DNA from: Escherichia coli
Lineage (GTDB): Bacteria > Pseudomonadota > Gammaproteobacteria > Enterobacterales > Enterobacteriaceae
NCBI RefSeq assembly: GCF_003334305.1
Contig: NZ_QOWS01000017.1
Direction: 5' to 3' (one strand)
DNA: 64,000 nucleotides
How positions within the stretch are numbered: position 1 is the stretch's first letter; every line of letters starts with the position of its first letter. Position numbers and translations under genes: made by a program. This document shows, piece by piece, positions 1 through 64,000 of the stretch. The notes under the pieces are model-generated. The model did no database searches and had not been told where the DNA came from. It saw only the letters and a list, made by a program, of their open reading frames with translations.

Positions 1-1104
1 GCCCCATACCTGCCACGCCAGTGGTGCACCGACGCCGCGCCCCCGGCTAAACAGCTTATTGACCCGCTGGGGGCGTTTGCTGATCACGCGACCGTTAACG
101 ATCACCTCAACTTCCACATCGTAAATCCCGTACGGTAGACCCCGGGTATCCACTTCATGATTGCCCATAGTGAAGTTCTGAACGCTTAGTAGCCGCCCAT
201 CACGGGTGAGATGTACTTCGCCCGCCGCCGGTAAAAAGGCGATCACTGGCGTGGCTGACTGGCTGCTGTCGAAGATGGTGGAGCTGGCCTGGTTTCCCCA
301 GGAAAGGCCGTAAATCTTCCCTGCTGAAATGGCGGTCATCGGCCCTAAGGACTGCAAGTTCCAGGTGTCGAGCATTCCACCGGCAAATCGGTGACCGGCA
401 AAATCGCGTTCATACATCGCTTTATATAATTCACTGTCCTGTTGACCGCTACCGATCCCGTACAGCGAGCCGTCGAGCACCACATGATGTTCGCGCAGCG
501 CAGTAACGTTATTCAGCGACAGATAGCTGGATGTGTTGCTCCCGCCGTTACGCAACTGGTTGTTATAGACGCCCAAGTTATAGCTCAGATTACTGCTGAG
601 GGTGTTAACACTGGACTGCCCGATGTCTTCGCTACGTGAGCGTAGTACGGTGCCCAGCGCTTCGCGCTTGACCACCAGCTGCAGCAGCAGTTGGCGCAAG
701 CTGAGATCCAGCTGCGCGTTGTCAGTCAGGGGGATGGTAAGGGCCTCATTGAACGGGGCGTTGGCCAGAGCCATCAGCTGCTGTCGAGTTTGTTCGCTGA
801 CACTGGCGTTATCTTCACTCTCTTCCAGCTGTATTTTCCGGATGCGTAGCTGTCCATCATCCAGCCAGATAAAAGCGCTGCCGATTCGCTGATCGTCCTG
901 GCGACCCTGGCTACCGGCGAGATGAATATAGAGCGGGACGCTCATGCCGTCCTGAAGCGCCTGACTGAAGGCCTGCGGAATAATCACCCCACCTATTTGC
1001 TGCGCACTTATGTCAGCAGCGCTGGCATCGGGTTGAACGAACAAAAAGACCATGCCGAAGGCAAACTGGGCTTTCAGTCCTGGGGAGAACCGTCGTAAAG
1101 GCAT
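1..1104 (-). CDS. ecpC: ECP (Mat) fimbrial usher EcpC, N-terminal 368 codons; the gene runs off the window edge
   Basis: ATG at 1104 (reverse complement reads ATGCCTTTACGACG...). The translation starts [28 protein letters not shown]. The frame stays open to position 1, and the gene lies directly downstream of ecpB in ecpRABC order. Confidence 0.85.
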
Positions 1105-1129
1105 TGTCGTTATCCATCTGCACAGCTAT

Positions 1130-1798
1130 CTATTTCACGGGAATGAACTTATCACCCTGCCAAAGTGCAACCCGTCCTTTGTTATCCGCAGTGTCCACAC
1201 GGGTAAAACGACGCGACTTGCCCGGCATCAGGTAGTAATTCTCTTTACACTCCTTACCGTTGGCGGCTTTCAGGCAAGGGCCGTAGGCGAGGATCCGCAG
1301 CGTCGCATTTCCTGTATTTGTCAGGGAGCCGTTGGCGTACTGAAAGTGGTAGTTCGCCTGGCGAGGGGCGACGACCAGAATGGTGCCGATGCGGGCGGAA
1401 GCAGTGGCCACAGCGCTGCGGTTGGCATTATCGCGCTGCGCATCACTGAGGGCCTGATCAAACCAGACAATGCGGTAGTAGCGCTCTTTTTCATCTGCGG
1501 GTCCCTTATAGAAGAAGCGGATCACTTCGCTGGCTTGGGCGGGTAGCAGCAAGCTGGCGGGAGTGAGTAGCAACTCATCCGGCTTGTCCATTGAGATAAC
1601 CTGCCCGTCGTCAAGCGGTGAAGAGAGCCGTTCGAGACGGATATTGATAAGGCGACCACTGTCGGTACTGTTTTTGATCGTTTTGCTCAGCGTGCTGCTG
1701 TCACTGTTCATAAACGATGATATATCGCCGACATCCAGCGCCTGGGCCGGAGGTATTCCGGAAAACAGCAGAGCGAGAGGCAGAAGGTGCTTTTTCAT
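1130..1798 (-). CDS. ecpB: ECP fimbrial chaperone EcpB (MatC)
   Basis: 222-aa ORF with signal peptide [20 protein letters not shown]. It sits between ecpA and ecpC, and I recognise the sequence as EcpB. Confidence 0.9.
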
Positions 1799-1855
1799 AA
1801 CAATTCCGTCCAGGAATAAAGCAGGGGGGCTACCCCTGCTGGTACATCAGAGAGA

Positions 1856-2443
1856 TTAACTGGTCCAGGTCGCGTCGAACTGTACGCTAACGTCGCCGCT
1901 CCAGATGCCTTCCGGTAGAGTGCTGTAATCGGTTACTGCGGTGGTACCATTGGTGGTGCCGCTGATGATGGTGAAGGTGAAACCATCCTGTGCGGTGGTA
2001 CGATTGCTGGCATTGTAACCGTTAGCCAGCGGGCTAAGGTTGCCGCCCAGTACGCCGTTGGCGGTATCGATCATCACGGTATCGCCAGTTTTTTCGACTG
2101 CCGCGCCGTTATAATCCACGCCCACATTCAGTGTGGAACCTGAGGTATCCAACTGGGTTAATGTGTTGGTGATAAGACGTGAGGTCAGTTTAAAGGCGGT
2201 AGCCGTTGAGTCACCCTCGATAGCCACGTCAAATAGACCTTTCTGTGAGTTAAAACCTTTAATGCCTTCGGCATACTGGAACGCCAGGCTACCGAGTGGC
2301 GTCACAACCAGCTTACTGGTGGTGTCTTTTTTGGCTGTTGCCGACCAGGTCGCTACAGCCTGAGCTGTTACGTCAGCAGCCTGCGCCACACCCATGCCGG
2401 TAAACACCGTTACCAGAGCTATTGCCAGAACCTTTTTTTTCAT
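1856..2443 (-). CDS. ecpA: E. coli common pilus major subunit EcpA (MatB)
   Basis: 195-aa [38 protein letters not shown]...DATWTS, recognised as EcpA. It has a signal peptide and a Thr/Ser/Gly-rich pilin body. Confidence 0.95.
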
Positions 2444-2517
2444 TGCATTTCTTCCCGAGTTGAATTGAGGACGTGATGTCCCAGTGAGTCATTTTTTAAA
2501 ACTAACTTGCCTGGAGT

Positions 2518-3129
<612 letters not shown>

Positions 3130-3878
3130 TTACAGGTGCATTCAGTTTCCTTAGTAAACCGGAAGTAAATAAGATACGTAGTACATATCAATAAAGGTTA
3201 AACGAGATTAAGTTTAATTATTTTCGATTGGGCTTAAATTTATGTTTTTTTCCCGATGAGTGTCAATATGTGAACGGAAAAGGAATTCAATGGTTAAGTC
3301 AATATTTAGAAAAACTGAAAATATTGCTTTTTTGATAAGAAGAAAAAGACATTTGGTTTCATAAGGTTATTGGCAATATAACGTTCAATTCTTACTTGCA
3401 TTTTATATTGGTCAGGAACTTTGCCCTGAAGTGTTAGGAATAGTCTTAATGCGCTGTGTGATGGACTAGTAAAAAAAACAAGTTTTAAGGGTAAGGGATA
3501 GAATATAAAACTATAATGAGCTGTCATTGAAGATGATTTGCCAATCAGTAAGAAATTTTAATGGATTAACATGCCGCACAAAATGGTTATAGGTGTTCAT
3601 TACAATAAGTGATGGAAAATTGAACGGGCGTATGTACGTCATCTGTTCGGTAAGACCCCCAAGAGCCAGATTAAGTGAAGTTAAACGAAGGCTGCCAGCT
3701 GTCACAGGAACGATGGCCTCTTTGTCAGGGCACTGAGTGCAGTTATCTGTGCGCGTTACTCTAACTGGCACTCGAACGTCGGCGATGGGCTTACCGGTGG
3801 ATCAAACTGTTCCTGTGGCGTAAACGTTTTTATGTTAGTACCAACAGATTTACCACATTTATCATCTTAACAGTTTGA

Positions 3879-4112
3879 GTGAAAACGCAGGCTGCGCCGC
3901 AAAGGGAGGAGACTGAGTGGCGTGTTCAGTCTAAAAGAGGGTTGATGCCAGCATACAGGGGCGAAGCTGGTCAACAAGTCAACATTAAGATAATGGAATA
4001 TTCGGAGAGAAACGTCAGGCAGTTGGCCTCAAATGAACAGGAAGAATATATCCCCAGGAAAATTAATGTTGGTGTTATAAACACACCAACATTAATCCGA
4101 TCTGATTATTAA
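3879..4112 (+). CDS. ykgL: small hypothetical protein YkgL
   Basis: 77-codon ORF with a GTG start (..QAAPQREETEWRVQSKRGLMPAYRGEAGQQ..). It matches my memory of K-12 ykgL. I recognise no domain, and expression cannot be judged from sequence. Confidence 0.45.
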   Translation: MKTQAAPQREETEWRVQSKRGLMPAYRGEAGQQVNIKIMEYSERNVRQLASNEQEEYIPRKINVGVINTPTLIRSDY

Positions 4113-4146
4113 TCAGACAAATATCGTTAATTCGTCGAATTTTGAA

Positions 4147-4287
4147 TCAACGTTTTTTCTTACGACCCTGAACGGCCTTAAAACGTGGATTAGATTTACA
4201 AATCACATACAACCGTCCTTTTCGCTTCACAATCTGACAGTCTTGATGGCGTTCTTTTGCGGTACGCAGAGAGTTAAGAACTTTCAT
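4147..4287 (-). CDS. ykgO: ribosomal protein L36 paralog (zinc-independent type) YkgO/RpmJ2
   Basis: Hand translation gives [46 protein letters not shown]. This ORF is too short for the ORF track. Its ATG overlaps the ykgM stop (TAATG). Confidence 0.9.
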
Positions 4288-4553
4288 TACGCCCCCTTTT
4301 TCGTGCTAACAAAACGACCAAAACGTTGGGTGAACCGTGCAACATTTCCTTCTGATGCCACTGTTCTCAGCTTCCCTGTATAGAACGGGTGCGATTTCGA
4401 AGAGACATCAATTGTTACGTACGGATACGTTACGCCATCCAGCTCAATCTCACGGTCTGTTTTGATAGTCGAGCCGATTTTAAAGTACTCATCAACACTG
4501 GTGTCGTGGAACACCACAGTACGATACTCAGGATGGATATTGGGCTTCATCAT
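4287..4553 (-). CDS. ykgM: ribosomal protein L31 paralog (Cys-less, zinc-independent) YkgM/RpmE2
   Basis: 88-aa [31 protein letters not shown]... contains no cysteine. A Zur box lies immediately upstream. Confidence 0.93.
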
Positions 4554-4561
4554 TTTTACCT

Positions 4562-4579
4562 GTTATGTTATAACATAAC
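4562..4579. promoter_or_regulatory. Zur operator upstream of ykgM-ykgO
   Basis: Perfect 18-bp palindrome GTTATGTTATAACATAAC, starting 9 bp upstream of the ykgM ATG. It matches the known enterobacterial Zur box shape (GTTATnnnATAAC type). Confidence 0.85.
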
Positions 4580-4912
4580 CATAAAGATACATGCTCATCC
4601 GGATCATTTCAACACCCAATCCCTGTGACTCTTTGTGGATGTGGAATTTTCGCAACGGGGAACTCTGGCATTGTTAGCAGCCATTGGTGACGCTCCCATA
4701 AACGCCTGGATGAGTGATTGATGATGGTTTTGCTGAGAGTATGGATTTTTCGACAATGGAGGTTATCTCCACTTTACTGGCCGATGATTTATCGCAGTAT
4801 GATTGATTACCTGACAGCGTGTATTCCTCTCCCACGGATATAATAATTACTTACAAAAAGGGAGAGGATGCATATTTTAAATATCACTGAAGTGAACAGT
4901 TTATTGCCGTTA

Positions 4913-5014
4913 TTAATAGAAATGGAGAAATAAATAGGCGTATTCTACAATTGCGACAAAAACAACGATATTAATCAGTTTATGACTGATTTGTTGTACT
5001 TTATTCTCTTTCAT
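4913..5014 (-). CDS. ykgR: small membrane protein YkgR (33 aa)
   Basis: Hand translation of the minus strand gives MKENKVQQISHKLINIVVFVAIVEYAYLFLHFY*. It has a single hydrophobic helix and matches the K-12 small protein YkgR from memory. Confidence 0.75.
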   Translation of the reverse strand: MKENKVQQISHKLINIVVFVAIVEYAYLFLHFY

Positions 5015-6129
5015 TGGTACTTCCTCGCTTTAAAAAAGAGCGCACTTCGTAAGTGCCCTTATATAAATAACGAGTTTGGTCAACCAATTTTTTGACATGT
5101 ATCACAAATTTGAATAGATGTATTACATCGGCTATCTTTTATTGCACCAACGTCATTGATATATGTCGCCTGAAGTCAGTTCCGGGAATGAGTCTGATCT
5201 CAAGACTGGCCCAGTCCGGGCGTTGATTGGCGCTGAGGAGCATATCGCATCTCATCATAATGTCGTATCTCCTGGGGTGTTATACAAGATATCGTTGTTG
5301 GTGACCTGGGAGAGGAATTGAGTTCTATTAAACCGTCAACTATGCCGGATACATACTGGATTACACTGCAGGCACGCCTTACGAGAGAACGTGCCGCAGT
5401 GACGGGTTAATTATCTGAAAGAATTTGTGAGGCTGTATCGGTTACTCATTGATTTGATAGTTTTACTCTCGGGAGAGTAATAGATATTTAATCTATTAAC
5501 GGAAACCAGCCAGTTCCTTTCGATGCCTGAATTTGATTCCATAGTTTATCCGGAATGGTTAATTCATGAATAAGTTGTGTTCTCGTTCATGAGAAGCATA
5601 ACGTAAAGGGAAAAGCTCGATTAGACGGCAGGATTTGTCAGGGGTTATGAACGAAATTCATAAATCTGTTTGAGTGTTGCGATGGGTAGTGCAAGTTCGA
5701 AATCTCCGCAATTTACAGTCCGATGAAGGAAAATGAATATCCATAAAAAATATATCGATTTATTCTGGCGTATATACCTACTTCGACGTATTTCCAATAG
5801 TTGTTAATTAAAGGCAGGCCATTATTATTCACTCTGAATAATGAATTATTCACTGTCCGCAGAGTAAAAAATATAACTTAGGTGTCTATTTAATGACTTG
5901 CACAAAAAGCTAAATTTTCACCCATAAATAAAAATATAATCCCGCGCCCAACCACCTGATGAGTGGCTACAGACACTGGATATATTAGGTGGCGGTGCAC
6001 TTTCTTACATAAAGGTATTTCCTTTTCTGCGGAAAAGGAAATCGGGAAATCCCCGGTTTTTCTGACAAGCAGACGCCATTATTTGTGTCTGCCTATGTTC
6101 GTTAATTCGTTCATCAGGAAATTATCTCA

Positions 6130-9100
6130 ATGTCGCGTTATAAAACAGGTCATAAACAACCACGATTTCGTTATTCAGTTCTGGCCCGCTGCGTGGCGTG
6201 GGCAAATATCTCTGTTCAGGTTCTTTTTCCACTCGCTGTCACCTTTACCCCAGTAATGGCGGCACGTGCGCAGCATGCGGTTCAGCCACGGTTGAGCATG
6301 GGAAATACTACGGTAACTGCTGATAATAACGTGGAGAAAAATGTCGCGTCGTTTGCCGCAAATGCCGGGACATTTTTAAGCAGTCAGCCAGATAGCGATG
6401 CGACACGTAACTTTATTACCGGAATGGCCACAGCTAAAGCTAACCAGGAAATACAGGAGTGGCTCGGGAAATATGGTACTGCGCGCGTCAAACTGAATGT
6501 CGATAAAGATTTCTCGCTGAAGGATTCTTCGCTGGAAATGCTTTATCCGATTTATGATACGCCAACAAATATGTTGTTCACTCAGGGAGCAATACATCGT
6601 ACCGACGATCGTACTCAGTCAAATATTGGTTTTGGCTGGCGTCATTTTTCAGGAAATGACTGGATGGCGGGGGTGAACACCTTTATCGACCATGATTTAT
6701 CCCGTAGTCATACCCGCATTGGTGTTGGTGCGGAATACTGGCGCGATTATCTGAAACTGAGCGCCAATGGTTATATTCGGGCTTCTGGCTGGAAAAAATC
6801 GCCGGATATTGAGGATTATCAGGAACGCCCGGCGAATGGTTGGGATATCCGCGCAGAGGGCTATTTACCTGCCTGGCCGCAGCTTGGCGCAAGCCTGATG
6901 TATGAACAGTATTATGGCGATGAAGTCGGGCTGTTTGGTAAAGATAAGCGCCAGAAAGACCCGCATGCTATTTCTGCCGAGGTGACCTATACGCCAGTGC
7001 CTCTTCTGACACTGAGCGCCGGGCATAAGCAGGGCAAGAGCGGTGAGAATGACACTCGCTTTGGCCTGGAAGTTAATTATCGGATTGGCGAACCTCTGGA
7101 GAAACAACTCGATACAGACAGCATTCGCGAGCGTCGAATGCTGGCAGGCAGCCGCTATGACCTGGTTGAGCGTAATAACAACATCGTTCTTGAGTACCGC
7201 AAATCTGAAGTGATCCGTATTGCTCTGCCTGAGCGTATTGAAGGTAAGGGCGGTCAGACACTTTCCCTGGGGCTTGTGGTCAGCAAAGCAACTCACGGAC
7301 TGAAAAATGTGCAGTGGGAAGCGCCGTCATTACTGGCTGAAGGTGGCAAAATTACCGGTCAGGGTAGTCAGTGGCAAGTAACGCTCCCGGCTTATCGTCC
7401 AGGCAAAGACAATTATTATGCGATTTCTGCGGTTGCCTACGATAACAAAGGCAATGCCTCAAAACGCGTGCAGACAGAGGTGGTCATTACCGGAGCAGGT
7501 ATGAGTGCCGATCGCACGGCGTTAACGCTTGACGGTCAGAGCCGTATTCAAATGCTTGCTAACGGTAATGAGCAAAGACCGCTGGTGCTGTCTCTGCGCG
7601 ACGCCGAGGGCCAGCCAGTCACGGGCATGAAAGATCAGATCAAGACTGAACTAACTTTCAAACCGGCTGGAAATATTGTGACTCGTACCCTGAAGGCCAC
7701 TAAATCACAGGCAAAGCCAACACTGGGTGAGTTCACCGAAACTGAAGCCGGGGTGTATCAGTCTGTCTTTACTACCGGAACGCAGTCAGGTGAGGCAACG
7801 ATTACTGTTAGCGTTGATGGCATGAGCAAAACCGTCACTGCAGAACTGCGGGCCACGATGATGGATGTGGCAAACTCCACCCTGAGCGCTAACGAGCCGT
7901 CAGGTGACGTGGTTGCTGATGGTCAGCAAGCCTATACGTTGACGTTGACTGCGGTGGACTCCGAGGGTAATCCGGTGACGGGAGAAGCCAGCCGCTTGCG
8001 ATTTGTTCCGCAAGACACTAATGGTGTAACCGTTGGTGCCATTTCGGAAATAAAACCAGGCGTTTACAGCGCCACGGTTTCTTCGACCCGTGCCGGAAAC
8101 GTTGTTGTGCGTGCTTTCAGCGAGCAGTATCAGCTGGGCACATTACAACAAACGCTGAAGTTTGTTGCCGGGCCGCTTGATGCAGCACATTCGTCCATCA
8201 CCCTGAATCCTGATAAACCGGTGGTTGGCGGTACAGTTACGGCAATCTGGACGGCAAAAGATGCTAATGACAACCCTGTAACTGGTCTCAATCCGGATGC
8301 ACCGTCATTATCGGGCGCAGCTGCTGTAGGTTCTACGGCATCAGGCTGGACGGATAATGGCGACGGGACCTGGACTGCGCAGATTTCTCTCGGCACTACG
8401 GCGGGTGAATTAGAGGTTATGCCGAAGCTAAATGGACAGGATGCGGCAGCGAATGCGGCTAAAGTAACCGTGGTGGCTGATGCGTTATCTTCAGGCCAGT
8501 CGACAGTGTCTGTAGCCGCAGATCGCGTAAAAGCAGGCGAAAGCACAACCGTGACGCTTATTGCAAAAGATGCACATGGCAACGCTATCAGTGGTCTTTC
8601 CCTGTCGGCAAGCCTGACGGGTGCTGCGTCTGAAGGGGCGACTGTTTCTGGTTGGACCGAAAAAGGTGATGGTTCCTATGTCGCTACGCTGACAACAGGT
8701 GGAAAGACGGGTGAGCTTCTCGTCATGCCGCTATTCAACGGCCAGCCAGCAGCCACCGAAGCCGCGCAGTTGACTGTCATTGCGGGGGAGATGTCATCAG
8801 CGAACTCTACGCTTGTTGCTGACAATAAGGCTCCGACCGTCAAAACGACGACGAAACTCACCTTCACCGTGAAGGATGCGTACGGGAACCTTGTCACCGG
8901 GCTGAAGCCAGATGCACCGCAGTTTAGTGGTGCCGCCAGCACGGGGACAGAGCGACCTTCAACAGGAGACTGGACAGAAACAAGTAATGGGGTCTACGTG
9001 GCGACCTTGACTCTGGGATCTGCCGCGGGCCAGTTGTCTGTGATGCCGCGAGTGAACGGCCAAAATGCCGTTGCTCAGCCACTGGTGCTGAATGTTGCTG

Positions 9101-10383
9101 GTGACGCATCTAAGGCTGAGATTCGTGATATGACGGTGAAGGTTGATAACCAGCTGGCTAATGGACAATCGACTAACCAGGTAACCCTGACCGTTGTGGA
9201 CACCTATGGTAACCCGTTGCAGGGACAAAATGTGACGCTGACTCTGCCGAAAGGTGTGACCAGCAAGACGGGGAATACGGTAACAACCGATGCGGCAGGT
9301 AAAGCCGACATTGAGCTGATGTCAACGGTTGCCGGGGAACACAGCATCACGGCCTCAGTGAATAATGCTCAGAAGACGGTTACGGTGAAATTCAAGGCGG
9401 ATTTCAGTACCGGTCAGGCGAGTCTGGAGGTTGATAGCGCCGCGCCAAAAGTAGCAAACGGCAAAGATGCCTTTACGCTGACGGCGACCGTTGAGGATAA
9501 AAATGGTAACCCTGTTCCAGGGAGCCTGGTGACCTTTAATCTGCCCCGGGGTGTCAAGCCGCTTACAGGCGATAATGTCTGGGTGAAAGCCAACGATGAG
9601 GGGACAGCAGAGTTGCAGGTGGTTTCAGTGACTGCCGGAACGTATGAGATCACGGCATCGGCGGGGAATAGCCAGCCTTCGGATACGCAGACTATAACGT
9701 TTGTAGCCGATAAGGCTACCGCAACCGTCTCCGGTATTGAGGTGATTGGCAACTATGCGCTGGCGGACGGCAAAGCCAAACAAACGTATAAAGTTACGGT
9801 GACTGATGCCAATAACAATTTGGTGAAAGATAGCGACGTGACGCTGACTGCCAGCCCGGCTTCGTTAAACCTGGAACCGAATGGCACTGCGACAACGAAT
9901 GAGCAAGGGCAGGCTATTTTCACCGCTACCACTACTGTTGCGGCGACATACACACTCAAGGCGCAAGTGAGTCAGACCAACGGTCAGGTATCAACGAAAA
10001 CTGCCGAATCTAAATTCGTTGCGGATGATAAAAACGCGGTACTCACCGCATCATCTGATATGCAATCTCTGGTGGCGGATGGGAAATCGACTGCGAAGCT
10101 GGAGGTGACACTGATGTCGGCAAACAACCCCGTTGGCGGGAATATGTGGGTCGACATTCAGACGCCGGAAGGGGTGACGGAGAAGGATTATCAGTTCCTG
10201 CCGTCGAAAAATGACCATTTCGTGAGCGGAAAAATCACGCGTAAATTTAGTACCAGCAAGCCTGGTGTCTATACGTTCACATTTAACGCCCTGACCTATG
10301 GCGGGTACGAAATGAAGCCAGTGACGGTGACCATTACCGCGGTGGATGCCGATACGGCAAAGGACGAGGAGGCGATGAAATAA
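6130..10383 (+). CDS. eaeH: intimin/invasin-family inverse autotransporter adhesin EaeH, full length
   Basis: Uninterrupted 1417-aa ORF. The N-terminal region has inverse-autotransporter beta-barrel features (..GFGWRHF..GVGAEYWRDYLKLSANGY..). It is followed by many roughly 100-aa Ig-like (Big_1) repeats. Confidence 0.9.
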   Translation: MSRYKTGHKQPRFRYSVLARCVAWANISVQVLFPLAVTFTPVMAARAQHAVQPRLSMGNTTVTADNNVEKNVASFAANAGTFLSSQPDSDATRNFITGMATAKANQEIQEWLGKYGTARVKLNVDKDFSLKDSSLEMLYPIYDTPTNMLFTQGAIHRTDDRTQSNIGFGWRHFSGNDWMAGVNTFIDHDLSRSHTRIGVGAEYWRDYLKLSANGYIRASGWKKSPDIEDYQERPANGWDIRAEGYLPAWPQLGASLMYEQYYGDEVGLFGKDKRQKDPHAISAEVTYTPVPLLTLSAGHKQGKSGENDTRFGLEVNYRIGEPLEKQLDTDSIRERRMLAGSRYDLVERNNNIVLEYRKSEVIRIALPERIEGKGGQTLSLGLVVSKATHGLKNVQWEAPSLLAEGGKITGQGSQWQVTLPAYRPGKDNYYAISAVAYDNKGNASKRVQTEVVITGAGMSADRTALTLDGQSRIQMLANGNEQRPLVLSLRDAEGQPVTGMKDQIKTELTFKPAGNIVTRTLKATKSQAKPTLGEFTETEAGVYQSVFTTGTQSGEATITVSVDGMSKTVTAELRATMMDVANSTLSANEPSGDVVADGQQAYTLTLTAVDSEGNPVTGEASRLRFVPQDTNGVTVGAISEIKPGVYSATVSSTRAGNVVVRAFSEQYQLGTLQQTLKFVAGPLDAAHSSITLNPDKPVVGGTVTAIWTAKDANDNPVTGLNPDAPSLSGAAAVGSTASGWTDNGDGTWTAQISLGTTAGELEVMPKLNGQDAAANAAKVTVVADALSSGQSTVSVAADRVKAGESTTVTLIAKDAHGNAISGLSLSASLTGAASEGATVSGWTEKGDGSYVATLTTGGKTGELLVMPLFNGQPAATEAAQLTVIAGEMSSANSTLVADNKAPTVKTTTKLTFTVKDAYGNLVTGLKPDAPQFSGAASTGTERPSTGDWTETSNGVYVATLTLGSAAGQLSVMPRVNGQNAVAQPLVLNVAGDASKAEIRDMTVKVDNQLANGQSTNQVTLTVVDTYGNPLQGQNVTLTLPKGVTSKTGNTVTTDAAGKADIELMSTVAGEHSITASVNNAQKTVTVKFKADFSTGQASLEVDSAAPKVANGKDAFTLTATVEDKNGNPVPGSLVTFNLPRGVKPLTGDNVWVKANDEGTAELQVVSVTAGTYEITASAGNSQPSDTQTITFVADKATATVSGIEVIGNYALADGKAKQTYKVTVTDANNNLVKDSDVTLTASPASLNLEPNGTATTNEQGQAIFTATTTVAATYTLKAQVSQTNGQVSTKTAESKFVADDKNAVLTASSDMQSLVADGKSTAKLEVTLMSANNPVGGNMWVDIQTPEGVTEKDYQFLPSKNDHFVSGKITRKFSTSKPGVYTFTFNALTYGGYEMKPVTVTITAVDADTAKDEEAMK
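7501..10200 (+). repeat. tandem array of Ig-like (Big_1) domain repeats inside eaeH
   Basis: Recurrent roughly 95-105-aa units of the form ..LTA.D..GNPVTG......SGAA...GW.....G.Y.A.L..G...G.L.VMP..NGQ.A.. Three neighbouring units at about 8170-9120 are especially similar. Boundaries are approximate. Confidence 0.7.
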
Positions 10384-10426
10384 TTTTAAGAATATGAAAG
10401 TAACATTCTAATAAACAATAATGGCG

Positions 10427-10459
10427 TTGACATCTTCAACGCCATTATTTATTGAATTT
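10427..10459. terminator. bidirectional hairpin terminator between convergent eaeH and ykgA
   Basis: AATAATGGCGTTGA / CATCT / TCAACGCCATTATT gives a 14-bp perfect stem and 5-nt loop. A/T-rich runs flank it on both sides. Confidence 0.75.
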
Positions 10460-10503
10460 CCTGACAGTAGTCTCGTTATAAATTCATTTAGATATAGCGA
10501 AAA

Positions 10504-11361
10504 CTAAACCGGACGAACGGGGATAAAAATTTCGCAAACAACATCATTGCTATCCTTTTCTACGAAATCTTCATTGTAATAAAACCGCTCAATATCACTG
10601 CCGTTCACTCTGGCTAACCCCCTGGCGGGTAATTCCATCAGATAGAGGTTTCGCGCCCATTCAGGGTAGTGCTCCCACTCACCTTCATAGCGGAAAGAGG
10701 CATACAGTCCTCGGTTAATTGTCCACTCTTTCGGCATCTCTGAATCGGTTTGTTTGCATACCGTACCGGCAAAAGTTTCAACCGTGAGCAAATCGACCGA
10801 TTTTGTTGACGGTTCAAACGTGGAGACGAAATAGATATCCGTCTTAAAATTATTCATACATCTGGCTAAATGATGACGTCGCAGTTTGACTTCTTCATCC
10901 GGTGATTTATTCGACACTTCAATGTCATATTTAAATGAGTTGCCAAAAATAGGTGTCTCAGGAAAATTGACTAATCTACACTCCGTCTTTTGCTGTTGAC
11001 GTATTAAAAAAGAAGGGAAGATATTTGCGAGATCCCAATAATCACGGTGGCGGTATTCACGGGGAGAGCAGCCGAATAACTTTTTAAATTCGCGGCTGAA
11101 TGACTGCTGTGAATCAAAATGCAAAGAGAGTGCAATATCAAGCATAGATTTCGCGGTGAGCCGGACAAGAATGGCGGCACGACAAAGCCTTCGTTTGCGA
11201 ATGTATTCTCCCAAAGGCACATGCATGAAATTTCGGAACAGAAGCTGGATGTTGCGTCTGCTGTAGCCAGATTTCTGTGCGATATCTTCGATTGAAATAG
11301 GGTGCTCAAGATTGCACTCAATCCACTTCAGGAGCTGCTGTAGAATCTTCTGCCTGATCAT
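10504..11361 (-). CDS. ykgA: Rob-like AraC/XylS-family regulator with C-terminal GyrI-like domain (YkgA), intact
   Basis: The N-terminus MIRQKILQQLLKWIECNLEHP aligns residue for residue with Rob (MDQAGIIRDLLIWLEGHLDQP). The C-terminus ..IERFYYNED..VCEIFIPVRPV parallels the Rob tail. GGAG lies 6 nt upstream of the ATG at 11361, and the ORF stays open upstream to 11394. Confidence 0.8.
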   Translation of the reverse strand: MIRQKILQQLLKWIECNLEHPISIEDIAQKSGYSRRNIQLLFRNFMHVPLGEYIRKRRLCRAAILVRLTAKSMLDIALSLHFDSQQSFSREFKKLFGCSPREYRHRDYWDLANIFPSFLIRQQQKTECRLVNFPETPIFGNSFKYDIEVSNKSPDEEVKLRRHHLARCMNNFKTDIYFVSTFEPSTKSVDLLTVETFAGTVCKQTDSEMPKEWTINRGLYASFRYEGEWEHYPEWARNLYLMELPARGLARVNGSDIERFYYNEDFVEKDSNDVVCEIFIPVRPV

Positions 11362-11609
11362 CACATTCTCCATTGATTCTTCGTCATATCGCACATTTTC
11401 GTTATGCCCTGGGCCCTAAGTGTATCAAAAACAGCAAGGGCGAAGGCAAAAGCACTGGTAGCGTCTGCTTCGTTGTCCCCGAAAATAGAGAGGTTTCAGT
11501 CCTGCATTATTAATGAATTTTTTGCATAAGTGATATCAAAATCCACGTACTAATTTGAGGTTACGTTTTAACGTAGACTCATTGTTCATGCCTAATGGAG
11601 GGACTGACA

Positions 11610-12479
11610 GTGGAATTTTCCGTATTAAGTAACAATCTGAAAATGTCGATGATGGGATTTGGTGTTTTTCAGGTTACCGATAAAAACGTGTGCAAACAGT
11701 CAGTGTTGAACGCTATCCGCACAGGTTATCGACTCATCGACACTGCAGCGGTATACGGTAATGAAGATGCCGTCGGTGAAGCCGTTCGTGAAGCTATATC
11801 TGAAGGTTTATGTACCCGAGATGAGTTATTTATAACGTCTAAATTGTGGGTGCAGGATATGTTGAATCAGGATACGGCAGCAGCAGGTATTGAAGCATCA
11901 TTAAAAAAATCGGGACTAGAGTACTTCGACCTCTATTTATTGCACCAGGCTATGCGCGATTATTTCAGTGCGTGGCGTGCACTCGAAGATGCCTATGAAG
12001 AGGGCAAATTAAAAGCAATTGGGGTTTCCAATTTCTATCCTCATGTTCTGGCGAACTTTTGTGAAACGGTAAGAGTTAAACCGATGGTCAACCAGGTCGA
12101 GTTGCATCCCTATTTTGCCCAACCAGAGGCGCTGGCAACCATGAAGTATTATAACGTGCAGCCTGAAGCATGGGCTCCGTTAGGTGGTGGACGACATAAA
12201 CCCTTTGAAAATAATCTGCTTCAGAGTATTGCAGATGCCCATCAAAAATCGATTTCTCAAGTCATTCTGCGTTGGAATATTCAACGGGGAGTGGTCGTTA
12301 TTCCGAAATCGACACATCAACAGCGTATCGAAGAAAATTTTGCTATCTGGGATTTCTCACTGACAGAGAAAGAAATGGCACAAATTAGTTCGCTTGATTT
12401 GGGTTATGTTGGGGAGTCGGTAAAACATTTTAATCCTGAATTTGTTCGTGGTTGTCTTGCTGTAAAAATACATGATTGA
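11610..12479 (+). CDS. aldo-keto reductase (DkgA/YvgN-like 2,5-diketogluconate/aldehyde reductase family)
   Basis: AKR hallmarks are present: ..LSNNLKMSMMGFGVFQV.., IDTAAVYGNE, LFITSKLW, QVELHPYF, VIPKS. The likely start is GTG 11610 after TGGAGGGA; the track ORF starts at ATG 11595. I believe K-12 keeps only a fragment here (ykgQ pseudogene), from memory. Confidence 0.85.
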   Translation: MEFSVLSNNLKMSMMGFGVFQVTDKNVCKQSVLNAIRTGYRLIDTAAVYGNEDAVGEAVREAISEGLCTRDELFITSKLWVQDMLNQDTAAAGIEASLKKSGLEYFDLYLLHQAMRDYFSAWRALEDAYEEGKLKAIGVSNFYPHVLANFCETVRVKPMVNQVELHPYFAQPEALATMKYYNVQPEAWAPLGGGRHKPFENNLLQSIADAHQKSISQVILRWNIQRGVVVIPKSTHQQRIEENFAIWDFSLTEKEMAQISSLDLGYVGESVKHFNPEFVRGCLAVKIHD

Positions 12480-12567
12480 TATTAATCATATATTTTACCT
12501 GAGACGACAAGAATCTTTTAACAGGGGAGTGATATTGATCTTCACTCTGTCATATCTCCGGTAATAT

Positions 12568-12605
12568 GGCGTCAGGCTTCATCATCAGAAAGGGGGCCTG
12601 ACGCC
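12568..12605. other. strong hairpin between the convergent AKR gene and rclC
   Basis: GGCGTCAGGC ... GCCTGACGCC gives a 10-bp perfect stem with an 18-nt loop. There is no canonical U-tract on either strand, so terminator function is uncertain. Confidence 0.4.
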
Positions 12606-12638
12606 TGAAAAAGTGAACAACAGACAGTGTTCGGATTA

Positions 12639-13232
12639 TCAATATTCAGTTTTTAACGTTGAACTGGATTCATTACTGCGTTGTTTAAGAATTTCCCGCG
12701 CCGAATCTGCCATTATCATGACAGCACCTGCCAGCATCAGAGTATCTTTCAATACCAGGCGACCAGCACCGGATAAATAAGGGAAACCATGATGAGCGTC
12801 ACCCAATGCGGGTACCCATGCCTCCGGGGTGGTGATTAAAAATGAGAGTGTTACCAGCGGCGTGGTAAATGCCATCAGTCCTCCCAATAAACCTAACCAG
12901 CGATTGACAGGATTAGCCAAAACCAGCAGAGCAATAATCACCTCCACGACGCCAAGACCGTTGGAAAAACCATAGGTATTATTGGCCGTTTGCCATGCCC
13001 TTGCTTCTGGTTTGTATTCGCCTTCGTGAGTCAGATACTGTTTATAGTCTTCCGGGTGTTCATAAAAGAACGACATTAGTGGACTGTTTGCGACGAATGG
13101 TGTAATGCTGTCTGCCTCGTAAGGGACAAACTTTAATAACCCAATCCACATAAAAACAATTGCAATACTCAGACGAATCAATGTCAGGCCAATTTTATCT
13201 CCCCGACTTAACAGGTGCAGGTATTTTTCCAT
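12639..13232 (-). CDS. rclC: reactive-chlorine resistance inner-membrane protein RclC (YkgB, DUF417)
   Basis: MEKYLHLLSRGDKIGLTLIRLSIAIVFMWIGLLKF... gives 197 aa from the ATG at 13232. It is a polytopic membrane protein and the last gene of rclABC. Confidence 0.9.
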   Translation of the reverse strand: MEKYLHLLSRGDKIGLTLIRLSIAIVFMWIGLLKFVPYEADSITPFVANSPLMSFFYEHPEDYKQYLTHEGEYKPEARAWQTANNTYGFSNGLGVVEVIIALLVLANPVNRWLGLLGGLMAFTTPLVTLSFLITTPEAWVPALGDAHHGFPYLSGAGRLVLKDTLMLAGAVMIMADSAREILKQRSNESSSTLKTEY

Positions 13233-13243
13233 TGTGAACATCC

Positions 13244-13480
13244 TTATTTATACAATACTGCTGTTGCGGTTGAATTATTATCAATTCGCATCGATGTGAC
13301 TTTCCAGGATGAAGCATTATATTTTCTGGCTATATCAGCAATGGTATCCTCCAGAACTGTCGGTGATGCTGATACTGACGAGACGCTGATATGTTTCAGA
13401 ATTATTTTATCATCTGCATTGGTGGAAAATGCCATAACGCCAGATAATAGTGTTGCAAATAAAACAGATTTTTTAAACAT
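13244..13480 (-). CDS. rclB: periplasmic DUF1471 protein RclB (YkgI)
   Basis: MFKKSVLFATLLSGVMAFSTNA signal peptide followed by a DUF1471-type body ending ..TATAVLYK. 78 aa. Confidence 0.88.
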   Translation of the reverse strand: MFKKSVLFATLLSGVMAFSTNADDKIILKHISVSSVSASPTVLEDTIADIARKYNASSWKVTSMRIDNNSTATAVLYK

Positions 13481-13588
13481 ATAAAATACCATCAATGAAG
13501 TGATTAAGAAGTTATAGAGTAACAGGGAATTAATAAGATTCTTTTCTCTGAGACGCCAGAATATTTGTTCTTGCGTCTGATTTTGAGT

Positions 13589-14914
13589 TTATTTGACTAA
13601 TGAAAATAGATCATTGAGTGATTCGCTCATCGACGGATGAGTAAATATCTGATCGCGTAATATGCTATAAGGCAGCCCGGCATCCATCACCATTTTCACT
13701 ATATTGATCATCTCGTGGGAGTCAACACACAGCAGTGATGCCCCTAATATACGTTGGGTTTTATTATCAACAATCGCTTTTAATACCCCACGAGTATCAT
13801 TCATCACTCTGGCACGCGGAATTGCAGCTACAGGCAATGTCACCACCTGAATATCAGCACCACTCTCTCTGGCCTGTTCTTCTGTCATACCAACCCTGGA
13901 CAGTGGCGGTGTCATGAATACGGAATAAGGCACATTTTTCCGATCATCAGTACTACGTCTGCCTTCTCCCAGCAACTCATCACGCACAATGCGGTAATCA
14001 TCCAGTGAAATATAAGTAAATTGCAGCCCGCCGGTAACATCTCCCATCGCCCAAATATTGTCTGCGGTGGTATGTAATTGCTTGTCAACGACAATTGCCC
14101 CGCGCTCGTTTACTGCGATACCGGCATTTTCTGGATGTAACGAAGCGGTAGCCGGTTGACGACCGGAAGCTATTAACAGTGCATCCACCGCCAGTTGGGC
14201 GTGCTCGCTATGCACTTGCACTTGATTTTCATTGTGACTGATTCGCTCCACATGGGCATTGAGGATAATATCGACGCCCTGATCGCGTAAAATCGTCGCG
14301 ATATTATCAGCAATATCCCGATCTTCCCGAGGCAAAAACAGCGAAGCTGCTTCTAAAATGGTTACCTTGCTGCCAAAATTAGCGAACATAGAGGCGAACT
14401 CAACGCCAATATATCCGCCGCCCAAAATACCTAAATGCCCAGGCAATTCTTTTAGATTAAGTAATCCGGTGCTGTCATATACACCAGGCGTGGTGGTAAT
14501 TCCAGGAATTGGCGGAACCACGGTTTGTGCACCGGTATTAATAAAAATTTTCTCGCCATGAATTTCCAGATTTCCCTCAGGCCGATGAACACGCAGGCTA
14601 TGATTATTGATAAACTCCGCCTGGCCGTCGATCACGTCGATATTGGGCATATCCGCAAGATTATGAAAATTCTTATTACGTAAAAAATTAACCACTTCAT
14701 TTTTACGCTGTATGGCACGGACAAAATCTGTGTGCTGCTGTGCGTCATGAACCAATGTTTTGGTTGGGATGCAGCCGATATTAATACAGGTCCCGCCATA
14801 CATTGCATTTGATTGTTCGATGAGAGCCACTCGCCAACCTGCTTTTGCCAGCGTGACGGCTAATGTTTTTCCAGCCTTGCCAAAACCAATAATCACTGCC
14901 TGATATTTATTCAT
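13589..14914 (-). CDS. rclA: flavoprotein pyridine-nucleotide-disulfide oxidoreductase RclA (YkgC)
   Basis: MNKYQAVIIGFGKAGKTLA is a Rossmann FAD motif. GGTCINIGCIPTK is the redox-active CxxxxC. 441 aa from the ATG at 14914. Confidence 0.93.
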   Translation of the reverse strand: MNKYQAVIIGFGKAGKTLAVTLAKAGWRVALIEQSNAMYGGTCINIGCIPTKTLVHDAQQHTDFVRAIQRKNEVVNFLRNKNFHNLADMPNIDVIDGQAEFINNHSLRVHRPEGNLEIHGEKIFINTGAQTVVPPIPGITTTPGVYDSTGLLNLKELPGHLGILGGGYIGVEFASMFANFGSKVTILEAASLFLPREDRDIADNIATILRDQGVDIILNAHVERISHNENQVQVHSEHAQLAVDALLIASGRQPATASLHPENAGIAVNERGAIVVDKQLHTTADNIWAMGDVTGGLQFTYISLDDYRIVRDELLGEGRRSTDDRKNVPYSVFMTPPLSRVGMTEEQARESGADIQVVTLPVAAIPRARVMNDTRGVLKAIVDNKTQRILGASLLCVDSHEMINIVKMVMDAGLPYSILRDQIFTHPSMSESLNDLFSLVK

Positions 14915-15139
14915 GATGATTTCCTGTCGAAACGCGTTCATTTGACATCATGACTATAGACGCAAAAGAGCAAATACCATTTCTTCACAACGCTTGATAT
15001 TTTGTCTTATCGTCTGGTATTTTCTTTTTCTTAATCAGAATCACAAAACAAAAATCATGATTAACCATTTGATGGTATTAGATTAGTTATTTACTAAGAT
15101 TGTTGGTGTTTGTAATCAAAAACCACTCAGGAGTCTGAT

Positions 15140-15994
15140 ATGGATGCCCTTAGCCGTTTGTTGATGCTTAACGCTCCACAAGGAACGATCGATAAGAATT
15201 GCGTGTTAGGAAGTGACTGGCAGCTTCCACATGGTGCCGGGGAATTATCGGTTATTCGTTGGCATGCGTTAACGCAAGGAGCGGCGAAGCTGGAAATGCC
15301 GACGGGAGAGATTTTTACATTACGCCCGGGAAATGTGGTCCTGCTACCACAAAATTCAGCTCATCGCCTGAGTCATGTCGATAATGAATCGACCTGTATT
15401 GTCTGCGGCACTCTTCGGTTGCAACATTCGGCGCGTTATTTTTTAACGTCTTTGCCGGAAACGCTGTTTTTAGCACCGGTTAACCACAGCGTGGAATATA
15501 ACTGGCTGAGGGAGGCGATCCCGTTTTTACAACAGGAATCCAGATCGGCGATGCCGGGAGTGGATGCACTGTGTAGCCAGATCTGCGCTACATTCTTTAC
15601 CCTCGCGGTGCGTGAGTGGATTGCACAGGTTAATACTGAGAAAAACATTCTCAGTTTGCTTCTGCATCCACGTCTTGGTGCGGTAATACAGCAAATGCTG
15701 GAAATGCCAGGACACGCCTGGACCGTCGAATCGCTGGCCAGCATCGCTCACATGTCCCGGGCAAGTTTTGCCCAGCTTTTCCGTGATGTTTCCGGAACCA
15801 CGCCGCTGGCTGTATTAACAAAGTTGCGTCTACAAATAGCGGCCCAGATGTTTTCCCGGGAAATGCTCCCTGTTGTGGTGATCGCTGAGTCAGTAGGCTA
15901 TGCCAGTGAATCATCTTTTCACAAGGCGTTTGTCCGCGAGTTTGGTTGTACTCCGGGAGAATATCGGGAAAGGGTCAGACAGCTTGCACCCTGA
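15140..15994 (+). CDS. rclR: AraC-family redox-sensing activator RclR (YkgD)
   Basis: 284 aa with an N-terminal cupin-like domain and a C-terminal AraC HTH pair (..SLASIAHMSRASFAQLFRDVSGTTP.. / ..IAESVGYASESSFHKAFVREFGCTPGEYR). It is divergent from rclABC. Confidence 0.92.
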   Translation: MDALSRLLMLNAPQGTIDKNCVLGSDWQLPHGAGELSVIRWHALTQGAAKLEMPTGEIFTLRPGNVVLLPQNSAHRLSHVDNESTCIVCGTLRLQHSARYFLTSLPETLFLAPVNHSVEYNWLREAIPFLQQESRSAMPGVDALCSQICATFFTLAVREWIAQVNTEKNILSLLLHPRLGAVIQQMLEMPGHAWTVESLASIAHMSRASFAQLFRDVSGTTPLAVLTKLRLQIAAQMFSREMLPVVVIAESVGYASESSFHKAFVREFGCTPGEYRERVRQLAP

Positions 15995-16521
15995 ATAAAA
16001 CCGCCAGAAATCAGGGCAAAGATAATCCGCATTCCGGGAGTTGTGAGCCTTTCAACTATTTCTATTTCCAACGGTGGTTTGGGCTTTATATATTTTTTTT
16101 CTGATGGACTCTAGCTCAGTTTTTAAATAAAAATGCAAACTAAATTGCTTCAATTAAATAAAACCCCGACTATTACTTGATACGTGATTATTGTCGGTGA
16201 TTTTTTTGTACACCATCAGTGTATATCTCAATAACCCCTGAATAAGTAGCTCTGAATAGGTATAAGGGATGTAGCCTTTTTAAATGGATTTCTTATGCCA
16301 AAAATGAACGTCGATTTCCCCATAAAATGTGAGCGATGCCGAAAGAAATAAAATTAGTTATTGCATTTGAAGTTTGGATGAAAGATCATCATTTGTCATA
16401 CAAATGAGGGGTGGTATGTTGCTAGCCAATTAAAAAAGAACGCCATATTTATTGATGATTGATCCCCCGGTGGGGGGGAAACATCGGGCATAAATGGGCA
16501 TGAAGTAATGGAGTATTAGTT

Positions 16522-17241
16522 GTGAATGTCAATTTCTTTGTCACCTGTATTGGTGACGCCCTGAAATCAAGAATGGCACGAGACTCCGTGCTGCTACTGG
16601 AAAAACTCGGCTGTCGCGTAAATTTCCCGGAGAAACAGGGATGCTGCGGTCAGCCTGCGATCAATAGCGGTTATATCAAAGAAGCGATTCCAGGGATGAA
16701 AAATCTGATCGCCGCACTGGAGGATAACGACGATCCCATTATTTCACCGGCTGGCTCTTGCACCTATGCCGTAAAAAGTTACCCGACGTATCTGGCGGAT
16801 GAACCTGAATGGGCATCACGTGCCGAAAAGGTTGCCGCGCGTATGCAGGATCTCACCTCTTTTATTGTTAATAAATTAGGGGTAGTCGATGTAGGTGCCA
16901 GTTTGCAAGGGAGAGCTGTGTATCACCCATCTTGTAGCCTGGCCCGTAAGCTGGGAGTGAAGGACGAGCCACTTACGCTGCTGAAAAATGTGCGTGGACT
17001 GGAGCTGTTGACCTTTGCTGAACAGGATACCTGCTGCGGATTTGGCGGCACGTTCTCGGTCAAAATGGCCGAAATATCCGGCGAGATGGTGAAAGAAAAG
17101 GTTGTGCACCTGATGGAAGTCCGCCCTGAGTATTTAATTGGTGCTGACGTGAGTTGCCTGCTGAACATCAGTGGGCGATTACAACGGGAAGGGCAGAAAG
17201 TCAAAGTGATGCATATTGCTGAAGTGTTGATGAGCCGCTGA
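16522..17241 (+). CDS. ykgE: LutA-like Fe-S oxidoreductase subunit (CCG-domain) YkgE
   Basis: 239 aa with a GTG start. Two cysteine-rich CCG motifs are present (..KQGCCGQPA.., ..EQDTCCGFGG..). Confidence 0.9.
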   Translation: MNVNFFVTCIGDALKSRMARDSVLLLEKLGCRVNFPEKQGCCGQPAINSGYIKEAIPGMKNLIAALEDNDDPIISPAGSCTYAVKSYPTYLADEPEWASRAEKVAARMQDLTSFIVNKLGVVDVGASLQGRAVYHPSCSLARKLGVKDEPLTLLKNVRGLELLTFAEQDTCCGFGGTFSVKMAEISGEMVKEKVVHLMEVRPEYLIGADVSCLLNISGRLQREGQKVKVMHIAEVLMSR

Positions 17242-17251
17242 GGATATAAAG

Positions 17252-18679
17252 ATGTCGATCAAAACCAGTAATACAGATTTTAAGACACGCATCCGTCAGC
17301 AAATTGAAGATCCGATCATGCGCAAAGCGGTGGCAAACGCGCAGCAGCGTATTGGGGCAAATCGGCAAAAAATGGTCGATGAATTGGGGCACTGGGAGGA
17401 GTGGCGCGATCGGGCCGCCCAGATACGTGATCATGTTCTGAGTAATCTCGACGCTTATCTGTACCAGCTCTCAGAAAAAGTGACGCAAAACGGCGGTCAC
17501 GTCTGGTTTGCAAAAACCAAAGAAGACGCTACCCGCTACATTTTACAGGTTGCCCAACGCAAAAATGCCCGGAAGGTGGTGAAATCTAAATCGATGGTGA
17601 CCGAAGAGATTGGTGTCAATCATGTGTTGCAGGATGCTGGCATTCAGGTGATTGAAACCGATCTGGGTGAATATATTCTCCAGCTGGATCAAGATCCGCC
17701 ATCTCATGTTGTGGTCCCGGCAATTCATAAAGATCGCCATCAGATCCGTCGAGTGCTACACGAACGTCTGGGCTATGAGGGGCCGGAAACGCCTGAAGCG
17801 ATGACCTTATTCATCCGGCAAAAAATCCGCGAAGATTTCCTCAGTGCTGAAATAGGTATTACCGGCTGTAATTTCGCGGTGGCAGAGACAGGTTCGGTAT
17901 GCCTGGTGACCAATGAAGGTAATGCGCGAATGTGTACCACGCTGCCTAAAACGCATATTGCAGTGATGGGAATGGAGCGTATTGCCCCCACGTTTGCCGA
18001 GGTAGATGTATTGATCACCATGCTGGCGCGCAGTGCCGTTGGTGCACGTTTGACGGGATACAACACCTGGCTGACAGGACCGCGCGAAGCGGGGCACGTT
18101 GATGGTCCTGAAGAGTTTCATCTGGTTATTGTCGATAACGGGCGTTCTGAGGTGCTGGCCTCTGAATTTCGGGATGTGCTGCGCTGTATTCGCTGCGGGG
18201 CTTGTATGAATACTTGTCCGGCATATCGCCATATTGGCGGTCATGGATATGGCTCTATTTATCCAGGGCCAATTGGTGCGGTGATTTCTCCGCTACTTGG
18301 CGGCTATAAAGATTTTAAAGATTTACCCTACGCCTGCTCTTTATGCACTGCTTGTGACAGCGTGTGTCCGGTGCGTATTCCGCTGTCAAAACTGATTTTG
18401 CGTCATCGTCGGGTGATGGCTGAAAAAGGGATCACCGCAAAAGCAGAGCAACGGGCGATAAAAATGTTCGCTTATGCCAATAGTCATCCAGGATTGTGGA
18501 AAGTCGGGATGATGGCCGGTGCTCATGCGGCAAGCTGGTTTATCAATGGCGGCAAAACACCACTCAAATTTGGCGCAATTAGCGACTGGATGGAAGCACG
18601 CGATCTTCCTGAAGCTGACGGAGAGAGTTTCCGTAGTTGGTTTAAGAAACATCAGGCGCAGGAGAAAAAGAATGGATAA
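17252..18679 (+). CDS. ykgF: LutB-like 4Fe-4S lactate-utilisation protein YkgF
   Basis: 475 aa with ferredoxin-type clusters CIRCGACMNTCP and CSLCTACDSVCP. It lies between ykgE and ykgG. Confidence 0.92.
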   Translation: MSIKTSNTDFKTRIRQQIEDPIMRKAVANAQQRIGANRQKMVDELGHWEEWRDRAAQIRDHVLSNLDAYLYQLSEKVTQNGGHVWFAKTKEDATRYILQVAQRKNARKVVKSKSMVTEEIGVNHVLQDAGIQVIETDLGEYILQLDQDPPSHVVVPAIHKDRHQIRRVLHERLGYEGPETPEAMTLFIRQKIREDFLSAEIGITGCNFAVAETGSVCLVTNEGNARMCTTLPKTHIAVMGMERIAPTFAEVDVLITMLARSAVGARLTGYNTWLTGPREAGHVDGPEEFHLVIVDNGRSEVLASEFRDVLRCIRCGACMNTCPAYRHIGGHGYGSIYPGPIGAVISPLLGGYKDFKDLPYACSLCTACDSVCPVRIPLSKLILRHRRVMAEKGITAKAEQRAIKMFAYANSHPGLWKVGMMAGAHAASWFINGGKTPLKFGAISDWMEARDLPEADGESFRSWFKKHQAQEKKNG

Positions 18680-19367
18680 TCGGAGCGAATTTTTGAATAA
18701 CGTTGCTCAGGCACTGGGTCGCCCGCTGCGACTTGAACCGCAAGCAGAAGATGCGCCGCTTAACAACTATGCTAACGAGCGGCTTACCCAACTTAACCAA
18801 CAGCAGCGCTGTGACGCGTTTATTCAGTTTGCCAGCGATGTTATGTTGACGCGCTGTGAGCTGACCAGCGAGGCGAAGGCGGCAGAAGCTGCAATACGTC
18901 TGTGTAAAGAGCTGGGAGATCAGTCGGTCATGATTAGCGGTGACACGAGGCTGGAGGAATTGGGGATTAGCGAACGTTTGCAGCAGGAATGCAATGCCGT
19001 TGTTTGGGATCCGGCGAAAGGTGCCGAGAATATCTCGCAGGCAGAGCAGGCTAAAGTGGGTGTCGTGTATGCTGAATATGGTTTAACCGAATCGGGAGGC
19101 GTGGTTCTTTTTTCCGCCGCCGAGCGCGGGCGTTCATTGAGCCTGCTCCCGGAATCTTCTCTTTTTATCCTGCGTAAAAGCACAATCCTGCCGCGTGTAG
19201 CGCAACTCGCAGAAAAATTGCATCAGAAAGCGCAGGCCGGTGAACGAATGCCGTCCTGCATTAACATCATTAGCGGCCCTAGTTCAACGGCGGATATTGA
19301 GCTTATCAAAGTCGTCGGGGTTCATGGCCCGGTGAAAGCGGTGTATCTGATTATTGAGGATTGCTGA
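18672..19367 (+). CDS. ykgG: LutC-like protein YkgG
   Basis: MDNRSEFLNNVAQALGRPLR..., 231 aa from the ATG at 18672. It overlaps the ykgF stop by 8 nt (ATGGATAA). The track ORF extends further upstream in the same frame. Confidence 0.88.
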   Translation: MDNRSEFLNNVAQALGRPLRLEPQAEDAPLNNYANERLTQLNQQQRCDAFIQFASDVMLTRCELTSEAKAAEAAIRLCKELGDQSVMISGDTRLEELGISERLQQECNAVVWDPAKGAENISQAEQAKVGVVYAEYGLTESGGVVLFSAAERGRSLSLLPESSLFILRKSTILPRVAQLAEKLHQKAQAGERMPSCINIISGPSSTADIELIKVVGVHGPVKAVYLIIEDC

Positions 19368-19473
19368 GAGAGATATGAGATCTGAACATAAACCTGAAGA
19401 AGGCATACGAGGTTGAAAATAGCGTTAAGGACAACCTGACTTAACCCCGTTCCGTCATGGTTATGCTGCTCTT

Positions 19474-19514
19474 CTGTAAATATCCTGGCATTAGTAATGC
19501 CAGGATATTTACAG
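19474..19514. terminator. bidirectional hairpin between convergent ykgG and ykgH
   Basis: CTGTAAATATCCTGGCATTA G TAATGCCAGGATATTTACAG has perfect 20-nt arms around a single central base. Confidence 0.6.
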
Positions 19515-19609
19515 TGAAAAAGACAGGCATCCATTCCTGAAAACGGGTTCCCTTCCCGGTCATTGTCACTTCAGCTTTATACAGGCACTCTCTATCAGAA
19601 TGTTGTTTA

Positions 19610-20278
19610 TTACTGCCCAGAGTTTTGTTGGTATTCATCTACCATTTTTTTGACAAGGCAAAACATTACAGAAATTACAATGCTTAGAAAAAATCCCAGA
19701 GCCAGGCAAATGGCAGCAGGGTATTTATTTTTTATTTCTGGTGAGCTTATAGTTACACAGCCATCACCGTTCGGATACAATGACCAGTTCCTGGTCAGGT
19801 ATATCATTTTTGTATAAAGCTCACTGTTAATTGCTGAAGGCGTTTGTATCTCATCGAGAACTTGCCTGCCATTATGATATTCTGACGCATACCATTTGAT
19901 AATAGAGGCCTGCACGCGAGATATTTCCTCTTCAGCAGTTGGTAAAGCTCTCTTATCTCCTGACCATTCCAGCCTTATTTCTCTGTTCTTGACATCTGGG
20001 CTGGTCTGAAAAAATGTAGTAATTCGCTGAATAACATCTTCAGTCATTGTGGTCTGACAGGCAAAATTATTATTGCTATCACAGCTAACAAGTATACCTG
20101 GCGTTGTCTGGTTTATTTTTAGGCTGTAAATCACTTTTATATTGTCTTTATTGATAAACAGAAACAACAGCACCATAGCCATACATATAGCCATAATAAA
20201 AAGGATAACACGAATCTTTTTCTTCAGATAAAATAAAATCTCAATCAGATCGATATCCTGTTTGATTTGTTCACGCAT
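19610..20278 (-). CDS. ykgH: bitopic inner-membrane protein YkgH (Wzz/PCP-like topology)
   Basis: 222 aa. The N-terminal DIDLIEILFYLKKKIRVILFIMAICMAMVLLF motif and TM1, a roughly 140-aa periplasmic region, and C-terminal TM2 (AAICLALGFFLSIVISVMFCLV) resemble a shortened chain-length-determinant fold. Confidence 0.85.
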   Translation of the reverse strand: MREQIKQDIDLIEILFYLKKKIRVILFIMAICMAMVLLFLFINKDNIKVIYSLKINQTTPGILVSCDSNNNFACQTTMTEDVIQRITTFFQTSPDVKNREIRLEWSGDKRALPTAEEEISRVQASIIKWYASEYHNGRQVLDEIQTPSAINSELYTKMIYLTRNWSLYPNGDGCVTISSPEIKNKYPAAICLALGFFLSIVISVMFCLVKKMVDEYQQNSGQ

Positions 20279-20394
20279 AATATATCCAGAAAATAAAATC
20301 TGCCGCAGATAAGGTTGTATTAATAGCCTGTATCAGGAATGTTCGGGGTAAATATCAGCAAAAAACCAGCATCATGAATACTGGATGTTTATAG

Positions 20395-20423
20395 CCTGCA
20401 GGCAGCAGTATGCTGCCTGCAGG
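20395..20423. other. GC-rich hairpin 39 bp downstream of the autotransporter stop codon
   Basis: CCTGCAGGCAGCA GTA TGCTGCCTGCAGG gives a 13-bp perfect stem and 3-nt loop with no clear U-tract. It is a possible terminator for the autotransporter gene or a displaced bet operon terminator. Confidence 0.45.
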
Positions 20424-20461
20424 GGGTATAACAGTCGACAGGGGAACCGACTGCTTTATTC

Positions 20462-28159: not shown

Positions 28160-29632
28160 TTAGAATATGGACTGGAATTTAGCCATCTCAACCTGGATGG
28201 ACTTCACCTGGGTGTAACTCTGGAGCGTCATCACGCCGTTCTCGCGACCAATGCCGGAGTGTTTGTAGCCGCCAACGGGCATCTCTGCCGGGGATTCGCC
28301 CCAGGTGTTGATCCAGCAAATACCCGCTTCCAGCTGATGAATGACGCGATGCGCGCGGTTCAGGTCCGCCGTCACGATGCCCGCCGCCAGGCCGTAGTCG
28401 GTATCATTGGCGCGGCGAATCACTTCGTCCTCAGATTCATAAGTGAGAAGCGACATCACTGGCCCGAAGATCTCTTCACGCACGATGGTCATATCGTCGC
28501 TGCAATCGGTGAACACTGTCGGTGCAACCCATGCGCCGTTATCGAAGCCATCGCCTTTCAGTACATCGCCGCCGCACAGTACGCGCGCGCCTTCCTCTTT
28601 GCCTTTGGCGATATAGCGCAGCACGTTATCGCGATGCGGGAAGCTGACCAGCGGGCCGAAGTTAGTTTGCGGATCGAAAACGTCGCCCGCGCGAATGCGC
28701 TCAACGCGCGCCAGAATTTTCTGCTCAAATGCGGCTTTGCATTTCGCCGGAACGAAGACGCGGGTGCCATTGGTACACACCTGACCGGAGCTGAAGAAGT
28801 TTGCCATCATGGCGATATCGGCGGCGAGATCGAGATCCGCATCATCGAAAACGATCAGCGGTGATTTACCGCCCAGTTCCATGGTCACTTCTTTCAGGGA
28901 AGAGGCCGCCGAGTTAGCCATCACTTTTTTGCCGCTGGCGACACCGCCGGTAAATGACACTTTGGCAATGCCCGGATGCTCGGTCAGATATTGCCCGGTC
29001 TCCGCGCCCACGCCCGGCAACACGTTAAATACGCCGTCCGGCAGGCCCGCTTCGCTGTAAATTTCAGCCAGCTTTAACGCGGTAAGCGGGGTAACTTCGC
29101 TCGGTTTGAAAATCATTGCGTTGCCTGCCGCCAGCGCCGGGGCGGATTTCCACAGGGCAATCTGGATCGGGTAGTTCCATGCGCCAATCCCTGCCACTAC
29201 GCCCAGCGGTTCGCGGCGGGTATACACAAAGGACGTTTCACGCAACGGGATCTGGCTGCCTTCCAGCGCCGGGATCAGCCCGGCGTAGTACTCCAGCACG
29301 TCCGCACCGGTAACGATATCGACGGTTGAGGTTTCCGAATATGCTTTTCCGGTGTCGAGGGTTTCCAGTTTTGCGAGTTCGTCATTGCGTTCACGCAGAA
29401 TATCAACGGCCCGACGCAGAATACGCGAGCGCTCCATAGCGGTCATCGCCGCCCAGATTTTTTGCCCCTGTTGGGCACTCTTCACGGCGCGATCGACATC
29501 CTCACGCCCGGCGGCCTGCACGGTCGCCAGCACGTTACCGTTGGCCGGGTTAATGGTCTCGAAGGTGCGACCGCTGGTGGCGGAGGTATAACCACCATGT
29601 ATATAAAGCTGCTGTTCTGCCATTCGGGACAT
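28160..29632 (-). CDS. betB: betaine aldehyde dehydrogenase BetB
   Basis: [21 protein letters not shown]..., 490 aa. ALDH motifs are present: ELGGKSP and [12 protein letters not shown]. Confidence 0.95.
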
Positions 29633-29645
29633 CACGTCTCCTCGG

Positions 29646-30233
29646 TTAATCGGTGGGTAAATGCTGAGTAATAAAGTGACGGGTCAGCGAGTGTGCGAGA
29701 GGTTTATCCAGCGGTTTGCCGCTCAGTGCCGCGCGCAGCCATAATCCGTCAATCAGCGCGGCAAGGCCGTAGCCCGCTTCCTGTGCCTGTTGGCGCGGTA
29801 ACTCGCGGCGAAATTCGCTCACCAGATTCGACAATAAGCGGCGGCTACTGACCTGCTGTAAACGATAGAGCATCGGCTGATGCATACTGCTGGCCCAGAA
29901 CGCCAGCCAGGCTTTCATCGCCGCACTGCTCACCTGCGTTTCATCGAAGTTTCCGCCAACAATCGCCTGTAATCGCTGCTCTGCACTGCCCTGCGGAAGT
30001 GCATGTAATCGATTCAAAACCGCGTCACGCAGCTGACTGGTGATATCGCGCATGGTTGCTTCCAGCAGACCATTTTTGTCCCTGAAATAGTGGCTGATGA
30101 TCCCCGTAGAAACGCCTGCACGGCGGGCGATCTGCGCGATCGTTGCATCGTGCATGCCCACTTCATTTATTGCTTCCAGTGTGGCGTCGATCAGTTGTCT
30201 GCGCCGGATCGACTGCATCCCCAATTTGGGCAT
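29646..30233 (-). CDS. betI: TetR-family choline-responsive repressor BetI
   Basis: [57 protein letters not shown] is a TetR HTH. 195 aa from the ATG at 30233. Confidence 0.93.
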
Positions 30234-30277
30234 TTTCGCCACTCCATTCATCAGCGTTGTTTATCTATTAAAGCGGT

Positions 30278-30297
30278 TATTGATTGGACGTTCAATA
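30278..30297. promoter_or_regulatory. dyad in the betI-betT divergent promoter region; candidate BetI operator
   Basis: TATTGA-ttggacgt-TCAATA lies centrally in the 128-bp divergent intergenic region. BetI is known to act in this region, but I assign the exact site by inference. Confidence 0.45.
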
Positions 30298-30361
30298 TAA
30301 AATGTGTCTTAATTGTTACGAATTTGATTTTAAATGGTAACAATAACAGTGGGGATACTGG

Positions 30362-32395
30362 ATGACAGACCTTTCACACAGCAGGGAAAAGGACAAAATC
30401 AATCCGGTGGTGTTTTACACCTCCGCCGGACTGATTTTGTTGTTTTCCCTGACAACGATCCTGTTTCGCGACTTCTCGGCCCTGTGGATTGGCCGCACGC
30501 TGGACTGGGTTTCTAAAACCTTCGGTTGGTACTATCTACTGGCGGCAACGCTCTATATTGTCTTTGTGGTCTGTATCGCTTGTTCGCGTTTTGGTTCGGT
30601 GAAGCTCGGGCCAGAACAATCCAAACCGGAATTCAGCCTGCTGAGTTGGGCGGCGATGCTGTTTGCTGCCGGGATCGGTATCGACCTGATGTTCTTCTCC
30701 GTAGCCGAACCGGTAACGCAGTATATGCAGCCGCCGGAAGGCGCGGGACAGACGATTGAGGCCGCGCGTCAGGCGATGGTCTGGACGCTGTTTCACTACG
30801 GCTTAACCGGCTGGTCGATGTATGCGCTGATGGGCATGGCGCTCGGATACTTTAGCTATCGTTATAATTTGCCGCTCACCATCCGCTCGGCGCTGTACCC
30901 GATCTTCGGTAAACGGATTAACGGGCCGATAGGGCACTCAGTGGATATTGCAGCGGTGATCGGCACCATCTTCGGTATTGCCACTACGCTCGGTATCGGT
31001 GTGGTGCAGCTTAACTATGGCTTGAGCGTACTGTTTGATATTCCCGATTCGATGGCGGCAAAAGCGGCACTGATCGCCTTGTCGGTGATAATCGCCACGA
31101 TCTCTGTCACCTCCGGTGTCGATAAGGGGATTCGTGTGTTATCGGAACTTAACGTTGCGCTGGCGCTGGGATTGATCCTGTTCGTATTGTTTATGGGCGA
31201 CACCTCGTTCCTGCTTAATGCGCTGGTGCTGAATGTTGGCGACTATGTGAATCGCTTTATGGGCATGACGCTCAACAGTTTTGCCTTCGACCGTCCAGTT
31301 GAGTGGATGAATAACTGGACGCTCTTCTTCTGGGCATGGTGGGTGGCATGGTCGCCGTTTGTCGGCTTGTTCCTGGCGCGTATCTCGCGTGGGCGTACCA
31401 TTCGCCAGTTCGTGCTGGGCACGTTGATTATTCCGTTTACCTTCACGCTGTTATGGCTCTCGGTGTTCGGCAATAGCGCGCTGTATGAAATCATCCACGG
31501 CGGCGCGGCATTTGCCGAGGAAGCGATGGTCCATCCGGAGCGCGGCTTCTACAGCCTGCTGGCGCAGTATCCGGCGTTTACCTTTAGCGCCTCCGTCGCC
31601 ACCATTACTGGCCTGCTGTTTTATGTGACCTCGGCGGACTCCGGTGCGCTGGTGCTGGGGAATTTCACCTCGCAGCTTAAAGATATCAACAGCGACGCCC
31701 CCGGCTGGCTGCGCGTCTTCTGGTCGGTGGCGATTGGCCTGCTGACGCTCGGCATGCTGATGACCAACGGGATATCCGCGCTGCAAAACACCACGGTGAT
31801 TATGGGGCTGCCGTTCAGCTTTGTGATCTTCTTCGTGATGGCGGGGTTGTATAAATCTCTGAAGGTAGAAGATTACCGCCGTGAAAGTGCCAACCGCGAT
31901 ACCGCGCCGCGACCGCTGGGGCTTCAGGATCGCCTGAGCTGGAAAAAACGTCTCTCGCGCCTGATGAATTATCCGGGCACGCGTTACACTAAACAGATGA
32001 TGGAGACGGTCTGTTACCCGGCAATGGAAGAAGTGGCGCAGGAGCTGCGGTTGCGCGGCGCGTACGTGGAGCTAAAAAGCCTGCCGCCGGAAGAGGGACA
32101 ACAGTTGGGGCATCTGGATTTGTTGGTGCATATGGGCGAAGAACAAAACTTTGTCTATCAGATTTGGCCGCAGCAATATTCGGTGCCGGGCTTTACCTAC
32201 CGCGCACGTAGCGGTAAATCGACCTACTACCGGCTGGAAACCTTCCTATTAGAAGGCAGCCAGGGCAACGACCTGATGGACTACAGCAAAGAGCAGGTGA
32301 TCACCGATATTCTTGACCAGTACGAGCGGCACCTTAACTTTATTCATCTCCATCGTGAAGCGCCGGGCCATAGCGTGATGTTCCCGGACGCGTGA
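30362..32395 (+). CDS. betT: BCCT-family choline transporter BetT
   Basis: 677 aa, polytopic. The BCCT signature region is ..WTLFFWAWWVAWSPFVGLFLARISRGRTIR.., followed by a long cytoplasmic C-terminal tail. Confidence 0.95.
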   Translation: MTDLSHSREKDKINPVVFYTSAGLILLFSLTTILFRDFSALWIGRTLDWVSKTFGWYYLLAATLYIVFVVCIACSRFGSVKLGPEQSKPEFSLLSWAAMLFAAGIGIDLMFFSVAEPVTQYMQPPEGAGQTIEAARQAMVWTLFHYGLTGWSMYALMGMALGYFSYRYNLPLTIRSALYPIFGKRINGPIGHSVDIAAVIGTIFGIATTLGIGVVQLNYGLSVLFDIPDSMAAKAALIALSVIIATISVTSGVDKGIRVLSELNVALALGLILFVLFMGDTSFLLNALVLNVGDYVNRFMGMTLNSFAFDRPVEWMNNWTLFFWAWWVAWSPFVGLFLARISRGRTIRQFVLGTLIIPFTFTLLWLSVFGNSALYEIIHGGAAFAEEAMVHPERGFYSLLAQYPAFTFSASVATITGLLFYVTSADSGALVLGNFTSQLKDINSDAPGWLRVFWSVAIGLLTLGMLMTNGISALQNTTVIMGLPFSFVIFFVMAGLYKSLKVEDYRRESANRDTAPRPLGLQDRLSWKKRLSRLMNYPGTRYTKQMMETVCYPAMEEVAQELRLRGAYVELKSLPPEEGQQLGHLDLLVHMGEEQNFVYQIWPQQYSVPGFTYRARSGKSTYYRLETFLLEGSQGNDLMDYSKEQVITDILDQYERHLNFIHLHREAPGHSVMFPDA

Positions 32396-32411
32396 TTGTT
32401 TTTGCATAAAA

Positions 32412-32437
32412 CCGCGCCATGTCTGCATATGGCGCGG
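32412..32437 (+). terminator. hairpin downstream of betT
   Basis: CCGCGCCAT gtctgcat ATGGCGCGG forms a 9-bp GC-rich stem 17 nt after the stop. The T-tract is weak. Confidence 0.45.
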
Positions 32438-32967
32438 GAATCATTGACTCGCTGTAAAAAATTATGCATATATTATATATGATTGTCATGTCATATCCTG
32501 AAATTCCTCTTGTATCACTTCATGACTTTATATTTTATTAATTAACGATTTTATTTTGTATTAGCTGAATGGATTCAGCCCTATAGAGTCATATATTTAT
32601 TAATAAGACGATTCTTATATTTGGATACCTAATAAGAGTTACCACTTTTACCGTCTGTATATTAAATGTATTCCTCCTGTTTTTGTTTATATTTTGAGTT
32701 GATTTGAGTTCCTGGATACATATAATGCGCAGGTATTAGAGACTGGGAGGAATGTAATGATAAAGTTAAGAGTGTTAACTTAAAATAAGTTTTCAGTAGT
32801 AACTTGCTATTTTATTACCCTCTGAACTACATACTCAGATATGTGGTTGCCAATGCTATGCAAAATTTTTGAATTTTTATATGCGATGAACAGTAACCAG
32901 AATGGCATTTAATGCGTTGCTGTTTATGCAATCTTGGTTTTATTTGGATGTATTGCTGGAGATTGTG

Positions 32968-35900
32968 ATGAATAAAATATATCGGCTAAAGTGGAACAGG
33001 TCCCGTAACTGTTGGAGCGTCTGCTCGGAGCTGGGGAGCAGAGTAAAAGGAAAAAAGTCCCGGGCTGTTTTAATTAGCGCGATAAGTTTATATTCATCTC
33101 TGGTATTCGCCGATGATGTCATCGTAAACCAGGATAAAGCTATTGATTTTGGCAAAGAGAACCAGAGCATCGATTACCGTATTACGGTGACTGACAATGC
33201 CAATCTGGTAATCAATACGACAGATACTTCCCGTCCGCGTCTGACTCTCGCTTCTGGTGGTGGGTTGGATATTACCGGAGGAAAGGTAACAATCAATGGC
33301 CCGCTTAACTTTTTGCTGAAAGGTACGGGGTTCCTGAATGTCTCCAATGCTGGCAGCGAGTTATATGCTGATGATTTGTATGAGTCAAACTCAGGCATGA
33401 GACATGATCAAGGCTATTTTAATGTCTCCAATGGCGGCAAAATTCATGTTAAGGGCACCAGTCGTCTGACTTATACGCAGGGGAATGTAAGCGGCGAAGG
33501 TAGTCAGGTAAATGCAGGGACCTTCTTTATGGGCGTTTACGGCGGATATGGCGGTAATCAGTTCCTGTCGGTTAATAACGGTGGTGAAGTTAATGCTCGT
33601 GAACATATTAGCCTGGGTTATTACGACCAACGTTCTGATACAACATTAGTCGTATCAGATGGAGGTAAAATATCCGCACCGAAAATTAGTTTAAGCACCA
33701 ACTCTGAGTTAGCGTTAGGTGCACAGGAAGGAAGTGCTGCGAAGGCTGCAGGGATTATTGATGCCGAAAAAATTGAGTTTGTGTGGGCAAAGACATCCGA
33801 TAAGAAAATCACCTTAAACCACACGGATAAAAACGCGACTATTTCCGCGGATATTGTCAGTGGCAGCGAGGGCCTGGGCTATATCAATGCGCTCAATGGC
33901 ACGACTTACTTAACCGGTGATAACTCTGCCTTTAGTGGTAAAGTCAAAATTGAGCAAAATGGCGCTTTAGGGATCACCAAAAATATAGGTACAGCAGAGA
34001 TCAACAACCGCGGGAAATTACACCTGAAGGCTGACGATAGCATGACCTTTGCCAATAAGATTTCCGGCAATGGTACAATAAGTATCGACAGTGGGACAGT
34101 GGCACTGACCGGCAATAACTATGCATTCAGCGGATATATTGATGTCGCTTCTGGTGCTGTCGCGGTTATTTCTGAAGACAAGAACATCGGCCGTGCGGAC
34201 CTGGATGTTGATGGCAAACTGCAAATCAATGCCAATAAAGATTGGGTATTTGATAACGATCTTCAAGGTAGAGGTATTGTTGAAATAAACATGGGGAATC
34301 ACGAATTCTCCTTCGATGAGTTTGCTTATACAGACTGGTTCCAGGGTTCACTGGCGTTCCAGAACACGACATTTAACCTGGAAAAGAATGCTGAGTTTCT
34401 GCAGAGAGGCGGGATCACTGCGGGTCAGGGAAGCCTGGTAACAGTGGGTAAGGGCGCTCACTCCATTAGCACTTTGGGATTCTCCGGCGGAACCGTTGAT
34501 TTTGGTGCCCTGACAGCAGGTGCACAGATGACAGAAGGGACGGTCAACGTTAGTAAAACGCTGGATTTGCGCGGCGAGGGTGTGATTCAGGTTTCTGACA
34601 GTGACGTTGTAAGCTCAGTATCTCGTGATATTGACTCTGCGTTATCGCTCACTGAAGTCGATGATGGTAACAGCACCATTAAGTTGGTTGATGCGCAAGG
34701 TGCGGAAGTTCTGGGCGATGCGGGCAATCTGCAATTGCAGGATAAAAATGGGCAAATCCTCTCCAGCAGTGCCCAACGTGATATTCAGCAGAATGGGCAA
34801 AAAGCGGCCGTCGGCACTTACGACTATCGTCTGACGAGTGGGGTAAACAATGACGGTCTGTATATCGGTTACGGCCTGACCCAGCTTGATTTACACGCTA
34901 CCGACAGCGATGCTCTGGTGCTGAGCTCTAACGGTAAAAGCGAGAATGCCGCCGATCTCAGCGCAAAGATTACCGGCAGTGGTGACCTGGCATTCAGCAG
35001 CCAGAAGGGTCAGACCGTATCGCTTTCTAACAAAGACAACGACTATACCGGTGTTACCGATCTGCGCAGTGGGACGCTTTTGTTGAATAACGATAACGTG
35101 TTGGGTAATACCCATGAACTGCGTCTGGCGGCAGAGACTGAACTGGATATGAATGGTCACAGCCAGACCGTGGGCACGCTCAATGGCAGCGCCGATTCAC
35201 TGCTGAGCTTAAATGGCGGCAGTCTGACGGTTACCAACGGGGGCACTTCAACCGGTTCGTTAACGGGGAGCGGAGAGCTGAATATTCAGGGCGGCACGCT
35301 GGACATCGCGGGCGATAACAGCAACCTGACAGCGAATGTGAACATTGCTAATTCGGCTAATGTCCTGGTAAGTCATGCGCAGGGATTGGGTAGCGCAAAC
35401 GTTGAGAACAACGGTACCCTGGCGTTGAATAATAGCGCTGAAAAAAGAGCGGCTGCGTCTGTGAATTACACCCTGGGCGGCAATCTGACCAACAACGGTA
35501 CGCTGATGACCGGAATGTCAGGACAGCAAGCTGGCAATGTGTTAGTGGTGAAGGGGAACTACCACGGTAATAACGGTCAACTAGTAATGAATACGGTACT
35601 GAATGGCGATGACTCAGTAACCGATAAATTGGTTGTCGAGGGCGATACTAGCGGCACGACTGCCGTTACGGTGAATAACGCTGGCGGTACAGGTGCGAAA
35701 ACCCTTAACGGTATCGAACTTATCCATGTAGACGGTAAGTCTGAGGGCGAATTTGTTCAGGCTGGTCGTATCGTTGCGGGGGCGTATGACTACACTCTCG
35801 CGCGTGGACAAGGGGCAAATAGTGGTAACTGGTATCTGACCAGCGGCAGTGATTCTCCTGAACTGCAGCCGGAGCCAGACCCGATGCCGAATCCGGAGCC

Positions 35901-36951
35901 AAACCCGAATCCAGAGCCGAACCCTAACCCGACACCTACGCCGGGTCCGGATCTGAATGTGGATAATGACCTGCGACCGGAGGCGGGTAGCTACATTGCG
36001 AACCTTGCAGCAGCGAATACAATGTTCACCACGCGTCTGCATGAGCGTCTGGGTAATACGTACTATACCGACATGGTGACGGGTGAGCAGAAACAAACCA
36101 CTATGTGGATGCGCCATGAAGGTGGTCATAATAAATGGCGTGATGGCAGCGGCCAGCTGAAAACCCAAAGCAATCGCTATGTTCTGCAACTGGGAGGCGA
36201 TGTCGCGCAGTGGAGCCAAAACGGCAGCGACAGCTGGCATGTTGGGGTCATGGCGGGATATGGCAACAGCGACAGCAAAACCATTTCCTCGCGAACCGGT
36301 TATCGTGCAAAAGCGAGTGTGAACGGATATAGCACCGGCCTCTATGCCACCTGGTATGCCGATGACGAGTCGCGTAATGGCGCGTATCTCGACAGTTGGG
36401 CGCAGTACAGCTGGTTTGATAACACAGTGAAAGGGGATGACTTACAAAGTGAATCCTATAAATCAAAAGGATTTACCGCTTCACTGGAAGCTGGATACAA
36501 ACACAAATTAGCTGAATTTAATGGCAGCCAGGGAACGCGTAATGAATGGTATGTTCAGCCGCAAGCACAGGTTACCTGGATGGGAGTCAAAGCCGATAAG
36601 CACCGCGAAAGCAACGGAACCCTCGTTCATAGCAACGGTGATGGCAATGTTCAAACCCGACTTGGCGTAAAAACCTGGCTGAAGAGCCACCATAAAATGG
36701 ATGACGGTAAATCCCGCGAGTTCCAGCCGTTTGTAGAAGTGAACTGGCTGCATAACAGTAAGGATTTCAGCACCAGTATGGATGGCGTGTCCGTCACTCA
36801 GGATGGAGCCCGAAATATTGCTGAGATAAAAACCGGGGTGGAAGGACAGCTAAATGCCAACCTGAATGTCTGGGGGAATGTGGGCGTTCAGGTTGCCGAT
36901 AGGGGATATAATGACACCTCTGCAATGGTTGGCATTAAGTGGCAATTCTGA
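32968..36951 (+). CDS. ehaA: large AIDA-I-type autotransporter adhesin, EhaA-like (1327 aa)
   Basis: The ATG at 32968 gives the extended signal peptide motif MNKIYRLKWNRSRNCWSVCSELG...SSLVFA. It has a long beta-helix passenger, a Pro-rich linker and a beta-barrel ending ..MVGIKWQF. The track ORF begins 22 codons upstream. The length and location next to betT match my memory of EhaA of O157:H7. Confidence 0.8.
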   Translation: MNKIYRLKWNRSRNCWSVCSELGSRVKGKKSRAVLISAISLYSSLVFADDVIVNQDKAIDFGKENQSIDYRITVTDNANLVINTTDTSRPRLTLASGGGLDITGGKVTINGPLNFLLKGTGFLNVSNAGSELYADDLYESNSGMRHDQGYFNVSNGGKIHVKGTSRLTYTQGNVSGEGSQVNAGTFFMGVYGGYGGNQFLSVNNGGEVNAREHISLGYYDQRSDTTLVVSDGGKISAPKISLSTNSELALGAQEGSAAKAAGIIDAEKIEFVWAKTSDKKITLNHTDKNATISADIVSGSEGLGYINALNGTTYLTGDNSAFSGKVKIEQNGALGITKNIGTAEINNRGKLHLKADDSMTFANKISGNGTISIDSGTVALTGNNYAFSGYIDVASGAVAVISEDKNIGRADLDVDGKLQINANKDWVFDNDLQGRGIVEINMGNHEFSFDEFAYTDWFQGSLAFQNTTFNLEKNAEFLQRGGITAGQGSLVTVGKGAHSISTLGFSGGTVDFGALTAGAQMTEGTVNVSKTLDLRGEGVIQVSDSDVVSSVSRDIDSALSLTEVDDGNSTIKLVDAQGAEVLGDAGNLQLQDKNGQILSSSAQRDIQQNGQKAAVGTYDYRLTSGVNNDGLYIGYGLTQLDLHATDSDALVLSSNGKSENAADLSAKITGSGDLAFSSQKGQTVSLSNKDNDYTGVTDLRSGTLLLNNDNVLGNTHELRLAAETELDMNGHSQTVGTLNGSADSLLSLNGGSLTVTNGGTSTGSLTGSGELNIQGGTLDIAGDNSNLTANVNIANSANVLVSHAQGLGSANVENNGTLALNNSAEKRAAASVNYTLGGNLTNNGTLMTGMSGQQAGNVLVVKGNYHGNNGQLVMNTVLNGDDSVTDKLVVEGDTSGTTAVTVNNAGGTGAKTLNGIELIHVDGKSEGEFVQAGRIVAGAYDYTLARGQGANSGNWYLTSGSDSPELQPEPDPMPNPEPNPNPEPNPNPTPTPGPDLNVDNDLRPEAGSYIANLAAANTMFTTRLHERLGNTYYTDMVTGEQKQTTMWMRHEGGHNKWRDGSGQLKTQSNRYVLQLGGDVAQWSQNGSDSWHVGVMAGYGNSDSKTISSRTGYRAKASVNGYSTGLYATWYADDESRNGAYLDSWAQYSWFDNTVKGDDLQSESYKSKGFTASLEAGYKHKLAEFNGSQGTRNEWYVQPQAQVTWMGVKADKHRESNGTLVHSNGDGNVQTRLGVKTWLKSHHKMDDGKSREFQPFVEVNWLHNSKDFSTSMDGVSVTQDGARNIAEIKTGVEGQLNANLNVWGNVGVQVADRGYNDTSAMVGIKWQF
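35869..35949 (+). repeat. proline-X dipeptide repeat linker (PEPDPMPNPEPNPNPEPNPNPTPTPGP) in the autotransporter
   Basis: Imperfect tandem 6/12-nt units are visible (ccgaatccggag ccaaacccgaat ccagagccgaac cctaacccgaca). Confidence 0.8.
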
Positions 36952-36973
36952 TCTGAATAATGAGTAAAAGGAG

Positions 36974-37005
36974 AGAGAGCCGAACGGGAGATAATTCGGC
37001 TCTCT
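36974..37005 (+). terminator. hairpin terminator after the EhaA-like gene
   Basis: AGAGAGCCGAA cgggagataa TTCGGCTCTCT has an 11-bp stem, followed by gtgtcATTTTCTT. Confidence 0.6.
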
Positions 37006-37092
37006 GTGTCATTTTCTTGCAGCCAGCTTTATCAGTCAGAGTGAAGACTCGCAGATTTAGCTGGCGCACAAGATTTAATCAAGGTGTGTTCA

Positions 37093-38181
37093 ATGGCTTC
37101 GCATGATTTGAGTGTTTTTTTGGAAGAGTTCGGGGCAACGGTGAATTTGACGTTGCCTGGTATCGTGTCCGAAAAAGAACGGCTTTTACTCAAGCTGCTA
37201 ATGGAGGGAATGTCGGTTACAGAAATCTCACAGTACAGAAATCGCAGTGCAAAGACAATTTCACATCAAAAGAAGCAGCTGTATGAAAAACTAGGCATCC
37301 AGAGTGATATTACCTTCTGGCGGGATATCTTTTTTCAATATCATCCGCAAGTCATCAGTGGCACGGGAAATAAAAATAATTTTTATATCCCTGATAACCG
37401 TTGTCACCATATCGTCACGCCTGAAGCCATCAGTCTGGCGTTGGAAAACCACGAATTCAAACCGTGGATCCAACCGGTTTTCTGCGCGCAGACTGGGGTA
37501 CTGACGGGCTGTGAGGTACTTGTCCGCTGGGAACATCCACAAACGGGAATTATCCCACCGGATCAGTTTATTCCTCTGGCGGAGTCATCCGGTCTTATTG
37601 TCATAATGACCCGCCAACTGATGAAACAGACTGCGGATATTCTGATGCCGGTAAAACATTTGCTGCCGGACAATTTCCATATTGGCATCAACGTCTCGGC
37701 GGGTTGTTTTTTGGCAGCGGGATTTGAAAAAGAGTGTCTGAACCTGGTTAAGAAATTAGGTAACGATAAAATCAAGCTGGTTCTCGAGCTAACGGAACGT
37801 AATCCTATTCCGGTAACGCCAGAAGCCAGAGCGATATTTGACAGCCTTCATCAGCACAACATTACCTTTGCGCTGGATGACTTTGGTACGGGTTATGCGA
37901 CCTATCGTTACTTGCAGGCGTTCCCGGTCGATTTTATTAAGATCGATAAGTCATTTGTGCAAATGGCGAGTGTCGACGAAATCTCCGGTCATATTGTGGA
38001 CAATATTGTCGAACTAGCGCGTAAGCCTGGTCTGAGTATCGTGGCGGAAGGGGTAGAAACCCAGGAGCAGGCGGATTTAATGATCGGTAAAGGCGTTCAC
38101 TTTTTGCAGGGCTATTTGTACTCTCCGCCAGTACCGGGTAATAAATTTATCTCTGAATGGGTAATGAAAGCAGGTGGTTGA
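37093..38181 (+). CDS. pdeL: c-di-GMP phosphodiesterase and LuxR-HTH transcription factor PdeL (YahA)
   Basis: 362 aa from ATG 37093. The N-terminal LuxR HTH is VSEKERLLLKLLMEGMSVTEISQYRNRSAKTISHQKKQLYEKLG. The C-terminal EAL domain shows ..CEVLVRWEHP.., ..ELTER.., ..DDFGTGYAT... Confidence 0.93.
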   Translation: MASHDLSVFLEEFGATVNLTLPGIVSEKERLLLKLLMEGMSVTEISQYRNRSAKTISHQKKQLYEKLGIQSDITFWRDIFFQYHPQVISGTGNKNNFYIPDNRCHHIVTPEAISLALENHEFKPWIQPVFCAQTGVLTGCEVLVRWEHPQTGIIPPDQFIPLAESSGLIVIMTRQLMKQTADILMPVKHLLPDNFHIGINVSAGCFLAAGFEKECLNLVKKLGNDKIKLVLELTERNPIPVTPEARAIFDSLHQHNITFALDDFGTGYATYRYLQAFPVDFIKIDKSFVQMASVDEISGHIVDNIVELARKPGLSIVAEGVETQEQADLMIGKGVHFLQGYLYSPPVPGNKFISEWVMKAGG

Positions 38182-38222
38182 TGTAAACCGCTATTCACAG
38201 CGCATCGGGAGGTTGGCAGCGA

Positions 38223-39155
38223 TTAATTCTCCCGATGCAGTAAATCCTGATAGATCCCCGTTAATATGCCATTTGGCGCAAATTGTTTTTTAATCCACTG
38301 CGTCACCTGACCCGTAGCAGAATGCTGAGTCGCCAGTAACATGCGCGAATCCTGGCGCGGATTATGGATTTGTCGGGTAACCAGCAGGGATTGCGTCATC
38401 GCCTCACGGACCATGTAATCCGGCAAAAAACCAATTCCTTCACCTAAAATCTGGCACTGACATTTGGTGTTGAAATCTGGCACCAGAATTGACTCCTGCC
38501 CGTGCAGCAACCAGCCCACTTTTTTATTAATCGTATGCGCGGTGTCCTCCACCATAATATTAGGGTAGAGACGCAGTTGGCTTTCGGCGATGGGTTCCGG
38601 CACAAAGGCTAACGGGTGATCCGGGGCGATAGCAAAAGCCCAGCGAATCGCGCCAATTTCAGTGTAATCAATACCGCCGCCGTCCAGTAGTGTATCGGGT
38701 GCGCCGATGGCGATATTGGCCTGATTATTAATAATCGCATCCCAGACGCCGTTATACACTTCGGTGGTGACGGTAATCTGGCAGGTAGGAAACTGCTTTT
38801 TCAGCACCTGTAACAAGCGTGCGGTGTGTTTGGGCGTATAAAGCAGCTGATTAATACAAATGCGCACACGTGCTTCTATGCCCTGCGAAATAGTATCGAT
38901 ACTGCGTTTGATGGCGTGAAAATCATTCAGCAGGTCGGTAGCTTTGCGGAAAAAATAACGCCCGGACTCCGTTAACTCAATGCTGCGGGTACTGCGAGTG
39001 AACAGCACCACATCCAGCCCCGTCTCCATACGCTTGATGGTGTAGCTAATGGCGGAAGTGGTTAAACCCAACTCTTCTGCGGCTTTACTGAAGCTGCCAA
39101 AACGCGCAGCGGTAGTAAATGCCAACAGATTCTCTTCGGTAAAAATTGAGTTCAT
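38223..39155 (-). CDS. yahB: LysR-family transcriptional regulator YahB
   Basis: 310 aa with an N-terminal wHTH (LLAFTTAARFGSFSKAAEELGLTTSAISYTIKRMETGL) and a LysR substrate-binding domain. Confidence 0.9.
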   Translation of the reverse strand: MNSIFTEENLLAFTTAARFGSFSKAAEELGLTTSAISYTIKRMETGLDVVLFTRSTRSIELTESGRYFFRKATDLLNDFHAIKRSIDTISQGIEARVRICINQLLYTPKHTARLLQVLKKQFPTCQITVTTEVYNGVWDAIINNQANIAIGAPDTLLDGGGIDYTEIGAIRWAFAIAPDHPLAFVPEPIAESQLRLYPNIMVEDTAHTINKKVGWLLHGQESILVPDFNTKCQCQILGEGIGFLPDYMVREAMTQSLLVTRQIHNPRQDSRMLLATQHSATGQVTQWIKKQFAPNGILTGIYQDLLHREN

Positions 39156-39246
39156 TAAACCATTCTCGCCATTATCTACTATGAATTTCTCCAGCTATGA
39201 CTGTAGAGGTATCGGTTAAAGATAGATAATCATTTTTGAATAACTT

Positions 39247-39744
39247 TTAATACCCGTCGCGTTTAGTCGTCGCTTCGCTTAATTTTTGTCCACCATATTC
39301 TGAAATTATCCCCACGCAGTTACCCGCCAGAAAACCCAGTAACGTCACCGTCCAGTTCATCCCGCTGGCAAAAAACAGCGTCATGCCGAGAAAGCCACCG
39401 GGAATAAAGGACAGTAACCAGAAACGCCCTTGCCAGACCACTACCGCCGAGAAGGGTACGGTAGTAATTACGCTCGCCCAGAACGCGGACAGTCCACTTA
39501 CAGAGGCCAGCCAACCGGCAGCCAGCGCGGCGAAAAATGCCCACACCATCCCGGAATAATTAACCGCCAGACTTCTGATAAACCCCGATTTACCGCCGCC
39601 TGCGGCATAAAAACTGCAAAAGGCGACGAAGCCAATGGTTCCTAATAATTCCCATCCCTGAGAGAGCCCGACATGTGAAGACACTAACTGCCAAAGCCCT
39701 GCACAAATACCGACGGTGACACCCGTTGCCGTGAGTCCGTTCAT
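39247..39744 (-). CDS. yahC: small polytopic inner-membrane protein YahC
   Basis: 165 aa made almost entirely of 4-5 hydrophobic helices. Confidence 0.8.
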   Translation of the reverse strand: MNGLTATGVTVGICAGLWQLVSSHVGLSQGWELLGTIGFVAFCSFYAAGGGKSGFIRSLAVNYSGMVWAFFAALAAGWLASVSGLSAFWASVITTVPFSAVVVWQGRFWLLSFIPGGFLGMTLFFASGMNWTVTLLGFLAGNCVGIISEYGGQKLSEATTKRDGY

Positions 39745-40001
39745 CTTGTTCCCCTCTGGTTAGACATGGACGAAAGCTACTCTTACATGTGCAGACTATA
39801 GAGAAATAAAACCTGATTGAGTGAAAGGGTATCGGGTCAAAGAAACAAATATTGCACTACCGCACACTGCGAAAAGATTGTTGAACATCATTCAACAAAA
39901 AGGCGAAATACAGCGAATTAAATTTAAGCGGGTTCTTTTATCAGATTATCGTTGCTATTCTCAATTCATCGAAAACAGCCACAAAAACCAGGGGAATGTG
40001 A

Positions 40002-40607
40002 ATGAGTATAAAAAATCTACCTGCCGACTATTTATTGGCTGCACAACAGGGTGATATCGATAAAGTAAAAACCTGCCTTGCGCTGGGTGTCGATATTAAT
40101 ACCTGCGATCGTCAGGGGAAAACGGCAATTACGCTGGCAAGTTTATATCAGCAATATGCTTGCGTTCAGGCATTAATTGATGCCGGAGCGGATATTAATA
40201 AGCAAGATCATACCTGTTTAAATCCTTTTTTAATTAGCTGTCTGAACGATGATTTAACGCTACTACGAATTATTTTACCGGCTAAACCCGATCTTAATTG
40301 CGTAACCCGTTTTGGCGGTGTCGGCCTGACGCCTGCCTGTGAAAAAGGCCATTTAAGTATTGTAAAAGAGCTTTTGGCGCATACGGAGATTAACGTTAAC
40401 CAGACCAACCATGTAGGCTGGACGCCGCTACTGGAAGCGATTGTGCTTAATGATGGTGGTATTAAACAGCAGGCGATTGTGCAGTTATTGCTGGAACACG
40501 GTGCCAGCCCGCATCTGACCGATAAATATGGCAAAACGCCACTGGAACTGGCGCGGGAACGGGGCTTTGAAGAGATTGCGCAGTTACTGATTGCCGCAGG
40601 TGCATAA
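40002..40607 (+). CDS. yahD: ankyrin-repeat protein YahD
   Basis: 201 aa with repeated ankyrin units (..GKTAITLASLYQQYACVQALIDAGADIN.., ..GWTPLLEAIVLN.., ..GKTPLELARERGFEEIAQLLIAAGA). Confidence 0.9.
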   Translation: MSIKNLPADYLLAAQQGDIDKVKTCLALGVDINTCDRQGKTAITLASLYQQYACVQALIDAGADINKQDHTCLNPFLISCLNDDLTLLRIILPAKPDLNCVTRFGGVGLTPACEKGHLSIVKELLAHTEINVNQTNHVGWTPLLEAIVLNDGGIKQQAIVQLLLEHGASPHLTDKYGKTPLELARERGFEEIAQLLIAAGA

Positions 40608-40646
40608 ACCGGGAGGCTTGCTATCAACACACCAGAAAGACGGTGT

Positions 40647-41510
40647 GTGTGGGCGCTAACTGCGGATGCGGATTTTCTGGCGCAGCGGGGGCAAGGACAG
40701 GTTGAACAGGTCTTTGCCAGAGCGGTAAATATCGCACTCCCGGCTCGCCAGCAGTTGCTGACGCTGCTTTGTGAAGAGTACGACAATGCGCCAAACAGTT
40801 GTCGGTTGGCACTCACTCACTTTGATGATCTGTTCCGGCATGGTGATAAGGTTCAGTTTGACGATCAAGGTATTACGGTTGGTCAACATCTTCATATAGA
40901 GATGAGTCGTTGTCGGCGTTGGCTGTCCCCAACCTTGCAAATGACCGCTGTGAATTTTCACCTTATCGCCTGGCTACAGTGGCACGACATTATTCATCAG
41001 CACCTGGGGGAAAATGAAACCCTGTTTAATTATCGCGGCGATAATCCGTTTTATCAGGCGTTAAATAAAGAACTACATATTAAACGACGGGCAGTTATTC
41101 AGGCAGTAAACGAAAAACAAAATATCGCCGCAGCGGTCGCCAGTATGATTGGGTTAGGGATTGGCCTTACGCCATCAGCCGACGATTATTTAACAGGTCT
41201 GGCGCTTATTTTATTTATTCCCGGGCATCCGTCGGAAAAATACAAAGAGGAATTTTATCTCGGTATGCAGCGCGGCAGAAATAACACCACATTATTAAGT
41301 GCTATAACGCTGGAAGCCGCATTACAACAACGTTGCCGGGAAAATATTCATCGTTTTATTCACAACATTATTTATGACATCCCTGGGAACGCAACTCAGG
41401 CAATAGAAAAAATTAAACATATTGGCTCCAGTTCCGGCTGCGACATGCTGTATGGCATGGCCGATGGTTGTGCGCTGAGCCAAACCTACGGAGGGAATTA
41501 TGTCAGTTAA
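40647..41510 (+). CDS. yahE: DUF2877-family protein YahE (YlbF paralog)
   Basis: 287 aa with a GTG start. It lies upstream of and overlaps yahF by 11 nt. The family assignment is from memory. Confidence 0.8.
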   Translation: MWALTADADFLAQRGQGQVEQVFARAVNIALPARQQLLTLLCEEYDNAPNSCRLALTHFDDLFRHGDKVQFDDQGITVGQHLHIEMSRCRRWLSPTLQMTAVNFHLIAWLQWHDIIHQHLGENETLFNYRGDNPFYQALNKELHIKRRAVIQAVNEKQNIAAAVASMIGLGIGLTPSADDYLTGLALILFIPGHPSEKYKEEFYLGMQRGRNNTTLLSAITLEAALQQRCRENIHRFIHNIIYDIPGNATQAIEKIKHIGSSSGCDMLYGMADGCALSQTYGGNYVS

Positions 41511-43047
41511 AATAGTCATTAAACCGAATACCTATTTTGATTCTGTCTCGCTGATGTCTATCTCCACGCGTGCAAATAAACTCGACGGCGTCGAGCAGGC
41601 ATTTGTGGCGATGGCGACCGAAATGAACAAAGGTGTACTGAAAAATTTAGGACTGCTGACGCCGGAGCTGGAACAGGCGAAAAACGGCGACCTGATGATT
41701 GTCATCAACGGCAAAGCGGGCGCGGACAACGAACAGTTGCTGGTGGAGATTGAAGAACTGTTCAACACCAAAGCGCAAAGCGGCTCGCATGAGGCGCGTT
41801 ACGCCACTATTGCCAGCGCCAAAAAGCATATCCCGGAAAGTAACCTGGCGGTGATTTCGGTCAACGGTCTGTTTGCCGCTCGCGAAGCGCGTCAGGCGCT
41901 GCAAAACGATCTCAACGTGATGCTGTTTTCCGATAACGTCTCAGTTGAAGATGAATTGGCGCTCAAGCAACTGGCCCACGAAAAAGGGCTGCTGATGATG
42001 GGGCCAGACTGTGGCACGGCGATTATTAACGGCGCGGCGCTCTGTTTTGGTAACGCCGTGCGTCGCGGCAACATCGGTATTGTTGGCGCATCCGGCACCG
42101 GCAGCCAGGAGCTGAGCGTCCGCATTCATGAATTTGGCGGCGGCGTTTCGCAACTGATTGGCACCGGCGGGCGCGACCTGAGCGAGAAAATCGGCGGCCT
42201 GATGATGCTCGACGCCATCGGCATGCTGGAAAACGATCCGCAAACTGAAATCATTGTGCTTATCTCCAAACCGCCCGCGCCTGCGGTGGCCCGCAAAGTG
42301 CTGGAACGCGCGCGCGCCTGCCGCAAGCCGGTGGTGGTCTGTTTCCTCGGTCGTGGCGAAACGCCAGTGGATGAGCAGGGGCTACAGTTTGCCCGCGGCA
42401 GCAAAGAGGCGGCATTGAAAGCGGTGATGCTCTCCGGCGTGAAACAGGAACATCTCGACCTGCATACGCTGAACCAGCCGTTGATTGCTGACGTACGTGC
42501 TCGCCTGCAACCGCAGCAGAAGTACATTCGTGGCCTGTTCTGTGGCGGCACGCTGTGTGACGAAACCATGTTCGCGGTGATGGAAAAACACGGCGATGTC
42601 TACAGCAACATTCAGCCCGATCCGGAATTCCGCCTGCAAGATATCAACCGTAGCATCAAACACACCTTCCTCGACTTTGGCGATGACGACTTCACCAACG
42701 GCAAGCCGCATCCAATGATTGACCCCACCAACCGCATCAGTCGCTTGATCGAAGAGGCGCGCGATCCAGAAGTGGCGGTGATCGTGATGGATTTTGTGCT
42801 CGGATTTGGATCGCATGAAGATCCGGTCGGCTCCACCATTGAGGCGATCAAAGAAGCGAAAGCGATCGCCGCTGCCGAAGGCCGTGAGTTGATCATTCTC
42901 GCCTATGTGCTGGGCACCGATCTTGATACGCCATCATTAGAACAACAAAGCCAGATGCTGCTTGATGCCGGAGTGATTCTGGCGAGCAGCAGCACCAATA
43001 CCGGATTGCTGGCGCGTGAATTTATCTGCAAAGGGGAGGAAGCCTGA
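41500..43047 (+). CDS. yahF: FdrA-like acyl-CoA synthetase (NDP-forming)/succinyl-CoA-ligase-alpha-like protein YahF
   Basis: 515 aa with a CoA-ligase alpha-type core (..GNIGIVGASGTGSQE.., ..IGTGGRD..). GGAGGG lies upstream of the ATG. Confidence 0.88.
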   Translation: MSVKIVIKPNTYFDSVSLMSISTRANKLDGVEQAFVAMATEMNKGVLKNLGLLTPELEQAKNGDLMIVINGKAGADNEQLLVEIEELFNTKAQSGSHEARYATIASAKKHIPESNLAVISVNGLFAAREARQALQNDLNVMLFSDNVSVEDELALKQLAHEKGLLMMGPDCGTAIINGAALCFGNAVRRGNIGIVGASGTGSQELSVRIHEFGGGVSQLIGTGGRDLSEKIGGLMMLDAIGMLENDPQTEIIVLISKPPAPAVARKVLERARACRKPVVVCFLGRGETPVDEQGLQFARGSKEAALKAVMLSGVKQEHLDLHTLNQPLIADVRARLQPQQKYIRGLFCGGTLCDETMFAVMEKHGDVYSNIQPDPEFRLQDINRSIKHTFLDFGDDDFTNGKPHPMIDPTNRISRLIEEARDPEVAVIVMDFVLGFGSHEDPVGSTIEAIKEAKAIAAAEGRELIILAYVLGTDLDTPSLEQQSQMLLDAGVILASSSTNTGLLAREFICKGEEA

Positions 43048-44465
43048 TGAGCCAGTCACTGTTTAGCCAACCATTGAACGTTATTAACGTCGGCATCGCC
43101 ATGTTTAGCGATGATCTGAAAAAGCAGCATGTAGAAGTGACTCAACTCGACTGGACGCCGCCGGGGCAGGGCAATATGCAGGTGGTGCAGGCGCTGGATA
43201 ACATTGCCGATTCGCCGCTGGCAGACAAAATCGCCGCCGCTAACCAGCAGGCGCTGGAGCGCATTATCCAGTCGCATCCGGTGCTGATTGGTTTTGATCA
43301 GGCGATTAACGTGGTGCCGGGCATGACGCCGAAAACCATTCTTCACGCCGGGCCGCCGATCACCTGGGAAAAAATGTGCGGCGCGATGAAAGGCGCGGTC
43401 ACCGGGGCGTTGGTGTTCGAAGGGCTGGCGAAAGATCTCGATGAGGCGACTGAACTGGCGGCCTCCGGGGAGATCACCTTCTCGCCGTGCCACGAACACG
43501 ACTGCGTGGGATCGATGGCGGGCGTTACCTCGGCCTCGATGTTTATGCACATCGTGAAAAACAAAACCTACGGCAACATCGCTTATACCAATATGAGCGA
43601 GCAGATGGCGAAGATTTTGCGTATGGGTGCCAACGATCAGAGCGTGATCGACCGCCTCAACTGGATGCGCGATGTGCAGGGGCCAATGCTGCGCGACGCG
43701 ATGAAAATTATCGGTGAGATCGATCTGCGCTTAATGCTGGCGCAGGCGCTGCATATGGGCGATGAGTGCCATAACCGCAATAACGCCGGGACGACGCTGC
43801 TGATTCAGGCACTGACGCCGGGGATCATTCAGGCAGGCTATTCCGTCGAGCAACAGCGCGAAGTGTTCGAGTTTGTCGCCAGCAGCGACTACTTCTCCGG
43901 CCCGACGTGGATGGCGATGTGTAAAGCGGCGATGGATGCGGCGCACGGCATCGAATACAGCACCGTGGTCACCACCATGGCGCGTAACGGCGTCGAGTTC
44001 GGCCTGCGGGTCAGCGGCCTGCCGGGGCAGTGGTTTACCGGCCCAGCGCAGCAGGTCATCGGCCCGATGTTTGCTGGTTATAAGCCGGAAGATTCGGGGC
44101 TGGATATCGGCGACAGCGCCATCACAGAAACCTACGGTATTGGCGGGTTTGCCATGGCGACCGCGCCTGCAATCGTCGCACTGGTGGGCGGCACGGTGGA
44201 AGAGGCTATCGATTTCTCCCGTCAGATGCGCGAAATCACCCTTGGCGAAAACCCCAACGTCACCATTCCGCTGCTCGGTTTTATGGGCGTGCCGTCGGCA
44301 ATCGACATCACCCGCGTGGGTAGCAGCGGCATTCTGCCGGTGATCAACACCGCCATCGCCCATAAAGATGCGGGCGTCGGCATGATTGGCGCGGGCATTG
44401 TGCATCCACCATTCGCCTGCTTCGAGAAAGCCATTCTCGGCTGGTGCGAACGTTACGGCGTCTGA
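43047..44465 (+). CDS. yahG: DUF1116-family protein YahG (YlbE paralog)
   Basis: 472 aa. Its start overlaps the yahF stop (TGATG). The family assignment is from memory. Confidence 0.85.
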   Translation: MSQSLFSQPLNVINVGIAMFSDDLKKQHVEVTQLDWTPPGQGNMQVVQALDNIADSPLADKIAAANQQALERIIQSHPVLIGFDQAINVVPGMTPKTILHAGPPITWEKMCGAMKGAVTGALVFEGLAKDLDEATELAASGEITFSPCHEHDCVGSMAGVTSASMFMHIVKNKTYGNIAYTNMSEQMAKILRMGANDQSVIDRLNWMRDVQGPMLRDAMKIIGEIDLRLMLAQALHMGDECHNRNNAGTTLLIQALTPGIIQAGYSVEQQREVFEFVASSDYFSGPTWMAMCKAAMDAAHGIEYSTVVTTMARNGVEFGLRVSGLPGQWFTGPAQQVIGPMFAGYKPEDSGLDIGDSAITETYGIGGFAMATAPAIVALVGGTVEEAIDFSRQMREITLGENPNVTIPLLGFMGVPSAIDITRVGSSGILPVINTAIAHKDAGVGMIGAGIVHPPFACFEKAILGWCERYGV

Positions 44466-44478
44466 CTTACATGTTTAT

Positions 44479-44558
44479 GCCGGATGCGGTGTGAACGCCT
44501 TATCCGGCCTACGGATGGCCCGAGAATTGTAGGCCTGATAAGCGTAGCGCATCAGGCA
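44479..44558. repeat. BIME (two inverted REP elements) between yahG and yahI
   Basis: GCCGGATGCGGTGTGAACGCCTTATCCGGCCTAC and GTAGGCCTGATAAGCGTAGCGCATCAGGCA are classical REP sequences. Confidence 0.9.
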
Positions 44559-44607
44559 GTCTGGCGTTGGTCATAACCTAATCACCCTCTGTAGCGGACA
44601 TAACAAC

Positions 44608-45558
44608 ATGAAAGAGCTTGTGGTCGTTGCCATTGGTGGCAACAGCATTATCAAAGATAACGCCAGCCAGTCGATTGAGCATCAGGCGGAGGCGGTGAAA
44701 GCCGTGGCCGATACGGTGCTGGAAATGCTGGCTTCCGATTACGACATTGTGCTGACCCACGGTAACGGGCCGCAGGTCGGGCTGGATTTACGCCGTGCGG
44801 AGATTGCCCACGAGCGCGAAGGGCTGCCCTTAACGCCGCTGGCGAACTGTGTGGCAGATACGCAGGGCGGCATCGGCTATCTGATCCAACAGGCGCTGAA
44901 TAACCGGCTGGCGCGTCACGGCGAGAAAAAAGCCGTCACCGTGGTAACTCAGGTGGAAGTGGATAAAAACGATCCAGGTTTTGCCCATCCCACCAAGCCC
45001 ATTGGTGCATTCTTCAGTGAAAGCCAGCGTGACAAACTACAAAAGGCAAACCCTGACTGGTGTTTTGTTGAAGATGCCGGACGGGGCTATCGCCGCGTGG
45101 TCGCCTCGCCGGAACCGAAACGTATTGTCGAAGCACCCGCCATTAAGGCGCTGATCCAACAAGGTTTTGTCGTAATTGGCGCGGGCGGCGGTGGAATTCC
45201 GGTAGTGCGTACTGAAGCGGGGGATTACCAAAGCGTGGACGCGGTTATTGACAAAGATCTCTCTACCGCGCTGCTGGCCCGTGAAATTCACGCCGACATT
45301 CTGGTGATCACCACCGGCGTCGAAAAAGTCTGTATCCACTTTGGTAAACCGCAGCAGCAGGCGCTGGATCGGGTGGATATTGCCACCATGACTCGCTATA
45401 TGCAGGAAGGGCATTTTCCGCCCGGCAGCATGTTGCCAAAAATCATCGCCAGCCTGACGTTCCTGGAGCAGGGCGGCAAAGAAGTGATTATCACCACGCC
45501 GGAATGCCTGCCTGCGGCGCTGCGCGGTGAAACGGGCACCCATATTATTAAAACGTAA
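44608..45558 (+). CDS. yahI: carbamate kinase-like protein YahI
   Basis: 316 aa. MKELVVVAIGGNSI.., ..THGNGPQVG.., ..GAGGGGIPV.. are carbamate kinase / amino-acid kinase motifs. Confidence 0.92.
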   Translation: MKELVVVAIGGNSIIKDNASQSIEHQAEAVKAVADTVLEMLASDYDIVLTHGNGPQVGLDLRRAEIAHEREGLPLTPLANCVADTQGGIGYLIQQALNNRLARHGEKKAVTVVTQVEVDKNDPGFAHPTKPIGAFFSESQRDKLQKANPDWCFVEDAGRGYRRVVASPEPKRIVEAPAIKALIQQGFVVIGAGGGGIPVVRTEAGDYQSVDAVIDKDLSTALLAREIHADILVITTGVEKVCIHFGKPQQQALDRVDIATMTRYMQEGHFPPGSMLPKIIASLTFLEQGGKEVIITTPECLPAALRGETGTHIIKT

Positions 45559-45567
45559 GGACGTAGG

Positions 45568-46950
45568 ATGAAAGAAAGCAATAGCCGCCGTGAATTTCTG
45601 AGCCAGAGCGGTAAGATGGTCACCGCCGCCGCGCTGTTTGGTACCTCTGTGCCGCTCGCCCATGCGGCGGTAGCTGGCACCCTAAACTGCGAAGCGAACA
45701 ACACCATGAAAATCACTGACCCGCATTACTATCTCGATAACGTGCTGCTGGAAACCGGTTTTGACTACGAAAACGGTGTGGCGGTGCAGACCCGCACGGC
45801 GCGCCAGACCGTGGAGATTCAGGACGGCAAAATTGTCGCCCTGCGCGAGAACAAGCAGCATCCGGACGCCACGCTGCCGCACTATGACGCTGGCGGTAAG
45901 TTGATGCTACCCACCACTCGCGACATGCATATTCATCTCGACAAAACCTTCTACGGCGGGCCGTGGCGCTCGCTCAATCGTCCGGCAGGCACCACTATCC
46001 AGGACATGATCAAACTCGAGCAGAAAATGCTGCCGGAGTTACAACCGTATACGCAGGAGCGGGCGGAAAAACTGATCGATCTATTGCAGTCGAAAGGCAC
46101 CACCATTGCCCGCAGCCACTGCAATATCGAACCGGTTTCCGGCCTAAAAAATCTGCAAAATTTGCAGGCGGTGCTGGCGCGGCGTCAGGCGGGCTTCGAG
46201 TGTGAAATCGTCGCCTTCCCGCAGCACGGTTTGCTGCTGTCGAAATCGGAACCCTTAATGCGCGAAGCGATGCAGGCGGGTGCGCATTACGTCGGCGGGC
46301 TGGACCCGACCAGTGTTGATGGCGCGATGGAAAAATCCCTCGACACCATGTTTCAGATTGCGCTGGACTACGACAAAGGTGTCGATATTCACCTGCACGA
46401 AACCACTCCGTCGGGCGTGGCAGCCATCAATTATATGGTTGAAACGGTAGAGAAAACGCCGCAACTGAAAGGTAAGTTGACCATCAGCCACGCCTTTGCG
46501 CTGGCTACGCTCAACGAACAACAGGTCGATGCGCTGGCGAATCGGATGGCGGCGCAGCGAATTTCTATCGCCTCGACGGTGCCGATTGGCACGCTGCATA
46601 TGCCGCTCAAACAGTTGCACGACAAAGGCGTAAAAGTGATGACTGGCACTGACAGCGTTATCGACCACTGGTCGCCTTATGGTCTGGGCGACATGCTGGA
46701 AAAAGCCAATCTCTACGCGCAGCTCTATATTCGTCCTAACGAACAGAACCTCTCCCGTTCGCTGTTTCTAGCCACTGGCGATGTATTGCCGCTGAATGAA
46801 AAAGGCGAGCGTGTATGGCCAAAAGCGCAGGATGATGCCAGCTTTGTGCTGGTGGACGCCTCCTGTTCCGCCGAGGCGGTGGCGCGTATCTCGCCGAGAA
46901 CCGCAACGTTCCATAAAGGGCAACTGGTGTGGGGGAGTGTGGCAGGTTGA
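45568..46950 (+). CDS. yahJ: metal-dependent amidohydrolase/deaminase YahJ with twin-arginine signal peptide
   Basis: 460 aa. The Tat motif is SRREFLSQSGKMVTAAALFGTSVPLAHA. The amidohydrolase metal motif DMHIHLD and downstream HLHE / H..F motifs are present. Confidence 0.9.
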   Translation: MKESNSRREFLSQSGKMVTAAALFGTSVPLAHAAVAGTLNCEANNTMKITDPHYYLDNVLLETGFDYENGVAVQTRTARQTVEIQDGKIVALRENKQHPDATLPHYDAGGKLMLPTTRDMHIHLDKTFYGGPWRSLNRPAGTTIQDMIKLEQKMLPELQPYTQERAEKLIDLLQSKGTTIARSHCNIEPVSGLKNLQNLQAVLARRQAGFECEIVAFPQHGLLLSKSEPLMREAMQAGAHYVGGLDPTSVDGAMEKSLDTMFQIALDYDKGVDIHLHETTPSGVAAINYMVETVEKTPQLKGKLTISHAFALATLNEQQVDALANRMAAQRISIASTVPIGTLHMPLKQLHDKGVKVMTGTDSVIDHWSPYGLGDMLEKANLYAQLYIRPNEQNLSRSLFLATGDVLPLNEKGERVWPKAQDDASFVLVDASCSAEAVARISPRTATFHKGQLVWGSVAG

Positions 46951-47248
46951 TGCGCATTTGAAACGCCTGCAACGGTGAATTGTAAGAGATTTAAGCCCCA
47001 GGGAGTGGGGCGGGAATGGTTTGCTAATGAATGATCCTGAACTTTATAATCTCGCGGCATAATTTCCAGGGGATTATTTGAGAGAAATACACAAAAGTGA
47101 GTTTTAACAAAGGTATTTATCAGGCCATAAATGTGACCTGCTTCGGATAAAAAAGATTCAGTATCGAAAAACCAATGATACTCTTGCTGATGGTTACCAA
47201 CAGTAATTAAGATGTGATTTGTTTTTCCGTAATCGCAAAAATATTGCC

Positions 47249-47659
47249 ATGACCATAAAAGAAAAATTCTCACAAAAATATCCCCATGCTTCCTTTTGTA
47301 CTTTTGGCGATTCAGCAGCGTTGGCCGATCACCTCGCAACGTTGATTGCGACTGGTGTTAAAACAGCTTCCTGTGGTTCGCTGGCGGGATGTATTGAAGA
47401 CAACGCATTTCCGATGATTGGTGAGTATAAGATTGTAGAAAATAGCCGTGGTGAGCCTGTATGTGTTATCAGAGTGATTGGCCTGCATTTACTGCGCTTT
47501 TCTGATGTCACCGTGGAGCTTGCCCGTAAGGAAGGTGAAGGTGACCTCAGTCTTGAATATTGGCGTAATGAACACCGTCGTTTTTTCCAGGCAGAAGGAA
47601 GCTATTCACCAGAAATGGACGTTATATTTGAAGAATATGCCCTTATTGACGTTGTGTAG
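47249..47659 (+). CDS. ASCH-domain protein (COG4405/YhfF-like)
   Basis: 136 aa: MTIKEKFSQKYPHASFCTFGDSAALADHLATLIATGVKTASCGSL...VTVELARKEGEGDLSLEYWRNEHRRFF. The EGEGD-SL-WR-H pattern is typical of this ASCH subfamily. I do not remember it at this position in K-12. Confidence 0.7.
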   Translation: MTIKEKFSQKYPHASFCTFGDSAALADHLATLIATGVKTASCGSLAGCIEDNAFPMIGEYKIVENSRGEPVCVIRVIGLHLLRFSDVTVELARKEGEGDLSLEYWRNEHRRFFQAEGSYSPEMDVIFEEYALIDVV

Positions 47660-47909
47660 ATAACTATTTATCTACGCGAAATAAACTCACACACATAAAA
47701 TATCGCTAATTTTGTTTATTTTGCTATTTTTTACGTGATGAATGTCACACTTATTGTTGCTGCCCGTTTTGTCCATATTTATAACCATATTTTTAATAGC
47801 TGCCTGAAATAGGGCTGTTTATTCTGCATAAAAATATTCGAAAATTCTTATTCTCTCCAGCGCGCTAATTTGGGCGAACACTTCCTGACTACCCTGCAAT
47901 GAGGCTGAA

Positions 47910-48896
47910 ATGATGAATAAACGTTTTGTTATCAATATGGTGTCTTCGCTGTTATTAGGCGCTGCGCTAATTTCTGCGCCGCTCCAGGCAGCGGAAAAAG
48001 TCGTGGTGAATATCTCTAAAGTCGATGGTATGCCGTGGTTTAATCGCATGGGCGAAGGTGTGGTTGAGGCGGGTAACGCCTTTGGTGTTAATGCGTCACA
48101 GGTGGGGCCTTCAAGTACTGATGCTCCGCAACAAGTTAAAATTATTGAGGATTTAATCGCCCGTAAGGTTAATGCAATTACTATCGTGCCAAACGATGCC
48201 AACGTGCTGGAACCGGTATTCAAAAAAGCGCGAGATGCCGGAATTGTGGTTCTGACCAACGAATCCCCCGGTCAGCCAAGTGCTAACTGGGATATCGAAA
48301 TCATTGATAACGAAAAATTTGCCGCTGAATATGTTGAGCATATGGCGAAACGCATGGGGGGCAAGGGCGGCTATGTGATTTACGTGGGTAGTTTGACCGT
48401 GCCGCAGCATAACTTATGGGCTGACTTGCTGGTGAAATACCAGAAAGAGCATTACCCGGATATGCATGAAGTTACCCGCCGCATGCCGGTTGCCGAGAGT
48501 GTGGATGACTCACGTCGTACCACACTGGACCTGATGAAAACCTATCCTGACTTGAAAGCGGTTGTCTCCTTTGGTTCAAACGGTCCGATTGGCGCGGGAC
48601 GTGCGGTGAAAGAGAAACGGGCGAAAAATAAAGTCGCAGTCTATGGCATGATGATCCCTTCACAGGCGGCATCACTGATTAAAAGTGGTGATATCACCGA
48701 AGGGATTACTTACGATCCGGCCTCTGCAGGTTACGCACTCGCAGCCGTCGCCAGCACGTTGCTGAAGGGTGAAGAGATCAAACCTGGATTAGAAATGCAG
48801 AATCTGGGTAAGGCCGACGTAGATATGGATAAGCGAATTATCCGTTTCCATAAGGTATTACTGGTCAACAAAGACAATATCGACTCACTTTATTAA
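47910..48896 (+). CDS. periplasmic sugar-binding protein, LsrB/RbsB-like (PBP type I)
   Basis: 328 aa. The signal peptide MMNKRFVINMVSSLLLGAALISAPLQA is followed by AEKVVVNISKVDGMPWFNRMGEGVVEAG.., which is collinear with LsrB ([27 protein letters not shown]..). The C-terminus ..LLVNKDNIDSLY parallels LsrB ..VIFNKENIGKYDF. Confidence 0.8.
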   Translation: MMNKRFVINMVSSLLLGAALISAPLQAAEKVVVNISKVDGMPWFNRMGEGVVEAGNAFGVNASQVGPSSTDAPQQVKIIEDLIARKVNAITIVPNDANVLEPVFKKARDAGIVVLTNESPGQPSANWDIEIIDNEKFAAEYVEHMAKRMGGKGGYVIYVGSLTVPQHNLWADLLVKYQKEHYPDMHEVTRRMPVAESVDDSRRTTLDLMKTYPDLKAVVSFGSNGPIGAGRAVKEKRAKNKVAVYGMMIPSQAASLIKSGDITEGITYDPASAGYALAAVASTLLKGEEIKPGLEMQNLGKADVDMDKRIIRFHKVLLVNKDNIDSLY

Positions 48897-48906
48897 TCCA
48901 TTTCTT

Positions 48907-48922
48907 CGGGGCGAAAGCCCCG
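48907..48922 (+). other. intercistronic GAAA-tetraloop hairpin between the binding-protein and ATPase genes
   Basis: CGGGGC GAAA GCCCCG followed by ATTCTTATT. It is a likely mRNA-stabilising or attenuating element. Confidence 0.5.
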
Positions 48923-48944
48923 ATTCTTATTGCCAGGGGATGTT

Positions 48945-50429
48945 ATGGAAACTTTCCTTTCCCTTCGTCATATCAACAAAACGTTTCATGCCACGCGAGC
49001 GCTGCGCGATGTTTCTCTCGACTTTATGTCGGGTGAAGTGCACTGCCTTGCCGGGCAAAACGGCTGTGGTAAATCGACGTTGATTAAAATTATGTCCGGT
49101 GTTTATCGCCCGGATGAGGGAGCGGAAATTACGCTTGGTGGGAAAAACTGGTCAAAGCTGACACCCGCCGCTTCGGTGGCGCAGGGGATTCAGGTGATTT
49201 ATCAGGACCTCTCTTTATTTCCTAACCTGAGTGTCTGGGAGAATATCGCCGTGAATCACTATCACCACGGTCTGTTTGTTAACCGCCGTCGTCTGCGTGA
49301 GGTGGCGCAGGCGGCAATGACCAGTATTAACGTCACATTGCCACTGGATACACTCGTTTCTGAGCTTTCAATTGCCCGCTGTCAGCTGGTAGCAATTTGC
49401 CGTGCACTGGCGCAGGACGCACGGTTGATCGTGATGGATGAACCAACCGCTTCGCTGACCCATCAGGAAGTGCAAGGGTTATTACAGGTGGTGCATCAAT
49501 TGCGGGAACGCGGGATCTGCGTGGTCTTCGTCAGTCATCGTCTGGAAGAAGTGATGGAAGTTTCCGACCGTATTTCAGTGCTGAAAGATGGTGAGCTGGT
49601 CGGGACTTTTCCGGCTGCAGAGATGACCACAAAACAACTCGGTTTCCTGATGACCGGCCAGGAGTTCGAATATCAGGTGCGAGAGTTGTGGCAGGGAAAA
49701 TCCAGCACCCCGGTGCTTGAGGTGCGTAATTTAAGTCGTCATGGGGAATATCTAAATATTAACTTGCGGGTGGAAGCGGGCGAAGTGGTATCGATTGTTG
49801 GCCTGCTTGGTGCGGGGCGCACGGAATTATGTCTGAGTCTGTTTGGTATGACCCGACCGGATGCTGGCGAGATCCTCATCAACGGCCAGCCGGTTACACT
49901 GCATAGTAACCAGGACGCTATCCGCCACGGTATTGGTTATGTTTCGGAAGATCGCATGTCGCGCGGTTTGGTGATGGCGCAATCTATTGAAGACAACATC
50001 ATTAGCACTGTTTTTCACAAGGTAAAAGATCGCTTCGGCTTTCTGAGTGAAACTAAAGTTCGTGACCTGGTGGACAGGCTAATCAAGGCATTGACCATCA
50101 AAGTCTCTGATCCTCATCTTCCGGTGAATACGCTTTCTGGTGGTAACGCGCAGCGAGTATCGATCGCCAAATGGCTGGCGATTGGGCCACGACTGTTGAT
50201 TCTCGATAGCCCGACAGTCGGTGTTGATATCGCCAACAAAGCAGGAATATACGGCATTATCAGCGATCTGGCGGCTCATGGCATTGCGGTATTGATGATC
50301 TGCGATGAAATTGAAGAAGCGTGGTATCAAAGCCACCGGATTTTGGTAATGCAAAAAGGTCAGATCACCCATAGCTTCCTGCCTGACAGCAGTTCTCAGG
50401 CCAGGATTGCGGAGGTGGTAAATGGCTGA
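48945..50429 (+). CDS. CUT2-family sugar ABC transporter ATPase (fused double NBD)
   Basis: 494 aa from ATG 48945. NBD1 has Walker A GQNGCGKST and Walker B LIVMDEPT. NBD2 has GLLGAGRTE, LSGGNAQR and LILDSPT. Confidence 0.9.
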   Translation: METFLSLRHINKTFHATRALRDVSLDFMSGEVHCLAGQNGCGKSTLIKIMSGVYRPDEGAEITLGGKNWSKLTPAASVAQGIQVIYQDLSLFPNLSVWENIAVNHYHHGLFVNRRRLREVAQAAMTSINVTLPLDTLVSELSIARCQLVAICRALAQDARLIVMDEPTASLTHQEVQGLLQVVHQLRERGICVVFVSHRLEEVMEVSDRISVLKDGELVGTFPAAEMTTKQLGFLMTGQEFEYQVRELWQGKSSTPVLEVRNLSRHGEYLNINLRVEAGEVVSIVGLLGAGRTELCLSLFGMTRPDAGEILINGQPVTLHSNQDAIRHGIGYVSEDRMSRGLVMAQSIEDNIISTVFHKVKDRFGFLSETKVRDLVDRLIKALTIKVSDPHLPVNTLSGGNAQRVSIAKWLAIGPRLLILDSPTVGVDIANKAGIYGIISDLAAHGIAVLMICDEIEEAWYQSHRILVMQKGQITHSFLPDSSSQARIAEVVNG

Positions 50430-51393
50430 ACTGAAAAAACGCCATGAATTCTGGCTGGCATTACTGATTGTGGTGCTGTTTGTTGGCCTTGCCTGGCGCA
50501 GCGACGAGTTTCTGACATTCGGTAATTTGTACGATCTCGCCAATAACTATGCCATGTTGACTATTCTCGCCTGTGGTTTGTTTGTGGTGTTGATTTCCGG
50601 TGGAATTGATATTTCGTTTCCAGCAATGACCATCATTGCGCAATACGGCATGGTGCTGTTGCTGCAAAAAATTGGTGGCAACTTCGCTGTCGCGTTTGCA
50701 CTGGCGGGCTGCATCGGCATTTTACTTGGCTTAATTAACGCCTTACTGGTTAATCGCCTACGGGTGCCTTCTATCATCATCACTATCTCGACGCTGAATA
50801 TTTTCTATGGCCTGCTGTTATGGTTGAGTAAAGGTGTGTGGCTGTACGACTTTCCGCCGTGGTTTGAGCAGGGGGTTATGTTGTTCAAGTACACCGATGC
50901 TGATGGCTATGACTATGGCCTTGGTCTGCCGCTGATCGCCATGATTACGGTGGTGCTGCTAACAGCGTTTATCATGAATTTCACCAGTGTAGGGCGCAAA
51001 ATTTATGCCCTTGGCGGGAACCGCGAATCAGCCAGTCGCATCGGCTTTAGCGTGCTGAAACTGCAACTTTTCGTCTATGGCTATATGGGATTGATGTCTG
51101 GCGCTGCGGGTGTAGTGCAGTCGTGGACGGTGATGACTGTCGCCCCCGATTCTCTTCTGGGTTATGAGCTGACAGTACTGGCTGCGGTGGTGCTTGGCGG
51201 CACTAGTTTGCTCGGCGGGCGCGGCACGTTAACCGGTACTTTGCTCGGCGTGGTGTTGTTGGCAGTGATGCAAAACGGGCTAAATTTATTGGGAGTCTCG
51301 TCTTACTGGCAAACATTGATCACCGGCATCATCATCGTTGCCAGCATTAGTGCCACGGCGTGGAGTCAGCATCAGAACCGGAGTCTGCTATGA
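50422..51393 (+). CDS. sugar ABC transporter permease 1 (RbsC/LsrC-like)
   Basis: 323 aa, polytopic. Its start overlaps the ATPase stop by 8 nt (ATGGCTGA). It has the typical GGIDIS and GG(T/R)SLLGGRG motifs. Confidence 0.88.
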   Translation: MAELKKRHEFWLALLIVVLFVGLAWRSDEFLTFGNLYDLANNYAMLTILACGLFVVLISGGIDISFPAMTIIAQYGMVLLLQKIGGNFAVAFALAGCIGILLGLINALLVNRLRVPSIIITISTLNIFYGLLLWLSKGVWLYDFPPWFEQGVMLFKYTDADGYDYGLGLPLIAMITVVLLTAFIMNFTSVGRKIYALGGNRESASRIGFSVLKLQLFVYGYMGLMSGAAGVVQSWTVMTVAPDSLLGYELTVLAAVVLGGTSLLGGRGTLTGTLLGVVLLAVMQNGLNLLGVSSYWQTLITGIIIVASISATAWSQHQNRSLL

Positions 51394-52346
51394 AAAAATC
51401 GTGGCGTAATAACGTTGAGTTTTACTTGATCGGCCTGCTGGTGCTAACTGTTGCCGCGTTCAGCATTACTATGCCGGAGATTTTCTGGTCGATAAGTAAT
51501 TTCCAGTCCGTCGCTTCGCAAATGCCCGTGCTGGGCATTCTGGCGTTGGCTATGGCGGTGACCATGCTTTGCGGTGGCATTAACTTGTCAATTATAGCCA
51601 CTGCTAACGCCTGTTCACTGGTGATGGCGTGGGTGGCGACTCAGTATCCACCGGGTATTGCTACGGTTGTCGCTACGTTACTGGCGGGCGCTGGCGCGGC
51701 GGTGATAATCGGTTTATGTAACGGCGTATTGATTGCTGGTATTCGAGTGTCGCCAATTCTTGCAACGCTTGGGATGATGACGTTGCTCAAAGGGATAAAT
51801 ATTCTGGTGACAGGTGGTAGCGCCATTGCCAATTATCCCTCATGGGTGCTGTGGTTGAATCATGCGCAATGGTTCGGTATTCCGCTACCGATGTGGTTGT
51901 TTGCCGCAGTGGCACTGGGGCTATGGATATTGCTGGAGAAAACGCCGCTCGGTAAAGCCATTTACCTGATTGGGTCTAACGAACGAGCAACACTTTACTC
52001 CGGCATTAACACTCGTCGGGTGCTGATTTGGGTTTATGTCATTTCCGCCTTGCTTTGTGCGGTAGCGGCATTTTTGATGATGTCGAAACTCAACTCGGCT
52101 AAGGCCTCTTATGGCGAATCGTACTTGCTGGTGTCAATCCTCGCGGCAGTACTCGGTGGGGTTAATCCGGACGGCGGCAGCGGGCGGATAATTGGTATGG
52201 TGCTGGCGCTGTTTCTTCTGCAAATTATTGAAAGCGGCTTCAATATTCTCGGTATAAGCCCCTACCTGACGATGGCCTTATGGGGAACGTTGCTGCTCTG
52301 TTTCATTCAGGTTCGCGGCATGTTGGGGCTGGATCGGGTGGTTTAA
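51390..52346 (+). CDS. sugar ABC transporter permease 2 (RbsC/LsrD-like)
   Basis: 318 aa from the ATG at 51390 (MKKSWRNNVEFYLIG..). It has an ATGA overlap with the permease 1 stop. The track ORF begins 10 codons upstream. Confidence 0.85.
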   Translation: MKKSWRNNVEFYLIGLLVLTVAAFSITMPEIFWSISNFQSVASQMPVLGILALAMAVTMLCGGINLSIIATANACSLVMAWVATQYPPGIATVVATLLAGAGAAVIIGLCNGVLIAGIRVSPILATLGMMTLLKGINILVTGGSAIANYPSWVLWLNHAQWFGIPLPMWLFAAVALGLWILLEKTPLGKAIYLIGSNERATLYSGINTRRVLIWVYVISALLCAVAAFLMMSKLNSAKASYGESYLLVSILAAVLGGVNPDGGSGRIIGMVLALFLLQIIESGFNILGISPYLTMALWGTLLLCFIQVRGMLGLDRVV

Positions 52347-52432
52347 ATATTGGCTATATTCAATGGACGCGTTTTGCCGCGATGACATATCAGGCGTCGC
52401 CAAATACACATAGCTAATCAGGAGTAAACACA

Positions 52433-53482
52433 ATGAAGATCAAAGCTGTTGGTGCATATTCCGCTAAACAACCACTTGAACCGATGGATATCACACGGCG
52501 TGAACCGGGACCGAATGATGTCAAAATCGAAATCGCTTACTGTGGCGTCTGCCATTCCGATCTCCACCAGGTCCGTTCCGAGTGGGCGGGGACGGTTTAC
52601 CCCTGCGTACCGGGTCATGAAATTGTGGGGCGTGTGGTAGCCGTTGGTGATCAGGTAGAAAAACATGCGCCGGGCGATCTGGTCGGTGTCGGCTGCATTG
52701 TCGACAGTTGTAAACATTGCGAAGAGTGTGAAGACGGGCTGGAAAACTACTGTGATCACATGACCGGCACCTATAACTCGCCGACGCCGGACGAACCGGG
52801 CCATACTCTGGGCGGCTACTCACAACAGATCGTCGTTCATGAGCGATATGTTCTGCGTATTCGTCACCCGCAAGAGCAGCTGGCGGCGGTGGCTCCTTTG
52901 TTGTGTGCAGGGATCACCACGTATTCGCCGCTACGTCACTGGCAGGCCGGGCCGGGTAAAAAAGTGGGCGTGGTCGGCATCGGCGGTCTGGGACATATGG
53001 GGATCAAGCTGGCCCACGCGATGGGGGCGCATGTGGTGGCATTTACCACTTCTGAGGCAAAACGCGAAGCGGCAAAAGCCCTGGGGGCCGATGAAGTTGT
53101 TAACTCACGCAATGCCGATGAGATGGCGGCTCATCTGAAGAGTTTCGATTTCATTTTGAATACAGTAGCTGCGCCACATAATCTCGACGATTTTACCACC
53201 TTGCTGAAGCGTGATGGCACCATGACGCTGGTTGGTGCGCCTGCGACACCGCATAAATCGCCGGAAGTTTTCAACCTGATCATGAAACGCCGTGCGATAG
53301 CCGGTTCTATGATTGGCGGCATTCCAGAAACTCAGGAGATGCTCGATTTTTGCGCCGAACATGGCATCGTGGCTGATATAGAGATGATTCGGGCCGATCA
53401 AATTAATGAAGCCTATGAGCGAATGCTGCGTGGTGATGTGAAATATCGTTTTGTTATCGATAATCGCACACTAACAGACTGA
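52433..53482 (+). CDS. yahK: NADPH-dependent zinc alcohol/aldehyde dehydrogenase YahK
   Basis: 349 aa. The zinc ADH motifs GVCHSDLH and GHEIVGRV, the structural-Zn cluster CKHCEECEDGLENYC, and GIGGLGHMG (Rossmann) are present. Confidence 0.93.
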   Translation: MKIKAVGAYSAKQPLEPMDITRREPGPNDVKIEIAYCGVCHSDLHQVRSEWAGTVYPCVPGHEIVGRVVAVGDQVEKHAPGDLVGVGCIVDSCKHCEECEDGLENYCDHMTGTYNSPTPDEPGHTLGGYSQQIVVHERYVLRIRHPQEQLAAVAPLLCAGITTYSPLRHWQAGPGKKVGVVGIGGLGHMGIKLAHAMGAHVVAFTTSEAKREAAKALGADEVVNSRNADEMAAHLKSFDFILNTVAAPHNLDDFTTLLKRDGTMTLVGAPATPHKSPEVFNLIMKRRAIAGSMIGGIPETQEMLDFCAEHGIVADIEMIRADQINEAYERMLRGDVKYRFVIDNRTLTD

Positions 53483-53519
53483 AAAAATTAATAAATACCC
53501 TGTGGTTTAACATATTAAC

Positions 53520-53557
53520 TTCGCTCTCCACTTAACTTTTTAGTTAAGGAGAGCGAA
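53520..53557 (+). terminator. long hairpin after yahK
   Basis: TTCGCTCTCCACTTAACT tttt AGTTAAGGAGAGCGAA forms a roughly 17-bp stem with one bulge, followed by an A/T-rich tract. Confidence 0.55.
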
Positions 53558-53724
53558 ATAATATCAAAGTAGCAGTAAAACCTATAACGTAAATTCAAAT
53601 TGTTAAATTAACTCCCTCCAGTACACAATACTTCTCACGTTAGTTATGAGCGATTTCTGATAGTGCCTGGTTTAATGAGAGCTTTATTATCTGCGACGTT
53701 TATTTTTATTTAAGAGAGATCGCG

Positions 53725-54540
53725 ATGATATCATTAAAAGCTCCGCACAATAATTTGATGCCATATACGCAACAAAGCATACTTAATACGGTTAAAAACA
53801 ATCAGTTACCAGAGGATATCAAAAGCTCCCTGGTTTCCTGTGTCGATATATTCAAGGTTTTGATTAAACAATATTATGATTATCCTTATGATTGTCGTGA
53901 TGATTTAGTCGATGACGACAAACTCATTCATCTCATGGCTGCCGTACGAGACTGTGAGTGGTTAGACGATAACGCACTCACCATAAATGTGCAGTTTAAT
54001 GATTTCCCTGGATTTTATGACTGGATGGATTACCCTGATCACCCGGTTAAGTTTGTTTTTCGCATACTTGAAAATCAAAAAGGGACAGTTTGGGTATATG
54101 ACCAGGATGATGCGTTTCTTGATATTAAAGCAAATGTGCAGGCTGGACGCTTTACCGGGCTTAAGAAATTAGTGCAGTTTATCGATTCAGTGCGAACAGA
54201 TTGCAAATGTATTCTTCTTGAACACCATATGCCTTTGCTGAGAATTTTCCCTAAAGGGAAAGAGTGTATGCGTGTGGAAAAATGGCTTCGCGAAATGTCG
54301 TCTATTCCGGAGACAGACGCGCCCATTAAGCAGGCGCTTGCGCATGGATTATTATTACACTTAAAAAATATCCACCCTGTTTTTCCTGAATCACTGGTGA
54401 TGTTATTGCTCTCTGTTCTGGACGTAAAAACATACAGAGATGACGCACGATTAAATGAATGGATATCGAATAGAGTGCAGGAATTAGGTGACAGATATTA
54501 TCCTGTAAATAAGCACGTTAAAATCCGCTACACTCTTTAG
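53725..54540 (+). CDS. yahL: hypothetical protein YahL (no recognisable domain)
   Basis: 271-aa ORF that is AT-rich and acidic/aromatic-rich (..YYDYPYDCRDDLVDDD..). It matches the K-12 yahL position and sequence from memory. Confidence 0.7.
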   Translation: MISLKAPHNNLMPYTQQSILNTVKNNQLPEDIKSSLVSCVDIFKVLIKQYYDYPYDCRDDLVDDDKLIHLMAAVRDCEWLDDNALTINVQFNDFPGFYDWMDYPDHPVKFVFRILENQKGTVWVYDQDDAFLDIKANVQAGRFTGLKKLVQFIDSVRTDCKCILLEHHMPLLRIFPKGKECMRVEKWLREMSSIPETDAPIKQALAHGLLLHLKNIHPVFPESLVMLLLSVLDVKTYRDDARLNEWISNRVQELGDRYYPVNKHVKIRYTL

Positions 54541-54952
54541 TTCAGAAAGGGTTCCACCTGCAAGTTGTTATTCCACCAGAGAGTGAATCGCAAAGCAGGT
54601 AATCATTTCATCTGTATATCCGTATGCCAAATGGCATTCCACCGCCTTTTTCGCCGATATTTTGTTGTGATCGGCGACGCTTCGCTTAAAAAAGCACCAG
54701 CAGTGGTTTCGCAGCTATGCGGTGTATAAAAAATGATCTCATGCAGATGTTTTGTGAATGTGTGGGTTGACATTCATATGAAAAAAATCATAATTCCATC
54801 ATGTTTGTGTGGGGTCTTTTCTGTACCTTACGCATCGCACTCAAGCCTGACAGAAAATATGCTGTAAGGCTCATATCAAAAACCGCCATTAGCTCATCAG
54901 GAAGAGCAGACGACAACCAGGATTGTTGTATGGTACGGGGTTCGAGGCCTCG

Positions 54953-55198
54953 ATGGCGGTCCAACTTTTCAAAACTCTTCTGAATCAGATCCCCTTATTA
55001 TCATCCCTGCAAAGTGGAACATTGCCATTGTTTGGCTATTCAGGACGGGGCAGACCAATGAAAAAAGCCCACACAGGGGAGAGTGGGCTGAAATGGGAAG
55101 CTAAAGACTCAAGTAAACTTATCGGAAATAAGGACCACGCATTACGGGGGCTATCATCGCCGATGGCCGGGATTCGGCAAATCAGGTTGATTACGTAG
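54953..55198 (+). CDS. yahM: small hypothetical protein YahM
   Basis: 81 aa from the ATG at 54953 (MAVQLFKTLLNQIPLLSSLQSG..). It matches my memory of K-12 yahM. The coding status is weakly supported. Confidence 0.5.
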   Translation: MAVQLFKTLLNQIPLLSSLQSGTLPLFGYSGRGRPMKKAHTGESGLKWEAKDSSKLIGNKDHALRGLSSPMAGIRQIRLIT

Positions 55199-55214
55199 AG
55201 AGTAAATTATCTGC

Positions 55215-55886
55215 TCACCGCTGCGTCACCCCTTCGTAAATCAGGCGTAGCGCGAATACACCAATAATTGCACCAATAACCCGACTGGCAACGCGTTGCA
55301 TACGCCCATAAGCACGACGCACAGCGGGCAAAGAAAACGCCTGACTAAGAAAAACTCGCCAGATAATTGATGCGAGCACAATCCCCGCCCAGGCCATTAA
55401 ACGTGCCCATGTTGGTGTTTCGGCATTTAATGTTACTGAGAAAATACTAATAAAAAATAAAACGGTTTGCGGGTTAGAGAGATCGGTAATTAATCCGCGG
55501 CGAAAAAAGACATACCAGGGGGCGCTAATCGGTTGTTGTAGTGTGCTCATTTGCGGTGTTGACTGGCGGCGCATGCTGCACCACGCAAACCATAAGAGAT
55601 AAGCGCCGCCGACGATTCTGATAAGCGAAAAAATCTCCTCACACTGCGTAATTAGTGTTGCAAGACCAAACAAACCCAACCCGGAATAAAATGCATCGCC
55701 CAGCGCCACCCCCAGCCCGGTCAGCACACCTGCGCGTCGACCGGAAGCCAGGCTGGTTTGTACTACCACAAAGAGATTGGCTCCCGGATTAAAAAAAGTA
55801 ATCACGAACAGTCCTACGGTCAGGTAAACGGCGTGCAAAGGATCCATAGTGATTTCATCCATAAATAAGTGAAGTAACTTCATCAT
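55215..55886 (-). CDS. yahN: LysE/RhtB-family amino-acid exporter YahN
   Basis: 223 aa with six hydrophobic helices and the RhtB-type motif ..NPGANLFVVVQTSLASGRRAG... Confidence 0.88.
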   Translation of the reverse strand: MMKLLHLFMDEITMDPLHAVYLTVGLFVITFFNPGANLFVVVQTSLASGRRAGVLTGLGVALGDAFYSGLGLFGLATLITQCEEIFSLIRIVGGAYLLWFAWCSMRRQSTPQMSTLQQPISAPWYVFFRRGLITDLSNPQTVLFFISIFSVTLNAETPTWARLMAWAGIVLASIIWRVFLSQAFSLPAVRRAYGRMQRVASRVIGAIIGVFALRLIYEGVTQR

Positions 55887-56032
55887 ATTTCTACCAAAAA
55901 TAATCGGGTGCGAAAGAGATCACAAAGTGTCTTATTTCCGGTTACTGGCGTTTATGCCCTGACTGAACTAATTATTAATCAACCCAATAATGTGGGTGGG
56001 TGATAGTGTGATAACAACTCTGGAGCCGTAAT

Positions 56033-56308
56033 ATGAAAATAATCTCTAAAATGTTAGTCGGTGCGTTAGCGTTTGCCGTTACCAATGTCTATGCCGCTGA
56101 ATTGATGACCAAAGCGGAATTTGAAAAAGTTGAATCGCAGTATGAAAAAATAGGTGATATTTCAACCAGTAATGAAATGTCGACCGCAGATGCGAAAGAG
56201 GATTTGATCAAAAAAGCGGATGAAAAAGGGGCTGATGTGTTGGTACTGACCTCTGGTCAAACTGACAATAAGATCCACGGCACGGCAAATATTTATAAGA
56301 AGAAGTAA
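56033..56308 (+). CDS. yahO: periplasmic DUF1471 (YhcN-family) protein YahO
   Basis: 91 aa. The signal peptide [21 protein letters not shown] is followed by the DUF1471 tail ..[16 protein letters not shown]...GTANIYKKK. Confidence 0.9.
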
Positions 56309-56374
56309 TTCTGAAACCTATGTAAACATCCCCGATGCGTAAATTTATCGGTGATCATCATCTATTGAAATTTA

Positions 56375-56407
56375 TGCCGGATAAAGCGTTCGCGCTGCAT
56401 TCGGCAG
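56375..56407. repeat. single REP element between yahO and prpR
   Basis: TGCCGGATAAAGCGTTCGCGCTGCATTCGGCAG has a REP-type imperfect palindrome. Confidence 0.7.
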
Positions 56408-56408
56408 T

Positions 56409-64000: not shown

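What the first reader, a model, noticed from the sequence alone, without database searches (positions are those of the whole stretch)
38223..46950. The yahB to yahJ cluster looks like an uncharacterised carbamoyl-phosphate-yielding catabolic pathway, paralogous to the fdrA-ylbE-ylbF-ybcF block of the allantoin regulon
The gene order is LysR regulator (yahB), small membrane protein (yahC), ankyrin protein (yahD), DUF2877 (yahE), FdrA-like CoA-ligase-alpha fold (yahF), DUF1116 (yahG), carbamate kinase (yahI) and amidohydrolase (yahJ). yahE/yahF overlap by 11 nt and yahF/yahG by 1 nt, which indicates a stoichiometric complex. The same triad plus a carbamate kinase occurs in the all locus, in a different order. 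There it is suspected, but to my knowledge not proven, to be the missing oxamate carbamoyltransferase step that feeds carbamoyl-phosphate to the kinase for ATP synthesis. The added deaminase and the ankyrin protein, which is rare in enterobacteria, suggest a different ureido or N-heterocyclic substrate.
Basis: partly seen in the sequence, partly recalled or inferred. Interest (0 to 1): 0.6.

Follow-up and report, generated by a model that had tools for sequence, protein, structure and literature searches.

The report
Uncharacterised ankyrin-containing carbamoyl-phosphate catabolic module
The E. coli yahB–yahJ genes are an intact, selectively maintained and horizontally mobile paralogue of the recently solved allFGHK oxalurate-to-ATP step; they carry a conserved ankyrin partner and a periplasmic deaminase, and their substrate is still unknown.

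Summary
The window is E. coli chromosome and holds yahB, yahC (minus strand) and yahD-E-F-G-I-J (plus strand) at the stated coordinates, with the 11-nt and 1-nt overlaps.

The family assignments hold. Pfam now names DUF2877 and DUF1116 as AllH and AllG, subunits of oxamate carbamoyltransferase.

The paralogy is wider than stated:
- YahF/AllF 39%, YahG/AllG 45%, YahE/AllH 25%, YahI/AllK 38%.
- The regulator is also paralogous: YahB/AllS 39%.

New points from related loci:
- The ankyrin protein was encoded in seven of the eight non-enterobacterial contexts examined and in all 79 informative Enterobacterales/Aeromonas loci.
- YahJ is a Tat-exported AtzC/CodA-like deaminase. In Bacillales a cytoplasmic guanine-deaminase-like enzyme plus an allantoin-permease-like transporter take its place.
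- Most relatives carry a 517-residue transporter between yahG and yahI. The E. coli lineage lacks it (REP elements sit there) and has yahC instead.
- F–G and E–F fusions support a complex.
- A conserved TTGAA-N5-TTCAA operator precedes yahD.
- All eight genes are under purifying selection.

The substrate remains unknown. It is most likely a purine- or ureide-derived N-acylureide, possibly oxalurate itself. I rate this a new variant of a known kind, of moderate interest.

The parts
38223..39155 (-). yahB, a LysR-type regulator and paralogue of AllS
   Evidence: Pfam HTH_1 plus LysR_substrate. The best NCBIfam hit is AllS at 268 bits, below the equivalog cut-off of 372, followed by PunR. It is 39% identical to K-12 AllS, E 5e-73. 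A YahB-like LysR gene sits beside the module in 76 of 79 Enterobacterales/Aeromonas loci and in Janthinobacterium.
39236..39250 (.). Distal operator-like site TTGAATAACTTTTAA, 81 nt upstream of the yahB start and overlapping the yahC stop codon
   Evidence: It matches the second conserved site (TTGAAC-N4-ATTTAA) that lies about 178 bp from the main site in the yahB-yahD intergenic region of loci without yahC. That YahB binds it is an inference.
39247..39744 (-). yahC, a DUF1097 small membrane protein that lies between the two operator sites
   Evidence: Pfam DUF1097, 1.2e-26. About three strongly hydrophobic segments by a crude hydropathy scan. Present in 13 loci, none of which has the 517-aa transporter, and absent from all 64 loci that have it. 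dN/dS 0.04-0.12.
39881..39895 (.). Main operator-like palindrome TTGAACATCATTCAA (a T-N11-A box), 121 nt upstream of the yahD ATG
   Evidence: It is the only exact match to TTGAA-N5-TTCAA in the 64-kb window, against 0.12 expected. A site with at most one mismatch occurs within 330 nt upstream of yahD in 75 of 83 loci, mostly 115-160 nt upstream. It is absent from the allD-allF control region.
40002..40607 (+). yahD, an ankyrin-repeat protein proposed as a fourth component of the enzyme
   Evidence: Ankyrin Pfam families at about 1e-27. An ankyrin or ankyrin-TPR gene lies in the module in Brevibacillus, Janthinobacterium, Aeromonas, Psychrobacillus, Paenibacillus, Trichococcus and a metagenomic proteobacterium. 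Full-length match to PDB 3hra and 5d66. dN/dS 0.07-0.15.
40647..41510 (+). yahE, the AllH-family (DUF2877) subunit
41500..43047 (+). yahF, the AllF/FdrA-family subunit
   Evidence: CoA_binding plus Ligase_CoA. NCBIfam FdrA subfamily, 492 bits above the cut-off. 39% identical to AllF. PDB 3dmy (FdrA), 1.3e-82. The G-H-A-G-A phosphohistidine motif of SucD is not present; G[KR]PHPMIDP is invariant in the four FdrA-like sequences aligned.
43047..44465 (+). yahG, the AllG-family (DUF1116) subunit. Residues 12-53 (43080-43205) correspond to the C-terminal tail of AllF.
   Evidence: PF06545, 4.5e-89. 45% identical to AllG. 74-88% identical to orthologues in Firmicutes, Betaproteobacteria and Aeromonas. 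The head segment matches AllF 514-555, E 3e-8. Single-chain F-G fusions of about 1000 aa exist.
44466..44607 (.). REP/BIME-type palindromic elements at the position where most relatives carry the 517-aa transporter gene
   Evidence: The sequence shows two REP-like palindromes. K-12 has a larger REP insertion here, annotated yahH. 64 related loci have the transporter gene at this position. PMC4765031 describes the EHEC yahH ORF as REP-containing.
44608..45558 (+). yahI, a carbamate kinase paralogue
   Evidence: AA_kinase. PRK12352 at 650 bits; TIGR00746 arcC at 347.6 bits, just under its cut-off of 358. 38% identical to AllK and 46% to YqeA. PDB carbamate kinases down to 1.6e-83.
45568..46950 (+). 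yahJ, a Tat-exported AtzC/CodA-like metal-dependent deaminase. The signal peptide is about residues 1-33 (45568-45666).
   Evidence: Amidohydro_3. Nearest PDB entries are AtzC-like 6nbo (7e-45), AtzC 2qt3, then cytosine deaminase. The HxH, FPQ, HxHE, SH and D catalytic positions are conserved with CodA, and HxHxDK with AtzC. The SRREF[LI]S twin-arginine motif is present in 70 of 71 orthologues. Listed as a Tat substrate of unknown function in PMC7549933.

Best explanation
yahB-yahJ is a self-contained, horizontally mobile catabolic module that turns a nitrogen-rich ureide into carbamoyl phosphate and then ATP. The proposed steps are these.

1. YahJ is exported by the Tat pathway. In the periplasm it removes an amino or imino group from a guanine-, ammelide- or creatinine-like compound, leaving an N-acylurea function.
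2. That product is imported. In most lineages the importer is a conserved 517-residue permease. In the Escherichia/Kluyvera/Citrobacter type, which lacks it, the importer may be YahC.
3. YahE-YahF-YahG, together with the ankyrin protein YahD, form an AllFGH-type carbamoyltransferase. It transfers the carbamoyl group to phosphate, as AllFGH does with oxalurate.
4. YahI passes the phosphate to ADP, giving ATP, ammonia and CO2.
5. YahB, an AllS paralogue, controls the divergent yahC(B) and yahDEFGIJ promoters through TTGAA-N5-TTCAA boxes.

Shown: the gene content, the homologies, the conserved context, the fusions, the Tat motif, the conserved palindromes and purifying selection. Inferred: the existence of the complex, the reaction, its direction, the regulator-operator link, and that the substrate is not the oxalurate made from allantoin.
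For: - Homology to the experimentally proven AllF, AllG, AllH and AllK, and to AllS (PMC11326118; PMC9843812).
- A conserved module across phyla: ankyrin, H, F, G, a transporter, a carbamate kinase in most cases, a deaminase in many, and a PucR or AllS-like regulator.
- Two unrelated deaminase folds occupy the same role. YahJ-type amidohydrolases occur in Proteobacteria and Trichococcus. A zinc deaminase about 50% identical to the B. subtilis guanine deaminase core, next to an allantoin-permease-like NCS1 transporter, occurs in Bacillales.
- The Tat motif is present in 70 of 71 YahJ orthologues.
- Evidence for a complex: 11-nt and 1-nt gene overlaps, F-G fusion proteins, an E-F fusion, and the shifted boundary between F and G.
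- The operator-like palindrome is conserved in 75 of 83 loci and is unique in the window.
- dN/dS is 0.02-0.27 for all eight genes.
- No allantoin-pathway genes lie within 10 kb in 92 Yah-type loci.
- Delta-allF and delta-allG mutants make no oxamate although yah is present.
- A delta-yahJ mutant shows a small fitness defect in vivo.
Against: - No Yah protein has been assayed.
- ChIP-exo of YahB in glucose minimal medium gave three weak peaks, none at yah.
- The E. coli lineage lacks the module's conserved transporter.
- yahE is missing from 28 Enterobacter-group loci.
- Some clusters lack a nearby kinase (Enterococcus, Trichococcus, metagenomic L090) or a deaminase (Aeromonas, Janthinobacterium, plasmid copies).
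- E. faecalis has long-known oxamate transcarbamylase activity and carries a Yah-type cluster. The enzyme's substrate could therefore simply be oxalurate.
- The absence of back-up in delta-allF strains may reflect lack of induction rather than a different specificity.
Confidence: 0.5

Rival explanations
1. YahDEFG is a second oxamate carbamoyltransferase acting on oxalurate itself. It would be the widespread, ancestral, ankyrin-containing form. Only the entry route differs: oxalurate, or a precursor such as parabanate or an imino analogue, is taken up directly rather than made from allantoin.
For: - Same three families as AllFGH.
- The regulator is an AllS paralogue in Proteobacteria and of PucR (purine catabolism) type in Firmicutes.
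- The NCS1 transporter is closest to allantoin permease.
- E. faecalis carries a Yah-type cluster (PDB 3clq is 74% identical to YahG; the 3hra ankyrin matches YahD). Oxamate transcarbamylase activity has been reported there; the cited titles describe induction by parabanic acid in a streptococcus and an oxalurate pathway in S. faecalis.
- YahF and YahG are 68-88% identical across phyla, which suggests one common, invariant substrate.
Against: - E. coli delta-allF and delta-allG strains produce no oxamate from allantoin despite carrying yah.
- Only 25-45% identity to AllFGH.
- The associated deaminases are of ring-amidine types, which have no obvious role if oxalurate is the entry compound.
- No allantoin genes lie nearby.
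- I could not check whether E. faecalis also has an All-type cluster.
Confidence: 0.27
2. In E. coli the cluster is a cryptic remnant. Having lost its transporter, it is no longer used and persists only by inertia.
For: - The 517-aa transporter gene is absent and REP elements fill its place.
- There is no known phenotype, and no YahB binding at the locus in ChIP-exo.
- Individual strains carry a frameshifted yahG or truncated genes.
Against: - All eight ORFs are intact here.
- dN/dS is 0.02-0.27 within E. coli and against Citrobacter, Kluyvera and Raoultella, all of which share the transporter-less, yahC-containing arrangement.
- Nearly every one of 5426 complete genomes carries it.
- yahC sits inside the control region and is itself under purifying selection.
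- Delta-yahJ is slightly attenuated in mice.
- The EHEC ribosome-profiling study found the yahH ORF translated and suggested it is part of a yahDEFGIJ operon.
Confidence: 0.08
3. YahF is what many annotations call it, an NDP-forming acyl-CoA synthetase. On this view the cluster activates an organic acid with CoA rather than making carbamoyl phosphate.
For: CoA_binding and Ligase_CoA domains, and similarity to the succinyl-CoA synthetase alpha subunit over about 180 residues.
Against: - The closest characterised relative, AllF, is part of a carbamoyltransferase, not a CoA ligase.
- The G-H-A-G-A phosphohistidine motif of SucD is absent from YahF and AllF.
- No ATP-grasp beta subunit is encoded.
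- A carbamate kinase gene is the usual neighbour.
Confidence: 0.03

Closest known systems
AllFGH oxamate (oxamic) carbamoyltransferase plus AllK carbamate kinase of the E. coli allantoin regulon (EC 2.1.3.5 and EC 2.7.2.2; Kim and Kim 2022, 2024)
   Same: - Three non-canonical subunits of the same Pfam families (FdrA-type CoA_binding/Ligase_CoA, PF06545, PF11392), encoded side by side with a carbamate kinase.
- A LysR regulator of the AllS type next door.
- F followed by G in both loci.
- Likely the same chemistry: phosphorolysis of an N-acylurea to carbamoyl phosphate.
   Different: - Only 25-45% identity.
- Gene order E-F-G rather than F-G-H.
- An ankyrin gene in the module, conserved in nearly every relative examined.
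- The roughly 45-residue tail of AllF is the head of YahG.
- A Tat-exported deaminase, and in most taxa a dedicated 517-aa permease.
- Its own operator motif.
- Not embedded in allantoin genes.
- Does not replace allFGH in deletion strains.
- Substrate not known.
[quoted passage not shown]
   Same: The same three-step logic: remove an imino group to create a ureido compound, transfer the carbamoyl group to phosphate, and make ATP with carbamate kinase. These are also compact operons with their own transporter.
   Different: The transcarbamylase there is a classical trimeric OTC/PTC-fold enzyme. Here it is the unrelated multi-subunit AllFGH type. The deiminase is of another fold and is cytoplasmic. 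The substrates are alkyl-guanidines, not acyl-guanidine or heterocyclic amidines.
AtzC (N-isopropylammelide isopropylaminohydrolase) and CodA (cytosine deaminase), the cytosine-deaminase subgroup of the amidohydrolase superfamily
   Same: YahJ keeps the metal ligands and catalytic residues. It shares HxHxDK and HxH with AtzC, and the HxxE glutamate, FPQ glutamine, SH histidine and aspartate with CodA.
   Different: YahJ has a twin-arginine signal peptide and is therefore periplasmic. It scores below the cut-offs of the cytosine-deaminase NCBIfam models and falls in the unnamed subfamily PRK06846. Its substrate is unknown.
The third FdrA/DUF1116/DUF2877 plus carbamate kinase cluster, in the tkt1 island (GR29) of ExPEC/APEC strains
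   Same: The same triad plus a kinase, with an NCS1-type permease and a hydrolase (PMC3349570, PMC12928451).
   Different: About 46% identical to YahG. It has an isochorismatase (RutB-like) hydrolase instead of an amidohydrolase. No ankyrin gene is listed. It is strain-specific. It is also uncharacterised.

Membership tests
AllFGH-type oxamate carbamoyltransferase | Three separate subunits belonging to the AllF (FdrA), AllG (PF06545) and AllH (PF11392) families | tested here: met
   Pfam E-values of 7.7e-36, 4.5e-89 and 1.2e-28. BLASTP against K-12 AllF, AllG and AllH gives 39%, 45% and 25% identity.
AllFGH-type oxamate carbamoyltransferase | Subunits form one enzyme (co-purification in the reference system) | tested here: inconclusive
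   The evidence is indirect only: overlapping genes, F-G fusion proteins, an E-F fusion in Zophobihabitans, and the shifted F/G boundary. No multimer prediction or biochemistry was possible.
AllFGH-type oxamate carbamoyltransferase | Catalyses oxalurate + phosphate <-> oxamate + carbamoyl phosphate | not testable with these tools
   This needs an enzyme assay. Published delta-allF and delta-allG strains, which still carry yah, make no oxamate. That argues against redundancy under those conditions but could reflect lack of expression.
AllFGH-type oxamate carbamoyltransferase | Genomic and regulatory membership of the allantoin regulon (next to allDCE, AllS/ArcA control) | tested here: not met
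   No AllA, AllB, AllD, AllE or GlxK homologue lies within 10 kb in 92 Yah-type loci. The yah palindrome is absent from the allD-allF control region. YahB scores below the AllS equivalog cut-off (268 against 372 bits).
Carbamate kinase (EC 2.7.2.2) | Full-length match to carbamate kinase models and solved carbamate kinases | tested here: met
   PRK12352 at 650 bits (cut-off 266). TIGR00746 at 347.6 bits, just under its cut-off of 358.25. PDB 1e19 at 1.6e-83 and 1b7b at 6e-73. 38% identical to the experimentally validated AllK. Activity was not tested.
Cytosine deaminase / AtzC subgroup of the amidohydrolase superfamily | HxH, a third His and Asp as metal ligands, plus the catalytic Glu/His and substrate Gln | tested here: met
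   Alignment with CodA and AtzC: H121/H123, Q219, H275, H277, E278, H308 and D362 are conserved.
Tat-exported proteins | N-terminal S/T-R-R-x-F-L-K-type motif, followed by a hydrophobic stretch and an AxA cleavage site | tested here: met
   The N-terminus reads MKESNSRREFLSQSGKMVTAAALFGTSVPLAHA. The motif is present in 70 of 71 orthologues. YahJ is listed among E. coli Tat substrates in PMC7549933. Export itself was not tested here.
Succinyl-CoA synthetase alpha / NDP-forming acyl-CoA synthetases | Catalytic phosphohistidine in the G-H-A-G-A loop, and a partner ATP-grasp beta subunit | tested here: not met
   The motif is absent from YahF and AllF; the region after KPVVV reads ...GLQFARGS. No ATP-grasp gene is present in the cluster.
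LysR-type regulators, AllS/PunR subgroup | HTH_1 plus LysR substrate domain, divergent arrangement, and a T-N11-A box in the shared control region | tested here: met
   Domains. Best model hits are AllS and PunR. A conserved TTGAA-N5-TTCAA box precedes yahD. Binding was not shown; ChIP-exo in glucose medium was negative at this locus.

The most novel reading that the evidence does not exclude
The core module (ankyrin, E, F, G, permease, kinase) works without any ring-opening hydrolase. Its transporter and feeder deaminases are of nucleobase types: one record annotates the permease as a xanthine permease, and the deaminases are guanine-deaminase-like or AtzC/CodA-like. The boldest reading is therefore that YahDEFG opens a cyclic N-acylurea directly by phosphorolysis. 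Candidates are xanthine, uracil, a hydantoin such as N-methylhydantoin from creatinine, or parabanate. The product would be a carbamoyl-phosphate-type acyl phosphate that YahI converts to ATP. That would be an oxygen- and molybdenum-independent, ATP-yielding route for nucleobase or creatinine breakdown in gut and soil bacteria.
Probability: 0.15. Interest if true: 0.85.

Novelty: new variant of a known kind. Interest (0 to 1): 0.55.

Why it matters
Eight adjacent genes of the best-studied bacterium still have no function. Since 2024 their closest paralogues have been known to make carbamoyl phosphate from oxalurate, so the Yah proteins can now be assayed with the same protocol.

The module has several features of wider interest:
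- Its F and G subunits are 68-88% identical between Firmicutes and Proteobacteria.
- A version of it sits on conjugative IncF plasmids of E. coli and Klebsiella.
- It contains a bacterial ankyrin protein that looks like an enzyme subunit.
- It starts with a periplasmic deaminase.

Identifying its substrate would add a new substrate-level ATP source from nitrogen-rich waste compounds. It would also give a function to the DUF1097 family and to an unclassified 517-residue permease family. Finally, it would show how the unusual three-subunit carbamoyltransferase family (about 3,400 clusters at 50% identity) diversifies.

Tried and rejected
- **Classifying the 517-aa permease.** There were no Pfam or NCBIfam hits. 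A profile built from 11 orthologues, searched against E. coli XanQ, GhxQ and UacT, gave only a weak, non-significant match around the NCS2 signature region. One plasmid record calls the protein 'xanthine permease'. I treat this as a hint, not a classification.
- **Locating a phosphohistidine in YahF.** The MAFFT alignment with SucD is unreliable in the C-terminal half. I claim only that the GHAGA motif is absent.
- **Literature.** Searches on yah gene names, DUF1116/DUF2877, and fdrA plus carbamate kinase plus ankyrin found no functional study of the cluster. The allFGH papers never mention yah.
- **YahB targets.** The published ChIP-exo data show no peak at yah.
- **Allantoin or ygeW-type genes near Yah-type loci.** None were found, apart from an AllC-like M20 enzyme in two Bacillales loci.
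- **Decaying pseudogene cluster.** Rejected on dN/dS.
- **Acyl-CoA synthetase reading.** Rejected, as set out under the rival explanations.

Full report
**1. What is in the sequence**

The window is E. coli chromosome. Positions 38223-46950 are 100% identical to several complete genomes and carry the RefSeq names yahB, yahC, yahD, yahE, fdrA (yahF), yahG, yahI and yahJ. The other gaps are 39 nt (D-E), 142 nt (G-I) and 9 nt (I-J).

The consensus scan finds no terminator-like site in any gap between yahD and yahJ. The only plus-strand sites lie inside yahF and yahB, and the total count is no higher than in shuffled sequence. A ribosome-profiling study of EHEC suggested that the yahH ORF is part of an operon yahDEFGIJ (PMC4765031).

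The family assignments are all confirmed. Pfam now labels PF11392 (formerly DUF2877) "oxamate carbamoyltransferase subunit AllH" and PF06545 (formerly DUF1116) "subunit AllG".

**2. What is already known**

That is out of date.

- Kim and Kim (2024, PMC11326118) showed that delta-allF and delta-allG strains stop making oxamate from allantoin entirely. A delta-allH strain makes about 7% of the wild-type amount.
- All three genes are needed for full complementation.
- Purified AllF-AllG-AllH catalyses the reaction, with a Km of 1.3 mM for carbamoyl phosphate and 36.9 mM for oxamate.
- AllK (YbcF) is the catabolic carbamate kinase (PMC9843812).
- AllS and ArcA activate the allF operon (PMC12535856).

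None of these papers mentions the yah genes. My searches found no functional study of them.

**3. The paralogy, measured**

Against the K-12 all locus:

| Pair | Identity | E-value |
|---|---|---|
| YahF / AllF | 39% | 1e-102 |
| YahG / AllG | 45% | 1e-119 |
| YahE / AllH | 25% | 2e-10 |
| YahI / AllK | 38% | 3e-57 |

YahI is closer to the third kinase, YqeA (46%). The regulator is paralogous too. The best NCBIfam hit of YahB is AllS (268 bits, below the equivalog cut-off), and the pair is 39% identical (E 5e-73). So five genes of the two loci correspond.

**4. Evidence that E, F and G work as one enzyme**

- YahG residues 12-53 match the last 42 residues of AllF (E 3e-8; also picked up by the FdrA model). 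The same segment is therefore the tail of F in one locus and the head of G in the other.
- Among representatives of the AllG family there are many proteins of 720-1076 residues in which a Ligase_CoA (F) region precedes the AllG domain in a single chain. All six that I scanned show this layout.
- In Zophobihabitans, yahE and yahF form one 817-codon ORF.
- The reference enzyme co-purifies as AllF-AllG-AllH.

YahE is the loosest part. It has the lowest conservation (median 48% identity across 51 loci), the highest dN/dS (0.20-0.27), and is absent from 28 Enterobacter/Leclercia/Lelliottia loci. This fits the residual activity seen without allH in the reference system. Its predicted fold (pLDDT 91) has no counterpart among solved structures.

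YahF lacks the G-H-A-G-A phosphohistidine motif of succinyl-CoA synthetase alpha. There is also no ATP-grasp partner gene. The "acyl-CoA synthetase" label is therefore unlikely to describe its function.

**5. What the relatives show**

YahG is unusually conserved: 85-99% across Enterobacterales and Aeromonas, 79% in Janthinobacterium, and 74-77% in Brevibacillus, Psychrobacillus, Paenibacillus and Enterococcus. In the 50%-identity library the Yah type is essentially one cluster. Identity then drops to 50% or less for the rest of a family of about 3,400 clusters.

Gene neighbourhoods define the module as follows.

- **Ankyrin protein.** It was encoded in the module in seven of the eight non-enterobacterial contexts examined, sometimes extended by TPR repeats, and in all 79 informative Enterobacterales/Aeromonas loci. 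No ankyrin gene appeared within 10 kb on the Enterococcus contig, although PDB 3hra, which I recall as an E. faecalis entry, matches YahD over its full length. It is a signature of the Yah type and not an oddity.
- **Transporter.** A polytopic membrane protein of about 517 residues (roughly 11-12 helices, no Pfam or NCBIfam family) follows yahG in 64 of 79 Enterobacterales/Aeromonas loci. It is also present in Janthinobacterium, Psychrobacillus and a metagenomic proteobacterium. Bacillales also, or instead, carry an NCS1 permease closest to allantoin permease. Enterococcus and Trichococcus have a different 394-residue membrane protein at that position.
- **Kinase.** A carbamate kinase is present in most clusters.
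- **Deaminase.** Many clusters have one, but its fold varies. YahJ-type amidohydrolases occur in Proteobacteria and Trichococcus. Bacillales have a 150-residue zinc deaminase about 50% identical to the core of B. subtilis guanine deaminase, including the Asp114 equivalent.
- **Regulator.** It is AllS-like LysR in Proteobacteria and PucR-type in Firmicutes.

Aeromonas, Janthinobacterium and the plasmid-borne copies have no deaminase. The deaminase is therefore a feeder step, and the core acts on whatever the permease imports.

No allantoin-pathway, ygeW, hyuA or guaD homologue lies within 10 kb in 92 Yah-type loci.

**6. Features specific to the E. coli type**

The 13 loci of the Escherichia/Kluyvera/Citrobacter/Raoultella/Trabulsiella type lack the 517-residue permease and have yahC (DUF1097). 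The 64 loci with the permease lack yahC. No locus has both. In the window, REP-type palindromes occupy the vacated G-I spacer. K-12 has a larger REP insertion there, once annotated yahH.

A palindrome, TTGAACATCATTCAA, lies 121 nt upstream of yahD.
- It is the only exact TTGAA-N5-TTCAA match in the 64-kb window, against 0.12 expected.
- A copy with at most one mismatch occurs within 330 nt upstream of yahD in 75 of 83 loci, mostly 115-160 nt upstream.
- A second conserved site (TTGAAC-N4-ATTTAA) lies about 178 bp away, next to yahB. In the window that site is at 39236, so yahC sits between the two sites and shares the divergent control region with yahD.
- The motif contains a T-N11-A core typical of LysR operators. 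It is not found in the allD-allF region.

Binding by YahB is an inference. The one published ChIP-exo experiment (glucose minimal medium) found only three weak peaks elsewhere.

**7. YahJ**

The N-terminus, MKESNSRREFLSQSGKMVTAAALFGTSVPLAHA, is a twin-arginine signal. The SRREF[LI]S motif is present in 70 of 71 full-length orthologues. YahJ is listed among E. coli Tat substrates with unknown function, and a delta-yahJ ExPEC strain had a competitive index of 0.70 (p = 0.02) in mice (PMC7549933).

The mature protein keeps every catalytic position of cytosine deaminase and shares the HxHxDK and HxH motifs of AtzC. Its nearest solved relatives are AtzC-like. The first step is therefore periplasmic in Gram-negative hosts. 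Where the deaminase is cytoplasmic (Bacillales), an extra NCS1 importer lies next to it. This fits a scheme in which the amino form is one entry compound and the oxo form is the substrate of the core.

**8. Is the cluster alive?**

Yes. dN/dS is 0.02-0.27 for all eight genes. This holds within E. coli and against three genera that share the permease-less arrangement. All 5426 complete E. coli genomes returned at least one match to the query, although the weakest cover only its REP spacer. About 58% match over 80% or more in one piece. In K-12, whose match also stops at 73% of the query, the break is the REP insertion and yahI and yahJ are intact.

**9. Most likely function, and its limits**

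Three chemical observations point the same way.
- Guanine deaminase, AtzC and creatinine/cytosine deaminases all convert a ring acyl-guanidine or amidine into an N-acylurea.
- AllFGH cleaves an N-acylurea with phosphate.
- Carbamate kinase harvests the product.

I therefore propose this sequence: periplasmic deamination by YahJ, uptake, phosphorolytic carbamoyl transfer by YahD-E-F-G, then ATP formation by YahI, all under YahB control. The regulators, transporters and deaminases all have purine or ureide affinities, so a purine-derived compound is the best guess.

The main rival is that the enzyme's substrate is oxalurate itself. Oxamate transcarbamylase activity has been reported in E. faecalis, and the cited titles describe induction by parabanic acid in a streptococcus and an oxalurate pathway in S. 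faecalis (Tigier and Grisolia 1965; Vander Wauven et al. 1986; cited in PMC6022934 and PMC3282769). That species carries a Yah-type cluster. Against this, delta-allF and delta-allG strains make no oxamate. That argues against redundancy but could simply mean that yah is not induced by allantoin.

A bolder possibility is direct phosphorolytic opening of a cyclic acylurea. This is compatible with the absence of any ring-opening hydrolase in the core module, but nothing tests it.

**10. Verdict**

The cluster is a new variant of a known kind: an ankyrin-containing, deaminase-fed, mobile version of the AllFGH/AllK step. It is now directly testable with published assays. Interest is moderate (0.55).

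Noticed in passing
Not in the window. L007:11540-13093, L006:11656-13209, L098:9167-10717 and 61 other loci: There is a conserved membrane protein of about 517 residues and roughly 11-12 helices. It is 68-91% identical from Firmicutes to Proteobacteria, has no Pfam or NCBIfam family, and always lies inside Yah-type clusters. One plasmid record calls it 'xanthine permease'. My profile comparison with E. coli NCS2 permeases was not significant.
   Followed up: partly
L098 (E. coli PK8566 chromosome) and L100 (plasmid AP026455.1, 42875-51308): A second, transporter-containing copy of the module (LysR, ankyrin, H, F, G, 517-aa permease, kinase; no yahJ) is flanked by IS elements. It occurs in 142 of 5426 complete E. 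coli genomes, with 106 of 152 places on plasmids. It is found in 86 plasmid records, 78 of them conjugative, from E. coli and Klebsiella; the one I examined is IncF.
   Followed up: partly
Literature only (APEC O1 tkt1 island; BEN2908 GR29): Some ExPEC/APEC strains carry a third yahE/F/G-like triad with a carbamate kinase, an NCS1 permease and a RutB-like isochorismatase hydrolase (PMC3349570, PMC12928451). The E. coli pan-genome therefore holds at least four versions of this enzyme system.
   Followed up: no
P0409: A 551-residue protein joins a GntR DNA-binding domain to an AllG domain. This suggests that the AllG fold can serve as a small-molecule-sensing domain and may be the substrate-binding subunit.
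   Followed up: no
window 47249-52346: Between yahJ and yahK this strain carries an ASCH-domain gene and a four-gene ABC transporter (substrate-binding protein annotated as autoinducer-2-binding, one ATPase, two permeases). K-12 lacks these; there yahK follows yahJ directly.
   Followed up: no
window 32968-36951: The autotransporter adhesin gene ehaA lies between betT and pdeL in this strain. K-12 has only the tiny yahV ORF in that interval.
   Followed up: no
window 44466-44607; K-12 339744-340164: The yahG-yahI spacer consists of REP/BIME palindromes. K-12 and EHEC have a longer version that contains the disputed ORF yahH, which ribosome profiling in EHEC found to be translated (PMC4765031).
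   Followed up: partly
L009 (Enterobacteriaceae bacterium G50): Identity to the window is mosaic: YahD 72%, YahE 58% and YahC 73%, but YahF 98%, YahG 99%, YahI 99% and YahJ 97%. This points to a recombination breakpoint inside the cluster, between yahE and yahF.
   Followed up: no
L099:5125-6542; L010; L008: Individual strains carry damaged copies. yahG is frameshifted in E. coli MS21199. The yahF-matching ORF in E. albertii NBRC 107761 spans only 283 codons. yahC, yahI and yahJ ORFs are shortened in E. coli ECDA1023.
   Followed up: no
K-12 334131-334162, inside yahB (equivalent to about window 38853-38884): The ChIP-exo supplement of PMC8464067 lists a strong peak (signal/noise 55.9) assigned to yahC for a transcription factor other than YahB. 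I did not identify which factor.
   Followed up: no
L093:19915-21150 and L097:16710-17951: In Psychrobacillus and Paenibacillus an M20/M28 amidohydrolase 33% identical to allantoate amidohydrolase AllC lies two genes downstream of the Yah-type cluster, after an oppositely oriented alpha/beta-hydrolase gene. It may be a further ureide-processing step.
   Followed up: no

What the first reader, a model, noticed from the sequence alone, without database searches (positions are those of the whole stretch)
46951..52432. A 5.5-kb insertion between yahJ and yahK: an ASCH-domain gene plus an LsrB-like CUT2 sugar ABC transporter with no regulator, kinase or catabolic gene
K-12 has yahJ and yahK adjacent, from memory. 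Here the interval holds an ASCH protein and a tightly coupled four-gene operon of binding protein, fused ATPase and two permeases (8-nt and 4-nt overlaps). The binding protein is collinear with LsrB (AI-2) and Rhizobium RhaS-type proteins from signal peptide to C-terminus. The locus lacks lsrK/R/F/G-type genes, so the ligand and its fate are open. Candidates include AI-2 scavenging, a furanose or a deoxy-sugar. The only nearby enzyme candidates are YahK (aldehyde reductase) and the ASCH protein. No mobility genes or direct repeats are visible at the junctions.
Basis: partly seen in the sequence, partly recalled or inferred. Interest (0 to 1): 0.5.

Follow-up and report, generated by a model that had tools for sequence, protein, structure and literature searches.

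The report
Known Aau D-ribulose transporter locus
The genes between yahJ and yahK are the published Aau ABC transporter of E. coli, which takes up the sugar D-ribulose under L-arabinose/AraC control, and K-12 lacks it because of deletions, so the finding is real but already explained.

Summary
An ASCH gene and a four-gene ABC operon (binding protein, fused ATPase, two permeases, 8-nt and 4-nt overlaps) lie between yahJ and yahK. K-12 has yahJ and yahK adjacent.

The operon is not uncharacterised. Its binding protein is 326/328 identical to AauA of EHEC (PDB 9I1M). It keeps all six D-ribulose contact residues. Cottam et al. (Nat Commun 2024, 2025) reported three things:
- Aau (Z0415-9, O-island 17) is induced by L-arabinose through AraC.
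- AauA binds D-ribulose at about 2 µM.
- The imported sugar is phosphorylated by AraB.

The "missing" regulator and kinase therefore act in trans. The AI-2/LsrB reading fails: only one of six AI-2 contact residues is kept.

The "insertion" reading is reversed. K-12-type strains keep the 3' ends of the ASCH gene and of aauD in the yahJ-yahK spacer. The same scar is in 2759 of 5426 complete genomes, and the full locus is in 2208. Two divergent Escherichia lineages show an intermediate allele and a co-diverged one.

I add a predicted CRP plus AraC I1-I2 promoter. It is conserved across genera and laid out like ParaBAD. In 27 other species, relatives of the transporter sit beside araC. The ASCH gene appears unrelated to the transporter.

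Novelty: already known. Interest: low.

The parts
45568..46950 (+). yahJ (amidohydrolase), the left flank. It is conserved whether or not the locus is present.
46948..47013 (.). Spacer after yahJ, also kept in K-12-type strains (62/63 plus 3/3 identical).
47014..47609 (.). Stretch missing from K-12-type strains (deletion 1, about 596 bp). It removes the ASCH upstream region and about 120 of 136 codons. It is present in 2214 of 5426 genomes.
47021..47050 (+). Sigma-70-like promoter candidate for the ASCH gene (TTGCTA-18-TATAAT). This is a consensus match only.
47249..47659 (+). ASCH-domain gene (136 aa, YhfF/COG4405 type). It is a separate unit and not part of Aau.
   Evidence: Pfam hit. PDB relatives 1T62 and 3S9X. 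Homologues are widespread in Enterobacterales. It is absent from all other Aau-type loci. It is intact in Escherichia sp. E2593, where aau is deleted.
47734..47749 (+). Predicted CRP site, cGTGAtgaatgTCACA. It lies 27 nt upstream of the start of the I1-like half-site.
   Evidence: Conserved block in the alignment of six genera. The offset is the same in Enterobacterales relatives and one nt longer in Pasteurellaceae. Compared with ParaBAD. This is an inference and has not been mapped experimentally.
47761..47777 (+). Predicted AraC half-site of I1 type, TGCCCGTTTTGTCCATA. The B-box TCCATA is intact and the A-box is weak.
47782..47798 (+). Predicted AraC half-site of I2 type, TAACCATATTTTTAATA. 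It lies 4 nt after I1, as in ParaBAD.
47820..47825 (+). Candidate -10 hexamer TATTCT, 21 nt after I2 (20 nt in ParaBAD). No good -35 is present, as expected for an activator-dependent promoter.
   Evidence: Sequence. Comparison. The generic scan found no sigma-70 consensus promoter here. This is an inference.
47754..52269 (.). Stretch missing from K-12-type strains (deletion 2, about 4.5 kb). It removes the AraC sites, the promoter, aauA, aauB, aauC and all but the last 77 nt of aauD.
   Evidence: The same right breakpoint occurs in Escherichia sp. E2593.
47910..48896 (+). aauA, the periplasmic D-ribulose-binding protein (328 aa, with a signal peptide ending LQA/AE).
   Evidence: 326/328 identical to PDB 9I1M. 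Contact residues K37, W43, E118, H167, E196 and S223 are all present. Ligand data come from PMC12307932.
48945..50429 (+). aauB, the fused two-domain ABC ATPase. It is intact here but is a pseudogene with an internal stop in O157:H7 strain 86-24.
   Evidence: TUV93-0 is described as non-functional in PMC12307932.
50422..51393 (+). aauC, permease 1. It overlaps aauB by 8 nt.
51390..52346 (+). aauD, permease 2. It overlaps aauC by 4 nt. Its last 77 nt survive as a pseudogene fragment in K-12-type strains.
52433..53482 (+). yahK (NADPH-dependent aldehyde reductase), the right flank. The published pathway does not involve it.

Best explanation
This is the Aau locus of E. coli (aauABCD, Z0415-Z0419, O-island 17). 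It encodes a CUT2-type ABC importer.

**How it works.**
1. The periplasmic protein AauA captures D-ribulose with micromolar affinity. It binds L-arabinose only weakly.
2. The operon has no regulator or kinase of its own because both act in trans.
3. AraC bound to L-arabinose, probably together with cAMP-CRP, activates a ParaBAD-like promoter upstream of aauA.
4. The AraC-controlled L-ribulokinase AraB phosphorylates the imported D-ribulose. The product enters the pentose phosphate pathway.

**Basis of each step.**
- Published experiments on an essentially identical locus show AraC and L-arabinose dependence, D-ribulose binding and the crystal structure, Aau-dependent growth benefit, and AraB kinase activity.
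- Sequence shown here establishes that the window locus is the same locus, with the binding pocket intact and the ATPase intact.
- Direct AraC and CRP binding at 47734-47798 is inferred here.

**History of the locus.** It is an old resident of this chromosomal position in Escherichia. K-12-type strains lost it by two internal deletions that left gene stubs.

**The ASCH gene.** It is an unrelated neighbour that was lost in the same allele.
For: **Identity with Aau.**
- AauA is 326/328 identical to PDB 9I1M.
- All six D-ribulose contacts are present.
- Gene order and position match the O157:H7 annotation.
- The region between the ASCH stop and aauA (47660-47909) is 97.2% identical to that of O157:H7 strain 86-24.

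**Function (published).**
- PMC11127945: promoter activity is induced only by L-arabinose, is abolished in an araC deletion mutant and is restored by araC in trans.
- PMC12307932: Kd is 1.98 µM for D-ribulose against 598 µM for L-arabinose. The paper also reports the structure, the Aau- and araBAD-dependent growth benefit and the AraB kinase assay.

**Promoter.**
- Upstream regions from six genera share only three blocks. These are a CRP-like site, TTTATCCATA (the I1 B-box), and TAGC four nt later (the I2 A-box).
- The order matches K-12 ParaBAD and the spacings agree within 2 nt.
- The core pattern occurs upstream of aauA in 35 of 79 loci. The background rate is 0.003 per 320 nt.
- Copies in Pasteurellaceae are near-consensus and lie beside araC.

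**Family link to the ara system.**
- araC (NCBIfam equivalog, 355 bits against a cutoff of 208) is adjacent in 27 loci.
- araB, araA or another FGGY-type kinase often accompanies it.
- All 80 binding proteins keep the six contact residues.

**Deletion polarity.**
- The K-12-type spacer equals window 46948-47013, plus 47610-47681 (ASCH 3' end, 67/72), plus a diverged 47697-47753, plus 52270-52435 (aauD 3' end, 162/166).
- RefSeq annotates the stub as a partial pseudogene.
- The same scar is in 2759 genomes, including BL21 and Nissle.
- Escherichia sp. E2593 has an intact ASCH gene plus only the last 74 nt of aauD.
- A divergent Escherichia genome (L004) keeps aauABCD-yahK. Its aau genes are 91-93% identical in nucleotides and the flanks 82-90%.
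Against: - No experiment was done on this strain. [quoted passage not shown]
- AraC and CRP binding are predicted, not mapped. The E. coli I1 A-box (TGCC) and I2 (TAAC...TTAATA) are weak matches. The generic 17-mer consensus with 3 mismatches is not enriched in the window.
- The transcription start site is unknown.
- The species-representative genomes of E. albertii and E. fergusonii were not among the 80 kept loci. How far back the locus goes in the genus is therefore unresolved, and an ancient horizontal arrival before E. coli diversified is not excluded.
- The published papers call the locus horizontally acquired.
Confidence: 0.93

Rival explanations
1. The system is an LsrB-type AI-2 scavenging transporter that lacks its lsrK/R/F/G partners.
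For: - RefSeq names the binding protein "autoinducer 2 ABC transporter substrate-binding protein".
- There is distant similarity to LsrB structures (E about 1e-20 to 1e-23).
Against: - The NCBIfam LsrB equivalog scores 110 bits against a cutoff of 384.
- Aligned to E. coli LsrB (5GTA), only K35 of the six AI-2 residues is kept. D116 becomes E, D166 becomes Q, Q167 becomes H, P220 becomes F and A222 becomes S.
- The published criterion needs more than 63% identity and all six residues (PMC3386761).
- The crystal structure holds D-ribulose.
Confidence: 0.01
2. The system is chiefly an accessory L-arabinose importer, as first named, and D-ribulose binding is a side activity.
For: - It is induced only by L-arabinose through AraC.
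- Overexpression gives a weak growth gain on L-arabinose in an araE mutant.
- Relatives lie beside araC-araB-araA in Providencia and several Pasteurellaceae.
Against: - Affinity for D-ribulose is more than 200-fold higher (1.98 µM against 598 µM).
- The thermal shift is 16 degrees C for D-ribulose against 2 degrees C for L-arabinose.
- The D-ribulose co-crystal structure exists.
- Constitutive Aau gives no advantage on L-arabinose alone.
- The six D-ribulose contacts are invariant in all 80 relatives.
Confidence: 0.08
3. The 5.5 kb is a horizontally acquired island inserted between yahJ and yahK in the lineage of this strain.
For: - The locus is absent from K-12 and from about half of complete genomes.
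- G+C is lower (0.39-0.53) than in the flanks (0.55-0.58).
- Close homologues sit in unrelated contexts in Klebsiella, Franconibacter and Mangrovibacter.
- The papers call it horizontally acquired.
Against: - "Empty" sites hold the 3' ends of the ASCH gene and aauD, in order and orientation.
- An intermediate allele exists (E2593).
- In a divergent Escherichia genome, aau lies at the same place and its divergence is in line with that of the flanks.
- There are no mobility genes or flanking repeats.
Confidence: 0.05
4. The ASCH protein is the missing enzyme that processes the imported sugar.
For: - It is adjacent and on the same strand.
- It is co-inherited with aau in E. coli (2214 genomes against 2208).
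Against: - It is separated from aauA by a 250-nt regulatory region.
- It is never found next to an Aau-type transporter in the 78 other loci.
- It is kept intact where aau is deleted (E2593).
- Its homologues are stand-alone genes across Enterobacterales.
- The published locus is defined as Z0415-9 (binding protein, ATPase, two permeases), and the published pathway rests on aau plus araBAD.
Confidence: 0.03

Closest known systems
Aau (AauABCD, Z0415-Z0419, O-island 17) of enterohaemorrhagic E. coli; Cottam et al., Nat Commun 2024 (PMC11127945) and 2025 (PMC12307932); AauA structure PDB 9I1M
   Same: - It is the same locus at the same chromosomal position.
- AauA is 326/328 identical and all six ligand contacts are identical.
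- The gene order is the same.
- The region between the ASCH stop and aauA is 97% identical to that of an O157:H7 strain.
   Different: - The window strain has an intact ATPase gene. EDL933-lineage strains (86-24, TUV93-0) carry an internal stop.
- There are two substitutions outside the pocket (N56K, D200V).
- The best genome match, strain A7 from an orangutan, gives no indication that this is an EHEC strain.
Rbl (RblABCD-RblK-RblI) D-ribulose utilisation locus of Citrobacter rodentium (PMC12307932)
   Same: - It is a CUT2 ABC transporter for D-ribulose.
- Its subunits are about 60% identical to Aau, according to the paper.
   Different: - Rbl carries its own D-ribulokinase and an isomerase.
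- It is induced by D-ribulose and not by L-arabinose.
- It lies in a different genomic context.
- I did not retrieve the Rbl sequences, so this comparison rests on the paper alone.
ParaBAD and the AraC regulon of E. coli K-12 (araBAD, araFGH, araE)
   Same: - The predicted layout is CRP site, then I1, then I2 as a direct repeat with a 4-nt gap, then a -10 hexamer about 20 nt further on.
- Dependence on AraC and L-arabinose has been shown experimentally in the literature.
   Different: - The half-sites are weaker than araI1.
- Binding has not been mapped.
- The cargo is D-ribulose rather than L-arabinose.
LsrACDB AI-2 transporter and Rhizobium RhaSTPQ rhamnose transporter
   Same: - It belongs to the same CUT2 superfamily and the binding protein has the same fold (Peripla_BP_4).
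- The operon layout is similar.
   Different: - Scores are far below both NCBIfam equivalog cutoffs (110 against 384, and 134 against 342).
- Five of the six AI-2 contacts are replaced.
- There are no lsrK/R/F/G genes and no rha genes.
PDB 3D02 (Klebsiella pneumoniae, deposited as "putative LacI-type transcriptional regulator")
   Same: It is an orthologue of AauA (phmmer E 1.8e-187). The Klebsiella genome copy (L056) is 91% identical and keeps all six contacts.
   Different: - It sits in a different genomic context, with no yah genes or ASCH.
- Its deposited name is misleading.
- I know of no ligand or publication for this entry. A search for papers citing 3D02 found none.

Membership tests
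Aau D-ribulose/L-arabinose ABC transporter (E. coli) | The binding protein is AauA (sequence of PDB 9I1M). | tested here: met
   326/328 identical over the full length, E 1.9e-213.
Aau D-ribulose/L-arabinose ABC transporter (E. coli) | The D-ribulose contact residues Lys37, Trp43, Glu118, His167, Glu196 and Ser223 are present. | tested here: met
   All six are present in the window protein. They are invariant in 80 relatives. The residue list comes from PMC12307932.
Aau D-ribulose/L-arabinose ABC transporter (E. coli) | The operon is binding protein, fused ATPase, then two permeases, with no local regulator or kinase. It occupies the same position as the O157:H7 locus, which the paper calls Z0415-9 on O-island 17. 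| tested here: met
Aau D-ribulose/L-arabinose ABC transporter (E. coli) | Transcription depends on AraC and L-arabinose. | not testable with these tools
   This was shown for EHEC in PMC11127945. Here there is sequence support only. The region between the ASCH stop and aauA is 97.2% identical to the O157:H7 copy. CRP, I1 and I2-like sites are conserved across genera.
Aau D-ribulose/L-arabinose ABC transporter (E. coli) | The imported D-ribulose is phosphorylated by AraB. | not testable with these tools
   This is published. araBAD lies outside the window.
LsrB/Lsr AI-2 uptake system | More than 63% identity to S. Typhimurium LsrB, with all six AI-2 residues kept (K35, D116, D166, Q167, P220, A222). 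| tested here: not met
   Only K35 is kept, and the other five are E, Q, H, F and S. The NCBIfam LsrB score is 110 bits against a cutoff of 384. The criterion comes from PMC3386761.
LsrB/Lsr AI-2 uptake system | lsrK, lsrR, lsrF and lsrG accompany the transporter. | tested here: not met
   None lies between yahI and yahN.
RhaSTPQ rhamnose ABC transporter | The binding protein reaches the TIGR02637 RhaS equivalog cutoff. | tested here: not met
   133.7 bits against a cutoff of 342.25.
CUT2 family of ABC sugar importers (TC 3.A.1.2) | A Peripla_BP_4 binding protein, one ATPase with two ABC domains, and BPD_transp_2 permeases. | tested here: met
   Pfam hits. Best NCBIfam matches are AraG/YtfR/XylG and AraH/RbsC, all below their equivalog cutoffs.
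Horizontally inserted genomic island | The empty site is clean, and the island has flanking direct repeats or att sites, integrase or transposase genes, or an adjacent tRNA. | tested here: not met
   Empty sites hold stubs of the ASCH gene and aauD. There are no mobility genes or flanking repeats. No tRNA scan was run.
ASCH domain proteins (Pfam PF04266; YhfF/COG4405 type) | The ASCH domain is above the Pfam gathering score. | tested here: met
   78 bits against a cutoff of 21.2. Relatives are PDB 1T62 and 3S9X. Sources name homologues YhfF.
YqfB-type N4-acylcytidine amidohydrolases (an ASCH subgroup) | The protein carries the catalytic residues of YqfB and has that activity. | not tested
   I did not compare it with YqfB. 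This idea comes from memory only.

The most novel reading that the evidence does not exclude
Aau-type D-ribulose transporters may be ancient members of the AraC regulon across Enterobacterales and Pasteurellaceae, rather than an EHEC-specific acquisition that "hijacks" the arabinose system.

- A CRP-I1-I2 promoter module with fixed geometry travels with the operon.
- In many genera the operon lies beside araC, araB/araA or another FGGY-type kinase.
- The binding pocket is invariant.

In Escherichia the locus would then be ancestral at yahK. Its absence from K-12, BL21, Nissle and about half of E. coli would be a stepwise deletion allele: aau lost first, then the ASCH gene. That allele is shared with a cryptic Escherichia lineage, which makes it an old presence/absence polymorphism.
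Probability: 0.6. Interest if true: 0.3.

Novelty: already known. Interest (0 to 1): 0.15.

Why it matters
For the scan, this is a correct observation of a locus whose ligand, regulator and downstream enzyme were published in 2024-2025. It should not be carried forward as an open question.

Three modest points may interest people working on Aau:
- The "O-island" is a deletion in K-12-type strains, not an insertion in pathogens. This changes how its association with LEE-positive lineages should be read: as retention rather than acquisition.
- There is a concrete, testable AraC/CRP site prediction for Paau.
- Homologues with an identical binding pocket lie inside ara gene clusters in Pasteurellaceae and Providencia. 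This suggests that gating D-ribulose uptake by L-arabinose is widespread.

The RefSeq product name "autoinducer 2 ABC transporter substrate-binding protein" for this protein is misleading.

Tried and rejected
- **Generic AraC consensus scan.** A scan of the whole window for TAGC-N7-TCCATA with 3 mismatches gave 413 hits against 415 expected. It was uninformative. I replaced it with a cross-genus alignment and a stricter two-half-site pattern.
- **Generic promoter and terminator scan.** It found no sigma-70 consensus promoter upstream of aauA and no intrinsic terminator in 46900-48000. This fits an activator-dependent promoter but proves nothing.
- **ASCH homologue P0011.** At 77% identity it looked like an outgroup copy. 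Its contig is ordinary E. coli (97% nt identity) with many indels, so I discarded it.
- **Repeat search at the junctions.** It returned only short, low-identity pairs, including a 25-nt, 76% inverted pair near the aauD breakpoint that I treat as chance.
- **AI-2, rhamnose, ribose and allose assignments.** I rejected them on equivalog scores and, for AI-2, on contact residues.
- **Structure prediction and fold search.** I did not run them, because a crystal structure of the same protein exists.

Full report
**Observation**

After yahJ (45568-46950), all on the + strand, come:
- an ASCH-domain gene (47249-47659; Pfam PF04266, 78 bits);
- a 250-nt non-coding stretch;
- a Peripla_BP_4 binding protein (47910-48896);
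- a fused two-domain ABC ATPase (48945-50429);
- two BPD_transp_2 permeases (50422-51393 and 51390-52346), with 8-nt and 4-nt overlaps;
- yahK (52433-53482).

RefSeq annotation of an O157:H7 genome shows the same six genes in the same order. In K-12 MG1655, yahJ and yahK are neighbours separated by 376 nt. The interval has no regulator, kinase, catabolic or mobility gene. A repeat search found only short chance-like pairs.

**What it is**

A sequence search of the Protein Data Bank with the binding protein returned 9I1M, 328 residues, 326 identical. The only papers in the library that cite this entry are Cottam et al., Nat Commun 2025 (PMC12307932) and its preprint. The protein is AauA, the binding protein of the accessory L-arabinose uptake (Aau) system of enterohaemorrhagic E. 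coli.

The first paper (PMC11127945) defines the locus as Z0415-Z0419 on O-island 17. It reports that the promoter responds only to L-arabinose, is silent in an araC deletion mutant and is restored by araC in trans.

The second paper reports:
- AauA binds D-ribulose with Kd 1.98 µM, against 598 µM for L-arabinose.
- The crystal structure holds alpha-D-ribulose between Trp43 and His167, with hydrogen bonds from Lys37, Glu118, Glu196 and Ser223.
- D-ribulose does not induce the operon.
- D-ribulose improves growth only when L-arabinose is present.
- That benefit needs both aau and araBAD.
- Purified AraB shows kinase activity on D-ribulose.

All six contact residues are present in the window protein. 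The two differences from 9I1M (N56K, D200V) lie elsewhere. The ATPase gene is intact here. In O157:H7 strain 86-24 it has an internal stop, which agrees with the paper's remark that TUV93-0 has a non-functional Aau.

The ligand is D-ribulose, the regulator is AraC and the kinase is AraB, and both proteins are encoded elsewhere.

**Rejected assignments**

RefSeq names the protein "autoinducer 2 ABC transporter substrate-binding protein". The NCBIfam LsrB equivalog scores 110 bits against a cutoff of 384, and the RhaS equivalog 134 against 342.

In the alignment to E. coli LsrB (PDB 5GTA), the six AI-2 contact residues listed in PMC3386761 compare as follows:

| LsrB residue | AauA residue |
|---|---|
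| K35 | K |
| D116 | E |
| D166 | Q |
| Q167 | H |
| P220 | F |
| A222 | S |

Only one is kept, so the AI-2 reading is not supported.

**Polarity: a deletion in K-12, not an insertion here**

RefSeq annotates a 75-nt "incomplete, missing N-terminus" pseudogene in the yahJ-yahK spacer of a K-12-type strain (BE104). Aligning that spacer to the window resolves it into four pieces:
- window 46948-47013 (65/66 identical);
- window 47610-47681, the last 50 nt of the ASCH gene and what follows (67/72);
- a diverged copy of 47697-47753, which ends just after the CRP-like site;
- window 52270-52435, the last 77 nt of aauD plus the spacer to yahK (162/166).

Gene stubs in the right order and orientation can only be what two deletions left behind. 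The missing stretches are about 47014-47609 and 47754-52269.

The same scar covers at least 80% of a 401-nt query in 2759 of 5426 complete genomes, at 94.8-100% identity, including BL21 and Nissle. The full locus is in 2208 genomes and the ASCH 5' part in 2214. E. coli therefore carries essentially two old alleles.

Two further genomes extend the picture.
- **Escherichia sp. E2593.** It has yahJ, an intact ASCH gene, only the last 74 nt of aauD, and then yahK. The right breakpoint is the same as in the K-12 scar. This looks like the intermediate step: aau lost first, ASCH later.
- **A divergent Escherichia genome (L004, labelled E. coli SCPM-O-B-8794).** It keeps aauABCD-yahK-yahL but has lost yahB through most of ASCH. 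The junction shows a 9-10 nt microhomology. Its aau genes are 91-93% identical in nucleotides to the window, and its flanking genes are 82-90% identical. The operon has therefore diverged along with its neighbours.

The locus predates the split of these lineages at this position. How it first reached Escherichia is open. The representative genomes of E. albertii and E. fergusonii were not among the 80 kept loci, and I could not inspect their yahJ-yahK junctions.

**Promoter**

Neither paper reports a binding site. I aligned the region upstream of aauA from E. coli, the divergent Escherichia, Franconibacter, Mangrovibacter, Buttiauxella, Symbiopectobacterium and Klebsiella. None of these has a regulator next to the operon. 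Only three blocks are conserved:
- a CRP-like site (window 47734-47749, cGTGAtgaatgTCACA);
- TTT(A/G)TCCATA (window I1-like half-site, 47761-47777);
- four nt further on, TAGC (TAAC in E. coli; I2-like half-site, 47782-47798).

The table compares the layout with K-12 ParaBAD.

| Feature | ParaBAD | Paau |
|---|---|---|
| CRP site start to I1 start | 29 nt | 27 nt |
| Gap between I1 and I2 | 4 nt | 4 nt |
| I2 end to -10 hexamer | 20 nt | 21 nt |
| -10 hexamer | TACTGT | TATTCT (47820-47825) |

A strict pattern for the I1-I2 junction (TCCAT[AT]-N4-[TC]A[GA]C) occurs upstream of aauA in 35 of 79 related loci. The background rate is 0.003 per 320 nt in the rest of those loci. In Enterobacterales the CRP-like site is always 27 nt before I1, and in Pasteurellaceae 28 nt. 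The Pasteurellaceae copies are near-consensus (TAGCAGAATTTTCCATA-N4-TAACAAAAATTTACCTA).

I infer direct activation by AraC with CRP. This has not been demonstrated. The E. coli half-sites are weak, and a loose single half-site scan is not informative.

**The wider family**

A scan of one genome per species found 205 relatives, of which 80 loci were kept. All have the four-gene layout where the contig allows. All 80 binding proteins, down to 68% identity, keep the six D-ribulose contacts.

Clustering of flanking genes, followed by NCBIfam scoring, gave these results:
- araC is adjacent in 27 loci, in Pasteurellaceae, Providencia, Limnobaculum, Budvicia and Vibrio (355 bits against a cutoff of 208).
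- araB accompanies the transporter in 7 loci (753 bits against a cutoff of 428).
- araA accompanies it in 5 loci (793 bits against a cutoff of 622).
- An unassigned FGGY-type kinase is directly downstream in 15 loci.

The link between this transporter family and the arabinose system is thus old and widespread. It is not peculiar to EHEC.

**The ASCH gene**

- It is a 136-aa YhfF/COG4405-type ASCH protein. Its PDB relatives are 1T62 and 3S9X.
- Homologues are stand-alone genes across Enterobacterales.
- None of the 78 other Aau-type loci has one nearby.
- It survives intact in E2593, where aau is gone.
- The published locus is defined as Z0415-9 only, and the published pathway rests on aau and araBAD.

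I regard it as an unrelated neighbour. Its own function remains unknown.

**Verdict**

The system is the published Aau D-ribulose transporter, so the novelty class is "already known" and the interest is low.

Its own refutation criterion (known specificity, catabolic genes elsewhere) is met.

Three points go beyond the two papers I read: the deletion scars and the intermediate allele, the conserved CRP-I1-I2 module, and the araC-linked homologues with an identical pocket. They are modest and all can be tested directly.

Noticed in passing
L001 5946-7430 (O157:H7 strain 86-24), corresponding to window 48945-50429: In this O157:H7 genome the Aau ATPase gene is annotated as a pseudogene with an internal stop, whereas the window copy is intact. 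This matches the paper's statement that the EDL933 derivative TUV93-0 has a non-functional Aau.
   Followed up: partly
window about 38300-46950 (yahB-yahJ); Pfam labels seen on L084 2265-8681: The yahE, yahF and yahG products hit Pfam families named AllH, AllF_N and AllG. They are followed by a carbamate-kinase-like YahI and the amidohydrolase YahJ. The cluster therefore looks like a paralogue of the allantoin-pathway allFGH/carbamate kinase genes, and its substrate appears uncharacterised.
   Followed up: no
L004 7630-7680, against window 38270-38281 and 47556-47567: In a divergent Escherichia genome, pdeL (yahA) is joined directly to the last 100 nt of the ASCH gene. The junction lies at a shared TTGGCG(C/T)AA microhomology. 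This is an independent 9.3-kb deletion of yahB-yahJ and most of ASCH that spared aauABCD.
   Followed up: partly
L003 (SFEK01000152.1, labelled as a Bacteroidales MAG): This 4.7-kb contig is binned as Bacteroidales. Its four Aau proteins are 99-100% identical in amino acids to the window's. It is almost certainly E. coli DNA that was mis-binned.
   Followed up: no
RefSeq product names under hits H1-H13; PDB 3D02: The binding protein is named "autoinducer 2 ABC transporter substrate-binding protein" across E. coli RefSeq genomes. Its Klebsiella orthologue in the PDB is named "putative LacI-type transcriptional regulator". Both names conflict with the D-ribulose evidence.
   Followed up: yes
10-11 matching places on plasmid records: A few records typed as plasmids in complete E. 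coli assemblies carry matches to the yahJ-yahK region. I did not check whether these are large chromosome-like replicons or mis-assignments.
   Followed up: no
L057, L062-L082: gene directly downstream of the second permease (for example L057 12346-13941): In 15 Pasteurellaceae loci a 531-aa FGGY-type kinase follows the transporter. It has only a weak XylB match (100 bits against a cutoff of 380), and araC lies upstream. It is a candidate dedicated ribulokinase of unknown stereospecificity.
   Followed up: partly
window 46897-46921 and 52275-52299: A 25-nt inverted pair, 76% complementary, has one arm in the 3' end of yahJ and the other at the aauD deletion breakpoint. It is probably chance, but it sits exactly where the K-12 deletion ends.
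   Followed up: no
L086 (GCA_046507365.1): This assembly carries the whole yahD-yahK region at 97% identity to the window but with 207 gap positions. Nearly every gene is split into fragments. It looks like uncorrected long-read error rather than real pseudogenes.
   Followed up: partly
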